Sequence record: NC_031113.1
Reading direction: 5' to 3' (one strand)
From: Escherichia phage Gluttony
Length of the DNA stretch: 44,513 bases
Shown here: positions 1-44,513 of the stretch, piece after piece
Position numbering within the stretch: position 1 is the first letter of the stretch
Layout of the letters: every line of letters begins with the position of its first letter
Translations under genes and position numbers: made by a program
Notes under the pieces: model-generated
What the model was told of the DNA's origin: nothing
Seen by the model: only the letters and a program-made list of their open reading frames with translations
Databases searched by the model: none

Positions 1-127
1 ATGCCGCTGGTGGCCTTAACCTCGTAGGTCCATACGGCATCGATCACATGCTCGCGGAAGTCGGGACCGGACTTCACCTTGCGCTTGCCTACCATGATAA
101 TATCGCCGCGGTCTATGGTATTGGCAC
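1..127. repeat. 127-bp terminal direct repeat, identical to 44387..44513; likely assembly overlap of a circular or permuted genome
   Basis: First 127 nt of the window match the last 127 nt base for base; a minus-strand ORF reads through this junction. Confidence 0.9.
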
Positions 128-344
128 TAAACAAGCCGGTACGCATGAGCAAACCTTGCGGTATACAACTGCGCCCGCCTGCTTGCCCTTCAAGGTACAT
201 GCCCGCAAACATTTCGCCCAGCACACCGACCAGTCGGCTTTGCTTGCACGCGTCGGACTTTAAGCGCCATTGGTCAAACTCGATGCTTGCTACCATTGCC
301 GCCAGGTGGAATTGTTTACCGGATATTTCATATTCGCCGTACAT
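1..344 (-). CDS. 5' part of a wrap-around gene (start codon at 344) encoding a putative PD-(D/E)XK-like nuclease-fold protein, about 191 aa in full
   Basis: Hand translation of the minus strand is open from ATG at 344 down to position 1 and in frame with the ORF at 44155..44481 through the repeat; GAGGA RBS before the ATG at 344; in-frame stop at 381-383; D...EVK-type motif (GDIIMVGKRK...VIDAVWTYEVKATSG). Confidence 0.5.
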   Translation of the reverse strand, partial: MYGEYEISGKQFHLAAMVASIEFDQWRLKSDACKQSRLVGVLGEMFAGMYLEGQAGGRSCIPQGLLMRTGLFSANTIDRGDIIMVGKRKVKSGPDFREHVIDAVWTYEVKATSG

Positions 345-386
345 CGTGTGGTCCTCATTGATGCGGGCCGAAGCCCGCGATTAGAA

Positions 387-965
387 TTATTTCAGTGCGC
401 TACGTACCAGTGTTTTTTCCATGTTGCGGAAGTCTTCCGGCGTCATGAGGATTTTGGACCCATCCTCTCCAGTGAGCACGACCATAGGCTGGACGTCCTG
501 GGCCGCTACGCCGAAATTGGCGGCTTTGACAGTCTTCCCGAACGAGGCCACCACACCTTCGGCAACGCGCATCGCACTGTTATACGCATTAATCTCGCCA
601 TCTAGTCGTACGGACAGGTCTTTGAGGCTGTCGAATTGTGCTGCCGTTGTGTCGATCTGGATCTCGTCATGCACGGTCATGTACGACTCGCCCAGCAGTG
701 CGGCATATGCTACCAGGTCAACGATGTTATCGTCCTGGTGCTTACGGTGCTGGCGTACCAGCTTCAGGCAGATCAAGAAGGTCCAGGCTTCTTGCTCGGT
801 CAGGTCGCGACCGGTAAGCGCGTTAAACACGTCAGCGATCTGTTTAGCGCTACGCTCTTCTTTCGCGTTGTCATAGCCGTTTTCTTTTCCGCGCTGTTCC
901 ATAGTGGTGGCGGCGTTTTTGCAGTATTCGTATGCTTTCATTATGTGGTCCTTTTTAGGGGCCAT
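387..965 (-). CDS. Hypothetical protein, 192 aa (alternative start at 941)
   Basis: ORF track; helical, charged sequence; function not recognised. Confidence 0.5.
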   Translation of the reverse strand: MAPKKDHIMKAYEYCKNAATTMEQRGKENGYDNAKEERSAKQIADVFNALTGRDLTEQEAWTFLICLKLVRQHRKHQDDNIVDLVAYAALLGESYMTVHDEIQIDTTAAQFDSLKDLSVRLDGEINAYNSAMRVAEGVVASFGKTVKAANFGVAAQDVQPMVVLTGEDGSKILMTPEDFRNMEKTLVRSALK

Positions 966-1470
966 ATCGCCCCGACGAGTTAACTATAGTGCAACCAATA
1001 GGTTGGTTGCAAGTAAATTTTGCAACGTTTATCGCATAAATTTTCGAGACCAGATCGCTGCACGCCCGTCGAATGGCCGCGATGTTCTTCGGGCAGTCTT
1101 CAATGATGACCAGTTCCGATACGTCCGCATAGCAGACCATTTTGAACACGGCGCACGCTTTAAACTCTGGCGGCGGGGTATCGTCCAGCATGTGGCGCAT
1201 AAACAACCGGCCTACGGGGAATACTTCCAATTGCTCGACGGTAGTCTCCCAGCATTCTCGCTGCCGGTTGGTCAGATACGCGATCTCGAAGCCTTGCTCT
1301 TTGTACATGGTCAGCAGCGGCAGCATATCCATGTTCAGATCTTCGCGTATATGCGCTTTGTGCCACTTCGCCCAAAAGGTGGATTTTGTTTTTATACCTG
1401 GCACCAGGTCGGCACGCGCATCGCTTGAACCATTAATAACGCCATCAAGATCACAAATCAGTAGTTTCAT
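955..1470 (-). CDS. HAD-superfamily phosphatase-like protein
   Basis: N-terminal LICDLDGVI matches the HAD motif I (DxDG) pattern. Confidence 0.5.
   Translation of the reverse strand: MKLLICDLDGVINGSSDARADLVPGIKTKSTFWAKWHKAHIREDLNMDMLPLLTMYKEQGFEIAYLTNRQRECWETTVEQLEVFPVGRLFMRHMLDDTPPPEFKACAVFKMVCYADVSELVIIEDCPKNIAAIRRACSDLVSKIYAINVAKFTCNQPIGCTIVNSSGRYGP
984..1012 (-). promoter_or_regulatory. Sigma70-like promoter (TTGCAA-17-TATAGT) inside the palindrome TTGCAACCAATAGGTTGGTTGCAA
   Basis: -35/-10 spacing read on the minus strand; contains the recurring ATTGGTTGCA motif; lies inside the 3' end of the upstream ORF. Confidence 0.4.
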
Positions 1471-1691
1471 TTTAATTCCTCAACCAAATCCGAACGAACA
1501 ACTCTGGCGGAAAACTTGTTACACACAAGATGCCAATTTGCGGTTATGACAAGCCAGCCGGTAAGGTCCAGACCCAGGATATATTCTGGACGTGACACTC
1601 GCTTCACACGATCGCGGCGCGGATCGATGTTATAGTCTCTTTGCATTCGGTCTACTACCGCAGGGTCGCGGTCAACGATTAAGATATTCAA
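1467..1691 (-). CDS. Hypothetical protein, 74 aa
   Basis: ORF track; overlaps neighbours in operon fashion. Confidence 0.35.
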   Translation of the reverse strand: MNILIVDRDPAVVDRMQRDYNIDPRRDRVKRVSRPEYILGLDLTGWLVITANWHLVCNKFSARVVRSDLVEELK

Positions 1692-2157
1692 GGAGTTCTC
1701 CTTCGCTCATTATTTCAATTTGTGCGCTGCCGGTTGGTGGCGCTTCGTCAAATATTATCAATTGCTGGCACTTGTTATTGCTCGGCCCGACTTCACCGGT
1801 GACAGCGTGTATAAATCTCACCCGCCAGTCCAGAAGAATTATCATATTGGCAGTCTTCCGGGCCAACTTCGCCCACTTCGTCGACGTGTCCTGATTCAGT
1901 AGCATGACAGTCCGGCGACCGTGCGCTGCGCATTCCACCCACGGCAGCGGGTCGGAATACGGCGGATTGCACCACTTCCACCCTTTCAAATCAGCCCAGT
2001 CCACATCAAGCGCGCTATGTTCTGCTGTGAAGTAACGCGGTAGCAGGTGGTTGGCATCGCTTGCCGCCATATCGTAACGGAATCGGTATTTCCGACGAAG
2101 CGGTTTGAATAAAGCTGGCGGCGTGCGCCAGCTATCTTTTTGCTCACTCTTCTGCAT
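1672..2157 (-). CDS. Phage DNA N6-adenine methyltransferase (Dam-like)
   Basis: WRTPPALF and CNPPY motifs typical of the phage Dam family. Confidence 0.8.
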   Translation of the reverse strand: MQKSEQKDSWRTPPALFKPLRRKYRFRYDMAASDANHLLPRYFTAEHSALDVDWADLKGWKWCNPPYSDPLPWVECAAHGRRTVMLLNQDTSTKWAKLARKTANMIILLDWRVRFIHAVTGEVGPSNNKCQQLIIFDEAPPTGSAQIEIMSEGELLEYLNR

Positions 2158-2608
2158 GACCTGGATCTATCGCGTATAAAGGGACTTTATTGCCGGTTTT
2201 CATAACGCGCTGGACGCGCTTTGACTCCTCGGCGCTCATTGGGCGCATATCAGTGCTATAACCACCGTTTGATGTGTGCCGCCACGCTATCAGCACCAGA
2301 TCTTTCCGGTCGATCTTAGACTGGCGGCCCTTCGGTCGCACGTACGCCTCGGCCCGTTTGCAATGCTCGCGCAGACCTTCGGCAGTGATGCGGTTTAGCG
2401 CGACGGTGGTTGTGTACCCGGTGCGCTGCATAATACCCATCAACCCATACAGCAGTTCGAAGCGCTCCTCTAACTCCTTGCGCATCTTTTCCTCGCCTTC
2501 ATAGCTCGCCAGGTAGGTATCCGCCAGCGCGTTCGCCCGTTCGACCTGTTCGCGGGCTTCGAGGCATTGCGCGGCCCAGTAATTTTTCTCTTCTTGTAAA
2601 ATTTTCAT
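2144..2608 (-). CDS. Hypothetical protein, 154 aa
   Basis: ORF track; coiled-coil-like N-terminus. Confidence 0.45.
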   Translation of the reverse strand: MKILQEEKNYWAAQCLEAREQVERANALADTYLASYEGEEKMRKELEERFELLYGLMGIMQRTGYTTTVALNRITAEGLREHCKRAEAYVRPKGRQSKIDRKDLVLIAWRHTSNGGYSTDMRPMSAEESKRVQRVMKTGNKVPLYAIDPGHAEE

Positions 2609-2655
2609 CGTGTTGTCTCCAGGTATTAAAAAGGGCGTCCAAACCGGACACCCTC

Positions 2656-2684
2656 AATATAAGGCAACCAATATGACTATGCAA
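2656..2684 (-). promoter_or_regulatory. Sigma70-like promoter (TTGCAT-17-TATATT) built from two ATTGGTTGC motif copies
   Basis: Read on the minus strand upstream of the ATG at 2608. Confidence 0.4.
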
Positions 2685-2689
2685 CCAAT

Positions 2690-3013
2690 TTACGCATAAA
2701 AGTTCGGGTCGCGTGCAACGTCTACCAGGTAAAGGTTGCTTATGCGGTTGCCGTAGTGCCCTGGAGTGCGCTGGCGGCACACAACGGCGAAGCCTGGAGG
2801 GATTGTATTGCCCGTCTCAATAATCCACGCCACGCGTGCGCCAGACAGCGTCTTGCCGTTGTATTCGATACGTGTTCCGCCATCGGCGGTATTGAGGTTG
2901 CCAATTTTGCAGCCGGTGGACTTCAGACGAATGACGCCGGTTTTGCTGTCGTAGGAGAATAACTGGTTAGTCATTGCAACCGAAAAATCGATGGCTTCGA
3001 ATGAAGTATTCAT
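2690..3013 (-). CDS. HNH_3-like (NUMOD-type) endonuclease-like protein, possibly degenerate
   Basis: RVAWIIETGNTIPPGF...NRISNLYLV resembles the HRLVW...IDH...NLRLV pattern, but the catalytic D-H is not evident. Confidence 0.45.
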   Translation of the reverse strand: MNTSFEAIDFSVAMTNQLFSYDSKTGVIRLKSTGCKIGNLNTADGGTRIEYNGKTLSGARVAWIIETGNTIPPGFAVVCRQRTPGHYGNRISNLYLVDVARDPNFYA

Positions 3014-3705
3014 TTTAAATTTTCCTCGTTAACCGCTATCGCGAAGCCGCGCGGAGTGAGCGACCGGATTAATTTTGTGCGGGCTGATTTGCCTCCGAGG
3101 CGACTATACTGCTTCGAGTACCCTTTTTCAACGAAAACAGGTCTCTTCTCTGGCATACGGAAGCCGTTGCCGGTCCATAAGCAGGTCAGCTTCGGATATG
3201 AATCGCGGGCGTTGATGTATTCCGGGAAGAGCGGGTGTACGTCATCCTCCGGCAGATATCCCCCATACTCCCACGGGTCGAATGAGTGATCCGGCTTGCG
3301 CCACTGGGTGGAAAGCACACTGCGCGGATTCTCAATCATATACGGCACTTCGAAGAAGTCACCCAGGTACGCGGCGATCTTCGCGGTGCGCACCGCCTTA
3401 AGCTGGAAGGCCGGGTCGCGGGCGCGTTTGCGCGGGAAAGCTGGCGCACCGCTCACCGCCAGATCAGTACACGGCGGGAATGCGTAGATGATATCTGGCG
3501 TACCGAAATCGCCATTCATCGCGCGGTCTACAAAGTCCAGATCAATAAACTCATTGCGATATCGGATCCCGCGACCATAAATCCGGTAGTCCAGGTACGA
3601 CCCGTGATCGGCTTCGGAGTAGTTAAAACAGTAGCACTTATGCCCCATCTCGGCAGCACGCTCAATCATCAAGCCGCTGCCGTCAAACAATGACCAGATT
3701 ATCAT
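3010..3705 (-). CDS. DNA cytosine-C5 methyltransferase-like protein, short at 231 aa
   Basis: Motif I-like LFDGSGL, PC motif FPPCTDLAVSGA, ENV-like IENP. Confidence 0.5.
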   Translation of the reverse strand: MIIWSLFDGSGLMIERAAEMGHKCYCFNYSEADHGSYLDYRIYGRGIRYRNEFIDLDFVDRAMNGDFGTPDIIYAFPPCTDLAVSGAPAFPRKRARDPAFQLKAVRTAKIAAYLGDFFEVPYMIENPRSVLSTQWRKPDHSFDPWEYGGYLPEDDVHPLFPEYINARDSYPKLTCLWTGNGFRMPEKRPVFVEKGYSKQYSRLGGKSARTKLIRSLTPRGFAIAVNEENLK

Positions 3706-5126
3706 TTGCGCGCCTTCTTAGCTTTCATGTATTCCATCAAGTCGTCCTGAATATCCCGCTTACTGTCGCGACGCTCGGCGACCAGTTCGTCCAGTGTTCC
3801 GCGCGCCTGGATAATGTAGACGAATACCGGTCGAGGGTGCCCGGCCTGCATCTGGCGAACCGGCCCGATACGCTCAACGATCTGCGAAAAGTGCTCAAAG
3901 TTCCAGGTATCGGAGAAGATTGCCAGGTGATGACCGCCGTCCTGCAAGTTAAGGCCGTGGCCTGCCGATGCCGGGTGTGCAAACATGATGGGGATCTCAC
4001 CCCTGTTCCACGCTTCCATATCCTTATTGCCCTGCTTACCTTTACCCAACGCAACGCCGTGCGGAAATTTCTTCTTAAGTCGTGCCAGGTCATGCTTATA
4101 CTGATACGCAACGAGCAACGGCGCGCCGTTCAACTCCTCTACGATACTCTCCAGCGCGTCCAGCTTCGCGTCGTGAATCTTCACCCACTCGTCGGTCCGT
4201 TCGCCGTCTTCGTCCACCTTATACACGGCCCCGGATGCAAGCTGAAGGCACTTAATTGTCTTCGACGCCGCGTTCGCCGCTTCCACTGTTCCGCTTTCCA
4301 GTTCTGCAAATAGCTCGCTTTCAAACTGGTCATAAATCTTACGCGCTTTCTTCGGCAGGTCCACAACAACCGGCGTATAGATTGGCTTGTCGCACCCGAA
4401 GTATTCCGCCGCGTCAACGGTGAGGGATACATCTGACAGACGTTGTTGTATCTCTTTCTCGGAGTTCTTTAGCGGAGCGTGCTGCATAGTGAAGCTGCTA
4501 GGCTTAACAGGCTTGCTAATGAACCAGCGGTCGGTAAATGCCTTATAGCTACTGCCGAGGCGTTCGCCACCGTCGACAAACCACGTCTGACCCCATAAGT
4601 CTTTTAGCCCGTTTGGCGCTGGTGTGCCGGTAAGGTTAATCCAGCGCTTGACGTGTTTATGTGCAATCGCTGCCAGTGCGCGGGCGCGCTTGCTCCCCTG
4701 CTTGCTACGATAGCCTTTCAGCTTAGTCGATTCATCGGCAACAACGACCGTAAAGGGCCACGCATCGCCGTAATAGTCGACCAGCCACTCAACCACATCA
4801 TAGTTAACACAAACCACGTTAGCGTCGCTCTCCAGCGCTGCAATGCGGTCCTTCTCTGGACCAGTGCCGTCTACTACCAGCAGGGCTGGGAAGCGCCATT
4901 TCTCCTGCTCCGGGGGCCAGGTGCCGGACGCAACGCGCAGCGGGGCCAGCACCAGTACGCGGTCCTCCTGGTTGGACAGGATACCCGTCTGGAACATTTT
5001 ATTCAGCGCCCACATTGTCGCGCCGGTTTTACCCGATCCCATTGTCGCCCATATATTACATCGCTTATGCTTGAGGATGAACGCGGTTATCAACTTCTGA
5101 TATTCGCGGCGTCGGAATCGTGCCAT
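3702..5126 (-). CDS. Superfamily II (SNF2/DEAD-like) DNA helicase
   Basis: Walker A MGSGKTG, DEST box, helicase C motif HPASAGHGLNLQ; start placed at MARF (5126) after a GGCGGA RBS. Confidence 0.8.
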   Translation of the reverse strand: MARFRRREYQKLITAFILKHKRCNIWATMGSGKTGATMWALNKMFQTGILSNQEDRVLVLAPLRVASGTWPPEQEKWRFPALLVVDGTGPEKDRIAALESDANVVCVNYDVVEWLVDYYGDAWPFTVVVADESTKLKGYRSKQGSKRARALAAIAHKHVKRWINLTGTPAPNGLKDLWGQTWFVDGGERLGSSYKAFTDRWFISKPVKPSSFTMQHAPLKNSEKEIQQRLSDVSLTVDAAEYFGCDKPIYTPVVVDLPKKARKIYDQFESELFAELESGTVEAANAASKTIKCLQLASGAVYKVDEDGERTDEWVKIHDAKLDALESIVEELNGAPLLVAYQYKHDLARLKKKFPHGVALGKGKQGNKDMEAWNRGEIPIMFAHPASAGHGLNLQDGGHHLAIFSDTWNFEHFSQIVERIGPVRQMQAGHPRPVFVYIIQARGTLDELVAERRDSKRDIQDDLMEYMKAKKARK

Positions 5127-5130
5127 ATCT

Positions 5131-5364
5131 TTATTCCGCCTTTTTCCAGACTTCAGTTTCACTGTTCCAGTTCCTTTTTGTGGCGTCGTAGTTGGTGGCG
5201 TGTCCGACGTGGACACCGGTAGCCCGGAAGCTCTTAAATTTTTGCCAGCACACCGTCAACGGCAGCGGATCATTCATGCCTGCGATAAACCATACGCGAT
5301 CGCCCGGTTTACATTCGCCCAGCTTGGTGAGTCGGTAATGTTCTTTCATCGTCATGTCTCCCAA
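5131..5364 (-). CDS. Hypothetical protein, 77 aa
   Basis: ORF track. Confidence 0.4.
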   Translation of the reverse strand: MGDMTMKEHYRLTKLGECKPGDRVWFIAGMNDPLPLTVCWQKFKSFRATGVHVGHATNYDATKRNWNSETEVWKKAE

Positions 5365-5392
5365 AAATGGCGGGACAAGCCCGCCGTATTAA

Positions 5393-5566
5393 TTATTTTT
5401 GTTCTGCACGGTAGCGGCGCTGCCGTTCGCGCTCTTTTTTATTGCGGCACGATTTGCACTCTGCCCGATACCCGTCTGGACTTCGCGCAGTCTTACCGGT
5501 GTATTTGTGGAACTGGGATAGCGGCTTTACACAGCCGCAATTACTACAACGTTTTTCTTCAATCAT
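5393..5566 (-). CDS. Small zinc-ribbon protein
   Basis: CSNCGC...CKSC cysteine pairs; start at MIEEK with a GAGGA RBS. Confidence 0.45.
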   Translation of the reverse strand: MIEEKRCSNCGCVKPLSQFHKYTGKTARSPDGYRAECKSCRNKKERERQRRYRAEQK

Positions 5567-5606
5567 CTCTAAAATCCTCGATATGGCTAACCGGCACACT
5601 ATACCG

Positions 5607-5885
5607 CTATGCGACCAATTCAGCAACCAATAAATCACAGTCGGCTATGCTGTCGATAACGCGAACGTCCGCACCGCGGCGGGCCATTCGCTCATGTTCT
5701 CGTACCTGGTGCGGCTTAGGTTTACCGCCTGGGCGCTTCACTTCGACGAAAACTATCTTGCCGTTGATGATGATAATCAGATCGGGCGCGCCTGCGCGCC
5801 CCTCCCACGCCACTTTACGGCAGAATCCGCCAACCTCTTTAACCCGTTTCATAAGGTGACGCTGCACCTTGCCTTCTGGTGTCAT
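5607..5885 (-). CDS. VRR-NUC domain nuclease
   Basis: VFVEVKRPGGKPKPHQ...E motif; ATG overlaps the upstream stop (ATGA). Confidence 0.7.
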   Translation of the reverse strand: MTPEGKVQRHLMKRVKEVGGFCRKVAWEGRAGAPDLIIIINGKIVFVEVKRPGGKPKPHQVREHERMARRGADVRVIDSIADCDLLVAELVA

Positions 5886-6514
5886 TGTCGGCTTTTCCTT
5901 ACGGCAGCGATGGCAGGTCCGATAAACTTCTTCATTTCGTCCGGGGTAAACCGATCCCCGCGGGCTATGTTGCACTCTACGCAGCACGGCACGCAGTTAT
6001 CTTTCGTATGGCCTACTGCGTTGTCGAGTCGGTCCGCGCCATTGTCGCCGGTGAATCCGCAGTATGCGCACGGCTGAGAAGTAAGGCGCAGCACGTCCTC
6101 TGTAGTAAGGTCGGTGTTTAGCCCCTTCCTTTCGTCTGCCTTACGGTACTGAAAGAGTTTATAGTAAGCGCGGATCTCTGGTGTCCGGTGGTTGTACTCG
6201 CGGCGTGACTTATTAGCGCACGATCGGCATTCTTTACGAATATGTGACCCGTTTGCTTGGCTTCCTGGCCGGAAGTTTTCCGGCGTGAGCGGCTTGCGCT
6301 CACCGCACGTACGACATGTTACGATCTCCCCGGTGTACTCTCGCCATACTTCTCTCGGCGGCGCGCCTCTTTCCTTATCCCGTCTCTCTTTCTTATATGC
6401 CGCCATGCATTTGGCGCACCACGACTGGCCCTTGTTGAAAGCGGACTCATCTTTACCCGTATTACAACGCCCACAATGTTTCATATACACCTCGAAAAAG
6501 AAAACGCCAGACAA
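5882..6514 (-). CDS. HNH endonuclease with N-terminal zinc-finger repeats
   Basis: CAYCGF...GH...N..CCVECN HNH-type motif. Confidence 0.7.
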   Translation of the reverse strand: MSGVFFFEVYMKHCGRCNTGKDESAFNKGQSWCAKCMAAYKKERRDKERGAPPREVWREYTGEIVTCRTCGERKPLTPENFRPGSQANGSHIRKECRSCANKSRREYNHRTPEIRAYYKLFQYRKADERKGLNTDLTTEDVLRLTSQPCAYCGFTGDNGADRLDNAVGHTKDNCVPCCVECNIARGDRFTPDEMKKFIGPAIAAVRKSRQ

Positions 6515-6550
6515 TAATGCCCAACGTTTCCGCTAAAAGCAACATTTCCG

Positions 6551-8842
6551 CTACTTGCGGTAGCGATACATGCAATCGCCCTCTGCGGCAAGTGGGAAGC
6601 CTTTCGCCCAAATAGGCAGGTCGCACATCAGCGCGCAAAGCTCCTCTGTCGTGTAGTCGTCGGTGTCCGGCACTTCTGTGATCAATTCATCATGCACCGA
6701 TAGAACGATTTCATAGCCCGCAGCTTCAACGCCAGGCATTGACCAGGCGAGAATATCACGGCACAACGCCTGTACTATGTTCTCCGTCAGTTTGCCGCCG
6801 TAGGTATACTGGAAGCCCCACTGGCGCGTCGTCTGATTCTCGCCCTGATATTTAATGCGGGTGCTGGTGCGTTTCTTGCCGGTATCTTCGTCGATCTCGG
6901 TCGTCACTGACAGCGCAATGCCTGGATAACTCATAATACGCCCCGACGGCAACTCAATTTTCAACCACCACCCCGCGGCGTTCGGGTCGTCGCGTTCCTC
7001 GTCGAAGGTTGGGTCATGCTTCGCCTTCGTGCGGACTATCTTGAGCGCTTTCTTACCATCCGGGCGAACGTTCGCGCCAGCCCAGTACGCTTTGCCAGGA
7101 TTGCGGATTGCACACAACACCGCGTCCTCAAGCTCGGCCCAAAAGGCTACCGTCTTCGGGTGAGCCTCGCGCCACATGCGTTTAATCGCATCACACGTAA
7201 GCCATACGTTTTTCGGCAGTATGTAAGTCGGGCGCTCGTCCTTCTTGCCAGGCTTTGGCGGTCGCTTCGCTTCGTTAATGCGGGCGTACTCATAACCCCG
7301 TTTAGCCGCTGCCCAAATGTGATCGGGGAATGTGCCCTTCATGACGTCCGCCATCGCGTAAAGGTCGAGGCCCAGGTTTTTAGCGAACTGCAAGAACGCC
7401 GCGACGCCGCCACCATAGCCCAGCCCCAATTCGCACGCCTTACCGATCTGGCGTAAGTCCTTGCGGTTAGCTTTAATGTAGTCCGGGTCCAGGCCGAACA
7501 TCTTACCGGCAGTCTCACAATAGATATCGCGACCGGCCTTAAACACCATTAGCGCGGTTTTCTCGCCTGCGATCCAGGCAAGTCCACGCCCTTCCACGTT
7601 GGAGTAGTCCGCTACGACAAACTTCTTGCCCTTAGCCGGGATAATGCACCCGCGAACGGTCGAGGCTGTTAGCTTAGATATGTCATACGCCCAGTGCGCG
7701 GTCCCGCGTAACAGGGAATTGATGCCGTTGGTGAGCATGTGCGACCGGACCCAAAAAGCAACGTCGCTCTCGCCTTCGCGGCGCTTAATCTTCCCTTCGT
7801 GATCGTCGCTATACTCGCCGCGTGCCAGGTTTTGAGGCTGGAAGCCTTTACCCGCCCAGCGCAGCGTGCGCTTTGCACCACCATACTGAAGACACCCACG
7901 GCGGCGACCATCTGCGGATAAGCCGTTAACTAGCGGATTGTACTTAGTCGATGCCGTTGATGACGCTCCGAGGCGCATTTCTATAAGCGCTTTGCCTTCG
8001 TCGGGGAAGTCCGGGTCTTCAAGCAGGTCGTTAAGTGTGGATTTCTGCGCGTTGTGGATCGTGAACGCCGGGGCGATATCACGTAGGATTGGCAGGAAGT
8101 CATTGCCGGTCAGCTTACCGCCAAATCGCTCCCAGGCTTCCTCTTTCAATTCTTCCTTATGCGCCTGTACCGCTTTGATCGCAGCGCGCGCCAGGTCAAC
8201 GTCCACGTAGAAGCCGCGGTCGTTAATCAATTGGTCGATAAGCAGGATTTCGTCTTCCTTCGGCGTATTACCCCAGTCCGGTATGCGCCAATAGACTTCC
8301 CTCATCGCGATGATATCCAGCGCGGCATAGCGCAGGAATTTAGCCCACTCCTCGGGGTGCGTCTTGCGCGTGTAGCGGCGGATTTTGTAGGTCTTAGGGG
8401 TAGGCTTACAGAATCGTTTAATCAGCGCCTTGCCTGCCTTATCCTTCGCGTGCTCTGCGTCAACGCCCAGCACCTGACACTGCATATCGAGGCTACCCGG
8501 CAGCGCGTGCCGAAAGGCCATAATCATGGTATCTTCGATCTGGCTTACCGGCAGATCTATACCCCACTTCTCGCGAATAACAAGGCGGTCAAACAGGAGG
8601 CCGTTAGCCATCACTATTTTTGCTTTCTTGCGGGATACACGGCGGAGTGCCTTGCGCAGTTCACGCGGCATTGTTGGGGATTCAGTGGCATCCCATGTCT
8701 GCACGCGGCCTTCGTCGATGGCGTAGGTGCAAATCATAATCTCGGTGGTTTGGTGCTCTGCGTAGGCGTACGCCCCTACTTTCTTCAGGTCCACCCCGCT
8801 AAATGTCTCGGTGTCGAGAAACAGACGTTCGAAGTCTTTCAT
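6551..8842 (-). CDS. Family A DNA polymerase with 3'-5' exonuclease domain
   Basis: Exo I LDTETFS; motif A DYSNVEGR; motif B RKDLRQIGKACELGLGYGGG; motif C VHDE. Confidence 0.9.
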   Translation of the reverse strand: MKDFERLFLDTETFSGVDLKKVGAYAYAEHQTTEIMICTYAIDEGRVQTWDATESPTMPRELRKALRRVSRKKAKIVMANGLLFDRLVIREKWGIDLPVSQIEDTMIMAFRHALPGSLDMQCQVLGVDAEHAKDKAGKALIKRFCKPTPKTYKIRRYTRKTHPEEWAKFLRYAALDIIAMREVYWRIPDWGNTPKEDEILLIDQLINDRGFYVDVDLARAAIKAVQAHKEELKEEAWERFGGKLTGNDFLPILRDIAPAFTIHNAQKSTLNDLLEDPDFPDEGKALIEMRLGASSTASTKYNPLVNGLSADGRRRGCLQYGGAKRTLRWAGKGFQPQNLARGEYSDDHEGKIKRREGESDVAFWVRSHMLTNGINSLLRGTAHWAYDISKLTASTVRGCIIPAKGKKFVVADYSNVEGRGLAWIAGEKTALMVFKAGRDIYCETAGKMFGLDPDYIKANRKDLRQIGKACELGLGYGGGVAAFLQFAKNLGLDLYAMADVMKGTFPDHIWAAAKRGYEYARINEAKRPPKPGKKDERPTYILPKNVWLTCDAIKRMWREAHPKTVAFWAELEDAVLCAIRNPGKAYWAGANVRPDGKKALKIVRTKAKHDPTFDEERDDPNAAGWWLKIELPSGRIMSYPGIALSVTTEIDEDTGKKRTSTRIKYQGENQTTRQWGFQYTYGGKLTENIVQALCRDILAWSMPGVEAAGYEIVLSVHDELITEVPDTDDYTTEELCALMCDLPIWAKGFPLAAEGDCMYRYRK

Positions 8843-9009
8843 TGCTTTATCCTCACTACGGCGTCAGCGCTGCCGATCATGGAGAAGATGCCGTCTGACA
8901 GGGCAATCTCTTCGCCGTTGTTGCGAATCTCGGCAACTGTGAAATATTCCCCCAGTAGCTTAGACCATACTTTCATTCCGACTTTTACTTCGCTGGCTTT
9001 AATCCGCAT
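8840..9009 (-). CDS. Small hypothetical protein, 56 aa
   Basis: Hand-translated ORF (MRIKASEVKVGMKVW...) with an AGGA RBS; its stop overlaps the polymerase start. Confidence 0.3.
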
Positions 9010-9020
9010 TTTTCATTGTC

Positions 9021-9049
9021 CTATTAAAAAGCCCGCATTAAGCGGGCTT
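9021..9049 (-). terminator. Rho-independent terminator after the SSB-like gene
   Basis: 8-bp GC stem AAGCCCGC/GCGGGCTT followed by a T-run on the minus strand. Confidence 0.6.
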
Positions 9050-9067
9050 GAATAGTGGGCTTTGCCC

Positions 9068-9841
9068 TTAACGGCGGCGACGTTTACGTGGCGCTTCGTC
9101 TTCGTCGTCGTCCTCATCTTCGTCATCGCGTGGTTTACGACGTTTGCGAGGTTTTTCGTCGTCGTCGTCATCGCTGCGCTTGGACTTTTTGGACTTACGC
9201 GGCTTGTCGTCTTCGTCATCGTCATCACGACGTTTTGACTTTTTGGACTTACGCGGGCTTTCATCTTCGTCATCGTCGCCCAGGTCTTCGTCGGAACATG
9301 AAGACCCGCCACCGCCGAAGGCTTCTCCGTCATCGCGGAAGCGCATACCCAGCAGACCACAGCCTAAGCCTTTGCCGTTGGTATTGTTCCAGGCCCAAAT
9401 ATCTAAGGAAACGTTGCAATAGCAACCGGAATAGATTTCCTTCCCTTCGATTTCGTCGCCGTCGATGGTCAGACCCTGCTCCGTCTGCTTCTCGCCTTCG
9501 GAAGTCTGGATGATCGGCTGTTTGAATGATTTGGCATTGATGTACAGCTTTCCTTCAAACTCTTCCGTCACTTCTTCACGCTCGTCACCATCACGAACTG
9601 CACATTCTTTCGAATCCTGTGCGTAGTGGCGGTCCATCCACTTATCGGCGTTCTTTTCAGACTTCAGCTTTTCGGTGAGCACTGCGCGTGCCGCCGCTTC
9701 CACTTTGTCCACCTGCGGATCTTCTTTATCAAGAATAATCACCGCACGATATGCCGGTTTTTGTCCATCCTGTTTAGGGGTGTCACGCTCCCAAATTTTC
9801 GGGAAGCATACACGTACATTTTTCAGGTTGACTTTAGCCAT
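9068..9841 (-). CDS. Phage ssDNA-binding protein (DUF2815-like) with alternating acidic/basic C-terminal repeats
   Basis: MAKVNLKNVRVCFPKIWE N-terminus with GAGGAA RBS; C-terminal DDDEDE/PRKSKKSKR repeats. Confidence 0.55.
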   Translation of the reverse strand: MAKVNLKNVRVCFPKIWERDTPKQDGQKPAYRAVIILDKEDPQVDKVEAAARAVLTEKLKSEKNADKWMDRHYAQDSKECAVRDGDEREEVTEEFEGKLYINAKSFKQPIIQTSEGEKQTEQGLTIDGDEIEGKEIYSGCYCNVSLDIWAWNNTNGKGLGCGLLGMRFRDDGEAFGGGGSSCSDEDLGDDDEDESPRKSKKSKRRDDDDEDDKPRKSKKSKRSDDDDDEKPRKRRKPRDDEDEDDDEDEAPRKRRRR

Positions 9842-9937
9842 TTTCCAATTCCTCATTTCACATGTATCGGGGTTATTAGAAGCCACCCCGTCCGGCTTGG
9901 TTGCTAATGTACTTGGTTGCGTTTCCGCGGTCAAGTG

Positions 9938-10171
9938 TTATTTATTAAAAAGTTTTAAAATCAGGTCGAGATATTTGTGCAGCCACACCAGTGGCGGGCG
10001 GTGCACGTTGTTTTCCATCCAGTTCAAACAGGCTTCGTTATAGCCGTCGTCCCATAAGCGGGATGGGTGGCGAATCATCCAGGCCAGCGCCAGCAGACCG
10101 CCGCAGGTATGTACTACGAATCCCAGTGCCGCCAACGGCAGCACCATAATCATTGCCAGAATCTTATTCAT
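9938..10171 (-). CDS. Small membrane protein
   Basis: Two hydrophobic segments (ILAMIMVLPLAALGFVV, GGLLALAWMI). Confidence 0.4.
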   Translation of the reverse strand: MNKILAMIMVLPLAALGFVVHTCGGLLALAWMIRHPSRLWDDGYNEACLNWMENNVHRPPLVWLHKYLDLILKLFNK

Positions 10172-11594
10172 CGTTTAAATCCTCGTCGCTTGCTTCTTGC
10201 CATTCCGGGCGCGGGTCGTCAACTGGTGCCAGGACTGGTTTCGCAGGTGCACGCGTGATTTTATCTTGCAGCTTCGCCCACACTTTCGGTTTCTCATCCT
10301 TCAGCACCTTCTCGGCATCAGTAGGGCTGATTAATGATTCCTTGTACATCAGGTCGCGCTTGATCCGGGCCGTTGTGAATACAGCGATAACTTCGCTTTC
10401 ATCCTTCCACTTACGCGCACCTTCACGACCTGCTACCAGCTTCAGGCCCAGCGCTTCGCCGTCACCGGCTAACACTGCTTTGAATACGGCAGCCTCGATC
10501 GCTTTGATGTGCTGGCGCATGGTTTCCAGACCGTCGTAAGCCTTTTTCAATTCTTCCGTGGTCATTGCACCGGCTGGCGCTTCTTTCTCGCCACGCTTCG
10601 CACGTCGGGCCGCTTTCCGGGCTTCGCGGGCCATGTTCCGGTCGTGGTTTTTGCATTCTTCCTCGGTGGCAATGCTTACATCGTCGCCCAGGTCTTCGTC
10701 GGTTGCCGTTGGTGGCGTCATTGTGTCGATGGCGGCTTTAGCGCGGGCACTACATTGATCCGCAAATCGACACCACTGACACGCATCGGCGCTCGGACGG
10801 AAGTCTGCACGGGTGAGATTCTTCTTACCCTTAGCGAAGGCATCCAGGGCGGCTACTGCGCGTTTTGCTGCGTACTTGGCGAAGATTTCCAGTGCTTCCA
10901 CTGAAATATCCCACTCCGATGCGCCGCCGCAATACGGCTGGAAGATGACCAGGCGAACGGTGGTAATGTCGTACATCTTTTGCAGCTTGCGCAGCAGACC
11001 GAGCGCATACAGCATAAGCTGTTTGTTCTCTTTCGCCTCGACCTTATGGCGTCCGGTCTTCAGGTCGCCAACAATCAGCATGTACGTGCCGTCGGTCTTC
11101 TTCATGACCATAACCATATCGGCAGTACCGAAGGTTTTAATCACCTCGCCGTCAATCTCGTAGCCTTTGTGCAGGACGCGTGTCAGATCCGCGCGCATCT
11201 CGAGCTGAACAAACTCCGCCACTTCGAGGAGCGGTCGCCAGTGGTCGATGTACGCGTCGCACTGTTTCACCATATCGTCGTTGACCAGTACGCCGCCTTT
11301 CGGTGCTTTCGGGTGTGCCTTTACTGGCCCCTTTCCTTCGTTCTCGACGTAACACCCTTTATACGTCTTTGCGGTTATCAGCTTTTCACCGGCGATAATG
11401 CGGTTTAGCACGACTTCAGATACGGTGTGCATACTCGTACCGTTAATCGCGGCTTGCCCGGATTCGTTTGGGATATCTTTTTCTACCACCAGAGCGGCAG
11501 GGCAACCCATCCATTTTTTAGCACCGGACGGCCCGAGTAATGAGTGTTCGGTATTGCTACCGGATTGCGTCTTACGTTTTGGTTTAATCGCCAT
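10164..11594 (-). CDS. PD-(D/E)XK (RecB/Cas4-like) exonuclease with Cys cluster and C-terminal extension
   Basis: GTADMVMV, IVGDLKTG, QLMLYA motifs; CQWCRFADQC cluster. Confidence 0.65.
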   Translation of the reverse strand: MAIKPKRKTQSGSNTEHSLLGPSGAKKWMGCPAALVVEKDIPNESGQAAINGTSMHTVSEVVLNRIIAGEKLITAKTYKGCYVENEGKGPVKAHPKAPKGGVLVNDDMVKQCDAYIDHWRPLLEVAEFVQLEMRADLTRVLHKGYEIDGEVIKTFGTADMVMVMKKTDGTYMLIVGDLKTGRHKVEAKENKQLMLYALGLLRKLQKMYDITTVRLVIFQPYCGGASEWDISVEALEIFAKYAAKRAVAALDAFAKGKKNLTRADFRPSADACQWCRFADQCSARAKAAIDTMTPPTATDEDLGDDVSIATEEECKNHDRNMAREARKAARRAKRGEKEAPAGAMTTEELKKAYDGLETMRQHIKAIEAAVFKAVLAGDGEALGLKLVAGREGARKWKDESEVIAVFTTARIKRDLMYKESLISPTDAEKVLKDEKPKVWAKLQDKITRAPAKPVLAPVDDPRPEWQEASDEDLNDE

Positions 11595-11773
11595 TATTCC
11601 ACCCTTGTAAACTGGACAATTACATATTTCACATTAGCCAGGCCCGCTTTTTCGACTCGGCGCTTAACTTCATTTTGCGCGTCCACAAAGCAATTGCTTG
11701 CGTTGGTGTTTTCAACAATAAAAGAAGTGTGATCGTTTAATTCGTGGCAAGTTGCCATGACGAAGAATTTCAT
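11594..11773 (-). CDS. Small hypothetical protein, 59 aa
   Basis: ORF with GGGAGA RBS; start overlaps upstream stop (TAATG). Confidence 0.35.
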   Translation of the reverse strand: MKFFVMATCHELNDHTSFIVENTNASNCFVDAQNEVKRRVEKAGLANVKYVIVQFTRVE

Positions 11774-12024
11774 TATTTTGTCTCCCAGCGGTCGATTGTT
11801 TTTGCTTCGGATGCAACTGCGAAGCGAACATATTCCAGATTTGAATCCGCCCAAATATAAAAGTCGGGATTAATAAAGGTGGTGCGCTTAATTTGCGCGG
11901 GGGTGTTGCGGCGTTTGTCTATTACGGCAACGCGTGACTGAAAGCTGCCGATGCGTTCGAATAGCCAATAGTACGGGCGCTGGTCGCGGGAATCCACCGC
12001 CTCGATTAGCGTGAATCGTGCCAT
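11773..12024 (-). CDS. Hypothetical protein, 83 aa
   Basis: ORF track. Confidence 0.4.
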   Translation of the reverse strand: MARFTLIEAVDSRDQRPYYWLFERIGSFQSRVAVIDKRRNTPAQIKRTTFINPDFYIWADSNLEYVRFAVASEAKTIDRWETK

Positions 12025-12035
12025 TGTCTCGTCCT

Positions 12036-12065
12036 CTAAAAATAGGCCCGCAGATTAGCGGGCCG
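12036..12065 (-). terminator. Rho-independent terminator after the first leftward early gene
   Basis: GGCCCGC/GCGGGCC stem followed by TATTTTT on the minus strand. Confidence 0.55.
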
Positions 12066-12072
12066 GATAATA

Positions 12073-12579
12073 TTAATCTTCCAGTTCGAAATAAGTTTCG
12101 ACGATTTCTTTTAGCTCTTTGTGGAAGTCTTCGACGTCGTCATCTTCCAGCTTAGCGATTGATTTGATTTCGAACGCGTCCAGCAGATCATCAAATTCGT
12201 CGTTCGCGTCGTCGTCATCACCGCCCGCGATAATCGCGGCATACTGTTTGATCTCGTCGCGCATCTCCGCCAGCGGATCGGCATCTTTCTTGCCTTTGCC
12301 CTTCGCCGGTGCTTTTTTAGACTTAGCCGGTTTTGCGTCTTCGGCGTCTTCGTCGTCATCTTCGACTACTTCTTTTTTAGCCTTACCTTTCGCCGGGGCT
12401 TTTTTAGATTTAGCCGGTTTTTCGTCTTCGTCGTCATCTTCGACAACTTCTTTTTTGGCCTTAGACGGCTTCTTGTCTTCCTGCTTACCAACGGCAGCGC
12501 CAACGGTTTCATAATGCTTAGCGATGACTTCCAGTGCTACTACGCCGCGAGTGATCAGGTTTACGATTTGCTCAAACAT
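12073..12579 (-). CDS. Highly charged tandem-repeat protein, first gene of the leftward early operon
   Basis: Start at MFEQIV with GGAG RBS; two copies of KKEVVEDDDEDEKPAKSKKAPAKGK; polyacidic C-terminus. Confidence 0.6.
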   Translation of the reverse strand: MFEQIVNLITRGVVALEVIAKHYETVGAAVGKQEDKKPSKAKKEVVEDDDEDEKPAKSKKAPAKGKAKKEVVEDDDEDAEDAKPAKSKKAPAKGKGKKDADPLAEMRDEIKQYAAIIAGGDDDDANDEFDDLLDAFEIKSIAKLEDDDVEDFHKELKEIVETYFELED

Positions 12580-12775
12580 GGTATATCTCCGATTGGTTAA
12601 GTTTAGGTGTCGGCAGTTAACTTCGTCGGTGGCCTTAACATATTGCCAGGTTACGCGTTCTCCCGTTCGGGTAGTGGACCTGGTTATATAATCACGGTTG
12701 GGAATCCTGACACTTCGATCCGGCCCCTGCGTTGCCCCTCTCCAGTTTGCGTCCTGCATCCTGTCGACGGAGTGA

Positions 12776-12805
12776 ATGATAGATTGGTTGCAGGATGGGT
12801 GTCAA
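12776..12805 (-). promoter_or_regulatory. Leftward early promoter (TTGACA-18-TATCAT)
   Basis: Consensus -35 read on the minus strand, about 190 nt upstream of the ATG at 12579. Confidence 0.5.
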
Positions 12806-12816
12806 CAACTAATTTC

Positions 12817-12851
12817 AAAAAAAAAGCGCCGAGGCAAAATGCGACGGCGCT
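12817..12851 (-). terminator. Orphan minus-strand intrinsic terminator in the divergent control region
   Basis: AGCGCCG/CGGCGCT stem followed by nine T on the minus strand. Confidence 0.45.
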
Positions 12852-12921
12852 AACCAATAAGAGACAATGAGACGGGAATTATTATTACACGCGTGCGCGC
12901 CCGTTTCAATATCCAAAGGAT

Positions 12922-12950
12922 TTGACACCATGCAGTTTTAGGTGTAGTTT
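12922..12950 (+). promoter_or_regulatory. Rightward early promoter (TTGACA-17-TAGTTT)
   Basis: Perfect -35 hexamer about 35 nt upstream of the ATG at 12982. Confidence 0.5.
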
Positions 12951-12981
12951 CGTTGGTCATTAACCAACAGGAGACTGAATT

Positions 12982-13311
12982 ATGAATATCAAAGAAGCAA
13001 TTGAAGTGTTATCTAATGCAATCCGCGGCGAAGCGGGTAAATCCTGGTATTACACAAATGCGGTGGATACTCTGTTATTTGAAGTGTCCAGATTATCGCG
13101 TGCTGAGAAGGAGCTTACCGCGAAGCTGGAATTGCTCAACGGCACGGCAGCAAGCAAGCTGCAAAAACACAATGAAGAAATGGAAGAATACAAAAAACAG
13201 GTTATCCGTCTACGTGAGGAAGGTAAATCCTGGGCGATGATTGCCGAGTTGACCGGAATTAATCAGAGCACAGTGCGCTCCTGGGTACGCAATAATAAAA
13301 CTTCTAAGTAA
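12982..13311 (+). CDS. HTH DNA-binding protein, putative transcriptional regulator
   Basis: C-terminal KSWAMIAELTGINQSTVRSWV helix-turn-helix; coiled-coil middle. Confidence 0.5.
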   Translation: MNIKEAIEVLSNAIRGEAGKSWYYTNAVDTLLFEVSRLSRAEKELTAKLELLNGTAASKLQKHNEEMEEYKKQVIRLREEGKSWAMIAELTGINQSTVRSWVRNNKTSK

Positions 13312-13321
13312 GGCCACGGCA

Positions 13322-15586
13322 ATGAGCTTAATTAAATTCGCTGTAACAAGACCCGCTAAAAAAGGCGAAAAAGCCAGGGCGGAAAACTTCCAGATGACGA
13401 CCGATGAATTTTTCGAATTTATCAAAGATGCGAAAGAGATATCGTCGGTGCATATCAACAAGACGGAAGATAAAGCCGAGTATGCGCGCCGCAAGCGTAA
13501 GGCCGATGGCATCGTAGCGTATACCAGTGACGGCTTACGCCGCAAGACCAGTGCGGTGGACCGCTCGATCCTGTTCTTCGATATTGACCGTACCGACACC
13601 CGCACCCTACGCCGCTGCCGTAAGGCTTTCATCGACGCGGGGCTGGAGCACGTATTTCACACCACAACCGGCGACCGCCACCCGCTGAAAGGCGGCACGC
13701 GTTGCGCTCGTTTCCTGGTGCTCACCGACAAGCCTGTACCGGCTGAAGACCTGGGCCGCGTCCAGTACGCACTATTACACCAACTGGGCCTGTCAGATGT
13801 GGACTTCGATGATTGTACGAAAGACACAAACCGCCTGATGTACCTGCCACACCAGCAGTCTGTTATTAAGTGCCACTACGGCAAGCGTGCCCGCGTCCGT
13901 CGTCTGCTTCGCCTGGCGGATAAGTTGGGCGTGGAGAAGGAGGAAGTACGCCGCGAGCTTACCCAGGGCGACGACGCAGTGGCAGACGGCATTCTGGACT
14001 GGTGCTTCCAGGCAGGATTCGAGGAGTTATCTTCCGGTCGCGGTTATGAAGTGCCGTGCCCGAACGAACATCTGCACAGCGGCGAAGGGTCGACGGCTAT
14101 CATGGTCAAGGATGGCGAGATCCGTTTCAAGTGTATGCACACCGGCAACGAGTGTTGCTCGGAACTGAACAGACACCAGCACCTGGCGCTACGTCTTATC
14201 GGGATCCCGGACCACCTGAACGTCGAGCCGCACAACATGTCACGTAAGCAAATCGCCGCCATCCTTCCGGGACTGGACGATGAGGAAGTGGAATCGTGCT
14301 ATGAACATATCGTTGATGCGGTCGGAGACGGCGACGAGTACGGCGTGTGTACTGATGCAGACCTGGACAACGAGCCGGTCGCACTGTTCAGTAAGCACGA
14401 CCCGATCATCGAAGGCCTGGTCAACTTCAAATCGACCTGGTATCTCGCCGGTGAGTCGAACATTGGCAAGTCGTTCTACGTGCTGGGCCAGATGGCGTCA
14501 GTATCTGCCGGTATTCCGTTCGGCGGTGCGAAGGTCGTCCAGTCTCATTGCTTCTATTTCGATGCGGAAGGTGGTGAGGCCTCCAACCAGCGTAAAGAAG
14601 CACTGCAGATCAAATATGAGCACGACCTGGACAAGCTGCACATTATCGATCTGCAATCACGCGGCTGGGATATCACCAGCAAATCCGGCTTGCGTGAAGT
14701 TATCAGCTTCATCAACCGCACCGCTAACGGCGAGCCGGTTGGCCTGGTGGCGTTCGACTCACTCAACCAGACTGTTGCGCTGCGGTCCGCCGATGCAAAA
14801 CCGTTCGACGAGAATAACGCCAGCGATATGGGTGAAGTGGTCAAAGCGCTGAAGGCCATTGCGGAAAATACAGGCGGCAGTGCGGGCGTCATCCACCACC
14901 CGGCGAAGGGTGCAAACGGCAGCAGATCTCCCCGTGGGTCCGGCGCGCTGCATGGCGCTGTCGATTCTGCGTTCTTCCTGGAACAGCCGGACGACAACCA
15001 GCCAGGTCAACTCAACCTGTATCACGAAAAATCCCGTAACGGCATCAAGCAAGCGCCGCGCGGCTTCGTCCTGCTCAAGTGCAAGGTTAAGGTGGATCTC
15101 CGCAAGTCCGAGGCGTTCGAAGCCCACCAGTCCACCAGCACCGGGCCGGACTTCGGTGACGTCGTTGCCGGTTGGGACGTCAAGCCGATTGCCTCCACGC
15201 CACGCGACGAGACTCTTTACCTCGTACCGGTCGCCCTGGCACCGTTCGCCATTGAGCAGGCAAAGGCCGCTGGCAAGGCCGCAGTTAAGGAAGAGAACGC
15301 CGCAGGACCGCGCAACGAAAAAGAGAAAGTGCTTTATGCAGCGCTGGAAAAACTGATGGAAGATAACCCGGACCATACCGGATTCAGCAAATCGGCAATT
15401 GTCCGCCAGGCTGGGCTTGCGAAAGGTGGCACATCGACGAAGGCAATTGACGATATGGTCGAGCGCGGCGTGCTCGGTTTTTATACCGATCCGCACACCG
15501 GGGCCATCTATGGGTCGTCGAATATCGTCATCAAAACGAAGATACCCATCACGCTTTCGGCGACCGATGACGACTTAAAAGATTAA
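13322..15586 (+). CDS. Primase-polymerase (AEP-like) fused to a RecA/DnaB-like ATPase; replication initiator candidate
   Basis: FFDIDRTD acidic motif, Cys/His zinc cluster, Walker A GESNIGKS, Walker B FYFDAEGG. Confidence 0.7.
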   Translation: MSLIKFAVTRPAKKGEKARAENFQMTTDEFFEFIKDAKEISSVHINKTEDKAEYARRKRKADGIVAYTSDGLRRKTSAVDRSILFFDIDRTDTRTLRRCRKAFIDAGLEHVFHTTTGDRHPLKGGTRCARFLVLTDKPVPAEDLGRVQYALLHQLGLSDVDFDDCTKDTNRLMYLPHQQSVIKCHYGKRARVRRLLRLADKLGVEKEEVRRELTQGDDAVADGILDWCFQAGFEELSSGRGYEVPCPNEHLHSGEGSTAIMVKDGEIRFKCMHTGNECCSELNRHQHLALRLIGIPDHLNVEPHNMSRKQIAAILPGLDDEEVESCYEHIVDAVGDGDEYGVCTDADLDNEPVALFSKHDPIIEGLVNFKSTWYLAGESNIGKSFYVLGQMASVSAGIPFGGAKVVQSHCFYFDAEGGEASNQRKEALQIKYEHDLDKLHIIDLQSRGWDITSKSGLREVISFINRTANGEPVGLVAFDSLNQTVALRSADAKPFDENNASDMGEVVKALKAIAENTGGSAGVIHHPAKGANGSRSPRGSGALHGAVDSAFFLEQPDDNQPGQLNLYHEKSRNGIKQAPRGFVLLKCKVKVDLRKSEAFEAHQSTSTGPDFGDVVAGWDVKPIASTPRDETLYLVPVALAPFAIEQAKAAGKAAVKEENAAGPRNEKEKVLYAALEKLMEDNPDHTGFSKSAIVRQAGLAKGGTSTKAIDDMVERGVLGFYTDPHTGAIYGSSNIVIKTKIPITLSATDDDLKD

Positions 15587-15700
15587 AATTTGCGCGCATT
15601 GGTCGCCGATATGGGGATTCCCATATCGCTAGACGATTAAATTTTGCGCGCATTGGTTGCCATTTTGAGTGTTTTTATCTGGTCGTATTGGTTGCCGTGT
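15584..15700. repeat. Direct repeats TTAAA(A)TTTGCGCGCATTGGT(C/T)GCC x2 flanking the palindrome CGATATGGG-GATT-CCCATATCG
   Basis: Read directly downstream of the primase-helicase stop; a third ATTGGTTGCC copy near 15687. Confidence 0.6.
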
Positions 15701-15744
15701 AGTGTGAATATAGTGAATAGTTATGCAGTTTTATTGCATAAAGT

Positions 15745-15902
15745 AAGCGGGACAAAAAGCGGGACAAACAAGGGGCGGGACAAAGCGGGACAGCACCCCC
15801 GTCCCGCCACGGATGGCGCGGCTTCCAGAGGAGCGGGACAGCGGGACAGCACCCCAGTCTTTCAGACTAGACGGGGGTCAATGGCCCCCCTCGTCTGAGA
15901 CT
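15745..15902. repeat. GCGGGACA iteron-like array A with 3' hairpin module; putative origin or regulatory cassette
   Basis: At least six GCGGGACA copies at about 11-bp spacing, then CAGTCTTTCAGACTAGACGGGGG...CCCCCCTCGTCTGAGACTG; near-identical to 31965..32124. Confidence 0.6.
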
Positions 15903-16062
15903 GAATAAAATCCGGGGATTGCAAAATACACGGCAGCATGATGCTAAGTGCGGTCGTCGATGAACTAGGCAACCAATGCAGGTTGTATTATGCTGAGTGA
16001 AAATGCGGTTTGCAGTCACAGCAGATAGCGATCAACTTTTTCATGCGCGTGATTAATATTGG

Positions 16063-16091
16063 TTGCACCCTGCCTGGCGCCCTGCTATATT
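16063..16091 (+). promoter_or_regulatory. Sigma70-like promoter (TTGCAC-17-TATATT) formed by two TATTGGTTGCAC copies
   Basis: Spacing counted directly; 29 nt upstream of the ATG at 16120. Confidence 0.5.
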
Positions 16092-16119
16092 GGTTGCACA
16101 CCAACAAGAGGACTGAACG

Positions 16120-16425
16120 ATGAAAGCATTAATCTGGAATTACACATCAGCGGTCGCAGCGCTCTATGAAGCGAAGCACACAAACGGCAACGCCGACCAC
16201 GCACGCCAGGCTGTAATGTTCGCGCAGCAGGCAATCTTTGCAGCGTTCGACAACATGGGCGTCAGCCTGGATGAACTGGAACCATTGCGTGTGGCAATCT
16301 GCGAGTATGCGATGAAATTCGCCCGTGAGCGTCTTGCGTACCGGTTTGGCATCGGAGAGACGGCAGTGACTAACATCGCTCGCATCACGGCTCAGCGTGA
16401 GCTACACGCCTTACTTGCGAAATAA
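16120..16425 (+). CDS. Hypothetical early protein, 101 aa
   Basis: ORF track; RBS AGAGGA. Confidence 0.5.
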   Translation: MKALIWNYTSAVAALYEAKHTNGNADHARQAVMFAQQAIFAAFDNMGVSLDELEPLRVAICEYAMKFARERLAYRFGIGETAVTNIARITAQRELHALLAK

Positions 16426-16434
16426 GGGGCTAAA

Positions 16435-16704
16435 ATGGCACGTAGACGCGCTAAATGGTTATCCTGGTATATTCCCCTGCATAGCATCCGTTTATGGGCG
16501 CAGAATGCGATTGAGGGTGATTCTGTGTTCTGGAGCTATCGGGATGACGTCAAGCCGCTGACGCAGACCAAAATGCTGCACCAGTTCATGAACGAACACG
16601 GACTGCCGGTGAAAACATCATTGCAACCAATCGGCATCCGTATTACATTACGCCGTAAGCCAATCGTTGCGCAGGTTGGCAAACACAAGAGACTGAGCAA
16701 ATGA
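16435..16704 (+). CDS. Hypothetical early protein, 89 aa
   Basis: ORF track. Confidence 0.45.
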   Translation: MARRRAKWLSWYIPLHSIRLWAQNAIEGDSVFWSYRDDVKPLTQTKMLHQFMNEHGLPVKTSLQPIGIRITLRRKPIVAQVGKHKRLSK

Positions 16705-16853
16705 CACCAATGCAAAGAGCGCTAATGGCTGGATTCTCGCAGAAGTTTATTTCAGTAGACGACTGCATAGCTGATTATGAGATGGACGGCATCGCTACGG
16801 TATGCGATGGCGACTATAAGACTGTTGACGAGATCGAGGAGACTGAGCAATGA
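16701..16853 (+). CDS. Small hypothetical protein, 50 aa
   Basis: Hand-translated ORF (MTPMQRALMAGF...) with overlapping ATGA junctions at both ends. Confidence 0.3.
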   Translation: MTPMQRALMAGFSQKFISVDDCIADYEMDGIATVCDGDYKTVDEIEETEQ

Positions 16854-17404
16854 AATTACTATTCCGCAATAAACATAACGGGCTATTCTTCACCCCGATC
16901 GAAGTGCTGCCGAACTTTGTGCGCATGTACCATGAAGCCAGCGACCGCGTATACTGGTACAGGAAAGACACCCTGCATGAGCATTTGCAGGTTGTGCATC
17001 ACGACGTACGAGTAGGTGATGTGCTGCGTTGTGATGGCAATGACTACACCTGGGTCGTGAAGTCAGTCGGGAAGGAATGGATTACTATCGACAGCACTCT
17101 GGTTGCGGGCGCAACAATAAACCCCGCCACCCTGGTGAACTACACCCGCGTAGGCCGGAACTATGCACCTAAGCGCCCTGGCGTCGAAGCGAAAGCGATT
17201 ACCCGTACGGAGCACCCATATACCAAATACGACGAGAACAAGGTGCGCCAGCATATCGACAACGCCCGGAAAGCCATCACCCAGCAATGTGATGCGATGC
17301 GCCTGGCTAATCTGGACGCAGAGCGCTTTGGCATTGGTGTGATCCTGGTCTACCCGGACGGCAGCATGAAGTCTACCGATCCGCGCTCGGTGATTCAGAA
17401 ATGA
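16850..17404 (+). CDS. Hypothetical early protein, 184 aa
   Basis: ORF track; RBS GAGGAG. Confidence 0.5.
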   Translation: MKLLFRNKHNGLFFTPIEVLPNFVRMYHEASDRVYWYRKDTLHEHLQVVHHDVRVGDVLRCDGNDYTWVVKSVGKEWITIDSTLVAGATINPATLVNYTRVGRNYAPKRPGVEAKAITRTEHPYTKYDENKVRQHIDNARKAITQQCDAMRLANLDAERFGIGVILVYPDGSMKSTDPRSVIQK

Positions 17405-17541
17405 GTGCGACGGTCCGTGATATGCTAATGCATAACCGCTTTGAGGTTGGCGGTCGTGTATTCCGTAACTACTTCGTTGCGCGCGCCTGGGCGCGCCACA
17501 TTGGCAAACCAGAGGGGGCAATACGATGCTACACGATTTGA
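17401..17541 (+). CDS. Small hypothetical protein, 46 aa
   Basis: Hand-translated; start overlaps previous stop. Confidence 0.3.
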   Translation: MSATVRDMLMHNRFEVGGRVFRNYFVARAWARHIGKPEGAIRCYTI

Positions 17542-17813
17542 TATATTGGTTTGGATTGGGGTGCGCGACACTCTTTGCCACGGTGCTGGCGCTGTTGGTA
17601 TGGGTGTTCCTGATTTGGCCCGCGGTGGAAGCAGCCAGCATTACCCGCATGACGTTCCAGATATACAAGCGCCGTGGCATCACGGAGCACCCTACCAGGT
17701 TGCGCATGTGGTGGCTATGGTATCGCGATATGATCGGCGGGCGAATGTTCGAGGCCGTCCGATCGGAAGGGTGGGAGTGGAAAGGCGTCGGCAAGTGGTC
17801 CATTTTCGATTAA
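17526..17813 (+). CDS. Membrane protein, 95 aa
   Basis: Hydrophobic N-terminus LGCATLFATVLALLVWVFLIW. Confidence 0.4.
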   Translation: MLHDLIYWFGLGCATLFATVLALLVWVFLIWPAVEAASITRMTFQIYKRRGITEHPTRLRMWWLWYRDMIGGRMFEAVRSEGWEWKGVGKWSIFD

Positions 17814-17830
17814 TTATGCAAGCGTGATAT

Positions 17831-17865
17831 AGTCCCAGTGAGCTAAAACTTACTGGGACTTTTTT
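17831..17865 (+). terminator. Intrinsic terminator directly abutting the holin start codon
   Basis: 9-bp stem AGTCCCAGT/ACTGGGACT, 12-nt loop, then TTTTT and ATG at 17866. Confidence 0.5.
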
Positions 17866-18156
17866 ATGGATAAGCTAAACGAGTGGTTATTCGCCCTTGC
17901 GTGTCTTGCTGGTGGCTTCGTAGGCGCACGCATTCATGGCGAGGCAACGAAAGGGCCGCTAAACTTCGTGTTATATATCGTAGTTGGCTTCCTGTGTGCC
18001 ATCTTTGGTGCGCCAGCTATCGCCGAGTGGGCTGGCTTATCTGGCGAGCGCACTGTCGCCGGTTTGGGCTTCGTAACTGCAATCTTCTGGATGCCAATCG
18101 CCGACCGGGTCAGGGGGACTATTGCGTCGTTCCGACTTCCGGGGGGTGCAAAATGA
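17866..18156 (+). CDS. Holin
   Basis: 96 aa with three hydrophobic segments, directly upstream of the endolysin. Confidence 0.6.
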   Translation: MDKLNEWLFALACLAGGFVGARIHGEATKGPLNFVLYIVVGFLCAIFGAPAIAEWAGLSGERTVAGLGFVTAIFWMPIADRVRGTIASFRLPGGAK

Positions 18157-18398
18157 TTATCTCCGTCCTGTTGTTTGTTATCATCGGGGCTTCGTCCCTG
18201 TTTAACGTGTATGCGCCGTCCGTCCGGGATGGCTTTTTCGGTCGGGTGCTGTATCTGTTAACGGCAATGGTCTGTTTTATCGGATTGTTGCAAACCGGAG
18301 ACGTATCTGATACCACCAGGACCGCGTTAATATGGCTGTTTGCATTGCGCACGCTGCGTAATGCTGTTTTGAATGGGGTAAAACATGCGATTCAGTGA
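18153..18398 (+). CDS. Second small membrane protein of the lysis cassette (holin or antiholin-like)
   Basis: 81 aa, two TM-like segments, overlaps both neighbours. Confidence 0.45.
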   Translation: MIISVLLFVIIGASSLFNVYAPSVRDGFFGRVLYLLTAMVCFIGLLQTGDVSDTTRTALIWLFALRTLRNAVLNGVKHAIQ

Positions 18399-18876
18399 CA
18401 ACGGTCTACGATTTACGGCAGCATGGGAGACGTTCAGTCCAGTGCCGTATTTCGCGACTAAGAAAGAGCAGGCACGCGGCCTGTACACCTGGGGCTATGG
18501 GCATACTGGCACAAACCCGCCGCGGAGCATTACCCGCGCGGAAGCGCTTGAACTACTCAAGCGCGATGTGGCGTATGCCGAAAACTGGGTGAACAAGTAC
18601 GCACACCCTAGTATCAATCAGGCGCAATTCGACGCGCTGGTGGACCTGGTTATCAATGCCGGTCCTGGTCCGATCATGCCGGACGACGTCGCCGGAGACT
18701 TCGACGATGCGATCCGCCTGGGTGACTGGGCAAAGGTCCGTGCTACGCTGCCACAATTCCGCAAGCAAGGCGGGGCAGTGCTCAAGGGGCTTGTCCGTCG
18801 TGCAATCGGCAGGCAGGCACTATTTGATGGTAAGCAGTGGGATGTTGCCGAGAAAATCGGGCGAAACGCCGCATAA
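18385..18876 (+). CDS. Endolysin, phage lysozyme (GH24-like) family
   Basis: YTWGYGHTG and QFDALVDLVINAG...GLVRRAIGRQALF signature. Confidence 0.75.
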   Translation: MRFSDNGLRFTAAWETFSPVPYFATKKEQARGLYTWGYGHTGTNPPRSITRAEALELLKRDVAYAENWVNKYAHPSINQAQFDALVDLVINAGPGPIMPDDVAGDFDDAIRLGDWAKVRATLPQFRKQGGAVLKGLVRRAIGRQALFDGKQWDVAEKIGRNAA

Positions 18877-18892
18877 TACGAGGAGACACAGT

Positions 18893-19054
18893 ATGTTAAA
18901 AAGCATTCTTGATCATAACGCCGACGCGCTCGCCGCGCTGGCTAAAACCGAAGACCCAGGCGCTCGCGCCATTATCGCGGACACTATCAGTCATGCTGGC
19001 GTATTTGACGCGAAGCTGCCGAGTCCGCCACCGCCGGAAGATCCAGAAGTGTAA
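18893..19054 (+). CDS. Small hypothetical protein, 53 aa
   Basis: ORF between the endolysin and a strong terminator. Confidence 0.3.
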   Translation: MLKSILDHNADALAALAKTEDPGARAIIADTISHAGVFDAKLPSPPPPEDPEV

Positions 19055-19060
19055 ACTACC

Positions 19061-19090
19061 AAGCCCGGATAATTCCGGGCTTTTTTATTT
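19061..19090 (+). terminator. Rho-independent terminator after the lysis cassette
   Basis: AAGCCCGGA-TAAT-TCCGGGCTT followed by TTTTTTATTT. Confidence 0.75.
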
Positions 19091-19149
19091 CTTGGCCCAG
19101 TACCGTGGTATATTGCCTCCAGGTCATCTCAAACTGGAAGTAAATTAAT

Positions 19150-20292
19150 ATGCACCCGCAAACTAAAATTACCGATGAGCAATTGATCGCAGAATTGCAA
19201 GCAGGCACTACGTCGAAAGATATTGCGAAGAAATACGGCATTGCCCTTCGAAATGTCTACATGCGCAAAGCCCGCCTGTCGAAGAAAGGTATTGGTCACG
19301 GTAACGATGCCGTAATTCGTAAGCGCGTTGCTGATGGCTTCGGTGTTAAACGCGTATCCGCCCTGGTGCGCGGAAATGGCGAAGAGGTCATGTCGTGGGT
19401 TATCACTGAGCAAGACAAGGAGCGCCAGCTTGAAGCAATGCGAGCCGTTGTCGAGGGTATGAACAGCGAAATCACACCGGCAGCGCCAGTAAACGCCCCG
19501 CCAGTACCGATCCAGGCGCTAGACTTGCTCAACCTGTACACCGTGTCCGACTTCCACCTGGGTATGCTGGCATGGGGCGAGGAGACTGGCGAAGATTGGG
19601 ATATGGCGATCGCCGAAGACCTGTTCTACCGCTGGTTTGTCGAAGCCTTCGCCCGCGCACCGGACGCAGGCACTGCCGTGATCAATATCCTCGGCGATAT
19701 GGCGCACTTTGATAGCCTTGATGCCGTCACACCGGCAAGCGGTCACGTATTGGACGCCGACACCCGCTACCAGAAACTGGTACGCTACATGATTCGCATG
19801 GTGCGCAACGTGGTAGACCTGGCGCTGCAAAAACACCACAAAGTCAAACTTCTAATCGTCCAGGGGAATCATGACGAGTCTGGCATGATTTGGCTGGCTG
19901 AAATGTTCAATACACTGTACGAGAACGAGCCACGCGTCGAGGTGGACACGTCCCCGGACGTGTACAAAATGGTGCAACACGGCAAGACCACGCTGTTCTT
20001 CCACCACGGGCACAAAGCGCGCTTCGATGCTATCGAGACCGTCATGATTTCTAAATTCAGACAGGCTTTCGGATCCAGTGAGTACAGCTACGCACACGTA
20101 GGCCACTTGCACCACCAGAAGATTGTAGAATCCCGCAACATGATTGTTGAACAACACCGGACCCTCGCAGCGAAAGACGCATATGCCAGCCGCGGCGGTT
20201 GGATGTCCGGTCGTAGTGCCAACGTCATCACCTACAGCGCCAATTACGGCGAAGTGGCGCGCTTAACCATTAGCCCGGAAATGTTGAAGTAA
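19150..20292 (+). CDS. N-terminal HTH fused to a calcineurin-like metallophosphoesterase domain
   Basis: HTH TTSKDIAKKYGIALRNV; phosphoesterase motifs DFH, GDMAHFD, GNHDE, HHGH, GHLHH. Confidence 0.6.
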   Translation: MHPQTKITDEQLIAELQAGTTSKDIAKKYGIALRNVYMRKARLSKKGIGHGNDAVIRKRVADGFGVKRVSALVRGNGEEVMSWVITEQDKERQLEAMRAVVEGMNSEITPAAPVNAPPVPIQALDLLNLYTVSDFHLGMLAWGEETGEDWDMAIAEDLFYRWFVEAFARAPDAGTAVINILGDMAHFDSLDAVTPASGHVLDADTRYQKLVRYMIRMVRNVVDLALQKHHKVKLLIVQGNHDESGMIWLAEMFNTLYENEPRVEVDTSPDVYKMVQHGKTTLFFHHGHKARFDAIETVMISKFRQAFGSSEYSYAHVGHLHHQKIVESRNMIVEQHRTLAAKDAYASRGGWMSGRSANVITYSANYGEVARLTISPEMLK

Positions 20293-20421
20293 CGGCAACC
20301 AGTAATCCTCCCAGCCTGCCGATTTGGTGGGCTTTTTTGTGCCTGTTATAATCCCCTCAGATGGCAGGGCCGTCTCTTATGTTGCCGATGGTCGGCGCAT
20401 ATGCACAAAAGGGCTTATATC

Positions 20422-20973
20422 ATGGCAGAAATTAAAGTTAAAGGTCGTCGCGCTAAACTGGACGGACGAGTCGCAGTAACCCCGCGCCGTAAACCAGGCG
20501 AGCAAACAGAGCATACCAATCTCGGACCTGAGATCGAATATGGCAAGCGTCGTAAAGGCGGCAAATGCGGACGCCCTACTGACTACAGATCCGTTTACTG
20601 CGACCAGCTTCGCCGCTATTTTGCCGACGCCGACGCCTGGCAGGTCAACTACTCCGATAAAGGCGCTGCGCAAGTAATTCCCCGCAACAAAATGCCAACC
20701 TTCGGTCGATTTGCCGCGGAAATCGGCGTTGGCGTCGCTTGCCTGTATCGCTGGGCGCGTGCACATGAGGAGTTCGCCGAGGCTATGGCGGACGCTATGG
20801 AGCTACAGAAAACTTTCCTGATGGAAGCTGGCGGCGTTACCATCGCGGCGGGCTTCGCCACGTTCCTGCTTAAAGCCAACCACGGCGTCCGCGATGATGT
20901 TCCACTGGATGACGACGAAGATGATAACGGCGACGTCGTTGTCGAACCTACCGGCAAAGGCCAGGGTGAGTAA
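20422..20973 (+). CDS. Terminase small subunit (Terminase_2-like)
   Basis: GGKCGRPTDY and YCDQ motif; acidic C-terminus; directly upstream of the large subunit; start at MAEIK (track ORF begins at 20401). Confidence 0.7.
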   Translation: MAEIKVKGRRAKLDGRVAVTPRRKPGEQTEHTNLGPEIEYGKRRKGGKCGRPTDYRSVYCDQLRRYFADADAWQVNYSDKGAAQVIPRNKMPTFGRFAAEIGVGVACLYRWARAHEEFAEAMADAMELQKTFLMEAGGVTIAAGFATFLLKANHGVRDDVPLDDDEDDNGDVVVEPTGKGQGE

Positions 20974-22358
20974 TGCGTAATTATGCGGCAGAACACCGCG
21001 CCCTGGAACGCGCGATCGCAAAGCGCAACCGACCGCCGCGCCCTACGCGTGTTGCGCAGGCCGTCCGCCTGTATCAGCCTGATTGCCTTCCCCACCAGGT
21101 GGAACTACTGCGCGATACAAAGACCAAAATCCTCGGCCTGTGTTCCGGCTTCGGTGGCGGTAAGTCATGGGTTGCGGCGCGCAAGGTCATCCAGCTTCTG
21201 ACACTGAACCCTGGTCATGACGGCATCGTTACAGAACCGACAATCCCCCTCCTGGTTAAAATCATGTACCCGGAATTGGAAAAGGCGTTTGACGAGGCGG
21301 GCTTCCGGTGGAAGTTCAATAAGCAGGACAAGATCTATAACGTGCTTGTGAAAGGCAAATGGACCCGCGTTATCTGTGAATCAATGGAGAACTATACCCG
21401 CCTGATCGGGGTCAACGCCGCGTGGATTGTTGCCGATGAATTCGACACCACGAAGCAGGACGTTGCGCTGGCGGCGTATCACAAATTGCTCGGCCGTCTG
21501 CGTGCGGGTCTGGTCCGCCAGTTTGTCATCGTGTCCACCCCGGAAGGCTACCGGGCAATGTACCAGATTTTCGAGGTGGAGAAAGACAACCAGAAACGCT
21601 TGATCCGGGCGAAGACCACGGACAACCACCATTTACCGGCAGACTTTATCGACACGCTCCGTAGTCAGTACCCAGCTAACCTGATCGACGCGTACCTGAA
21701 CGGCCTGTTTGTTAACCTTACGTCGGGCGCGGTATACAAGATGTTTAACCGTGAGGAGAACGCCAGCACCGAAGAAGTGCAACCGGACGACACGCTGATT
21801 ATCGGTATGGACTTTAACGTCACGAAAATGGCGGCGGTCGTGTACGTCAGACGGCAGCGCATCACCGAAAACAAGGAGTTCCGCGACGAGATTCACGCAG
21901 TGGATGAATTTGTGGACCTGTTTGATACCCCGGCTATGATTGAGGCGATCGAGGAGCGATACCCCGATCATTGTGCTGCCGGTCGTGTTGTTGTTTACCC
22001 GGATAGCAGCGGCAAGTCTCGCAAGACTGTCAACGCATCGTCGTCCGATATCGCGCAACTGGAAGACGCGGGCTTCGAGGTGGAGTATGACAGCGTTAAC
22101 CCTCCCGTGAAAGACCGATTGATCGCGATGAATACGATGATGTGCAACTCGAAGGGCGTGCGCCAGTATTTTGTCAACCTGGATAAATGCCCTACACTAG
22201 CGAAATGTCTGGAACAGCAGGTCTACGACCTGAAGAAAGGCGAGCCGGATAAAACCGCCGGTGTGGACCACATGAACGATGCCGCGGGCTATCCAATTGC
22301 GCACCTGTTCCCAGTGATTCGTCCGATCGCCGTTGTTCCAACTGTAGACTTCTACTAA
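20973..22358 (+). CDS. Terminase large subunit
   Basis: Walker A-like GFGGGKS; size and position before the portal gene. Confidence 0.8.
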   Translation: MRNYAAEHRALERAIAKRNRPPRPTRVAQAVRLYQPDCLPHQVELLRDTKTKILGLCSGFGGGKSWVAARKVIQLLTLNPGHDGIVTEPTIPLLVKIMYPELEKAFDEAGFRWKFNKQDKIYNVLVKGKWTRVICESMENYTRLIGVNAAWIVADEFDTTKQDVALAAYHKLLGRLRAGLVRQFVIVSTPEGYRAMYQIFEVEKDNQKRLIRAKTTDNHHLPADFIDTLRSQYPANLIDAYLNGLFVNLTSGAVYKMFNREENASTEEVQPDDTLIIGMDFNVTKMAAVVYVRRQRITENKEFRDEIHAVDEFVDLFDTPAMIEAIEERYPDHCAAGRVVVYPDSSGKSRKTVNASSSDIAQLEDAGFEVEYDSVNPPVKDRLIAMNTMMCNSKGVRQYFVNLDKCPTLAKCLEQQVYDLKKGEPDKTAGVDHMNDAAGYPIAHLFPVIRPIAVVPTVDFY

Positions 22359-22368
22359 GGAAACGACC

Positions 22369-23889
22369 ATGACCGTTAACGTTGACAACCAGCACCCTCT
22401 CTATGCGCGCATCGCGCCAGAGTGGAAAATGATTCGTGACTGTGTAGCAGGGGAGCGCGCCGTGAAGGCGTGCGGCCCCTTGTACCTGCCTCATCCCGCC
22501 AGTGGCGACAATACTGACCCAAAAGCACGGGCGCGATATAAGGCGTACAAGCAACGCGCTGTATTCCTGAACGCCACCGCCCGCACACTTAACGCGCTGT
22601 TAGGCGTCGCCTTTGCAAAACCTGTAAGTCTGGACCTTTCTGGGGCGATGGCTGACCTGATTGACGACGTAGACGGCAGCGGTATGCCATTGCCGCAACT
22701 TCTGCGCGGTGCTATGTCGGAAGTTCTGCAATCGGGCCGCGCGGGCTTTATGGTGGACTACGACCGCCAGGCTAACTTTGATGAACTGGGTAACGTAGTT
22801 CCGCAGACAGCCGCCGAGATGGCGTCACACCGCCCGCTTATCCGCCTGTACACGGCAGAACAGATCATCAACTGGCGGCAGACCCACGGCGTCGATACGC
22901 TAATTGTGCTGAAGGAAACGGACGAAATCAGCACCGAAGACCCGGACGACTTCGCAAACCACGAAGTAACAATCTGGACCGAGCTTCGCATGATTGACGG
23001 CAAGGCACACGCCCGCCGCTGGTTTTACAACGCGGACACGTCCGAAGTGCAGATGGACTTGCCGCGTGGATTTACCCGCACCGATCTGGTGCCGTTGGTG
23101 GATGCTTCCGGTAATGCGCTTACGCAACTACCGTTTTGCTGGTGCGGTGCGGTGGACAACAACGCAACGCCTGACGCCGCTCCGCTGGCGGATATCGCAT
23201 CCATCAACATTAAGCACTACAACGCCGAAGCGGACGTCGCCGAGATTGCGCACATCGTGGGCCAGCCTACCCTCGTTGCGACGGGCTTGACCCAATCATG
23301 GGCGGACAAGAACCTGAAGGGCGGCATTGCCCTCGGTGCGACTAAGGGCGTTATCCTGGGCCAGAACATGGACGCTAAACTGATCCAGGCGGAGGAGCGC
23401 AACTTGTCTGTTGCACTGTGTGAGCGTCGCGAATTGCAAATGGCTAAACTTGGCGCGGCCCTGGTCGAGAAGGGGACAGCACCTAAGACGGCAACGGAAG
23501 CGGCCTACGATGCGCAGACTGATAACAGTATCCTGTCACTGATCGCCGGTAACGTCGAGAAGGCTTTCAACCGTGCGCTGCAAATCGTCCAGCTATTCAC
23601 GGGCGACACCGCCGACCAGCGTGTGACGCTGAATAAGTTCTACACCGAAATCACGGTTGATGCGCAGCTTATGACCGCGATGATGTCGGGTGTGCAGACG
23701 GGTACGGTCCGCCTGGCTGACTTCATCAAGTGGATGATGGCGCAGGGTGTCATCGACGACTCGCAAACCGTCGAGCAGGTTGAAGACGAATTGCGGAATC
23801 AGAATCCACTGCCCCAAATGTCCTCCGATGCGGTAGAATCTACCGAAGAAGACCCGGACAAGGTAGCGGACAATGTCGAAGACAATTAA
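22369..23889 (+). CDS. Portal protein
   Basis: 506 aa immediately after the terminase large subunit; acidic C-terminus. Confidence 0.75.
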   Translation: MTVNVDNQHPLYARIAPEWKMIRDCVAGERAVKACGPLYLPHPASGDNTDPKARARYKAYKQRAVFLNATARTLNALLGVAFAKPVSLDLSGAMADLIDDVDGSGMPLPQLLRGAMSEVLQSGRAGFMVDYDRQANFDELGNVVPQTAAEMASHRPLIRLYTAEQIINWRQTHGVDTLIVLKETDEISTEDPDDFANHEVTIWTELRMIDGKAHARRWFYNADTSEVQMDLPRGFTRTDLVPLVDASGNALTQLPFCWCGAVDNNATPDAAPLADIASINIKHYNAEADVAEIAHIVGQPTLVATGLTQSWADKNLKGGIALGATKGVILGQNMDAKLIQAEERNLSVALCERRELQMAKLGAALVEKGTAPKTATEAAYDAQTDNSILSLIAGNVEKAFNRALQIVQLFTGDTADQRVTLNKFYTEITVDAQLMTAMMSGVQTGTVRLADFIKWMMAQGVIDDSQTVEQVEDELRNQNPLPQMSSDAVESTEEDPDKVADNVEDN

Positions 23890-24976
23890 TCAACATTTGG
23901 CGGATCGAATGATTCGCCGTCACATCTTCACCCAGCGCCTGAGCAATGATCAGGCGCGGAGGGTGCTGGCTATGTGGGAGAAGTTCCGGCCCACTTTACT
24001 TGGTAAGCTGACCGAGTTACTTGATGGCAAAAAGTCCATGAGCAACAAGGCACTTACCACACTGTTAACGCAACTCGACAAGACCGTCAAAACGGAACTG
24101 CGCGCCGAGTTTAAAGTGCTGGCGGATAGTCTTCAGGAGTTTGCCGACACCGAGGCCGATTACCTCGCCGACACATTAACGGCAGCGATCCAGCCGGTGG
24201 TCGCCGTACCTGCGGTCGAGGTGGTGGGTGTAGTAACAGGCGCGCAGGTCGCAGCGACTGCGATGAAAAACCCGTTCCAGGGTAACACCATGATGCAATG
24301 GCCGGATTCACTTTCAGAGTGGACAAGGACGCAGATCGGCAATCAGGTGCGCGCCGGATTCATCCAGGGCAAGCCGACTATGGAAATTATCGCGGACGTG
24401 AGGCGCGCGCTCGGCGGTCGTAGTGCGCAAGCAATCTCAAGCGTTGTTAAGTCCGCTGTCAACCACTATGCGGCGACCGCCCGCGAATTAATGGTGAAAG
24501 CTAATGACGATATTCTCGAAGGTCGCCAATGGTTGGCCACATTGGACACTCATACTTCCCCTATGTGCCAGCTACGCGATCGCCTGTTTTATCCTGTTGA
24601 CGTCACTCCCGACACCAAAGGAAAACGCGGCGGGAAAGTGGTGGCGGGATCACAATATGGCGCTGGTCCGGGCAAGCTGCATTATTGCTGCCGTTCGACG
24701 GAGACGTGGAAAGTTAAGGGCATGGAAGACTGGCCCAGTGGTAAGCGTCCGGCACTGAAGGCTGACGCAGGCAGATTGCTGAGTGAGCAGGTAGACGCGC
24801 AGACTGATTTCTTCTCATGGGTGCAGCGCCAGCCGCGCCATATTCTGGAGGAGTTATATGGAGTGCAACGCGCCGACCAGATTATGCGCGGCGTGAAAGT
24901 GCCGAAGATGTTTACCGATTCTGGCGAACTGATGACTATTGCACAGCTTAAAAACCGGGGGTTATGGCGTGATTAA
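23873..24976 (+). CDS. Head morphogenesis / minor head protein (Mu F or SPP1 gp7-like)
   Basis: Position after the portal; 367 aa. Confidence 0.55.
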   Translation: MSKTINQHLADRMIRRHIFTQRLSNDQARRVLAMWEKFRPTLLGKLTELLDGKKSMSNKALTTLLTQLDKTVKTELRAEFKVLADSLQEFADTEADYLADTLTAAIQPVVAVPAVEVVGVVTGAQVAATAMKNPFQGNTMMQWPDSLSEWTRTQIGNQVRAGFIQGKPTMEIIADVRRALGGRSAQAISSVVKSAVNHYAATARELMVKANDDILEGRQWLATLDTHTSPMCQLRDRLFYPVDVTPDTKGKRGGKVVAGSQYGAGPGKLHYCCRSTETWKVKGMEDWPSGKRPALKADAGRLLSEQVDAQTDFFSWVQRQPRHILEELYGVQRADQIMRGVKVPKMFTDSGELMTIAQLKNRGLWRD

Positions 24977-25277
24977 ATATGCAGCGATCGGACTGGTTAT
25001 CGGTCTGGTGGTAGGATTCTGGCAGGGTGATTCCTACCGAGCTGCCGTTGTGGCGAGAGCATCGCAAGAAGCGCAAGCGAAAGCCCAACGGCAGCAAACT
25101 AAGGTTGTCGAGGGGGCTGTGCAGGCAGAACAGGCCCGCGATGTGGAATACCGGACTATCACGAAAGAGGTTGTGAAATATGTTACGCGTCCTAACCGTC
25201 CTGATTGCAGTTTTGATGCTGAGCGCGTGCGGATCAAGCAAAGCGCCATTGATGCCGCTAACCGAGTCGGTCTATAG
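24939..25277 (+). CDS. i-spanin (Rz-like); start may be GTG near 24966
   Basis: N-terminal TM segment IKYAAIGLVIGLVVGFW followed by a coiled-coil region. Confidence 0.65.
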   Translation: MHSLKTGGYGVIKYAAIGLVIGLVVGFWQGDSYRAAVVARASQEAQAKAQRQQTKVVEGAVQAEQARDVEYRTITKEVVKYVTRPNRPDCSFDAERVRIKQSAIDAANRVGL

Positions 25278-25410
25278 ACCGCCTTGCACCTTTGAGAATG
25301 CCTCGGCAGATCCAGACGAAGACTTGCTGGTTGATGTTAAGAATATGGAGTGTGGTGCGAAGCTGCGGGCGCAAGTGCTGGAGTTGCAGAAAATAATTCG
25401 GGGGCCGTGA
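25180..25410 (+). CDS. o-spanin (Rz1-like lipoprotein) in the +1 frame overlapping the i-spanin
   Basis: Signal peptide with lipobox LSAC, proline-rich mature region, conserved Cys. Confidence 0.7.
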   Translation: MLRVLTVLIAVLMLSACGSSKAPLMPLTESVYRPPCTFENASADPDEDLLVDVKNMECGAKLRAQVLELQKIIRGP

Positions 25411-25422
25411 TGGCCCCCTTTT
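25391..25422. terminator. Bidirectional intrinsic terminator between the o-spanin and the minus-strand moron
   Basis: GGGGGCC-GTGAT-GGCCCCC with T-runs on both sides. Confidence 0.7.
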
Positions 25423-25424
25423 CG

Positions 25425-26189
25425 TTAGCGCGGAATACCGCAAATCTCGTTTAGTGTTTTCACGTCCAGCGCCACCGCCGTGGACTTCGGCTTGTCCGGG
25501 TAAGGAATGAACTGTTCAACTTCAGGCCACGCCTTGATCAGCTTCTTATCTGTATTGTGCATATCCAGCACGCCGGTAACAGTTAGTTTGAACGCGTCAT
25601 ACTTAGCACGCAACTCACGGCGGGCCTTGTCGTTACGGTCCAGGCGCTTGCAGAAATCATGACCCGCCGGGTAGTCTATACGACCGCGTGGCTTATATAT
25701 CGGCAGCGCTTTCCCGTCGTCGTCGACTTCGCACACTGACGCTAACAAAATTTCCTCATACCCTGGCACAATATCGCCGAGATCGGGGGATAGTTTATTC
25801 ATGTATTTATACTCCCAGTATCCTCGATGTACTCGGAATCGGTATCCGTCTCCGCTCAATGACACGGTACGGACGTTTCCGCCTGCGTTGATTTCGAAAG
25901 TGGCGTCGTAAACGCTGCCTATACCATATGGGTTGTCGTCGTCATGTCTATACGTCGCCTTGTTGGTGTATACGCTTACTCCGTACATCTGCGACGGGTC
26001 ATCGCCGATTGCTTTAATGCGCGAGAGTAGCTCGGCGAAAGTGCGAATGCCTTCCGGCATACAGTCCAGCGTAATGGCGTACGCCAGATTTCGAGAGTCC
26101 ATCATGATTGATTTGGCTTCGGTCGCGATTTCGTGGTCGCGCAGGATGTTAGCCAGAATCTGGTTTTTAATGTCTTTCGTCAGTCTCAT
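25425..26189 (-). CDS. Moron: 254-aa protein of unknown function on the opposite strand inside the head gene block
   Basis: Start at MRLTKDIKNQ with GAGGA RBS; own promoter and terminator; no recognisable motifs. Confidence 0.6.
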   Translation of the reverse strand: MRLTKDIKNQILANILRDHEIATEAKSIMMDSRNLAYAITLDCMPEGIRTFAELLSRIKAIGDDPSQMYGVSVYTNKATYRHDDDNPYGIGSVYDATFEINAGGNVRTVSLSGDGYRFRVHRGYWEYKYMNKLSPDLGDIVPGYEEILLASVCEVDDDGKALPIYKPRGRIDYPAGHDFCKRLDRNDKARRELRAKYDAFKLTVTGVLDMHNTDKKLIKAWPEVEQFIPYPDKPKSTAVALDVKTLNEICGIPR

Positions 26190-26218
26190 TTGTGTGTCCT
26201 CGTTGTTGGTGTGCAACC

Positions 26219-26248
26219 AATATAGTGCAACCAATACGAGGATTGCAA
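26219..26248 (-). promoter_or_regulatory. Promoter for the moron (TTGCAA-18-TATATT) with two GTGCAACCAATA copies
   Basis: Leader and RBS near-identical to the 16063 promoter cassette (TATATTGGTTGCACACCAACAA-GAGGA). Confidence 0.5.
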
Positions 26249-26255
26249 GCGAATT

Positions 26256-26283
26256 TTGCGATTATTTTTATCGCTGATAATAT
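26256..26283 (+). promoter_or_regulatory. Candidate promoter for the scaffold and capsid genes (TTGCGA-16-TAATAT)
   Basis: Hexamer spacing read directly. Confidence 0.35.
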
Positions 26284-26338
26284 TAGAAGCGTGAAGTCGA
26301 GCGGGTGGCCTGCTCTGCCACAATCCCAGGGGGATAGC

Positions 26339-27043
26339 ATGAAACTTACTAAAGCAGAATATGACGCGTTGCCGGAAGGTATGAAGGCGCTTTTTGTTGC
26401 CGATGGTGACGGGTATAAGTCAACGTTCATGACCGCAGAAGAAGTACAGGCGGAAATCAAGGGTCTGAAAGACAACAACGCGAAGCTGGTGAGCGAGAAG
26501 AAAGCAGAAGCTGAACGCCGCGCCGAAGCTGAGCGCCTTGCGAAAGAGAAAGAGGAAGCCGCCGCGCGCAAAAATGGCGACCTCGAAGCGATCGACAAGT
26601 CCTGGAAGGATAAGTTTGCGAAACACGAAGCAGACACATCGGGAAAAATCGAAGCCTACCGCAAGCAGATCCACGATCTAACCATCGGCAGCGCTGCCAA
26701 AGACCTGGCATCGAAGCTATTCGGTAAGAATGCGGGCATCATGCAACGCCACGTAATGGACCGCCTGACGCTGGAAGACGGCGAAGACGGCAGCTTGAAA
26801 GTGCGTGTCTTGCAGGATGGCAAACCGTCCGCGCTGACTATGGAAGAGCTTGAAAAAGAGTTCCGTAATAACGCCGATTTTGCATCCGTCCTGGCTGGCA
26901 CGCCAGCCGGTGGCGCGCCTAGCAAACCGACGCAGGTTGTCGAAGATGTGAAGTCGAAAATCACTATGGGCCACAGCTTCGGTATCACTGACCTTACGAA
27001 ACAGGCAGGTGAAATCATCGCTAAGATGGGCGACGACGAGTAA
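26339..27043 (+). CDS. Scaffolding protein
   Basis: Coiled-coil-rich 234-aa protein directly upstream of the capsid gene; RBS AGGGGGA. Confidence 0.6.
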   Translation: MKLTKAEYDALPEGMKALFVADGDGYKSTFMTAEEVQAEIKGLKDNNAKLVSEKKAEAERRAEAERLAKEKEEAAARKNGDLEAIDKSWKDKFAKHEADTSGKIEAYRKQIHDLTIGSAAKDLASKLFGKNAGIMQRHVMDRLTLEDGEDGSLKVRVLQDGKPSALTMEELEKEFRNNADFASVLAGTPAGGAPSKPTQVVEDVKSKITMGHSFGITDLTKQAGEIIAKMGDDE

Positions 27044-27047
27044 GCAG

Positions 27048-27073
27048 ATTGCCCGCGAAAGCGGGCAATTTTG
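27048..27073 (+). terminator. Intrinsic terminator or attenuator after the scaffold gene
   Basis: TTGCCCGC-GAAA-GCGGGCAA followed by TTTT. Confidence 0.6.
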
Positions 27074-27140
27074 CGAGCGCGTAAATCTAAGGTAACATTA
27101 ACGTCACTGGGCGAATGCTCACAACTCAAAGGATTTCGAT

Positions 27141-28241
27141 ATGTCTTTAACAGTGTTCCAGCGTAAACTCGTTACCGCGGTTACGCAAATGATCCCCGAC
27201 AACCTGAACGTTTTCAACGCCGCCGCCAATGGCGCTGTTGTTCTCGGTACTGGTGAAGTGCTGAAGGATGTTGTTGAGAAAATGTCCGTAGGCTTGATCG
27301 CCAACCTTGTTACCGACCGTAACGCCTACGCCCCTGTCGGCACTCCGGCAACCGCTAAAGTGCTGGCGCGTATGCTGACCAACTCCGTTAACCTTTCCGC
27401 GAAAGTGGGTCCGGTAGCAATCACTAAGGCCATGATGGCTAAAATCGAAACCAACGTTAACAGCGTTGCGGCTGAGATTGCGGCGCAGGCTACTCAAGCG
27501 ATTTTGCTGCATTACCTAAAAGCTGGTATCGGTGCGGGTAAAGCGGCGATCGAAAGCAACGCAGCGGCAAAATACACCCAACCGGCGCGCGTTGACGGCG
27601 TTGGCGGTCGTACCTTCCCGACCCTGGCAGACTTCCCGCTGGCGGCTTCTAAGTTCGGCGATCAGGCGTCTTTGATTAAGTCCTGGTTTATGGACGGCGT
27701 TACCTGGGCAAACTTCATTGCGTACCAGGCACTCCCTTCCGCTGAACAGGTATTCGCAATTGGCGATCTCCAGGTAATGGGTGATGGCCTGGGCCGTCGC
27801 TTCATTATCTCCGATGCCGCTGCCGATGCTATGGGCGCTGGTAACATGCTGGGTCTGGTCCCTGGCGCGGTTGCAGTTACGACCAACGGCCTCGACATGC
27901 TGGCGCAGGAAAAAGGCGGCAACGAGAACATTGAGCGCTGGTGGCAGGGTGAGTTCGACTTCAACGTGGCTGTTAAAGGCTACCGTCTGAAGGCGTCCGC
28001 TCGTACCCCGATCGAAGGTGTACGCTCGTTCAAACTGGACGATATCACCACTTCCGCTAACTGGGAACTGGATCAGGGCCAGGTAGACAACGCACCGGCA
28101 ACCGTGCAGGATGTTGGCGCTGTGGGTGATGGCGATACTAAAGGCCGTCGTAAGACCCAGGCCGCACAGGCAGTGCCTACCCGCCACATCAAGGAAACCG
28201 CTGGCGTACTGGTTACGCTGACGGCGACTACCGCGTCTTAA
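27141..28241 (+). CDS. Major capsid protein
   Basis: 366 aa between the scaffold gene and a strong terminator. Confidence 0.75.
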   Translation: MSLTVFQRKLVTAVTQMIPDNLNVFNAAANGAVVLGTGEVLKDVVEKMSVGLIANLVTDRNAYAPVGTPATAKVLARMLTNSVNLSAKVGPVAITKAMMAKIETNVNSVAAEIAAQATQAILLHYLKAGIGAGKAAIESNAAAKYTQPARVDGVGGRTFPTLADFPLAASKFGDQASLIKSWFMDGVTWANFIAYQALPSAEQVFAIGDLQVMGDGLGRRFIISDAAADAMGAGNMLGLVPGAVAVTTNGLDMLAQEKGGNENIERWWQGEFDFNVAVKGYRLKASARTPIEGVRSFKLDDITTSANWELDQGQVDNAPATVQDVGAVGDGDTKGRRKTQAAQAVPTRHIKETAGVLVTLTATTAS

Positions 28242-28257
28242 CGGGCGCACATCCCAA

Positions 28258-28285
28258 ATGGGCGGGCTTATGCCCGCCTTTTTTA
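28258..28285 (+). terminator. Strong intrinsic terminator after the capsid gene
   Basis: GGCGGGC-TTAT-GCCCGCC followed by TTTTTTA. Confidence 0.8.
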
Positions 28286-28299
28286 TAGGAGTGAATCTA

Positions 28300-28800
28300 A
28301 TGTATGGCGACCCGCAAACCTTTGTCGATTATGCCGCTGCGCGAGGCGTTGAAGTCACGCTGGGCGATGCAACGCGACACCTTACCATCGTTAATGACTT
28401 TCTTAACGGCATCAACTGGATCGGCGAACAGGCGGACCAGACAGGGATAGACGCATGGCCCCGCGTCAACTACCCGTCAGACGGTAAGCCGGTGCTAAAC
28501 ACGCTTACTGAAGATTTGGCAGTAGTTCCCGCTGGGCAGATTGTAGACTTCGCATCAATCCCCGTTGCCGTTGAGCAAGCTGTTTACAGGCTGGCGTTGT
28601 TGGTGGCGGACGAGATCGATATTTCTCCGGTCGGCGATGGTAAAGAGACTATCCGCGAAACGGTCGGCCCGATCACGATGGAATACGACCCGGCGTCGAT
28701 TGGTAGCGGGGTGTCGTTTCCGTGGTGGGATGGCTTGTTAGGGCACTGGGTTGATTCTGGCGGCAACGCCGCAGGCAATTTCGATGTATTCCGGGGGTGA
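28300..28800 (+). CDS. Head-associated structural protein (putative head-tail connector or completion protein)
   Basis: Position; start at MYGDPQ. Confidence 0.4.
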   Translation: MYGDPQTFVDYAAARGVEVTLGDATRHLTIVNDFLNGINWIGEQADQTGIDAWPRVNYPSDGKPVLNTLTEDLAVVPAGQIVDFASIPVAVEQAVYRLALLVADEIDISPVGDGKETIRETVGPITMEYDPASIGSGVSFPWWDGLLGHWVDSGGNAAGNFDVFRG

Positions 28801-28904
28801 TATGAATCCTGCATTACTGGCGGCTATTATCGCCGCAAATACTAAACGCCAACCAGAACAGGAGCCAGCACCAGAACCAGAACCACCGGTACAGGAGGAT
28901 GATA

Positions 28905-29258
28905 ATGGCGGGCTTTAATTACGCAGGATTAAAGCGGAAAGTGAATCCGCTGATTAAAAAATTCGGCATGACCGTTACGGTTACGCGTCCGGGGTCGGTT
29001 GACCGCGTAGACGGCGACGAAGTGGTAATCCCGCCAACGTCGTTCGACGTCATAGGTCTTCGCGAGGAGTACAAGCCTAGCGAGATCGACGGAACGCGTA
29101 TCGTTGCCGGTGATGTGAAGTTTTTATGTCGGGCGGTTGAGCAATTGCGGGTGGGCGACCTTGTTAACCTGAACGGCACTGACTACCGGGTCGTTAACCC
29201 TAACCCACTGCAACCGGCGGGGACGACCATGCTGTTTCAACTACAGCTAAGGGGCTAA
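28905..29258 (+). CDS. Putative head-tail joining protein
   Basis: Position; start at MAGFNY with RBS CAGGAGG. Confidence 0.4.
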   Translation: MAGFNYAGLKRKVNPLIKKFGMTVTVTRPGSVDRVDGDEVVIPPTSFDVIGLREEYKPSEIDGTRIVAGDVKFLCRAVEQLRVGDLVNLNGTDYRVVNPNPLQPAGTTMLFQLQLRG

Positions 29259-29259
29259 C

Positions 29260-29853
29260 GTGGCTGAAGTCTACTCATTCGCCGCCACTATTGCTACGTG
29301 GGTGGATAAGACGAAGGAGAACAACGATAAGGCGGTGCGGGCGTACGGGATGCAAATACTCGGACGCCTTATTGAGATCTCCCCGGTGGGCGACCCTCGC
29401 CGGTGGAAAATTAACAGGGCTTACGCGCTGGCCCGCCAGCACGCGAACAAGGTGAACGCCGCGCAGCGTCGCAAGAATGGCGGCAAACTGAAGCGCGGGC
29501 AGAAAAAGCACGCTGGCGTGCTGGTGTCATTCAAGACTAAAAACGGCAACGTCACGTTCCGCCAGCGTGGCTGGGCTGCGAAGAATTACACCGGCGGACG
29601 CTTCCGGGGTAACTGGCAGGTTACGTTCGACCAACCGGCTGTAGGCGCTATCGACCGCGTGGATAAGGCCGGAACGGCAACACTAGCCGCAGGGCGTGAA
29701 GTGCTGGCGCATTATGATTCAGGTGAATACGGGTCGATCTGGTTTACTAACAATGTGCCGTATGCGCAGCGACTTGAGTATGGTTGGAGTAAACAAGCGC
29801 CCGCGGGGGTTGTTCGCGTCGTAGCGGCAGAAATTAATTCTAAGGTGAAATAA
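29260..29853 (+). CDS. Putative neck / tail-completion protein (GTG start)
   Basis: Position; tightly packed between neighbours. Confidence 0.4.
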   Translation: MAEVYSFAATIATWVDKTKENNDKAVRAYGMQILGRLIEISPVGDPRRWKINRAYALARQHANKVNAAQRRKNGGKLKRGQKKHAGVLVSFKTKNGNVTFRQRGWAAKNYTGGRFRGNWQVTFDQPAVGAIDRVDKAGTATLAAGREVLAHYDSGEYGSIWFTNNVPYAQRLEYGWSKQAPAGVVRVVAAEINSKVK

Positions 29854-30275
29854 TGAGCAATACTCTAATCCGCAAGGCGCTTAACAGCGTTGTAGAAGAA
29901 TTATCGGTAAGCCTGAGCACTAACCAGCGCCCGATAAAGGTTAACTGGGAGAACGTGAGCGGCGACCACGCAAACGGCAGCGGTGTCTACCTGGAACCGT
30001 ACCTGCTTCCGGCCCCTACCCAGTTTGTGGGCTTCCAGCAGAAGGGCCGTATCTATGCCGGTGTGTATCAGGTTGCCGTGGTGTTTCCTGCAGGCACTGG
30101 CACACAGTATGCGAGCGAACTGGCGGACGCCATCGCGACGTCTGACAAGTGGCAGGCCGTAAGGCTTACCGGCGCTGCGTTCCAGCTTCAGGACGCGCCA
30201 TACACCAGTTCGGTGATTGAGGATGTTGATCGCGCCCGCATCGTGGTTACAGTGCCCTATTCCTGTTGTGCCTGA
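29853..30275 (+). CDS. Putative tail terminator protein
   Basis: Position directly upstream of the major tail protein. Confidence 0.4.
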   Translation: MSNTLIRKALNSVVEELSVSLSTNQRPIKVNWENVSGDHANGSGVYLEPYLLPAPTQFVGFQQKGRIYAGVYQVAVVFPAGTGTQYASELADAIATSDKWQAVRLTGAAFQLQDAPYTSSVIEDVDRARIVVTVPYSCCA

Positions 30276-30335
30276 TTTGGCGCAATTCTGCGCGTGCTGT
30301 ATCATTAAACCGTATATCTAAACAGGAGCTTTATT

Positions 30336-31061
30336 ATGGGTTATCAACTCCCCAACGGGTCCAGCGTCCAGATCGGGTCCGTATTAGGCAGCGGCATCGC
30401 TGTTACGGCAGCTACCAACGCCACCGCATCAATCTCTGACCTTACGCAAGGTTGCGTAATTACCTGCGCGGCATCGCATGGCCTGGTTGTTGGCGACGTT
30501 GTTATGTTCACTAAAACCCCGTGGGTCCGAGCGCTTAACCGCGCATTCATCGTGGGTAAAGTAGCCGAGAACGACGTGACGCTGGCGCGCTTCGACTCCT
30601 CTGACGTCACAAAATACCCGACCGGCGCTTTCAGCGTAGGCACTCCGGGCGAAGTGGTGAAGGTGTCGAGCTTTATCGACTTCCCTTTCATTACTAACGT
30701 TGCCGTGTCGGGTGGCGACCAGCAGACTACTACCTTCCAGCCGTTGCAGGTGAACACCGCAATCAGTCTTAACACCACGAAAAACCCGTTGGTACAGACT
30801 TACACCTTCACCCACGACGAAGAAGACCCGATCCGCCCAATCCTGGAAGACCTGGACGACACACAGAAAACCACTGTGATCAAGTTCACTAACCCAGCGG
30901 CAGCAAGTGGCAAAGGTGAAATTCGTATTTACCCGGCTAAGGTATCTTTCCAGAAGATTCCTTCCGCTGAAGTAAACAACGTGGAAACGGTACAGTCTAC
31001 TCTGACCATGCAGTCTGATATGGTTATCTACCGTAAGGATCTGGTCGAGGCATTGTCTTAA
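30336..31061 (+). CDS. Major tail (tube) protein
   Basis: 241 aa immediately upstream of the chaperone pair; followed by a terminator. Confidence 0.65.
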   Translation: MGYQLPNGSSVQIGSVLGSGIAVTAATNATASISDLTQGCVITCAASHGLVVGDVVMFTKTPWVRALNRAFIVGKVAENDVTLARFDSSDVTKYPTGAFSVGTPGEVVKVSSFIDFPFITNVAVSGGDQQTTTFQPLQVNTAISLNTTKNPLVQTYTFTHDEEDPIRPILEDLDDTQKTTVIKFTNPAAASGKGEIRIYPAKVSFQKIPSAEVNNVETVQSTLTMQSDMVIYRKDLVEALS

Positions 31062-31091
31062 TTTGGTCGCTTAAATAGCGAGTGTTAATAT

Positions 31092-31116
31092 GGGGCCAGC
31101 ACGGCCCCTTTTTTAT
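31092..31116 (+). terminator. Intrinsic terminator or attenuator after the major tail gene
   Basis: GGGGCC-AGCAC-GGCCCC followed by TTTTTTA. Confidence 0.65.
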
Positions 31117-31493
31117 TGGAGAATACTACAATGGCTAAAGCACCACTCTTCACTCTTGACCCTAAGCCGACCTTTAAGCTGCCGATTGAGATCCCGCGCC
31201 CTGGTGAGAACGAACCCGGCAAGATGACGTTTACCGTCCGTCACCGCCCGATCGACGAATTTTCGCAGACCATGCAGGACACCGAACGCAAGCTGTCGGA
31301 ATATGACGACAATGACCCGGACGGCTTTAACGTTATGGTCGAGGCCATCATGCACGTCGCAGAAGGCTGGAATCTGCCAGACGAATTTAACGCGGAGAAC
31401 GTCCGCCGCCTGGTGGTCAACTATCCTCGCGCGTTCGGTGTGTTCCATACGTCGTACTATCTCGAACTGATGGGCTTGCGTGAAAAAAACTAA
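31116..31493 (+). CDS. Tail assembly chaperone (lambda gpG-like)
   Basis: 125 aa, acidic, position before the tape measure; ends just after a slippery heptamer. Confidence 0.75.
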   Translation: MENTTMAKAPLFTLDPKPTFKLPIEIPRPGENEPGKMTFTVRHRPIDEFSQTMQDTERKLSEYDDNDPDGFNVMVEAIMHVAEGWNLPDEFNAENVRRLVVNYPRAFGVFHTSYYLELMGLREKN

Positions 31494-31810
31494 TTGAGGC
31501 GGCGCGACGCTTTTATGGCCCGCCGCCACCCTCCGAAGATTTAGCCGCAAGTTTATGGGGTGCGTCCCCCGAAGATGTTTGTCCGCCTGTTGCGTTATGG
31601 CCTGACAACGCGAAGATAGTCGCAGTATTCACGGATTGTGCCACGCAATGGCGCACCGGATTTGGTGGCGCATACGGCATCGATTACGGCGTGCTGGAGT
31701 GGTTATTTAAGATGCACGGTATCGAAAACGAGCAGCGCGCGTTTAAAGATATCAAGCTAATGGAACGAATCGCGCTTGATGAAATGGCGCAGCAGAACCA
31801 CGCACAGTGA
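31116..31810 (+). CDS. Tail assembly chaperone frameshift product (gpGT-like) via programmed -1 frameshift at 31484..31490
   Basis: Slippery A_AAA_AAC in the 0 frame; the -1 frame is open for 106 codons from 31490 to the TGA at 31808..31810. Confidence 0.7.
31484..31490 (+). other. Programmed -1 ribosomal frameshift slippery heptamer A_AAA_AAC
   Basis: Codons gaA AAA AAC TAA; fits the X_XXY_YYZ pattern. Confidence 0.7.
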
Positions 31811-32124
31811 AGCGGGACAAAGCGGGATGTCCCGTTTTGTCCCGCCTCTGTAAAACTGCATATCTAATCACTCCCATTGCATAAACCAAAAGAGGGACAG
31901 GCGGGACGTCCCGTTTTGTCCCACCCCATAAATGTGCATATCTATTCGCATTTCGTGCATAAAACAAACGGGACAAAAAGCGGGACAGACCAGGGGCGGG
32001 ACAAAGCGGGACAGCACCCCGTCCCCGCCAGTGCTGCCGCTGGTTTCAGCCGATCGGGACAGCGGGACAGCACCCCAGTCTTTCAGACTAGACGGGGGTC
32101 TGGCACCCCCCTCGTCTGAGACTG
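31811..32124. repeat. GGGACA iteron-like array B with palindromic units and the same 3' hairpin module as array A
   Basis: About 14 GGGACA copies including palindromes GGGACAAAGCGGGA-TG-TCCCGTTTTGTCCC; 32055..32124 near-identical to 15833..15902. Confidence 0.65.
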
Positions 32125-32192
32125 CATAGGGTTTGTTTGAAATTCGCTGATACAATGTCAATCGGCAACTGAATAAAAAAGGGGACTGCATA

Positions 32193-34835
32193 ATGGCAGA
32201 TCAGGCAGCAGGCATCACGCTAAAGGCGGATGTTGCACAAATCAGAACGGCGAATACTGTGCTTGATTCATTCGCACAGAAATCCGAGAACACAGAAAAC
32301 AAGGTTAAGAAATTAAACGACACCCTCGGCAAATCCAAAAAGGTGACGAGTGACGCCGCGGGCGGAATGGAGAAGCTGGCGACTGAATCGCAGCGCGCTG
32401 CCGATGGCATGACGAAACAGGAGCGACTTGCCAACAGGTTAGGCATGTCGACCAAAAACCTGGGCTTTGCCTCGCGTAACGCCGCATTCCAGTTACAGGA
32501 TATCGCAGTTACGCTTGAGATGGGGATGCCGGTACACCGCGTTATGCTTCAGCAGTTACCGCAGTTAACTGGGGCGTTCGGGGGATTGGGTAACACGCTG
32601 CGTTATGTGGCGGGATTCCTCGGCCCAGTAGGGATCGGCATTGCCGCACTAACGGCAACGTTAGGCGTCGGCGTGGCAGTTACGACCCGAGCAGAAAACC
32701 AGGTCGCAGCGCTTAACAAGACGCTGGCGCTGTCGGGTAACATTTCCGGCCTCACCGCTAACCAGATCCTTGTGCTGTCTGAGAACGCTGAGCGCATGGG
32801 CTGGTCATTCCGCAAGACGCGAGACACCATTCAGGCACTGGCGGCGGCGGGCGTTAAAGCGGGTGCGGACTTCGGCGCGCTGGCGAAAGTGGTGAATGAC
32901 TTTGCGAAGGCGTCTAATCAGCCGATCTCTGACGTGGTTGAATCCATCTCAAAATTGTCGAACGACCCGGTCGGTGGACTGCGCGCACTGGCGGACCAGT
33001 ATCACGTCGTTACCGAGGCGCAGATCCAGCAGGTGCAATCACTAGTGACGGCTGGTCGAGAAACCGAAGCGGTGGCGCTGGCGAACAAAACCGCCGCTGC
33101 GTCGTTCTCCAGCATGACCAATGAGATCAAGTCCAACATGGGTACGCTCGAGCGGTCTATGAACGTCGTCACATCTGCAGCCAAATCCATGTGGGACGCC
33201 ATCCTGGATGTAGGACGCGCGCAGTCATCGAATGAGTCCGAGATGAAAGCGCGTGAATCCTTGCAGCGCATGACCACGGCTTACTATGCCGAGATGAAAG
33301 CGGTAAACGCTGCCGGTGGGGTGATGACCGAGGCGCAGAAAGCGCGTATTAACATGCTTTACAGCGAACTGGTCGCCCAGGAAAAGGTGGTGGCGTCGCT
33401 CACCCTGCGCAACCGCGCCGAGCGAGACAACGCCAGCGCCGCTGACGAAGCAGCAAAGGCGAACGAGGAGGCAAACCGCACCGCCCGCGACCGCGCCGCG
33501 TTTGAGAAGGAGTACGCAACCAACGCGAAGCGGCGAGCCGACGAGATCGCCCGCCTCAATTTGCTGAATAAGCGCGGTGTTATTAACGAGAAAGAACTAG
33601 CCGAGGCGGTGAAGCAGGTCAACGAGCGCTACAAAGACCCAGCACCGAAAAAGGCGGCGGCAATTCGAGTCGATGCCGGGCTGAAAATGCTGGAAGTCGC
33701 GCGAAGCGAATTAGCCCAGCTTCGTGAGTCTGGAAAGCAGATCGAAGCCAACGCATCGACGCAGACCCGCACGCAACGCGCGCAAGCGGCCCTTAACAAG
33801 CTGATCGCGGACCATGAACAGTTAATCGCGGCGAGCAAAGAAAGGGCGCTGACGGCAGCAGAAAAGCAGCAAATGGCGGAGTTCGAGTCGGTTAAATCGG
33901 TACGCGAGCAGATCGTCGAAGAAGCCAAATTGCTGGACGCGAAAGAGAAGCAGATCAAGGCACACGCCCAGGTCGAAGCATTCATCAAGAACCAGAACGC
34001 CGAGCTAAAAGCCACCGCGGCGGGCTATGCGCTTTCTACTCGCGAAGCGGCTAACCTGCGCGAAGAGTTGCAGCTAATTGACCGCCTTCAGCGTGCCGGT
34101 GCTAACGATACTGATATTGACAAGGCGGTGTATAAGCTGCGTGAGGTTCAGGAAGCACAGACCGGTGCTAACGCCTCATTATGGGATGGATTCAGTCGCG
34201 GGCTTCGCGATAGTGTGGATGAAATGGGTAACGGATACACGCAGATGTCGTCACTCACAAAATTCACGTTCGGTGCTATGCAGGACACGATGAACGAGTT
34301 TTTCGAGACTGGCAAGCTGAACGCAAAAGATATGGTTAAGTCCATTCTGAGCGAATTAATAAAGCTGGCTACCTCGCAGGCGTTCAAGTCCATCGTTAGC
34401 GCTTTCGGTGGCGACGGCGGCAAAAACGGATTGTTCGGCGCTATCTTCTCGGGCCTCACTAAGAATGCGGACGGCGGAGCGTACACCGGAGGCAATCTCG
34501 CGGCCTATTCGGGGCAAGTGGTGAGCCAGCCTACCTTTTTCAGTTATGGCGTCCAGGCGTTCGCTAAGGGCGCTGGGTTGATGGGTGAGGCTGGACCCGA
34601 GGCCATCATGCCACTGAAGCGCGGGCCGGACGGGAAACTGGGCGTTGCCGCGTCTGGCGCAGGCGGTGGTATGGTCGTGACGACTAACGTTTACACGGGG
34701 ACCGGTAAGACGGATACCAGTGTTGGCGGGCCGGACCCACGTACCGCGCAGGCGTTCGGCAAGCAAATCACCGAGGCGGTGAAGGCCGAGATCGTGAAGG
34801 CGATGAAACCGGGTGGTGTACTTTACAAACGATGA
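32193..34835 (+). CDS. Tape measure protein
   Basis: 880 aa, Ala-rich with coiled-coil regions, downstream of the chaperone pair. Confidence 0.85.
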   Translation: MADQAAGITLKADVAQIRTANTVLDSFAQKSENTENKVKKLNDTLGKSKKVTSDAAGGMEKLATESQRAADGMTKQERLANRLGMSTKNLGFASRNAAFQLQDIAVTLEMGMPVHRVMLQQLPQLTGAFGGLGNTLRYVAGFLGPVGIGIAALTATLGVGVAVTTRAENQVAALNKTLALSGNISGLTANQILVLSENAERMGWSFRKTRDTIQALAAAGVKAGADFGALAKVVNDFAKASNQPISDVVESISKLSNDPVGGLRALADQYHVVTEAQIQQVQSLVTAGRETEAVALANKTAAASFSSMTNEIKSNMGTLERSMNVVTSAAKSMWDAILDVGRAQSSNESEMKARESLQRMTTAYYAEMKAVNAAGGVMTEAQKARINMLYSELVAQEKVVASLTLRNRAERDNASAADEAAKANEEANRTARDRAAFEKEYATNAKRRADEIARLNLLNKRGVINEKELAEAVKQVNERYKDPAPKKAAAIRVDAGLKMLEVARSELAQLRESGKQIEANASTQTRTQRAQAALNKLIADHEQLIAASKERALTAAEKQQMAEFESVKSVREQIVEEAKLLDAKEKQIKAHAQVEAFIKNQNAELKATAAGYALSTREAANLREELQLIDRLQRAGANDTDIDKAVYKLREVQEAQTGANASLWDGFSRGLRDSVDEMGNGYTQMSSLTKFTFGAMQDTMNEFFETGKLNAKDMVKSILSELIKLATSQAFKSIVSAFGGDGGKNGLFGAIFSGLTKNADGGAYTGGNLAAYSGQVVSQPTFFSYGVQAFAKGAGLMGEAGPEAIMPLKRGPDGKLGVAASGAGGGMVVTTNVYTGTGKTDTSVGGPDPRTAQAFGKQITEAVKAEIVKAMKPGGVLYKR

Positions 34836-34869
34836 TAAAATGGCCCTCACTACAACGTGGGGGCTTTTT

Positions 34870-35469
34870 ATGTCACAAGGTACAATCACACTAACGAAAG
34901 GAAGTAAGACCGTCACGGGCGCGGGAACGGCGTTCCTTAGCGAGATCGGGAAGGTACTCGTATTCGCCCGCATCGACGGCAACGACTACACCGGCAAAAT
35001 TGCGGCATTCAACTCGAACACGGTCATTACTCTGAAAGATAACTGGGCTGGGCCAACGAAATCCGGTGCGGCATATGAGCTAATCGAAGCACACGACCCG
35101 CGATCAAACGAATGGCCATATTACTGGCACATGCAATTGCAGGGCGGTGGCGACGTGCAGTTAGCTTTCCGGTCGGAGGAATTGCAATTCGGTAATGGCT
35201 ACGGACAGAACATCGCGGACGGCCCGAACGCCGAAACGAAACAGTTCCCCGTGCAATTCGTCGGGCTGACTACGGACAAATGGTGCAATCCTAAACTGGT
35301 TTACAACTTCCTTCGCGGTCACTTCGTAAAACCGTTTGTCGTCACCGCGCCGGATGGCGAAACAGGTTTATTCGTGGTCGAGCGTTCGAGCTTGTCGTAC
35401 ACGGACAACGGGCACTACACGGCAACGGTATCCGCCACCCTTAAGACTGCTATTGGATTCGTAAGATGA
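34870..35469 (+). CDS. Minor tail protein with lambda gpM-like C-terminal domain and a fibre-like N-terminal extension
   Basis: QFGNGYGQ resembles lambda M RFGDGYSQ as recalled; N-terminal ~70 aa resemble the tail fibre N-terminus. Confidence 0.65.
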   Translation: MSQGTITLTKGSKTVTGAGTAFLSEIGKVLVFARIDGNDYTGKIAAFNSNTVITLKDNWAGPTKSGAAYELIEAHDPRSNEWPYYWHMQLQGGGDVQLAFRSEELQFGNGYGQNIADGPNAETKQFPVQFVGLTTDKWCNPKLVYNFLRGHFVKPFVVTAPDGETGLFVVERSSLSYTDNGHYTATVSATLKTAIGFVR

Positions 35470-36254
35470 ATAAACTCTATCGTGAAGCGACGCGCTTTGA
35501 CCCCTCAGGACGCGTTCGCCTGATTCACATTGACGCGCAGGACGTGGAACCCGGAGACGGCGCGATCGGCGCGGGCCACCACTATTTTCATTACTGCTTT
35601 ATCCCACACACTGCGGAGGATATCGCTGCCGCGGGTGGTGACGAGGATAAGCTAAAACCTAAATCAATCTTCTTCGGCGGGCAGGAGTTCGAATTTTGGC
35701 CCTTCGATTTGTCCGGCCTTAACTTTTCCACATCGACGGCAGCAGAACCGCAACTAACAATCGTCGATATTGGCGGCATAATAACCCGGCTGTCACTGAA
35801 TCACGACCAGCTACTGGGCGCGAAGGTTGAAATAATCGACACATTCGCGAAGTTCCTGGATAACGGGTCGGACCCAGACCCGACGCAGAAACGAGTGCAG
35901 GAGTATTACATCGACTCGCAGGTCGGGCGCAATCCAGGCAAGCAAATCACCTTCGCACTATCCTCCCCCGCGGATATGGAAGGGCAGGTCGTTCCCCGTC
36001 GCCAGATCATGAACATGTGCGAATGGGCGCTCAACGGGAAGTACGCCAGCGGGGACGGTTGCACATGGAACCTTGCACAGCCTGGAATAAAGTATTACGA
36101 CGAGCGAGGTAATGAAGTCATCGCAATGAATATGGACCGATGCGGCGGCTGTTTGTCCGACTGCTATCTTCGTTTTGGGCAAGGGCTTGCGGATCCTAAA
36201 GCTGCGGTGCTGGACTTCGGTGGTTTTCCTGGGTCCAAATTAATCAAGGGGTAG
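35466..36254 (+). CDS. Minor tail protein, lambda gpL-like
   Basis: C-terminal Cys cluster GCTW...DRCGGCLSDC similar to the lambda L iron-sulfur region as recalled. Confidence 0.75.
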   Translation: MNKLYREATRFDPSGRVRLIHIDAQDVEPGDGAIGAGHHYFHYCFIPHTAEDIAAAGGDEDKLKPKSIFFGGQEFEFWPFDLSGLNFSTSTAAEPQLTIVDIGGIITRLSLNHDQLLGAKVEIIDTFAKFLDNGSDPDPTQKRVQEYYIDSQVGRNPGKQITFALSSPADMEGQVVPRRQIMNMCEWALNGKYASGDGCTWNLAQPGIKYYDERGNEVIAMNMDRCGGCLSDCYLRFGQGLADPKAAVLDFGGFPGSKLIKG

Positions 36255-36256
36255 CC

Positions 36257-36997
36257 ATGTTAACGAAAAAGGTTAAAAGCGATATCGCCGCGCACGTTGC
36301 GGCATGTCTGCCTGAAGAAGCCTGTGGCCTTGTTGTCATGGTGGGCCGCAAACAAGTATTTGTCCCGTGCATGAACGTATTCGAAGACCCGACCGGCGTG
36401 CGCTCACGCAGAGACGCATTCACGATTAGTGATATGGCCTGGATGGATGCCGAGGATATGGGCGACGTCGTGCGAGTAGTCCACTCGCATCCAGGCCAGC
36501 GAGAGCTTACACCCTCACTTGGCGACGTTAACGGATGCAACGGCAGCGGCGTAGTCTGGACCATCACTAACGAATATGGCGACTTTATCGAGATCGACCC
36601 TGAAGACCCGCCGCTGGTAGGCCGCCGATTTGTTCTCGGAATTACAGATTGTTATGGCCTCGTCATGGACTGGCACAAAAAGCAGGGTGTAAACCTGCCA
36701 GACTTCCGCGTGCCGTATAACTGGTGGGAGACAGGCGAAAATCTGTATATGGATAATTGGTACGGTGCTGGCTTCAGGGAATGCGAGGAGAATACGCCGG
36801 GGGCAATGGTCATCATGCAGATTAGCGCGCCTGTGCCTAACCACGCTGGGATATTCCTTCCGGGCAACCAACTACTACACCATATCTACGGCAGCCTGTC
36901 GAGCGTGATTCCCTTCCGGGCAGGATTTTTCCGGGACAATGTGGTTAAATGGGTACGTCATAAAGACCTACCGGGGAATATAACAGAATGGCAATGA
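36257..36997 (+). CDS. Tail assembly protein, lambda gpK-like (JAMM/MPN plus NlpC/P60-like)
   Basis: HSHP...D JAMM-type motif; position. Confidence 0.7.
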   Translation: MLTKKVKSDIAAHVAACLPEEACGLVVMVGRKQVFVPCMNVFEDPTGVRSRRDAFTISDMAWMDAEDMGDVVRVVHSHPGQRELTPSLGDVNGCNGSGVVWTITNEYGDFIEIDPEDPPLVGRRFVLGITDCYGLVMDWHKKQGVNLPDFRVPYNWWETGENLYMDNWYGAGFRECEENTPGAMVIMQISAPVPNHAGIFLPGNQLLHHIYGSLSSVIPFRAGFFRDNVVKWVRHKDLPGNITEWQ

Positions 36998-37605
36998 CCA
37001 CATTTAAATTATACGGCGTTTTAGGACGTCGATTCGGTAAAGTGCATAAGCTGGACTGCTTCACTCCGGGCGAGGGTATTACCGGCCTGTGCGTGAAGTT
37101 ACCCGGCTTACAGGACTTTCTAATGTCAGCCCACCTGGACAATATGATGTTCAAGGTGCGCAAAGGCGACCACACGATGACCGGCTATGATGAGCTGGGT
37201 GAGTTCCACGGCAACCGCGTCGTCACCATCGCGCCGGTTATGACTGGCGCAAAAAGAGGGTTGGGACAATTGCTGGCGGGTGTCGCGATCGTAGTGGCGT
37301 CGTTCTATACGGGCGGACTTGCTACTGCCGCTTTCGGGGCTTCGGCTGCAACCGCTGCCGCTATCGGGACGGCGACGTTTTCGTTCGGGATGTCGATGGC
37401 GCTGGGTGGCGTTATGCAATTGCTGTCGCCACAACCGAAAGGATTGCAGACAAGGCAGGACGTGGATAACAAAGCGTCGTATGCGTTCGGAGGCCCAGTA
37501 AACACTACCGCGCAAGGCACGGCTCTTGGTGTATTATGGGGCGAGCGTGAGATCGGCGGCGCTATTATTTCAGCCGGAATCGTAACCGAGGACTTGAACG
37601 AATGA
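36988..37605 (+). CDS. Tail assembly protein, lambda gpI-like
   Basis: Gly/Ala-rich hydrophobic C-terminus; position before the J-like gene. Confidence 0.65.
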   Translation: MAMTTFKLYGVLGRRFGKVHKLDCFTPGEGITGLCVKLPGLQDFLMSAHLDNMMFKVRKGDHTMTGYDELGEFHGNRVVTIAPVMTGAKRGLGQLLAGVAIVVASFYTGGLATAAFGASAATAAAIGTATFSFGMSMALGGVMQLLSPQPKGLQTRQDVDNKASYAFGGPVNTTAQGTALGVLWGEREIGGAIISAGIVTEDLNE

Positions 37606-40600
37606 CGATTATCTACGACGTCACAGGGCATAAAGGCGGCGGCGGCAAACAGCACACCCCACAGGAGACGCCAGATAGCCTGCATTCGCTGGCTAAAATC
37701 CGCATCTTGCTTGCGCTGGGGGAAGGGGAATTCGAAAGTATTACCAGCGCCAGCGAATTGCGGCAGCGTGTTTACCTTGATGGAACACCGATCCAGAACG
37801 CGGACTTGTCCGAAAACTTCCCCGGCGCGCGGGTGGAGTTCCGCCCAGGCACACAGCACCAGGACGTGATCCACGGATTTTCAGCGGTGGAAAGTGAGCA
37901 ATCCATCGGTGTAAAACTGGAAAACGGCACGCCGTGGGTGCGCCAGATTAACGACACCAGTTTGGACGCCGTGCGCATTCGCATCGGCATTCCGGCCCTG
38001 TACACAAACGAAGATAATGGCGACCTGGTGGGCGGGCGCATCGACTATAAGATCGTTGTGTATACGGATAACGCCGACCCGCGTGAGTTCAGATTCGCCG
38101 CCGTTGGTAAAACAATGTCGCTGTATGAGCGCGACCACCGCATCGAATTACCGCCGAACGTGAATACCGGCTGGCGCGTGGAGGTGCACCGCATAACGGC
38201 AGACTCCACATCGGCGAAAGTGGTTAATGATATCCGGGTGCAGTCCATCACTGAGATTATTGACGCCCGCCTGCGTTACCCGCTAACCGCGCTGTTGTTT
38301 GTGGAGTTCGACGCCAAAGCGTTCCAGAACATCCCGCGCGTGTCCATCAAGTGCAAAGGCCGCAAAGTTCTAATACCGAACAACTACGACCCGATTAATC
38401 ATACCTATTCCGGGGACTGGGACGGCACGTTTAAACGCGCATGGACGGATAACCCTGCGTGGCACTGGTACGATATTTGTATTACTGAGCGCTTCGGCCT
38501 CGGTCGGCGTATCAAACCGCAAATGTTAAACCGGTACGCGCTCTACCAGATTGCGCAGCGCTGCGATCAGTTGGTCAGCGACGGCAACGGTGGTCGAGAA
38601 ATCCGCTTTAAGAATGATATGTACATTCAGTCACAGACGGATGCCTGGACCGTGCTTAAGGATTTAGCCGCCATCTTCGCCGGAATGACCTGGTGGGGCA
38701 ACCAGATGTTGAATATCGTCAGTGACCAACCGGTCGCAGCAGTGTCGCACACTATCACCAACGCCTCGGTTATTGATGGTCGATTCGACTACGCGTCCGG
38801 TAGCCAGAAAACTCGGTATTCCACATTCGCGGTAGCATACGGCAACCCGAAGAACCACTATGAAGATGCCATCGCAACGGGGCAACGTGTCGAACTGGTA
38901 CGCCGCCATAAGATTAACCGTCTTGATATAACGGCGATCGGCTGTACGCGTGAGTCAGAAGCGCAACGACGTGGGCACTGGGCGCTAATCTCCAACCAGC
39001 TTGACCAGCAAGTTAGCTTTAAGGTGGGCATGGAGGGACTTTTCTTTATTCCTGGTAGCGTAGTCGCGATCGCCGATACAAACATTTCTGGCGGCTTCGA
39101 GACACGCGGCGGTCGCCTGTTGTCGGACCCTGGCACGCGTACCGTGCTTAACACGGACAGCGAAATCACATTCCGCCCAGGTGATAAATTCCTGGTACGC
39201 ACCGATAGTGGTAATGTAGAGACTCGCGAGATCGCCAGCGTCAACGGCAACAAGGTTACGCTAAAAACCGCACTGGACGCCGACCCGATTCCTGATCAGC
39301 CGTTTTGCGTCGATGGCAACGATATCCAGTTGCAGAAGTTCCGCATCACCGACCTGGAATATGACGACTCTACGAGCACTTTCTCGGTGCGCGGGATTGA
39401 ATACAACGATAGCAAATATGATGCCGTTGATAATGGCGCGCGCCTAGACCCGGGCATCTTTACGCAAGTGCCTGACGGGGTAATGAAGGGGCCGGAATCC
39501 GTGACCATCACCCCGTCGCAGATTTCATCGCAAGGACAGCTAATCACCAACGTGGATATTGTATTCCCTCCGGTGAAGGATGCCGTGGTGTATGAAATCC
39601 AGTGGAGGCGTACCAGCCTTCAGAATATGGAAATCCAGTGGGGTAACGACTGGGTGAATATCCCACGCACGGCGTCGAACGGCGCGCACATCCCTAACGT
39701 GTTCTCCGGTAACTACCAGGCACGCGTCCGCGCGATCGGTATGGGCGAGATTTCATCTCCGTGGGTGTCGTCCGCCATCACGCCGGTGGAAGGTCGTCTC
39801 GGTGGGCTTAACGCACCAATCATCACCAACGCTATTTCGGGCCTTCACCAGATCTTGTGGAAGTGGAACCACAACAACGCCGCTACTGATATCTCGTACA
39901 CCGAGCTTGAAGTGCGCAAGACCGGTGAGACTGAATGGAAATTCCTTACCAACGTCCCATATCCGGGGGCGGAGTATGCGCAAACATCGCTGGAGTTCGG
40001 AATTTACCAGCAGTTGCGCGCCCGTGTAGCGGATAAAATCGGCAACCGGTCGGACTGGTCGGCCCCGTTTGAAGGGCAGGTGAGTGACAAAGTTGACGAG
40101 TACATGAAGGGGCTTGATGACGAGTTCTTGACTTCCGAGGATGGTAAACACTTCCAGGAAGCTATTAACACGATCCCGCAAGGCATTTATGAGTCAATGC
40201 TCACCGACGCCCAGCAGCTATTCAACGCCCGCGCCGAGTACAAAGGGATTTATGCGGAAATCAAGGTGACGTATAACGTGGCGGCGGACGCCCACAAGGC
40301 GGTCGCTCAACTGGAGACGTTGATCGGCACGCGACTTGATGACGCGGAAGCTGCGATCCGCACGTTGCAGACCGCGCAGAGCACACAGGAACAAGCGTTC
40401 GCCCAGTACCAGCAAACTGTTGCCGCTAAGTTCGGGGAACAGGAAGCCGCCATCCAGCAGGTACAAACGGCAACCGCAGACGTGGCGGGAGCGCTGGCGG
40501 AATATAAGACCCAGGTCGCTACACAGTTCGGTCAGCAGTCCGCCGCTATCGAGCAGAAGATGACGTCCTCGTTTAACCACTCTGGTGGTAGCGCCACGTA

Positions 40601-41021
40601 TAGCCTTAAGGCTGGCGTGACATATAACGGGACTTATTATGATGCGGGTATGCAGCTTTCCGTTGTGACGTCTGGCAACGCGGTTAAATCGCGTATTGCG
40701 TTCAAGGCGGACCAGTTCTACATCATGCATCCGTCCAATGGGACGCTGTCGTCTGCGTTTATTGTGGACGGTGGCGCGGTGTATATCGACACGGCACGCA
40801 TCAAGAACGCGTCCATCAACTTCGCGCAGATAACAGACACGCTGCAATCGAATAACTACGACGGCAGCACGCGCGGCTGGCGCTTAGGGAAAGATGGAAC
40901 GTTTATCAACCTGGGCACCGGTAGCGGCGGCGGGATGAAACAGACGAACACAAGAATCAGCGTGAAGGACGGAAACGGCGTTCTCCGCGTGCAGATTGGT
41001 GAGCTTACTGGTAGCTGGTAG
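37602..41021 (+). CDS. Central tail fibre / host specificity protein, lambda gpJ-like
   Basis: 1139 aa; N-terminal third resembles lambda J as recalled (YSGxWDGTF, YxIxQxCDQ, DGxGGxExR). Confidence 0.85.
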   Translation: MTIIYDVTGHKGGGGKQHTPQETPDSLHSLAKIRILLALGEGEFESITSASELRQRVYLDGTPIQNADLSENFPGARVEFRPGTQHQDVIHGFSAVESEQSIGVKLENGTPWVRQINDTSLDAVRIRIGIPALYTNEDNGDLVGGRIDYKIVVYTDNADPREFRFAAVGKTMSLYERDHRIELPPNVNTGWRVEVHRITADSTSAKVVNDIRVQSITEIIDARLRYPLTALLFVEFDAKAFQNIPRVSIKCKGRKVLIPNNYDPINHTYSGDWDGTFKRAWTDNPAWHWYDICITERFGLGRRIKPQMLNRYALYQIAQRCDQLVSDGNGGREIRFKNDMYIQSQTDAWTVLKDLAAIFAGMTWWGNQMLNIVSDQPVAAVSHTITNASVIDGRFDYASGSQKTRYSTFAVAYGNPKNHYEDAIATGQRVELVRRHKINRLDITAIGCTRESEAQRRGHWALISNQLDQQVSFKVGMEGLFFIPGSVVAIADTNISGGFETRGGRLLSDPGTRTVLNTDSEITFRPGDKFLVRTDSGNVETREIASVNGNKVTLKTALDADPIPDQPFCVDGNDIQLQKFRITDLEYDDSTSTFSVRGIEYNDSKYDAVDNGARLDPGIFTQVPDGVMKGPESVTITPSQISSQGQLITNVDIVFPPVKDAVVYEIQWRRTSLQNMEIQWGNDWVNIPRTASNGAHIPNVFSGNYQARVRAIGMGEISSPWVSSAITPVEGRLGGLNAPIITNAISGLHQILWKWNHNNAATDISYTELEVRKTGETEWKFLTNVPYPGAEYAQTSLEFGIYQQLRARVADKIGNRSDWSAPFEGQVSDKVDEYMKGLDDEFLTSEDGKHFQEAINTIPQGIYESMLTDAQQLFNARAEYKGIYAEIKVTYNVAADAHKAVAQLETLIGTRLDDAEAAIRTLQTAQSTQEQAFAQYQQTVAAKFGEQEAAIQQVQTATADVAGALAEYKTQVATQFGQQSAAIEQKMTSSFNHSGGSATYSLKAGVTYNGTYYDAGMQLSVVTSGNAVKSRIAFKADQFYIMHPSNGTLSSAFIVDGGAVYIDTARIKNASINFAQITDTLQSNNYDGSTRGWRLGKDGTFINLGTGSGGGMKQTNTRISVKDGNGVLRVQIGELTGSW

Positions 41022-41057
41022 TATAGGGGCTTCGGCCCCTTTTTAACGAGGTTATTT

Positions 41058-41360
41058 ATGGCATTCGGTATCGCAACGTGGGACGCGCAAGGACGCCCAA
41101 ACAACTACGGCATTAAACCGGTAAGCGTGATCGGAAGGATTCATCTTGCGGAAGGACAAAAATCAGGCGCATGGTCATTCCCTGTACCGGCGGGGATGAA
41201 GGTCGGATACGTGGTCGCACTGGATAAAGGCGCGGTCGGGCCAGGCCGCAGAATAACCGCCAGCGGGAACACTATCACGGTTTCCGCGGCAAGTGCGGTA
41301 GGTGGCGGGGTTTACTCCGCATCTGAATGTGACGTTATTGTTTTTGTGGAGCGAGCATAA
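41058..41360 (+). CDS. Hypothetical tail-associated protein, 100 aa
   Basis: ORF track; position after the J-like gene. Confidence 0.4.
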   Translation: MAFGIATWDAQGRPNNYGIKPVSVIGRIHLAEGQKSGAWSFPVPAGMKVGYVVALDKGAVGPGRRITASGNTITVSAASAVGGGVYSASECDVIVFVERA

Positions 41361-42034
41361 TGGCTAATTACGGCGCGTTGATTGACTTACCAAACGGCAA
41401 CCCGTTTATCACGCCAGAATCGACGCCGTTTTGTCTATTCCGCCGTGTGGTTGTTGGGTCTTCGGCTAACGGCACTGCGCAGTCGGCGGCTGCCGATATT
41501 AATTTGGGCGGTGACTACCCTGCAATAGCGTTTGTGAAAACTACGCACACCGCCCAGCCGACCGTCGTAGGGTCTTCTCGCGTTGGTAATGTGGTGAAGG
41601 TGAGCGCCAGCAATCCATTCGGGCAAGGCTTCACGATGACGGCTTACATCTTTGCCATATTCCCACAGACCCTTCCGCGGTGGGGCTTCGCTATTTGGGA
41701 TAAGACGGGGAAGCTAGTGCTTACTAATGAGAGTCGCGTACTGAGCGATTTAGTTACCGTCGGGTCGCCTGGCGCTAACGGGGGGATTAACATTGATCAG
41801 ACGCTAAACGGCAGCTACGCCGTCGCACCGGGAATATTGGGGTCTACGCTGATCCGGTTTTTTGTGCAGGGCCAGCCGCAGGTAATATCGGTAACGGCGT
41901 ACACGGGGGCCAGATTTGATGGGTCGCGAACGCGTATATCGGCAGCGTCGTCAGGGAACGCCACGGGGGATGTGGTGGGGTATACTAACAACGGCAACGC
42001 GATTATGGCGATTAACACTGCCAATTATGATTGA
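41360..42034 (+). CDS. Hypothetical tail-associated protein, 224 aa
   Basis: ORF track; followed by a terminator. Confidence 0.45.
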   Translation: MANYGALIDLPNGNPFITPESTPFCLFRRVVVGSSANGTAQSAAADINLGGDYPAIAFVKTTHTAQPTVVGSSRVGNVVKVSASNPFGQGFTMTAYIFAIFPQTLPRWGFAIWDKTGKLVLTNESRVLSDLVTVGSPGANGGINIDQTLNGSYAVAPGILGSTLIRFFVQGQPQVISVTAYTGARFDGSRTRISAASSGNATGDVVGYTNNGNAIMAINTANYD

Positions 42035-42036
42035 AG

Positions 42037-42060
42037 AAAGCCCCGAAAGGGGCTTATTTG
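42037..42060. terminator. Bidirectional intrinsic terminator
   Basis: AAGCCCC-GAAA-GGGGCTT with T-rich flanks. Confidence 0.6.
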
Positions 42061-42272
42061 CAGGTTGTGCTTTTGAAATGGTCTACAGACACGTACTGGA
42101 AGCTAAACGGATAACCCGCCCTTAGCATTTTATGCCCGGAGAAGTCCGCAACACCATACACAGGTACCGCATAATCCATGCCGCTATTCTGGTATGTGGC
42201 GTCGCAGACTTTAGCGGGCATGTTGGCACAACCGGACAAAAGAACCGCACAAATCATAATTAAAGTTTTCAT
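42054..42272 (-). CDS. Moron: small secreted lipoprotein, candidate superinfection-exclusion (receptor-blocking) protein
   Basis: MKTLIMICAVLLSGC signal peptide with lipobox; AGGAGA RBS; own promoter and terminator; opposite strand between tail genes and tail fibre. Confidence 0.65.
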   Translation of the reverse strand: MKTLIMICAVLLSGCANMPAKVCDATYQNSGMDYAVPVYGVADFSGHKMLRAGYPFSFQYVSVDHFKSTTCK

Positions 42273-42303
42273 GGTATCATCTCCTATATTTGGTCGAGTT
42301 TCA

Positions 42304-42331
42304 GTATTACACCGCTCAACCAGGATTGCAA
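42304..42331 (-). promoter_or_regulatory. Promoter for the lipoprotein moron (TTGCAA-16-TAATAC) containing AATTGGTTGCA
   Basis: Hexamer spacing read on the minus strand. Confidence 0.45.
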
Positions 42332-42352
42332 CCAATTTATGAGGATTTAGCT

Positions 42353-44131
42353 ATGGCAGCGGGCACACTATCCGTAACGAATAACAGCAAGGCGGTTGTA
42401 GGGGTCGGCACAACGTTTACCTCGTTTAACGCTGGCGACTTCTTAACGCTGGTGGTAGGACAAGTCCCCTACACCGTAGCAATCGCGTCCATTGAAAGCG
42501 AAACCGCGCTTACGCTGGTGTTGCCGTTCGACGGCCCAACGGCAACCGGCCTCGCGTGGGATGGCGTTAAGCGCGATACCATGTCACTGGCGACGATGGG
42601 TGTAACCGTACAGGCACAGAAAGCATTGCGCTTGATGATTGCAGATGAAAACAACTGGCGTGCAATCTTCGGCGACGCTGAAGAAATCACCGTGACGCTG
42701 CCTAACGGGCAGGTAATGCAGGGTATGTCATGGGGCTACCTGTCGCAGTTGATGAAACAGATCGACCCCGTTGAGATGCTAAACCTGCAACAACAAGCCG
42801 CCGCATCGGAAGCAGCCGCGCAAGGATACCGCGACCAGGCCGAAGGCATTAAAACCGAGACGGCAGGCATCCGCGACGACACCAGGTTGATTAATGCTGA
42901 TACGCTGGCGATCCGCAACGACACCGATGCCATCAGGACGAATACCAACCAGATTAAATCAGATACGCAGGCCATTAAGGACCAGACGAACCAGATCAAG
43001 ACGGACACCGGCGTTATTCGCGACGAAGCCAATACCGCGAAGACGGACGCGCAATCCGCCCGCGATGCTGCGCTGGGATACCGGAACGAGGCCGAACAGT
43101 TCAAGAATGAGATCGACCCGTCGAAACTTCTGGCAAAGGCCAACAACCTTAGCGACGTTGCCGACCCCGCGGCAGCGCGCGACCACTTAGGCATCGGGCC
43201 TGACGACACCCTTAACCTTGGTGGCCTGGTAACGTCCGGCAGTATCTCCGCGGGCCGCAACACATGGGATGGGTCTAACTGGGGGAGCCAGGGACTTCTC
43301 GCCTCATTAGTGGTCCTATACCCGGACGGAAGCTCAGCCCCAGGCTTATACGTGCGAAAATCCAACGGCGACAGCGGATATGCGGCGGGATGGTTGTATA
43401 ACGAGAACAGTATCAGTTGGGCTACTAACGCGCGTATTGCGGGCTTTCAGTTCCGGTCCCCTAAAGGCGCGATGGGGTATAACCAGCTATGGTCAGAGGC
43501 TGTGGTGCGTGCGGACGACTTCATGGCACAGAATGGCGCGGAAAACTATAAGTCGTTAATCGCGGGGGCCGCTACAACGCAAGGTCACGGATACTCGGGC
43601 GGTGTCTCGTTCGGGATAATGACAACTGGCATAAACAACTGGCCCCGGGCGCAGATCTCGATCGGCACAGCAGACCGTGACGCCGCTGGGAATATGGCTT
43701 CGCAGATGCACTTCCGCTTTAATGAATATGGGCAGATTTCTTACACAGGGCCACTGGGGACGGGGTCGTTCCAGCAAGTACCTGCGTCGGATCGCAACCT
43801 GAAGCATGACATTGCCGATGACGCAAGCAGCACCGCCTACGACAATATCAAGGCTTTGCGGTTCCGCACGTTCGTATTCAACAACGATGAACAGGAACGG
43901 CAGCGTCGCGGTATTATTGCGCAGGAAGCGGAAGAAATCGACCCGCTGTATGTGAAGCACCGCGTGTATAACAATCACGAATTAAATGGGCCTCTGGTGC
44001 ACCAGCTTGAACTGGATACGACACCGCTGTTACTCGACACTATGCGAGCGTTGCAGGATACGATTAAGCAGGTGGAGGATTTGAAGGCGGAGATCGCAGC
44101 GATGAAGCAGGCGGAAGAGTTGAAGAAATAA
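42353..44131 (+). CDS. Tail fibre with DT-rich repeat shaft and C-terminal intramolecular chaperone (Peptidase_S74-like) domain
   Basis: Start at MAAGTLSV with GAGGA RBS; repeats DT..I..; C-terminal SDRNLKHDIADDASSTAYDNIKALRFRTFVFNN. Confidence 0.75.
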   Translation: MAAGTLSVTNNSKAVVGVGTTFTSFNAGDFLTLVVGQVPYTVAIASIESETALTLVLPFDGPTATGLAWDGVKRDTMSLATMGVTVQAQKALRLMIADENNWRAIFGDAEEITVTLPNGQVMQGMSWGYLSQLMKQIDPVEMLNLQQQAAASEAAAQGYRDQAEGIKTETAGIRDDTRLINADTLAIRNDTDAIRTNTNQIKSDTQAIKDQTNQIKTDTGVIRDEANTAKTDAQSARDAALGYRNEAEQFKNEIDPSKLLAKANNLSDVADPAAARDHLGIGPDDTLNLGGLVTSGSISAGRNTWDGSNWGSQGLLASLVVLYPDGSSAPGLYVRKSNGDSGYAAGWLYNENSISWATNARIAGFQFRSPKGAMGYNQLWSEAVVRADDFMAQNGAENYKSLIAGAATTQGHGYSGGVSFGIMTTGINNWPRAQISIGTADRDAAGNMASQMHFRFNEYGQISYTGPLGTGSFQQVPASDRNLKHDIADDASSTAYDNIKALRFRTFVFNNDEQERQRRGIIAQEAEEIDPLYVKHRVYNNHELNGPLVHQLELDTTPLLLDTMRALQDTIKQVEDLKAEIAAMKQAEELKK

Positions 44132-44133
44132 GA

Positions 44134-44157
44134 GAGGGGCCATACAGCCCCTTTTTA
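44134..44157. terminator. Intrinsic terminator after the tail fibre gene
   Basis: AGGGGC-CATACA-GCCCCT followed by TTTTT. Confidence 0.65.
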
Positions 44158-44513
44158 GTTTGAGTTTTCCCAGTCCATTTTGCGCCGCACCAGCGGGCTT
44201 TCGTAATATTCCTTTCCTTCCACTTCCACCAAAGGCCAGTCGTTCACAATCACGTATGGCTCCGCGATATCCTCAATCACGCCGTGCGCGCTTTGCGGCC
44301 CTAACGACACACCAACCAGGATAACACCGGCAACGCGACGGGTCAGATATTCGCGAGCGCAACGTGCCTCAACCAGCCCACGACGGATGCCGCTGGTGGC
44401 CTTAACCTCGTAGGTCCATACGGCATCGATCACATGCTCGCGGAAGTCGGGACCGGACTTCACCTTGCGCTTGCCTACCATGATAATATCGCCGCGGTCT
44501 ATGGTATTGGCAC
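44155..44513 (-). CDS. 3' part of the same wrap-around gene (44387..44513 duplicates 1..127)
   Basis: ORF track 44155..44481; the Met at 44481 has no RBS and the frame stays open upstream in the other repeat copy. Confidence 0.5.
   Translation of the reverse strand, partial: ANTIDRGDIIMVGKRKVKSGPDFREHVIDAVWTYEVKATSGIRRGLVEARCAREYLTRRVAGVILVGVSLGPQSAHGVIEDIAEPYVIVNDWPLVEVEGKEYYESPLVRRKMDWENSN
44387..44513. repeat. Second copy of the 127-bp terminal direct repeat
   Basis: Identical to 1..127. Confidence 0.9.

Follow-up and report, generated by a model that had tools for sequence, protein, structure and literature searches.

A predicted −1 frameshift on A_AAA_AAC joining a tail assembly chaperone to a DUF1799 domain in Escherichia phage Gluttony

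The G/T locus and its −1 frame

We analysed a stretch of 44,513 nucleotides (nt) from Escherichia phage Gluttony (record NC_031113.1; hereafter the window), in which genes for a tail terminator (PF13554), a tail tube protein (PF08813), G, T and a tape measure protein (PF06791 and PF09718) follow one another. This order matches the canonical V–G–T–H arrangement, with the tail tube and tape measure genes on either side of the G/T pair. The features that frame the pair are as follows.

30336–31061: tail tube gene, PF08813
31092–31117, + strand: intrinsic-terminator-like hairpin GGGGCC-AGCAC-GGCCCC followed by TTTTTTATTG, between the tail tube gene and G (terminator scan and sequence)
31118–31121, + strand: Shine–Dalgarno motif GGAG, 9 nt upstream of the G start codon (sequence)
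31131–31493, + strand: gene G, tail assembly (tape measure) chaperone, PF08748; standard decoding product of 120 amino acids (aa) and 13.96 kDa
31812–31845, + strand: 15-bp hairpin of inverted GCGGGACA repeats, −31.3 kcal/mol, z −7.68, 2 nt past the T stop
32193–34835: tape measure gene, PF06791 (TMP_2) and PF09718 (lambda-type C-terminal domain)

The G product matches the whole of the Phage_TAC_4 profile (PF08748, positions 1–124 of 124; E 1.4e-23, 83.9 bits against a gathering threshold of 21.1) and phrog_569 (E 9.8e-41). A preliminary description of this DNA, made from its letters, had placed the start of the chaperone at 31116, which proved to be an in-frame TTG upstream of the gene; the likely start is the ATG at 31131, which has GGAG nine nt upstream and is the G start in every GenBank record inspected. 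The terminator-like hairpin at 31092–31117 probably reduces transcription into G/T relative to the tail tube gene. On the other side of the pair, a repeat-rich non-coding block of 382 nt parts T from the tape measure gene. The first GCGGGACA repeat begins at 31812, so that the −1 frame does end just before the block that the preliminary description had called iterons. The hairpin at 31812–31845 delimits the G/T unit on its 3′ side and carries a rho-independent terminator annotation in the HK578 record; its terminator function is uncertain, because it has no clear U-tract. An Rfam scan of 31000–32300 returned noise only, far below the gathering scores.

At its 3′ end, G reads CGT GAA AAA AAC TAA in the zero frame, and the canonical heptamer A_AAA_AAC that the preliminary description had picked out there lies at 31484–31490. 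The frame one nucleotide back has a TGA at 31481–31483 and its next TGA at 31808–31810, and is thus open from 31484; past the slip point it holds 106 sense codons (31490–31807), the very number first described. By our estimate, a −1 frame of 108 open codons would arise by chance in less than 1% of cases. The G frame and the −1 frame are jointly open over the 7 nt at 31484–31490 only, and because the two frames overlap over the heptamer alone, a shift is possible nowhere else. The features of this junction are as follows.

31484–31490, + strand: slippery heptamer A_AAA_AAC, an X_XXY_YYZ motif in the correct phase for the G frame, invariant in 84/84 related loci
31491–31493, + strand: G stop codon TAA, abutting the heptamer, as the stop does in 84/84 loci; putative stimulatory role
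31490–31810, + strand: T extension, 106 codons of the −1 frame plus TGA, with a DUF1799 domain and without a start codon of its own before codon 67
31131–31810, + strand: predicted GT fusion, join(31131..31490, 31490..31810), 226 aa and 25.79 kDa as deduced from its parts
31498–31527, + strand: GC-rich hairpin GGCGGCG ... CGCCGCC, candidate stimulator, starting 7 nt 3′ of the heptamer

Seven consecutive A residues, those of the heptamer included, run from 31483 to 31489. The heptamer occupies the single phase-correct position. As a bare word, AAAAAAC is not enriched, with 4 copies in the whole window against 7.6 expected; its count by itself carries no weight, and the case stands on position, phase and conservation. 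The first ATG, GTG or TTG of the T frame in Gluttony is codon 67, which leaves a callable stub of only 39 aa, below the 40-aa cut-off of the open-reading-frame list. The extension is accordingly absent from a simple track of open reading frames, as had been noted at the outset.

The peptide encoded by the −1 frame is a full-length DUF1799 domain (PF08809, positions 1–80 of 80; E 1.2e-20, 74 bits against a gathering threshold of 26) and matches phrog_680 with an E value of 1.2e-30; moreover, both the G and the T halves match phrog_17368, a profile of 213 positions. A homologue search with the T peptide alone found HK578 gp16 only, and one with the 226-aa fusion found two G homologues only and no in-frame G–T fusion. 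A profile query was needed to reach the wider T family: it returned 1707 homologues, and among the matches listed all carry PF08809. No natural in-frame G–T fusion occurs among the best 120 of these 1707 profile matches, so that one-frame fusions in other genomes lend the case no support. The AlphaFold model of the T peptide has a pLDDT of 88, and its best viral fold matches in BFVD are the C-terminal halves of 210–236-aa proteins named ‘Tape measure chaperone’, from Serratia phage Scapp and Klebsiella phage Solomon; chaperones of phiCbK-like, chi-like and Loki phages match more weakly. Against the PDB, the fusion sequence had no match at E values up to 10 and a Foldseek search with the T model gave nothing below an E value of 1. 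The comparison of the −1 peptide with T domains that the preliminary description had suggested thus led to the C-terminal part of Webervirus frameshift products and to the C-terminal halves of chaperones. By our analysis, a very widespread family of chaperones has DUF1799 as its T domain.

The slip site and the T frame are conserved; a candidate hairpin lies downstream

A 2-kb stretch around the slip site is 100% identical in Escherichia phages Lust and Pride, and 90–96% identical in about 150 other members of Dhillonvirus, the HK578-like siphoviruses of E. coli. The two-frame arrangement is present in 152 phage records at 80–100% identity, and a tblastn search with the T peptide reached 1152 phage records. 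We compared 84 related loci, from Dhillonvirus, T1-like and phiES15-like phages and many enterobacterial prophage contigs, in which the identity of T ranges from 42% to 98%. In all 84, AAAAAAC is invariant and a stop codon follows directly. That stop is TAA in 31 loci and TGA in 53, a switch that is synonymous in the −1 frame, where it exchanges the leucine codons CTA and CTG. Among the 61 distinct contexts, the codon that holds heptamer position 1 is GAA, CAA, GTA or GCA, thus encoding four amino acids and always ending in A, and the neighbouring arginine codon uses all four third bases. The C at heptamer position 7 never varies, though a T in its place would, on a reading of the sequence, be synonymous in either frame.

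More distant homologues keep a related layout. The heptamer is G_GGA_AAC in a Ralstonia phage and A_AAA_AAC in cyanophage S-CBS1, each directly followed by TGA; Klebsiella phage PMBT64 carries CAA_AAG one codon ahead of the stop. In four distant loci in which G ends with AAAAAAC TAA, the stretch homologous to T opens on the final base of the heptamer, with the end of the G stop codon 3 nt further on.

Substitutions within Dhillonvirus follow the codon structure of both frames. Across 18 Dhillonviruses, the variable sites at first, second and third codon positions number 10, 6 and 73 in G, and 23, 8 and 68 in the T frame, which has no indels; the corresponding numbers for the following intergenic block in the same comparison are 49, 56 and 48. 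Judged by this pattern, the −1 frame is under purifying selection.

The GC-rich hairpin at 31498–31527, whose distance of 7 nt from the heptamer is a canonical spacing, has a predicted stability of −17.1 kcal/mol (z −2.05; 6/200 shuffles), a modest excess over shuffles in Gluttony. In an ungapped alignment of 45 distinct sequences, its seven-pair core is 91.7% paired, compared with 11–44% when the 3′ partners are slid by 1–3 columns. Four of the seven core pairs show compensatory changes, which come from few independent lineages and bear on a structure drawn from the same 45 sequences. At the same offset, hairpins of different sequence occur in the T1-like phage SH2 (z −4.1) and in S-CBS1 (z −3.6). 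Folding of a longer stretch of 137 nt gave no excess stability (z +0.91) and no sign of a larger structure or pseudoknot. For the downstream stimulatory structure envisaged in the preliminary description there is thus a candidate, the hairpin at +7 nt, with core pairing above the slid controls; RNAalifold found no consensus structure in the 45 downstream segments, and the hairpin at this offset is weak in phiES15-like and prophage lineages. The 31498–31527 hairpin is likely to be a frameshift stimulator.

Proposed mechanism and alternatives

We consider it very probable, from the sequence evidence above, that a programmed −1 ribosomal frameshift on A_AAA_AAC yields both G and GT in the manner of lambda. 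Most ribosomes would translate G from 31131 to 31493 and stop at the TAA, giving the 14-kDa chaperone, and a minority would move back by one nucleotide on the heptamer. The slip would most likely be a tandem one, by tRNA-Lys from the P site and tRNA-Asn from the A site; that heptamer position 1 is conserved favours this over slippage in the P site alone. The GC-rich hairpin, which starts 7 nt downstream, probably aids the slip, and the adjoining stop codon perhaps does so too. Shifted ribosomes would read the 106 codons of the −1 frame into a GT protein of 26 kDa, with the predicted junction ...GLREKN-LIEAARR... If lambda is a guide, coating of the tape measure protein would fall to the G part common to both products, and the rare T (DUF1799) domain would bring in the tail tube protein; G and GT alike would be absent from the virion. 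We infer the ribosomal nature of the shift, its efficiency, what the hairpin and the stop codon contribute to it, and the binding partners. The efficiency of the shift is probably low, because in E. coli A_AAA_AAC is far less shift-prone than A_AAA_AAG (PMC5009743), and this weak shiftiness fits the small GT:G ratio of lambda, about 1:30 (PMC5009743).

The abutting stop might itself be part of the recoding signal, in a termination-coupled ‘shifty stop’ −1 frameshift. Ribosomes would then have a second chance to slip, with AAC in the P site while the release factor competes for UAA or UGA. We put this forward tentatively, as a possibility that falls short of likely; it is suggested because the stop abuts the heptamer in 84/84 loci and also in the Ralstonia phage and the cyanophage. 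If it held, the G:GT ratio across PF08748/PF08809 would depend on termination efficiency, beyond tandem slippage and the hairpin.

A G–T fusion could in principle be reached without any ribosomal shift, through transcriptional slippage in which RNA polymerase adds one A within the A7 run at 31483–31489 in some of the transcripts, whose ordinary translation would give the fusion junction ...REKK-LIEAARR... Seven A residues do stand in a row, and one added A opens the same frame as a −1 ribosomal shift, so that the two are inseparable by sequence alone. However, the bacterial cases of productive transcriptional slippage that have been described involve runs of about nine A or T (PMC5009743), and in T1-like loci the run is just six A (GCAAAAAAC, GTAAAAAAC). 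Homologues carry G_GGA_AAC (Ralstonia) or CAA_AAG (PMBT64), motifs of ribosomal shifting rather than homopolymers, and a polymerase-based account would leave unexplained the invariant C7, the phase-correct placement and the hairpin at 7 nt. We therefore regard transcriptional slippage as improbable, and retain the ribosomal frameshift as the preferred reading.

T might instead be translated separately, from the ATT at 31493, from the GTG at codon 67 or by reinitiation after the G stop, and several annotations take this form. The HK578 and SO-1 records give a 104-aa gp16 starting at the ATT, the internal GTG at codon 67 is the annotated start in Pride and JLBYU37, and PGAP calls hundreds of stand-alone open reading frames of 80–105 aa named ‘DUF1799 domain-containing protein’; moreover, the G stop lies 1 nt from the ATT, which makes termination–reinitiation geometrically possible. 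Against this, there is no Shine–Dalgarno motif upstream (GCGTGAAAAAAAC), and no T start is conserved, because codon 2 of the T frame differs by lineage: it is ATT, ATC or ATA in some and AAA or AAG in the T1-like phages, so that not even a near-cognate start is kept. The first canonical start, which in other loci lies at codons 9–74, falls inside the conserved domain and would cost conserved residues. In every locus compared, the homology of T reaches back to the first codon of the −1 frame. Separate translation would also leave unexplained the invariance of the heptamer at synonymous positions. We hold it to be very unlikely.

That the −1 frame is a fossil, a chance open frame or the result of a sequencing indel in one gene, with G alone being made, has a negligible probability and is, as far as sequence data reach, refuted for the fossil and chance readings, given that the same arrangement recurs in those 152 records and in the 84 of 84 more distant loci, that third-position periodicity is strong in a T frame free of indels, and that the Pfam match is full-length and the fold confidently predicted. 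The G–T-like frameshift fusion proposed in the preliminary description thus appears well supported, by the pairing of PF08748 with PF08809, synteny, the invariant slip site, purifying selection and the hairpin.

Comparison with known systems and annotation status

The G and GT proteins of lambda are tail assembly chaperones (Levin, Hendrix & Casjens 1993; Xu, Hendrix & Duda 2004, 2013, 2014; summarised in PMC5009743), and the G/GT frameshift is conserved across long-tailed phages (Xu et al. 2004; reviewed in PMC5009743). As in lambda, the two open reading frames of Gluttony are flanked by the tail tube and tape measure genes. The second, in the −1 frame, lacks a start of its own and would be entered through an X_XXY_YYZ slip close to the 3′ end of G; an abundant short protein and a rare long one are predicted here too. 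The tape measure protein of Gluttony moreover has the lambda-type C-terminal domain PF09718. The two systems differ in sequence family, with PF08748 and PF08809 in Gluttony and PF06894 (G) and PF06223 (T) in lambda: searched against Pfam, the Gluttony G and T sequences did not match PF06894 or PF06223, and the lambda proteins matched their own families only. An alignment of DUF1799 with lambda T by hhalign had a probability of 0.8%, and the short GL-Y-VL motif that it aligned is not significant. The term ‘gpT-like’, which the preliminary description had used for the domains to be compared, is apt for the position, architecture and inferred role of the extension, but not for detectable sequence homology. 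Lambda T overlaps H, whereas T and the tape measure gene of Gluttony are 382 nt apart, and the lambda heptamer G_GGA_AAG lies 15 nt before the G stop, whereas A_AAA_AAC of Gluttony abuts it. By analogy, the Gluttony pair would work as lambda G/GT does, from a different protein family. The invariant stop right after the slip site is one mild oddity of what would otherwise be an ordinary G/GT frameshift.

Closer counterparts are found in Webervirus. The records of phages KLPN1 (KR262148) and Sweeny (MK931443) contain a j2 CDS annotated ‘tail assembly chaperone frameshift product’, the C-terminal part of which is DUF1799. The frameshift chaperones of Drexlerviridae have a homologous T domain, with 25–35% identity and the same fold and gene order. 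In this group, the shift is placed within two codons of the position in Gluttony and an annotated terminator directly follows the GT stop. The slip region in Webervirus reads GCA AAA GTT TAA and not A_AAA_AAC followed by a stop. A frameshift is also mentioned in the genome announcements of the T1-like phages Skenny and Solomon (PMC6763657, PMC8407766). The T1-like genera Tunavirus and Warwickvirus share AAAAAAC-TAA with Gluttony, and in them G and T are annotated as two separate genes.

The gp15/gp16 pairs of HK578 and of Sodalis phage SO-1, the type records of Dhillonvirus, are orthologues of the Gluttony pair, with 92% protein identity, and their records bear the notes ‘pfam DUF1789’ for gp15 and ‘pfam DUF1799’ for gp16. 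Unlike the join predicted here, they are entered as two independent genes, with gp16 beginning at a non-canonical ATT and no ribosomal slippage recorded. In Acinetobacter phage Loki, AAAAAAC next to the stop of the chaperone gene (gp12/gp13) has been proposed as a −1 frameshift site (PMC5313236). The Loki chaperone is a weak fold match to the T model (rank 31, E 0.6); unlike in Gluttony, its sequence family is unrelated at a detectable level and an extra gene lies between the chaperones and the tape measure gene. Outside phages, A_AAA_AAC is reportedly used by E. coli ribosomes at low efficiency in the insertion sequence IS1, where it fuses the two open reading frames insA and insB′. The IS1 frameshift makes a transposase and not a chaperone, its proteins share no homology with the pair described here and its stop codon is not adjacent to the heptamer.

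The mechanism proposed for Gluttony is a textbook one, and the frameshift is already annotated for the homologous Webervirus; what is new is the unannotated case in Dhillonvirus. That routine annotation would miss the product, as the preliminary description had foreseen, agrees with the records: no GT join was seen among about 60 Dhillonvirus records compared by feature name, about 10 of them in detail. The record OM262540 (vB_EcoS_L-h 1M) was left out, because its slip region contains ambiguous bases and one CDS is mislabelled. A literature search found no paper describing a frameshift in a Dhillonvirus. The Dhillonvirus records inspected annotate G alone, a 32–76-aa fragment or a separate gp16, and GenBank KX534341 annotates the 39-aa T stub.

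The main value of the finding is thus one of annotation, affecting about 150 Dhillonvirus genomes in GenBank together with many T1-like genomes and prophages. Because the affected records list the 39-aa stub, a stand-alone ‘DUF1799 protein’ or nothing, the predicted 226-aa GT is missing from protein databases, and with them from virion and host-interaction analyses. The long and short isoforms matter in that tail assembly chaperones control tail length assembly, and E. coli phage panels in wide use, BASEL among them, include Dhillonviruses.

Hairpins flanking the chaperone genes

Three kinds of hairpin lie around the tail assembly chaperone gene (G) and its −1-frame DUF1799 extension (T), one of them also present in a distant second copy:

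31092-31117: strong intrinsic-terminator-like hairpin (GGGGCC/GGCCCC then T6), downstream of the tail tube gene and upstream of G
31812-31845: very stable 15-bp hairpin of inverted GCGGGACA repeats, beginning 2 nt past the T stop
32076-32124 and 15855-15903: long hairpin in two copies, CAGUCUUUCAGACUAGACGGGGGUC...CCCCCCUCGUCUGAGACUG

The position and sequence of the first hairpin are consistent with attenuated read-through, which would set expression of the tail tube gene far above that of G, and that of G above that of the predicted frameshift fusion (GT). The second folds at −31.3 kcal/mol (z −7.7), and the 25-nt core of this structure recurs at 31901-31925. It has no clear U-tract; a rho-independent terminator is annotated at this site in the record of phage HK578. 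Because an annotated terminator also directly follows the GT stop of Webervirus Sweeny, an interruption of transcription after GT, ahead of the tape measure gene, may be a trait common to Sweeny and the present phage.

A duplicated octamer block

There are 13 copies of the GCGGGACA octamer in the window, where 2.1 would be expected, and 12 of them fall into two clusters (15747-15848 and 31812-32069). One cluster, in the gap that separates T from the tape measure gene, is the stretch termed an iteron block in the preliminary description. A duplication of about 190 nt (15714-15905 and 31935-32125) has 88% identity between its copies. The long hairpin copy at 32076-32124, around 70 nt ahead of the ATG that starts the tape measure gene, folds at −25.6 kcal/mol (z −2.7) and that at 15855-15903 at −28.4 kcal/mol (z −4.0); the two differ only in the loop and adjoining positions, with the remaining stem identical. 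Neither copy matched a family in Rfam. A replication origin is disfavoured as a reading of the repeats; the duplicated block looks more like a putative repeated regulatory module, composed of a binding-site array and a hairpin.

Slip sites and gene records across the family

The slip site is not uniform in the DUF1799 chaperone family. Most members have A_AAA_AAC-stop, with G_GGA_AAC-TGA in Ralstonia phage YO015_6, CAA_AAG plus one codon and a stop in Klebsiella phage PMBT64, and GCA AAA GTT TAA in Webervirus; in every case compared, the G stop lies within two codons of the slip site.

The two ORFs are entered as separate genes in the records of Synechococcus phage S-CBS1, PMBT64 and T1-like phages. 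In enterobacterial prophages, likewise, ORFs called on their own by PGAP under the name 'DUF1799 domain-containing protein' number in the hundreds. HK578 gp16 (NC_019724, 10795-11109), the one Dhillonvirus sequence in the searched protein collection that covers nearly all of T, is entered as an independent 104-aa protein with its ATT start translated as Met. In OM262540 (vB_EcoS_L-h 1M), a CDS named 'major tail protein' in fact spans G and continues beyond the slip site, and ambiguous bases (X in translation) fall exactly around the heptamer and the hairpin 3′ of it, which together suggest poor sequence quality here and a wrongly named feature.

Follow-up and report, generated by a model that had tools for sequence, protein, structure and literature searches.

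The repeat block between the tail chaperone and tape-measure genes

The window analysed here is the whole 44,513-nt sequence of Escherichia phage Gluttony (NC_031113.1), a complete Dhillonvirus genome that is 100% identical to those of Lust and Pride across the regions compared. The stop codon of the tail chaperone frameshift product lies at 31808–31810 and the tape-measure gene starts at 32193, so the non-coding gap between them covers 31811–32192, or 382 bp, in agreement with the interval of about 380 bp that an earlier note, made from the letters alone, had placed between the G/GT and tape-measure genes. The gap contains 15 GGGAC sites, two palindromes, TGCATA boxes and a 49-nt hairpin. The block is not ordinary coding sequence in relatives, among which one-base indels break every ORF in it. 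Its features and borders are as follows:

31131–31493, plus strand: tail assembly chaperone G (Pfam Phage_TAC_4, E = 1.4e-23), which together with T forms the left border of the cassette
ending with TGA at 31808–31810, plus strand: T, the −1 frameshift extension of G (Pfam DUF1799, E = 1.1e-20 for 31496–31807)
31812–31845, unstranded: palindrome 1, four repeat half-sites GCGGGACAAAGCGGGA / TGTCCCGTTTTGTCCCGC (DNA fold −17.3 kcal/mol, z = −7.4)
31857–31884, plus strand: first TGCATA box pair TGCATATCTAATC...TTGCATAAA, kept in 7 distinct Dhillonvirus tail blocks
31894–31922, unstranded: palindrome 2, GGGACAGGCGGGAC / GTCCCGTTTTGTCCC (fold z = −2.8)
31935–31962, plus strand: second TGCATA box pair, where HK578 has GTGAATAGTTATGCAG, like the primase block
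31968–32013, plus strand: four direct (G)CGGGACA repeats with start-to-start distances of 12, 16 and 10 bp, near-invariant in 21 distinct copies
32020–32029, minus strand: inverted repeat copy CGTCCCCGCC; the primase block (at 15801) and other lineages likewise have an inverted copy at the equivalent place
32028–32053, unstranded: variable spacer with the small hairpin CCAGTG CTGC CGCTGG, the place of the AT-rich box TGATTTATAAGGAG in other lineages
32054–32069, plus strand: two direct GGGACA repeats 8 bp apart (9 bp in some relatives, with the motif kept)
32076–32124, unstranded: long imperfect hairpin CAGTCTTTCAGACTAGACGGGGG...CCCCCCTCGTCTGAGACTG (DNA fold −12.9 kcal/mol, z = −3.75)
32148–32156, plus strand: candidate extended −10 promoter TGATACAAT, 37 bp before the tape-measure ATG, a consensus match only
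32193–34835, plus strand: tape-measure protein gene (Pfam TMP_2, E = 3e-43), the right border of the cassette

Exact GGGACA occurs 22 times in the window, with 11 copies at 31814–32069, six at 15749–15848 and five elsewhere. This total is at chance level (22 observed versus 18 expected), and the departure from chance is the clustering: two blocks that together measure less than 400 bp contain 17 of the 22 GGGACA copies as well as 14 of the 16 exact GCGGGAC copies. The shorter GGGAC is found 56 times genome-wide (15 in the tail gap, 7 in the primase gap), and six of the 29 TGCATA copies fall within the tail gap. The count of roughly 14 GGGACA(A/G) motifs given in the earlier note was thus right, and the palindromes, TGCATA boxes and closing hairpin module that it described were all found, the palindromes and the hairpin with the fold z-scores listed above.

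The core module comprises six direct and one inverted GCGGGACA, to which the tail copy adds eight half-sites. Across 21 distinct copies the repeat columns are better conserved than the remainder (0.93 versus 0.85). In relatives, a one-base indel between two repeats retains the motif and not the register, which favours a reader of the motif over a fixed base-pairing scheme. The long hairpin is stable in both of its copies (none of 200 shuffles folds as well as either), and among Dhillonviruses its stems are invariant and its loop variable, while the inner stem covaries by lineage from GGGGG/CCCCC to GGGTG/CACCC to GGGAG/CTCCC. The structure of the middle hairpin is not conserved among relatives.

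The primase-side copy and its distribution among relatives

The second block directly follows the primase-helicase gene, and the features of this region are:

13322–15586, plus strand: primase-helicase, the candidate repeat reader, with a DxD-type primase-like motif (by eye), a zinc-finger-like segment and a RepA-type AAA_25 core
15713–15741, unstranded: GTGAATAGTTATGCA box of the primase block, containing an inverted repeat with the 7-bp arms TTATGCA and TGCATAA on either side of a 7-nt spacer
15747–15848, plus strand: primase-block array, composed of four direct GCGGGACA (15747–15792), one inverted copy (15801–15807), a variable spacer and two direct copies (15833–15848)
15855–15903, unstranded: primase-block copy of the long hairpin (DNA fold −12.7 kcal/mol, z = −4.34)
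16018–16019, plus strand: probable packaging (pac) terminus, at which the records of UDS3lw, Zar3M, PEC9, PTXU06 and Pandora71 all begin

By aligning 15713–15907 with 31934–32128 we obtained 83% identity over 195 nt, and BLAST of the tail against the primase block gave 86.6% over 171 nt, with the differences concentrated in the middle spacer and the hairpin loop. The near-duplicate of the earlier note is therefore real and about 170 bp long, although its wording, that the last ~160 bp are almost identical, was somewhat overstated at 83–87%. The sequence supports its description of the block as a probable protein-binding type of non-coding repeat array that is duplicated after the primase-helicase gene, and also its view that such a near-copy at the chaperone/tape-measure junction is unusual.

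The module, tail block included, was found in 157 of 157 Dhillonvirus records, and no block is present at the junction in L031, Serratia phage Smarc3 or Salmonella phage VSiA. The statement that G/GT normally abuts the tape-measure gene hence holds for these three and not for the Dhillonvirus-like clade, in which the block is universal. The GenBank record of Sodalis phage SO-1 already annotates the two blocks, as repeat regions A and B that are similar to each other; what is new is the switching of the repeat between lineages, the matched change of both copies, the exclusion of a small helix-turn-helix protein as the binder, and a predicted helicase winged helix with residues that track the repeat class.

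In seven lineages belonging to at least three genera, the cassette stands directly after the primase-helicase stop codon and shares one layout, that is, a box, about four direct repeats, one inverted repeat, a spacer, two direct repeats and hairpins. Within this conserved layout the repeated 7–9-mer varies by lineage (GCGGGACA, GTGTGGCA, GTGTGCCA, GGTGCCA, GGGGGAGA, TTCCGCACA and GGGGATC), as expected of the repeat cluster of an iteron-type origin. In relatives the AT-rich TGATTTATAAGGAG lies between the repeat groups; the Dhillonvirus spacer is GC-rich and variable, and AT-rich stretches flank the module. GTGAATAGTTAT occurs twice in VSiA at the relative position of the GTGAATAGTTATGCA box.

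Where a tail copy is present, it repeats the same motif as the primase copy of its own phage. This was seen in three lineages, including L022 and L028 on a single contig (GGGAC in both) and L024 and L029 in a single sample (GTGTGGCA in both). This match within lineages suggests that one sequence-specific factor reads both copies, and a concerted change of the repeats is the prediction for what would be two cis sites under one trans factor. The tail copies of L028 and L029 are accompanied by reverse-strand moron ORFs and a terminator, and in relatives an intrinsic terminator and a ATTGGTTGC box precede the tail copy. We also observed partial tandem duplications and swapping of segments between copies, which mark the sequence as recombinogenic. 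Many contigs stop inside the repeat pair, where short-read assemblies break, and the repeat cassette draws spurious gene calls.

Candidate reader proteins

At the C-terminus of the primase-helicase, a winged helix is predicted at about residues 665–740 (nt 15314–15541), followed by an acidic tail. The match is at the fold level only (Foldseek E-values of 0.018 or weaker), and the best PDB sequence match of the protein is RepA 1g8y at E = 0.47. Homologues were collected with the full-length protein, as a search with the C-terminal 155 residues gave one fragment. Among the variable columns of residues 600–754, 8 of 109 are fixed in eight GGGAC-class helicases and absent from four others, compared with 1 of the 347 in front of residue 600 (p = 6e-5 by Fisher's test for the contrast). 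Residues 690–691, at the start of helix 2, are KS, RR, AR or KA across four classes, and position 704 holds T in helicases of the GGGAC class and S in those of the other classes; helix 3, predicted to be the recognition helix, itself varies inside the GGGAC class. The association of the winged helix with the repeat class could be plain linkage, because the 3' end of the gene adjoins the first cassette and recombination would carry both.

The small helix-turn-helix protein encoded at 12982–13311, which the earlier note had offered as a possible binder, was rejected because phages of four repeat classes encode it with the same recognition helix while the repeat changes by lineage. The acidic 168–228-aa product of the first gene of the leftward operon was likewise discarded, being low-complexity and conserved across classes. 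Sites for PhoB, DnaA, IHF and sigma-54 were compared by eye with consensus sequences, and neither spacing nor sequence fits. Among the lineages compared, the helix-turn-helix of the small terminase (TerS) is identical in two GGGAC lineages (VGVAC-YRW) and differs in the more distant GGGGATC, GGGGGAGA and TTCCGCACA lineages. For TerS of the GTGGCA lineage, an IMG/VR pattern scan gave unrelated contigs only, and two metagenome scans gave nothing or GGGAC-class phages.

Proposed paired origin sites and competing readings

Our best explanation, tentatively held though quite possible, is by analogy: the two blocks may be an iteron-type origin and a second origin-like copy, in the style of SPP1 oriL/oriR or P4 ori/crr. 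Bacillus phage SPP1 is, like the phage studied here, a lytic siphovirus of ~44 kb with headful packaging and two similar non-coding cassettes of direct repeats with an AT-rich or variable region. [quoted passage not shown] The same arrangement is found in the window, with one cassette in the replication module and the other among the late structural genes, where it breaks the gene order in the company of transcription signals and, in relatives, morons. In SPP1 one protein, gp38, binds both cassettes (PMC6316719), whereas here a shared reader is suggested by the matching repeats. The systems differ further in that oriL is inside gene 38 and its binder is a separate initiator that needs the loader gp39 and the DnaB-type helicase gp40, while here the candidate binding domain belongs to the primase-helicase itself, with no evident loader; the SPP1 repeats are unrelated in sequence, and the second copy here sits at the tail chaperone/tape-measure junction. 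No gp38-like or gp39-like protein was found among the proteins scanned, so that the likeness to SPP1 is one of arrangement and not of homology to gp38, gp39 or gp40. The replication module of the window encodes a family-A polymerase, a DUF2800 nuclease, an Enc34/gp2.5-type single-strand-binding protein, an SNF2 helicase and the AAA_25 primase-helicase.

The comparison with P4 ori/crr, already drawn in the earlier note, proved apt. In both systems an octamer in direct and inverted orientation is found at two loci several kb apart, one of which adjoins the gene for a multidomain primase-helicase, here with a predicted C-terminal winged helix. P4 alpha combines in a single polypeptide a primase, a hexameric helicase and a C-terminal winged-helix origin-binding domain. 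Its helicase belongs to superfamily 3 and its primase motif is EGYATA, in contrast to the RepA/DnaB-like helicase (Pfam AAA_25) and the primase-like N-terminus with a DxD motif seen here. We detected no sequence relationship to P4 alpha, no alpha domain is among the fold matches of the primase-helicase, and the P4 ori/crr–alpha system is thus an analogue and not a homologue. The oriV of the IncQ plasmid RSF1010 contains iterons, GC-rich and AT-rich segments, and hairpins that are the primase entry sites ssiA and ssiB. It resembles the cassettes in its iterons, conserved hairpins and RepA-type helicase (for the last, compare the weak 1g8y match at E = 0.47), and differs from them in its three separate proteins (RepC, RepA and RepB'), its 20-bp iterons, its hairpins acting on opposite strands and its single oriV with no second copy.

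For these paired sites we propose that one lineage-specific DNA-binding protein would read both copies of a single cis-acting cassette, the likeliest reader being the C-terminal winged-helix domain of a hexameric primase-helicase whose gene closely precedes the first copy. The winged helices would bind the six direct and one inverted GCGGGACA and thereby assemble the helicase on the cassette, the spacer (AT-rich in relatives) and the adjoining conserved hairpin would serve as the entry or priming point, and genome replication would then fall to the family-A DNA polymerase, the gp2.5-like single-strand-binding protein and the fused primase. Since all related genera examined possess the copy that follows the primase-helicase gene, this copy is probably the ancestral and primary origin. 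The tail copy would be a later duplicate that gene conversion has homogenised with the first. Its role may be that of a second origin or, when bound, of an enhancer of initiation or a fork-stalling site, in line with the proposals for SPP1 oriR and P4 crr.

Counting against an origin are the lack of an obvious AT-rich unwinding element in the Dhillonvirus spacer, the same orientation of both copies relative to transcription, which an origin does not need, and the packaging terminus just 116 bp from the first cassette. Cumulative GC skew tracks gene orientation, with a minimum near 13 kb, and locates no origin. In the literature searched, we found no experimental definition of a Dhillonvirus origin or pac site.

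Because of that terminus, 116 bp downstream of the first block, a serious though doubtful rival is that the repeats are binding sites of oligomeric TerS directing cleavage nearby, with the tail copy as a TerS site that has no cleavage site. At least five independent Dhillonvirus records begin exactly at window position 16019, 116 bp 3' of the first cassette, and UDS3lw is reported to package by the headful mechanism from a preferred pac site (PMC13348001). The record of Smarc3 places its pac site in the homologous intergenic region, 23 nt after GTGAAAATG; the Dhillonvirus terminus lies 25 nt after GTGAAAATG, a 9-mer shared with Smarc3. The pattern of TerS helix-turn-helix identity described above also agrees with this reading. 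P1 pac consists of hexamer arrays, four plus two repeats flanking a spacer, which the four plus two repeats of the cassette resemble, and the headful pac sites of P1 and of SPP1 (pacL/pacR) similarly have groups of short repeats flanking a spacer near a defined terminus. Known pac sites, however, occur once per genome and usually in or beside terS, whereas here the terminus precedes terS by 4.4 kb and no terminus accompanies the second array: a reproducible terminus is seen at the primase block only. The tail copy is without a counterpart of the conserved GATC-containing cleavage region, and record starts near it share no common base but are dispersed, as if the assemblies had broken at the repeat. 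Moreover, in classes A, A', B and C the repeat has switched and the surroundings of the terminus are still similar (GATC..CGATCGCAC), which argues that the terminase signal may be that element and not the repeats. We know of no phage that maintains a pair of complete terminase-binding arrays separated by 16 kb. The window contains no exact match to the EE09 'cos' sequence ATCTTAAGGG, and the sole one-mismatch match, at 35438–35447, is far from both blocks.

It is unlikely, in our estimate, that the cassette is transcriptional or post-transcriptional punctuation, in which an operator array bound by a regulator, an RNA hairpin (either a barrier resembling a terminator or a site of RNase III-type processing) and an internal promoter would set the amount of downstream message, for the late genes after the primase-helicase at one copy and for the tape-measure and distal tail genes at the other. 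Both copies do lie in the same orientation between cistrons of a long plus-strand transcription unit, an operon with many intrinsic terminators, and the 49-nt hairpin, with ~19 bp and internal loops, has the size of an RNase III substrate. Also in keeping with such a role are the candidate promoter TGATACAAT, unchanged in 7 tail blocks, after the tail copy, and the terminator and box preceding it in relatives. The annotators of HK578 labelled the homologue of palindrome 1 'terminator', yet no U-tract follows that palindrome. The same is true of all the hairpins, after which come CTCTGTAAAA and GCATAGGG/AATAAAAT, and consensus scans for sigma-70 promoters and intrinsic terminators gave none inside either cassette. 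Rfam 15 returned zero gathering-score matches over the whole window and only chance-level matches at E up to 10 for 31700–32300, and RNA folding of the whole module reaches a z of only −2.0 to −2.3. Neither a processing site nor a terminator would need 7–15 copies of a lineage-specific octamer.

A coupled replication–packaging device built from the two cassettes is a quite unlikely extension of these ideas. The hexameric primase-helicase, through its six winged helices, would bind and synapse both arrays across 16 kb; the copy beside the pac terminus would fire as an origin, and the tail copy, as a protein-bound fork barrier or second loading site, would turn theta replication into concatemer synthesis. 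Packaging from the pac site at 16019 would thereby be timed to freshly made concatemers, and fast octamer switching would define replication-incompatibility ('hetero-origin') groups among co-infecting virulent phages.

We consider it very unlikely that the primase-block sequence was copied into a permissive intergenic hot spot to leave a selfish or neutral tail block with no function of its own. The chaperone/tape-measure junction of relatives takes morons, L031, Smarc3 and VSiA have no block there, and the duplications and segment swaps noted above point to recombinogenic sequence. Against this, none of the 157 Dhillonvirus records has lost the tail block, it also persists in three more divergent lineages with repeats matching their own primase copies, its repeats and hairpin stems are the best conserved parts, and 380 bp without selection should decay or vanish from a size-limited headful genome.

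A structured non-coding RNA, whether a CsrA-type sponge titrating an RNA-binding protein with GGGA/GGA motifs or a cis antitermination RNA like HK022 put (which has two sites per genome, putL and putR), is highly improbable: both copies are transcribed in the sense orientation, there are two per genome and many repeats contain GGA, some in hairpin loops (GCGGGAUGUCCCG), but other lineages use GTGGCA, GTGCCA or TTCCGCACA, all without GGA, the middle hairpin is not structurally conserved, Rfam gives no match to the module, and the indel pattern preserves the motif and not pairing. The idea of G-rich R-loops is weakened in the same way as the sponge, since the repeats of other lineages are without GGA or G-runs.

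Dhillonviruses are common on E. coli, with 157 records in the collection, and count several model phages of the BASEL set as well as SECphi18 among their members. If the paired-origin reading is true, then for this large group of phages, in which a T7-like replisome is combined with the use of host RNA polymerase, it would supply the origin and its initiator domain together with a second origin-like site. The four octamers found among phages with 66–76% identical helicases would then be a ready-made specificity code for a winged helix, and the matched change of loci so far apart would clearly exemplify the co-evolution of cis and trans elements in a virulent phage. Should the cassette be a terminase site instead, it would represent an unusual pac organisation, far from terS. 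For phage engineering, the repeat pair is a sequence to be deliberately avoided or preserved.

Two repeat blocks and their genome context

With its -1 frame extension (DUF1799, E = 1e-20), chaperone gene G (Phage_TAC_4) reaches to 31810, and the 382-bp gap to the tape-measure gene is occupied by a non-coding repeat block (the tail block); a similar block (the primase block) lies 3' of the primase-helicase gene. The features needed here are as follows.

12982-13311, plus strand: 109-aa helix-turn-helix protein
13322-15586, plus strand: 754-aa primase-helicase
16018-16019: likely preferred pac terminus
20344-20352, plus strand, intergenic: TGNTAYAAT match just upstream of terS
31811-32192: tail block
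32148-32156, plus strand, intergenic: TGNTAYAAT match just upstream of the tape-measure gene
32193-34835, plus strand: tape-measure gene (TMP_2)

Every element that the earlier note had listed from the sequence was present in the window. GGGACA occurs 22 times (11 in the tail gap, 6 in the primase block and 5 elsewhere), 14 of the 16 GCGGGAC copies fall within the two blocks, and the tail and primase gaps hold 15 and 7 of the 56 GGGAC copies. The two tail-gap palindromes gave fold z values of -7.4 and -2.8, and the two copies of a 49-nt terminal hairpin -3.75 and -4.34. The note had called the blocks almost identical, which overstates a genuine similarity: their common module has 83% identity over 195 nt, or 86.6% over 171 nt, with the differences concentrated in the middle spacer and the hairpin loop. 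The two TGNTAYAAT (extended -10) matches, the only ones in the window, are each preceded by a hairpin or terminator and may be internal late promoters.

We found the module in 157/157 Dhillonvirus records of the phage collection, usually as two copies. Both blocks appear as repeat_region features in the RefSeq entry for Sodalis phage SO-1, where region A separates gp16 from the tape-measure gene and region B comes after the helicase-primase gene; its note describes the repeats as direct, inverted and palindromic and region A as similar in sequence to region B. The HK578 record annotates the first palindrome as a terminator. The raw observation is already on record, but without explanation, and a literature search found no paper analysing the blocks. 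In an alignment of Dhillonvirus blocks (7 distinct tail, 11 distinct primase), the GCGGGACA repeats and hairpin stems were nearly invariant; the spacers varied, as did the middle hairpin and the hairpin loop. Mean column identity was 0.93 at repeat positions versus 0.85 elsewhere (21 distinct copies). Where one extra base separates the last two repeats (GGGACAGCGGGACA versus GGGACAAGCGGGACA), the motif is kept and its register shifts. Because segments typical of one block occur in the other, and because SM_S22 and UDS3lw carry partial tandem duplications of the core module (loci L019 39469-39748; L034 about 395-650), the two copies exchange sequence. Many assembled contigs start or stop within the module (metagenome loci L046, L049, L058, L060, L063 and L065), and the repeat pair therefore breaks short-read assemblies. 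The cassette is a real, strongly conserved and duplicated, putatively protein-binding element.

The record is a complete, circularly permuted Dhillonvirus genome, in which two queried regions match Escherichia phages Lust and Pride at 100% and 99.9% identity. Bases 1-127 recur without mismatch at 44387-44513, a 127-bp terminal direct repeat that most probably arose as an overlap when the permuted genome was assembled. Among the minus-strand genes at 387-12759 are those for a family-A DNA polymerase, an Enc34/gp2.5-type single-strand-binding protein, a DUF2800 nuclease, an SNF2 helicase and methyltransferases. The plus-strand series, which diverges from a control region around 12.8-13.0 kb, runs through the 109-aa protein, the primase-helicase, small ORFs, lysis and terminase genes to the head and tail genes. 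Direct repeats rich in GTC/GTCATC on the plus strand (9097-9279 and 12114-12475) fall within two minus-strand genes, that of the single-strand-binding protein and the first one of the leftward operon, where they encode low-complexity Asp/Glu-rich and Lys-rich tracts; the true start of that first gene appears to be Met61 of a 228-aa ORF. The 9-mer A(A/T)CGGCA(A/G)C occurs 42 times versus 2.2 expected from dinucleotide shuffles (e.g. at 32161-32169, 16183, 20291 and 41990). This phage, SO-1, HK578, Serratia phage Smarc3 and VSiA each carry ~100 copies of CGGCA(A/G)C, which lie on either strand and in several frames, an abundance that may partly reflect codon and amino-acid usage.

Lineage-specific repeats at both loci

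Through primase-helicase homologues at 66-70% and 44-48% identity we reached contigs and phage genomes whose sequence directly 3' of this gene is arranged as it is here: a GTGAATAGTTATGCA-type box, some four direct repeats and an inverted one, a spacer, two direct repeats, a small 5-bp hairpin and a large GC-rich hairpin. The layout is constant and the repeat sequence depends on the lineage, and the large hairpin shows covarying changes in its inner stem (GGGGG/CCCCC to GGGTG/CACCC to GGGAG/CTCCC). The box TGATTTATAAGGAG in the spacer between the two repeat groups, perhaps an unwinding element or the site of a host factor, is kept in L024, L025, L026 and L032 (TGATTTATAAGGAA in L032) despite their different repeats; Dhillonvirus has a GC-rich variable hairpin in its place.

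Table. Cassette repeat by lineage (L-numbers are loci of related phages or contigs)
Dhillonvirus, L022, L027: GCGGGACA
L023, L024: GTGTGGCA
L025: GTGTGCCA
L026: GGTGCCA
L032: GGGGATC, inverted pairs
Salmonella Cornellvirus VSiA: GGGGGAGA; 5/7 genome copies at the post-primase region
Serratia phage Smarc3: TTCCGCACA; 4/6 copies at the post-primase region

The chaperone/tape-measure junctions of relatives were reached via major tail protein homologues. Tail cassettes there consisted of GGGAC repeats in L028 (same contig as L022), GTGTGGCA repeats in L029 (same sample as L024) and GGGTGCCA repeats in L030, and the L028 and L029 junctions also carried reverse-strand moron ORFs, an intrinsic terminator and a ATTGGTTGC box. 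Since a tail cassette was absent from this junction in L031, Smarc3 and VSiA, and present with a matching repeat in the others, the post-primase copy is ancestral and universal and the tail copy a later acquisition, with both held to one specificity. Matching repeats at both loci are what two cis-acting targets of a single sequence-specific trans factor should show. In Smarc3, 10436-10465 hold an inverted second pair of its own repeat (TTCCGCACA...TGTGCGGAA) in the late region, between head-morphogenesis and spanin genes, and a second late-gene site may therefore have evolved repeatedly.

Candidate reader of the repeats

The 109-aa protein, with its sigma-70 region 4 / HTH_23-type motif, had been suggested as a repeat binder. 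Its helix-turn-helix (GKSWAMIAExTGINxSTVRSWVRN) is unchanged in all four closely related repeat classes while the repeat differs, and we therefore excluded it. A better candidate target for this protein is the ATTGGTTGC box (27 matches with <=1 mismatch versus 12 expected), which is enriched in intergenic regions, indeed nearly always intergenic, mostly paired and conserved in all related lineages, and is possibly a phage-specific promoter element read by this sigma-70-region-4-like protein.

ATTGGTTGC box, window positions: 991, 1002, 2664, 2681, 5611, 5623, 12783, 15598, 15652, 15687, 15969, 16058, 16089, 16623, 26213, 26227, 42328

The C-terminal ~100 residues of the primase-helicase form a winged helix in the AlphaFold2 model (pLDDT 77), for which Foldseek returned MarR, histone H1, ORC2 and LexA domains (probability 0.9-1.0, weak E-values). 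Columns fixed in all eight GGGAC-class primase-helicases and absent from the other four classes made up 8/109 variable columns after residue 600 versus 1/347 before (p = 6e-5); helix 2 starts with KS, RR, AR or KA across four repeat classes, and at residue 704 the GGGAC class has T where the others have S. The case for this predicted winged helix as the repeat reader is suggestive, not decisive: because the 3' end of the gene adjoins the first cassette, winged-helix residues and repeat class could be inherited together.

Probable packaging terminus and possible functions

At least five independent Dhillonvirus GenBank records from different laboratories (UDS3lw, Zar3M, PEC9, PTXU06 and Pandora71) start at window 16019 (CAGCAGATAGCGATC...). 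This shared start points to a preferred intergenic pac terminus 3' of the primase-helicase gene, 116 bp downstream of the first cassette and 4.4 kb upstream of terS. Headful packaging has been reported for UDS3lw, with a preferred pac site (PMC13348001), and for Opt-212 (PMC9022532), and the Smarc3 record places a pac site in the homologous intergenic stretch, about as far beyond the GTGAAAATG common to both. The 60 bp around 16018-16019 (context 15990-16060) are nearly invariant and include GATC sites; a gene for a Dam methylase lies elsewhere in the genome (1672-2157).

Our preferred reading, offered tentatively, is an origin and a second origin-like site, with the winged helix of the primase-helicase as their reader. 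Analogues include P4 ori/crr with its alpha protein and IncQ oriV with RepA, RepB' and RepC; for IncQ, the only detectable link to window proteins is the RepA-type AAA_25 helicase core of the primase-helicase. [quoted passage not shown] The window proteins scanned are not homologous to gp38 or to P4 alpha.

A less likely but serious rival is that the arrays are terminase recognition sites: the nearby terminus and a TerS (small terminase) helix-turn-helix identical in two GGGAC lineages and different in three more distant ones speak for this, but the tail copy has neither the conserved cleavage-region sequence nor a common record start, and GATC..CGATCGCAC around the terminus stays similar in lineages with switched repeats. 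Somewhat less likely again is transcriptional punctuation or a regulatory cassette, since a generic terminator is hard to reconcile with a tail copy that matches its lineage's primase-copy repeat. A neutral insertion is improbable, given tail and primase copies held to one repeat specificity, and a structured non-coding RNA more so, lineage-matched switching in both copies being hard to square with a GGA-based RNA sponge. The function of the cassette can be tested directly in widely used model phages.

Follow-up and report, generated by a model that had tools for sequence, protein, structure and literature searches.

[quoted passage not shown] The reading that we prefer, and to which we would give about an even chance, is that of an 'evolved Dit' in which a captured fibre-anchor barrel serves as an accessory at the periphery, maintained by selection yet dispensable, while the lateral fibre would dock on the shaft of gpJ in the manner of F-pyocin side fibres.

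Tail-tip genes of the window

The window belongs to Dhillonvirus (HK578-like E. coli phages), and its segment 34000–44513 was 100% identical to Escherichia phages Lust and Pride and 90–95% identical to more than 100 further Dhillonvirus records. The lambda-like tail-tip module comprises the tape measure protein (TMP, 32193–34835), the gpM-like Dit of 199 aa (plus strand, ATG at 34870, starting MSQGTITLTKGS), gpL (35466–36254), gpK (36257–36997), gpI (36988–37605) and a gpJ-like central fibre of 1139 aa (37602–41021, plus strand) with the Pfam domains FNIII-A_GpJ, Phage-tail_3 and Phage_Tail_Tip. The lateral tail fibre of 592 aa (42353–44131, plus strand) starts MAAGTLSVTNNS at ATG 42353, which is preceded by a GAGGA Shine-Dalgarno sequence. 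Within the Dit, residues 1–79 (34870..35106, plus strand) cover the N-terminal β-barrel (approximately residues 1–72), the side-fibre N-domain homologue, together with a low-confidence linker, IEAHDPRSNE; residues 80–199 and the stop codon (35107..35469, plus strand) encode the gpM-type tail-tube-fold core, the predicted distal ring. In the fibre, residues 1–72 (42353..42568, plus strand) form the N-terminal β-barrel at the conserved virion-anchor end, and residues 73–106 (42569..42670, plus strand; KRDTMSLATMGVTVQAQKALRLMIADENNWRAIFG) form a stem segment that has no counterpart in the Dit.

Several GenBank/NCBI records begin the Dit at an upstream GTG (34813–34869, giving 218 or 212 aa) that overlaps the tape measure stop. 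The ATG at 34870 was taken as the start because of the 199-aa chain in the PDB, the break in homology with the related contig L002 and the N-termini of the fibres.

A receptor-binding module lies 3' of gpJ (41058–42335), with the gene order of N15 gp21–gp25. It contains two small N15-type receptor-binding-module proteins (41058–42034; a 100-aa phrog_557 and a 224-aa phrog_425 protein) and, on the minus strand, a 93-aa ORF (42054–42335), in which an internal Met opens the lipobox signal MKTLIMICAVLLSGC and which, from this lipobox, resembles the Cor superinfection-exclusion lipoprotein. In databases, proteins of this module go by the names 'outer membrane protein' and 'membrane associated protein', which are probably misleading.

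Homology of the two N-terminal domains

The close alignment of the first ~70 residues of the Dit with the fibre N-terminus, proposed in a sequence-only reading of this DNA, was borne out by BLASTP with composition-adjusted statistics (residues 1–70; 27/71 identical, 38%; 54% positives; E 6e-8). Compositional bias had been named beforehand as the test of this claim, and it was excluded as the source of the similarity, since shuffles never came near the observed score: the first 75 residues gave a Smith-Waterman score of 104, against 26.5 ± 4.9 (maximum 57) for composition-preserving shuffles, none of which attained 104 (0/10,000; 5000 per direction). At the family level, the Dit N-terminus matched three tail-fibre PHROGs at their N-termini (phrog_17834, E 2.4e-17; phrog_28473, E 4.9e-15; phrog_1980, E 3.6e-14) and, reciprocally, residues 1–72 of the fibre matched the Dit family phrog_9922 (E 1.2e-6). 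Gly, Thr and Tyr positions were invariant and common to 18 members of the barrel family. A chance likeness of two Thr/Gly/Ser/Val-rich N-termini without homology, for which the richness of both in small and β-branched residues might speak, is thus extremely improbable in view of the shuffles, the E-value of the pairwise match, the reciprocal family matches and the invariant residues. A six-frame HMM scan of the window found two copies of the domain, those of the Dit and the fibre, and no third.

The Dit core and its predicted structure

The same reading had placed a lambda M-like motif in the C-terminal half of the Dit, and this half indeed matched Pfam PF05939 (Phage_min_tail) over residues 86–187 with 44.3 bits (cut-off 39). 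The gene also occupies the position expected of gpM-type Dits (TMP, Dit, gpL), and the invariant Trp86 aligns with W6 of lambda gpM. The AF2 model of the Dit aligned with the T1 Dit (9l9p_H; Foldseek E 4.4e-6, TMt 0.71) and with lambda gpM (8iyk_E; E 2.3e-3, TMt 0.69). The full-length model was of moderate quality (pLDDT 70.9), with an unreliable domain orientation, and in Foldseek searches it gave matches for the Dit half only, the barrel being modelled separately. The barrel model was predicted to be well folded, as a small six- or seven-stranded β-barrel. The homology with fibres ends at approximately residue 72 and is followed by the low-confidence linker and then the ring domain.

The protein has a close structural counterpart in the PDB entry 23gd, where chain B, annotated 'Distal tail protein gp20', matched the window Dit with E 2.1e-131 (199-aa chain, approximately 95% identical). 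The entry contains two gp20 chains per one chain of 'J-like tail tip protein gp24', an indirect pointer to a Dit hexamer beneath the final ring of the tube, and its gene numbering suits the BASEL phage Oekolampad (Bas18), to which we infer that it belongs. No paper describing 23gd was found in the literature searched, and the papers on Sf11, on Bas14 (SNIPE) and on Oekolampad LptDE do not contain this Dit.

Distribution of the fusion and of the barrel

Among 1.84 billion representative proteins, the fusion over Dit residues 1–199 occurred in one 50%-identity cluster only, that of the Dhillonvirus Dit (P0002). All other Dit relatives in this library had 112–125 aa, even those 56–66% identical in the core, and no hidden Dit domain was found in the barrel-bearing representatives of about 200 aa. 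In cultured phages the fusion was present in 156 records, all of Dhillonvirus type, and the other 61 barrel matches were N-termini of fibres from N15, HK225, ES18-like, Erwinia, Cronobacter and Pseudomonas phages. An assignment of the Pseudomonas matches to JBD30-like phages was considered and rejected; they are lambda/F-pyocin-like instead. Two of the cultured-phage records deserve a remark. The 'Campylobacter phage A144' (MG065648.1, 9635–9874) has a Dit barrel 100% identical to that of the window and is probably an E. coli Dhillonvirus under a different host label; in the 88.6-kb record of P-GXEC-L2P5 (PQ843332.1) the matches were duplicated, and a concatenated assembly is probable.

No Pfam model for the barrel family was found. 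Among the 150 best-scoring representatives listed, 128 proteins bore a barrel, and in 62 of these it was the single N-terminal barrel of a fibre. In the second context, as many as 12 barrels followed one another in tandem within large proteins that had PKD, NHL or CBM_5_12 domains as well. Four such proteins (P0037, P0038, P0040 and P0100) had 10–12 tandem barrels in 1200–2500 aa, with PKD, NHL, CBM_5_12 or multihaem motifs. The occurrence in both contexts points to a generic extracellular module, which serves lambdoid side fibres as an anchor.

Origin of the Dit barrel

Alignment of the window with L002 by blastn showed approximately 90% identity from the head genes to position 34872, 67.6% over 35185–35624 and 91% from 35658 onwards. 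Since homology to L002 stops exactly at the Dit ATG and returns at approximately codon 64 of gpL, the entire Dit ORF and the first ~64 gpL codons (34870..35657, plus strand; boundaries from blastn against L002 and from gene tables) constitute an exchanged, mosaic cassette. The window-type cassette combines a barrel-bearing Dit with a plain gpL, and the alternative cassette of the relatives (L002, 10001–11013; L003, 5772–6780) combines a plain 123-aa Dit with a 415-aa gpL that has an insertion of ~150 residues, so that the Dit barrel and the gpL insertion look like alternative peripheral add-ons. In T1 the corresponding N-terminal part of gpL touches the Dit. The gpL insertion of L002 (gpL residues ~55–205; gene at 10362–11609 of L002) lies outside every Pfam family and weakly matches residues 500–617 of the 'Megatron protein' of roseophage R4C (8gtc_M, E 1.8e-4).

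The suggestion that the shared domain arose by duplication within this genome found no support in this comparison: the barrel lies in the recombined cassette, and the DNA of the two copies was ~53% identical over aligned codons. The Dit barrel was 41–49% identical to the fibre N-termini of the N15/HK225/Erwinia type and less so to those of the resident fibre type (32–39%; 29–43% for the resident fibre barrel). This closer match to the N15/HK225/Erwinia barrels and the low DNA identity speak against a recent duplication within the genome and for the capture of the 5' end of a fibre gene or, failing that, a duplication of great age. To judge from the alignments, the lack in the Dit of the stem segment that the fibres have in common argues for capture of the barrel alone. 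The donor would have been a side-fibre gene of the lambdoid/F-pyocin type, contributing its barrel minus the stem, and the barrel would since have travelled as part of the cassette of the Dit and the gpL N-terminus.

The lateral fibre and the F-pyocin precedent

The lateral fibre matched phrog_1980 (E 1.9e-142), its C-terminus matched an L-shaped tail fibre (8hqz_d), and it ends in an intramolecular chaperone domain (Peptidase_S74, Pfam PF13884, residues 479–534, E 1.4e-11). Its barrel (residues 1–72) is near-identical in L002; according to the BASEL paper, the fibre gene is conserved only at its far 5' end.

The barrel family extends to the side fibres of F-pyocins (PyoF13/PA0643 and PA0646; PDB 25ve and 25vj), whose homologous N-domain has, as in the window, ~75 residues and is termed an OB-like barrel by its authors. 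Residues 5–81 of the F2-pyocin side fibre (25ve_A) were matched by the Dit barrel in phmmer (E 1.1e-4); PDB profile hits to 23gd and 25ve were excluded from the evidence as circular, the profile having included those sequences. In hhalign, the N-regions of enterobacterial fibres and of Pseudomonas/F-pyocin-type fibres aligned with a probability of 97% (E 5.9e-11), and the aligned region went beyond the barrel, up to column 97. A conserved N/Q-W motif was present in the stem segment of the fibres of the window, L001, N15, Salmonella phage S135 and Pseudomonas lambdoid phage CF183a, and by analogy with F-pyocins the segment 73–106 is presumed to be helical.

In three independent cryo-EM studies of F-pyocins (PMC13455828; bioRxiv 10.64898/2026.02.24.707460; PMC12874032), three trimeric side fibres are attached by their N-domain to the coiled-coil shaft of the gpJ-like central fibre rather than to the Dit. 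Docking uses two of the three barrels of each trimer plus the stem helices; the stem segment builds a six-helix bundle, and the barrels, packed side by side, make up a pseudo-sixfold ring in which one per trimer is unengaged (PMC13455828). The window fibre resembles the F-pyocin fibre in that it begins with the barrel, continues into a stem and is encoded in the same locus as a homologous central fibre; the order of a leading barrel and then a stem, which holds for the fibre at 42353, fails for the Dit copy. Unlike the F-pyocin domain, the Dit barrel is fused ahead of a ring subunit with the tail-tube fold, lacks a stem and is expected in six copies at the Dit ring; conversely, the F-pyocin Dit (PA0637/PyoF6) has no barrel domain.

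PDB matches of the window gpJ were 23gd_D (E 0), the F2-pyocin central fibre (25vf_A, E 1.7e-223) and T1 (9l9p_S), and its C-terminal part matched residues 977–1187 of 25vf_A with E 3e-18. Part of the coiled-coil shaft of this F2-pyocin protein aligns with gpJ residues ~892–990, which, by analogy, are a candidate docking site for the barrel and stem of the lateral fibre. With the CF183a homologue as a bridge, no reliable alignment was obtained between the window gpJ and the docking kink and acidic patch of F-pyocins. From homology and from the relatives described below, we infer that the lateral fibre most likely docks through its own barrel and stem on the gpJ coiled coil, and that the Dit barrel would not be needed for this.

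Is the Dit barrel required for fibre docking?

The two metagenomic contigs L002 and L003 are near-identical to the window in the TMP (93%), gpJ (98%) and the fibre barrel (99%), yet encode a 123-aa Dit without a barrel; their viability is assumed, and the gpL insertion there might substitute for the barrel. A search of other relatives gave the same combination of a barrel-headed fibre with a short Dit in L001, N15, S135 and CF183a, in all of which gpJ carries the Phage_Tail_Tip domain. The existence of such relatives implies that this type of fibre does not need a Dit barrel and that the Dit barrel is not its required docking site. The idea that the two N-terminal domains are a common docking module is therefore unsupported in its original form, in view of these barrel-less Dits, the docking of the F-pyocin barrel and stem on the central-fibre shaft and the lack of a stem in the Dit copy, although the Dit barrel may still play some part in holding the fibre.

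The strongest alternative to our preferred reading is that the Dit barrel is an adaptor for the fibre, with six Dit barrels pairing homotypically with fibre barrels in a mixed collar at the junction of tube and Dit (for example, 6 Dit + 6 fibre), which would put the anchoring of the lateral fibre, or the setting of its copy number, at the Dhillonvirus Dit. Several observations are in keeping with it: the Dit and fibre domains are homologous; F-pyocin barrels form a lateral, pseudo-sixfold ring in which one per trimer stays free; Dits are the usual platform for fibres, and the collars of Ur-lambda and T5 are 12-mers at the same position, where the Dit N-terminus would lie. It has to contend, however, with the near-identical fibre barrel and gpJ that occur alongside barrel-less Dits in L002 and L003, with the lack of a Dit barrel in N15, S135, L001 and CF183a as well, and with the absence from the Dit copy of the segment that makes the six-helix bundle in F-pyocins. 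Nor did the two barrels co-diverge among four Dhillonvirus genomes, the Dit barrel of bov15_1 being 70% and its fibre barrel 92% identical, against 87% and 76% in WF5505. No PDB chain besides gp20 itself matched the fibre N-terminus, so no fibre chain of this kind is deposited alongside the Dit in 23gd or elsewhere. We consider such an adaptor unlikely, although a serious contender.

A related formulation, in which the Dit barrel would be the built-in half of a hetero-oligomeric fibre collar, six of them interleaved with fibre barrels at the tube/Dit junction, an anchor module having moved from fibre to ring in Dhillonviruses, seems doubtful to us. If it were true, a second docking mode would exist for a fibre type that in other systems sits on the central-fibre shaft, and this mode would be exchangeable through the swap of a ~0.8-kb cassette.

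At a site within the barrel where the other Dits have GAGTAFLSEIG, that of WF5505 (L009; MK373790, 10001–10600) has GAGRRSWSEIG, the result of either a sequencing error or a short, compensated frameshift.

Selection on the Dit barrel

Estimates of dN/dS, which like the co-divergence comparison come from four genomes with dS saturated in the comparisons with LM40P1, were 0.11–0.45 for the Dit barrel, 0.02–0.06 for the Dit core and 0.08–0.18 for the fibre barrel. The Dit barrel is thus under purifying selection that is 5–10 times looser than that on the Dit core and similar to or looser than that on the fibre barrel. That the barrel is a neutral passenger, a functionless recombination relic carried along in the Dit cassette, would fit its dispensability in relatives, its 5–10 times faster evolution than the core and its place within a mosaic cassette. 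It is nevertheless improbable, being disfavoured by the selection and by the universal retention in the genus: dN/dS lies well below 1, frame and length were intact in 156/156 Dhillonvirus-type records, including lineages merely 70% identical, and the barrel is predicted to be well folded.

Proposed arrangement in the virion

In our preferred reading, a gpM-type ring subunit would carry the ~72-residue β-barrel N-terminally through a short flexible linker. Six barrels would then form a peripheral crown at the tube/Dit junction, where Ur-lambda has its fibre collar; such a crown is expected because gpM-type Dits have an N-terminus that faces outwards at this junction. In Ur-lambda the 12-mer Stf collar contacts K2 and W6 of gpM (PMC12617516), and since W86 of the window Dit aligns with this W6 and the fusion point of the barrel lies a few residues before it, the barrels should project at the position of the collar. 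The Dit barrel is most likely a surface decoration that may contribute weak adhesion to the cell surface or stabilise the periphery of the tip, by analogy with the OB-like Dit domains of T5, Chi and JBD30; no carbohydrate-binding signature was found in the barrel.

The place and mode of side-fibre attachment are a key design rule for host-range engineering of siphophage tail tips. Here, a single phage genus has a fibre-anchor barrel grafted onto its Dit ring as part of a short, exchangeable cassette, and natural, isogenic-like controls without the barrel exist. The locus therefore offers a clean system in which to ask whether such barrels are docking modules or decorations, and whether fibres of the N15/Dhillonvirus type sit on the gpJ shaft as those of F-pyocins do. 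The practical importance is modest, since a structure of the Dit has already been deposited and the fibre is clearly independent of the fusion; as a tidy case of modular tail-tip evolution, it extends the known theme of the 'decorated Dit'.

Comparison with other tail-tip systems

Lambda gpM and T1 gp37 represent the minimal Dit and are like the C-terminal 120 residues of the window Dit in family, fold and position between TMP and gpL; unlike it, they have 109–117 aa and no N-terminal extension. The Ur-lambda Stf collar (residues 1–94, a 12-mer at the gpV/gpM junction) provides a case in which the N-domain of a fibre contacts the N-terminus of gpM, which is the site of the barrel fusion here. 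Its fold differs, however, being a six-stranded sheet plus a helix, described as Ig-like, and the collar is built by the fibre and not by the Dit. In PDB searches no sequence match was detected between the barrel and Stf residues 1–94, and the two were not found to be similar in fold or sequence.

In T5 pb9, domain B (an OB fold; PDB 4JMQ) is a barrel that follows the ring domain, whereas the window Dit barrel precedes it, and the fibres of T5 attach through a separate p132 collar. The hhalign probability between the barrel and the pb9 B domain was 14%; neither window copy matched Pfam PF21430 (DTP-pb9_B-dom), and other members of the barrel family gave sub-threshold matches only (E 0.003–0.008).

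The evolved Dits of Sf11 (gp17), Chi, JBD30 and lactococcal phages are like the window Dit in using the ring as a scaffold for extra peripheral domains. Their extensions are larger and C-terminal or inserted, whereas that of the window is N-terminal and derived from a fibre-anchor domain; the Sf11 extension has been shown to bind tailspikes via a helix.

Follow-up and report, generated by a model that had tools for sequence, protein, structure and literature searches.

The window, the whole stretch of 44,513 nucleotides analysed here (Escherichia phage Gluttony, NC_031113.1), is a complete, circularly assembled Dhillonvirus genome with a unique length of 44,386 bp. Positions 1-127 are an exact direct repeat of 44387-44513, which is a typical overlap of a circular assembly. 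A minus-strand gene starting at 44155 (phrog_10558; 191 aa in phage Pride) is split by the end of the window and continues at its start. Compared over 14 kb, the genome and that of Pride are about 100% identical. A lambda-like tail tip module contains gpJ, which is followed by an RBP locus, the cor gene and a tail fibre gene, and this gene order is the same in Pride, JLBYU60, and Bas83-85. The fibre gene is the last gene of the late plus-strand block and is convergent with the early genes (Table 1). In another part of the window, a 109-aa ORF on the plus strand (12982-13311), just upstream of the helicase-primase gene, matches phrog_9366, 'transposase' (integration and excision). This label is odd for a virulent Dhillonvirus, and the product is probably a small DNA-binding protein.

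The ATG at 42353 has a GAGGA RBS 8 nt upstream, leaves no overlap with the divergent cor gene, and is the GenBank start in Pride (ANY30029.1). The ORF list offers a longer alternative, 42290-44131, beginning from a TTG. Judged from the sequence, the true start is the ATG at 42353 rather than the TTG. The sequence-only reading had placed the start of the feature at 42850, which lies about 500 nt inside the gene and therefore left out the anchor domain at the N-terminus and three shaft heptads, the first ones; the true gene is 42353-44131. The Dhillonvirus phages Lust and Pride carry the gene with 100% nucleotide identity over its whole length, annotated as 'tail fibers protein'. Nucleotide identity is 92.5% to the Bas84 gene and 84% to those of Bas85 and Bas83, and phrog_1980, a tail fiber family, matches aa 1-591 (E 1.2e-142). 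Antisense and overlapping ORFs within the fibre gene were without family matches, and neither tRNAs nor Rfam families were found in the window.

The hairpin at 44134-44156 follows the fibre stop codon, at the junction with the convergent early gene on the minus strand. A second GC-rich hairpin with T/A runs is found at 42036-42058, at the junction of the RBP gene and cor. Both hairpins look like bidirectional intrinsic terminators. The cor and fibre genes would thus lie between two convergent junctions flanked by these terminator-like sites. No convincing sigma-70 promoter for the fibre gene was found in the 80-bp spacer between cor and the fibre gene.

Table 1. Features of the fibre gene and the upstream tail module (aa numbers refer to the protein of each row's gene; domains from the anchor downward are those of the fibre).
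Feature	Position	Strand	Remarks
Tape measure protein	32193-34835		Upstream tail module
Minor tail protein, gpM/Dit-type	34870-35469	+	199 aa; directly after tape measure gene; core aa 84-176
gpL-, gpK-, and gpI-like proteins			Follow the gpM/Dit-type gene
gpJ	37602-41021		Tail tip module
100-aa Ig-like protein and 224-aa RBP candidate ('hand-like')	41058-42034		Downstream of gpJ
Cor lipoprotein	within RBP locus 41058-42272	-	Lipobox LSGC
Lateral tail fibre gene	42353-44131	+	592 aa, 63.9 kDa precursor; coordinates include stop codon
N-terminal anchor domain	42353-42784	+	aa 1-144; almost invariant in 37 homologues; putative attachment role
Coiled-coil shaft	42785-43120	+	aa 145-256; 16 heptads; periodicity, AF2 helix, shaft-length comparison, Lpp profile matches
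Linker with conserved fibre motif NLSDVADPAAARDHLGIG	43121-43222	+	aa 257-290; N265, L266, D271 invariant (37 homologues)
Distal receptor-binding tip, allelic part	43223-43786	+	aa 291-478; putative binding role; identity to other fibres collapses here
Intramolecular chaperone (IMC) / Peptidase_S74 domain	43787-44128	+	aa 479-592, 13.2 kDa; predicted scissile bond Ala478|Ser479
Catalytic motif S479-D-R-N-L-K484	43787-43804	+	Ser nucleophile and Lys general base, by homology
GC-rich hairpin, T-runs on both sides	44134-44156	.	Terminator scan matches both strands; consensus match only

The N-terminal part of the fibre is related to another protein of the same phage. Fibre residues 1-73 match PDB entry 23gd_B, 'Distal tail protein gp20' (E 8.8e-6), and the gpM/Dit-type protein of Gluttony is about 95% identical to this entry. 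Within the window, fibre aa 1-70 are 38% identical to the product of 34870-35079 (E 3e-9). By these alignments, the first 73 residues of the fibre and the N-terminal domain of the distal tail protein of Gluttony are paralogous regions. A further match of the N-terminus of the distal tail protein is to PyoF13, the side fibre of the F2 pyocin (25ve_A, E 1e-4). The OB domain at the N-terminus of the F2-pyocin side fibre is an attachment domain. The matches suggest a docking relationship between Dit and the fibre. Since the two N-terminal domains are paralogous, a mixed Dit/fibre collar around the tail tip may be envisaged. Such a docking mode has not yet been described for lambda, T5, or the F-pyocins, and we regard it as rather doubtful. 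The literature was searched for a paper on PDB 23gd (Dit gp20) and for a cryo-EM structure from a Dhillonvirus, and neither was found. Apart from the tail anchoring of the fibre, the analysis raises no new biological question.

Following the anchor, 16 consecutive heptads run from aa 145 in an unbroken register (LQQQAAA, SEAAAQG, YRDQAEG, IKTETAG, IRDDTRL, and so on to FKNEIDP). The first positions of the heptads are, in order, L S Y I I I I I I I I I A A Y F, and the fifth positions are A A A T T T T T T T T A A A A I. In coiled-coil terms, position a is Thr/Ala, d is Ile (the core d position also covers Leu, Tyr, Phe, and Ala), e is Lys/Arg, and g is Asp, Asn, or Glu, mainly Asp. The repeat greatly exceeds chance expectation: the motif [ILVFAY][KRN]x[DNE][TA]xx has 11 matches, compared with a mean of 1.2 and a maximum of 6 in 5000 shuffles, and the period-7 hydrophobic power was never equalled in 2000 shuffles. 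TRF found no tandem repeat at the DNA level, and the periodicity is thus confined to the protein. In the AF2 model (monomer, 37-sequence alignment), aa 139-253 form a single unbroken helix of 115 residues with a core pLDDT of 69-85.

The length of the shaft among homologues follows the same unit. The distance from the DPVEM anchor to the NLSD anchor is 92, 99, 106, 113, 120, 127, or 134 residues, with 127 in the Gluttony fibre, and in every one of the 115 homologues having both anchors the shaft length differs from that of Gluttony by a multiple of 7 (115/115). This comparison of homologues is the strongest evidence for the coiled coil. Over aa 196-244 there is also a weak match of the family profile to Lpp, a trimeric coiled coil. 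Because of the one-register heptads, the AF2 helix, and the multiples-of-7 lengths in homologues, we conclude from sequence and model that the shaft is an alpha-helical coiled coil of about 112 residues, with a length of about 16-17 nm if fully helical. The shaft would be three-stranded by analogy with the obligate trimers of the IMC family (3GW6, 4UW8, and 7DC3) and from the profile similarity to Lpp.

The strict 7-residue period, with a/d/e/g chemistry typical of coiled coils, argues against a beta-structured shaft (triple beta-helix or beta-spiral), a fold that is common among fibre shafts and that a repeat rich in beta-branched Thr and Ile might otherwise suggest. A coiled-coil-to-beta fold switch reported in the central fibre of the F7 pyocin (PMC12874032) gives the beta shaft some precedent. 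However, AF2 gives one continuous helix with pLDDT up to 85, the length changes occur in whole heptads only, the profile resembles Lpp, and the AF-Multimer model of the Bas85 orthologue was described as a coiled coil (PMC11990801). A beta-structured shaft is thus extremely unlikely in our judgement. More speculative still than the mixed collar is a metastable Thr/Ile-rich shaft, for which the coiled coil that switches fold in the F7 pyocin would be the parallel.

The sequence-only reading had noticed repeated DT..I.. units around 42850-43080 and had taken them for a trimeric shaft. The run IKTETAG/IRDDTRL/INADTLA/... is present as claimed, starting at nt 42848 (aa 166). The repeat is real, but the heptads run wider than the extent it had been given, over aa 145-256 (nt 42785-43120). 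As for the shaft itself, the heptad alpha-helical coiled coil agrees with that interpretation through the AF2 helix, the whole-heptad indels, and the Lpp profile matches.

The NLSDVADPAAARDHLGIG motif of the linker also occurs in DT57C LtfA and, in repeated form, in the short tail fibre gp92 of PDB 9zd7. Similarity to most Dhillonvirus fibres ends at about 45-50% of the gene, at both the nucleotide and the protein level. The tip of Gluttony has amino-acid identities of 89% to Bas84, 76% to Bas85, and 74% to Bas83. The region between the shaft and the chaperone had been proposed as the likely receptor-binding domain, and this fits its allelic variability and its being the same allele as in the O16-antigen-targeting fibres of Bas83-85. 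The AF2 model of the full-length monomer has a pLDDT of 51 and is informative for the helix and the IMC only, with the tip predicted at low confidence.

Outside Bas83-85 this allele is rare. A search with the tip alone gave 11 matches at E<=1e-3 among 1.84 billion cluster representatives, 8 of them genuine fibre proteins. These genuine matches include fibres with a T7-type N-terminal domain or with Collar domains. Since tip matches occur on other fibre scaffolds, the tip and the IMC move as one cassette, which spans siphovirus, podovirus-type, and collar-bearing scaffolds. The three other proteins matched (P0123, P0125, and P0126), of VCBS/cadherin-like composition, each match tip aa 383-446 (64 residues) 9-16 times. 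Their similarity to the tip was set aside as probably compositional, these very long proteins consisting of near-identical tandem repeats of about 100 aa. P0123 and P0126 were inspected as near-perfect tandem repeats, and P0125 was judged alike from its match pattern.

The C-terminal domain matches Pfam Peptidase_S74 (PF13884) at aa 479-534. The match scores 44.9 bits (gathering score 22 bits; E 1.4e-11) and extends over positions 1-57 of the 58 in the profile. The sequence-only reading had recognized an intramolecular chaperone signature here and had proposed an HMM search for this family; both elements of the signature are present, SDRNLKHDI at nt 43787-43813 and FRTFVFNN at nt 43862-43885. 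A single-sequence search matched DT57C LtfA (8HQZ chain d) at E 8e-12. Against PDB, the family profile matched LtfA (4e-51), the MyRF ICA 7DC3 (1e-9), 8JOV, phage S16 gp37 6F45 (3e-5), and the GA-1 IMC 3GUD (0.08). T5 pb1 and endoNF gave no family-profile sequence match at E<=0.1, and the fold search alone reaches them. Both AF2 models are most confident in the C-terminal domain (pLDDT 71-92). With the model, Foldseek found 7DC3 (E 1.4e-4, TM 0.60-0.64) and endoNF 3GW6 (probability 0.98), and the predicted model has the IMC fold of an alpha/beta body with a C-terminal helix, of the kind that makes up a trimeric coiled coil in this family.

S74 domains were originally described on endosialidases, and O-antigen-dependent small siphoviruses often use tailspikes (PMC11990801), so that the domain might mark an enzymatic tailspike or depolymerase, for example an endosialidase-like spike degrading capsule or O-antigen. 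Yet Pfam and PHROGs found no catalytic or beta-helix domain, S74 being the sole Pfam match, and every named PHROG match is 'tail fiber' or 'tail protein'. Furthermore, the region from the shaft to the IMC has just about 190 aa, and the closest characterised relatives are fibres with T5-like tips, which PMC11990801 distinguishes from tailspikes. We therefore consider a tailspike very unlikely and a fibre with a C-terminal chaperone the preferred reading.

Across 37 divergent homologues with otherwise unalignable tips, S479 and K484 never change, and S479-DRNL-K484 aligns with the S-x4-K of DT57C LtfA. The pattern S[DG]xxxK is found in 111/120 homologues, and the 9 exceptions end in PF25670 instead. 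A Ser/Lys pair is used by T5 pb1 and endoNF (PMC4690869). In T5, cleavage occurs at Thr1263|Ser1264, Lys1269 activates the serine, and the serine leaves with the chaperone (PMC4690869). The fibre of JLBYU60 was said to carry an 'intramolecular autocatalytic chaperone' (PMC12309495). By analogy with these systems, the C-terminal domain of the Gluttony fibre most likely cuts itself off. The predicted products are a mature fibre of 478 aa (50.7 kDa) and a fragment of 114 aa (13.2 kDa). The sequence-only reading had expected release of the last ~130 residues, but 114 aa is the length from the conserved Ser to the end, and ~130 is the T5 value.

The invariance of Ser and Lys in 37 homologues across unrelated tip alleles, and their presence in 111/120, would be hard to explain without catalysis, and this disfavours a domain that is retained uncleaved as a permanent distal end, a trimerisation knob, or part of the binding surface. 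A retained domain would be in line with its shorter length than in T5 (114 vs 133 aa), and none of the papers examined gives cleavage data for a Dhillonvirus fibre. It would also be in line with the alignment of the 37 homologues, in which no invariant Arg lies upstream of S479; no counterparts of T5 Arg1250 and Asp1239 could be located. In T5, both are upstream 'folding sensor' residues, and Arg1250, contributed by a neighbouring chain, completes the active site. On the other hand, the uncleaved T5 protein is unable to compete for the receptor (PMC4690869). A retained domain is, in our view, quite unlikely, and self-cleavage is preferred.

The nine Dhillonvirus-type fibres with the other C-terminal end (9/120; P0080, P0087, P0088, P0096, P0098, and others) have the same anchor and shaft followed by PF25670 (Phage_tail_C_2). 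Because these fibres carry PF25670 and are without S-x4-K, at least two C-terminal solutions exist among Dhillonvirus-type fibres.

The closest characterised tips give a clue to the ligand. Bas83-85 depend on their lateral fibre for passage through the O16 O-antigen of E. coli K-12 (PMC11990801). GtrABS glucosylation blocks this crossing, and rough strains are infected without the lateral fibre (PMC11990801). By analogy, the ligand of the Gluttony fibre is most likely an O-antigen, probably O16-like as in Bas83-85. The source of Lust and Pride, bladder microbiota rather than an O16 host, counts against an O16 ligand. The tip identity of 74-89% does not guarantee a shared glycan specificity, and the specificity may differ from that of Bas83-85 since 11-26% of the tip residues differ.

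The neighbouring RBP locus has a different relationship. With JLBYU60, Gluttony shares 99-100% identity in the Ig-like protein and the RBP candidate and 90% in Cor. JLBYU60 was reported to be FhuA-dependent (PMC12309495). The locus is thus FhuA-type in Gluttony, as in JLBYU60, whereas Bas83-85 carry a different, LptD-type locus beside the same fibre allele. This combination in Bas83-85 indicates that the fibre and RBP alleles assort independently.

Taken as a whole, and with the mechanism below included, the best explanation of 42353-44131 is the lateral (side) tail fibre of a Dhillonvirus siphophage, which we consider highly probable. Three chains would associate, probably first at the IMC (aa 479-592), whose terminal helix and alpha/beta body would trimerise and template the folding of the intertwined tip (aa 291-478). 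Once the tip is correctly folded, each chain would be cut between Ala478 and Ser479, with Ser479 activated by Lys484. The 13-kDa chaperone trimer would then depart, leaving the mature 478-aa fibre with its tip unmasked for the receptor. The trimeric coiled coil of 16 heptads (aa 145-256) would hold the tip about 16 nm from the tail, and the conserved N-terminal domain (aa 1-144) would anchor the fibre to the tail tip. In infection, the fibre would reversibly bind a surface glycan, most likely the O16 kind of O-antigen, allowing the phage to cross the O-antigen layer. The central fibre and the RBP would then engage the terminal porin. The identity of the RBP locus with that of JLBYU60 makes FhuA the probable porin. 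Such a two-step scheme is established for small siphoviruses (PMC8594841, PMC11990801). Of all this, the analysis itself establishes the layout of the domains, the geometry of the heptads, the S74 homology in sequence and in fold, the conserved Ser/Lys pair and the relationships among alleles, whereas trimerisation, cleavage, unmasking, the ligand and the site of attachment are inferences.

The fibre resembles T5 pb1 and DT57C LtfA in its C-terminal IMC with S-x4-K and its coiled-coil proximal shaft (PMC4690869, PMC10713586). The T5 and DT57C fibres undergo autoproteolysis N-terminal of the Ser, bind O-antigen, and are facultative for infection (PMC4690869, PMC10713586). The Gluttony fibre is, however, far shorter (592 vs 1396 or 1076 aa), and so is its IMC (114 aa vs 133 aa in T5). 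Its tip sequence is without detectable similarity to T5 pb1, and by single sequence DT57C LtfA aligns to the IMC and a weak part of the tip only. The N-terminal anchor also differs: an LtfC-type collar gene was not seen, and it is the Dit of Gluttony itself that the N-terminus resembles. The chaperone domains of endoNF, the GA-1 neck appendage (3GUD), and MyRF are also among the closest known systems. The cargo of the endoNF chaperone (3GW6) is a sialidase beta-propeller with a triple beta-helix stalk, and that of the MyRF ICA (7DC3) is a eukaryotic transcription factor, whereas in Gluttony the cargo would be a fibre tip.

The finding is correct but already known, as the gene is that of deposited sequences and the literature describes the architecture for an orthologue with per-domain identities of 76-94%. 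Its value is mainly one of annotation, with a domain map, a predicted Ala478|Ser479 site, and expected masses for a 'tail fibers protein'. The combination of the O16-type tip allele of Bas83-85 with an FhuA-type central RBP helps host-range prediction and fibre-swapping engineering, because the fibre has clear module boundaries (a whole-heptad shaft and a tip and IMC cassette). No difference in the gene was detected from Lust (KX534338) or Pride (KX534341, ANY30029.1), whose records are without a domain description. The lateral fibre Gp29 of Bas85 (RuthEpting) was described as having an N-terminal coiled coil, a T5-like tip, and a C-terminal IMC (PMC11990801; Humolli et al. 2025). The fibres of Bas83-85 share with that of Gluttony the gene position, the five-part architecture, and a length of 592 aa (598 in Bas84). 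By domain, they agree with the Gluttony fibre at 90-97% of the amino-acid positions of the anchor, 76-84% of those of the shaft, 74-89% of those of the tip, and 94-97% of those of the IMC.
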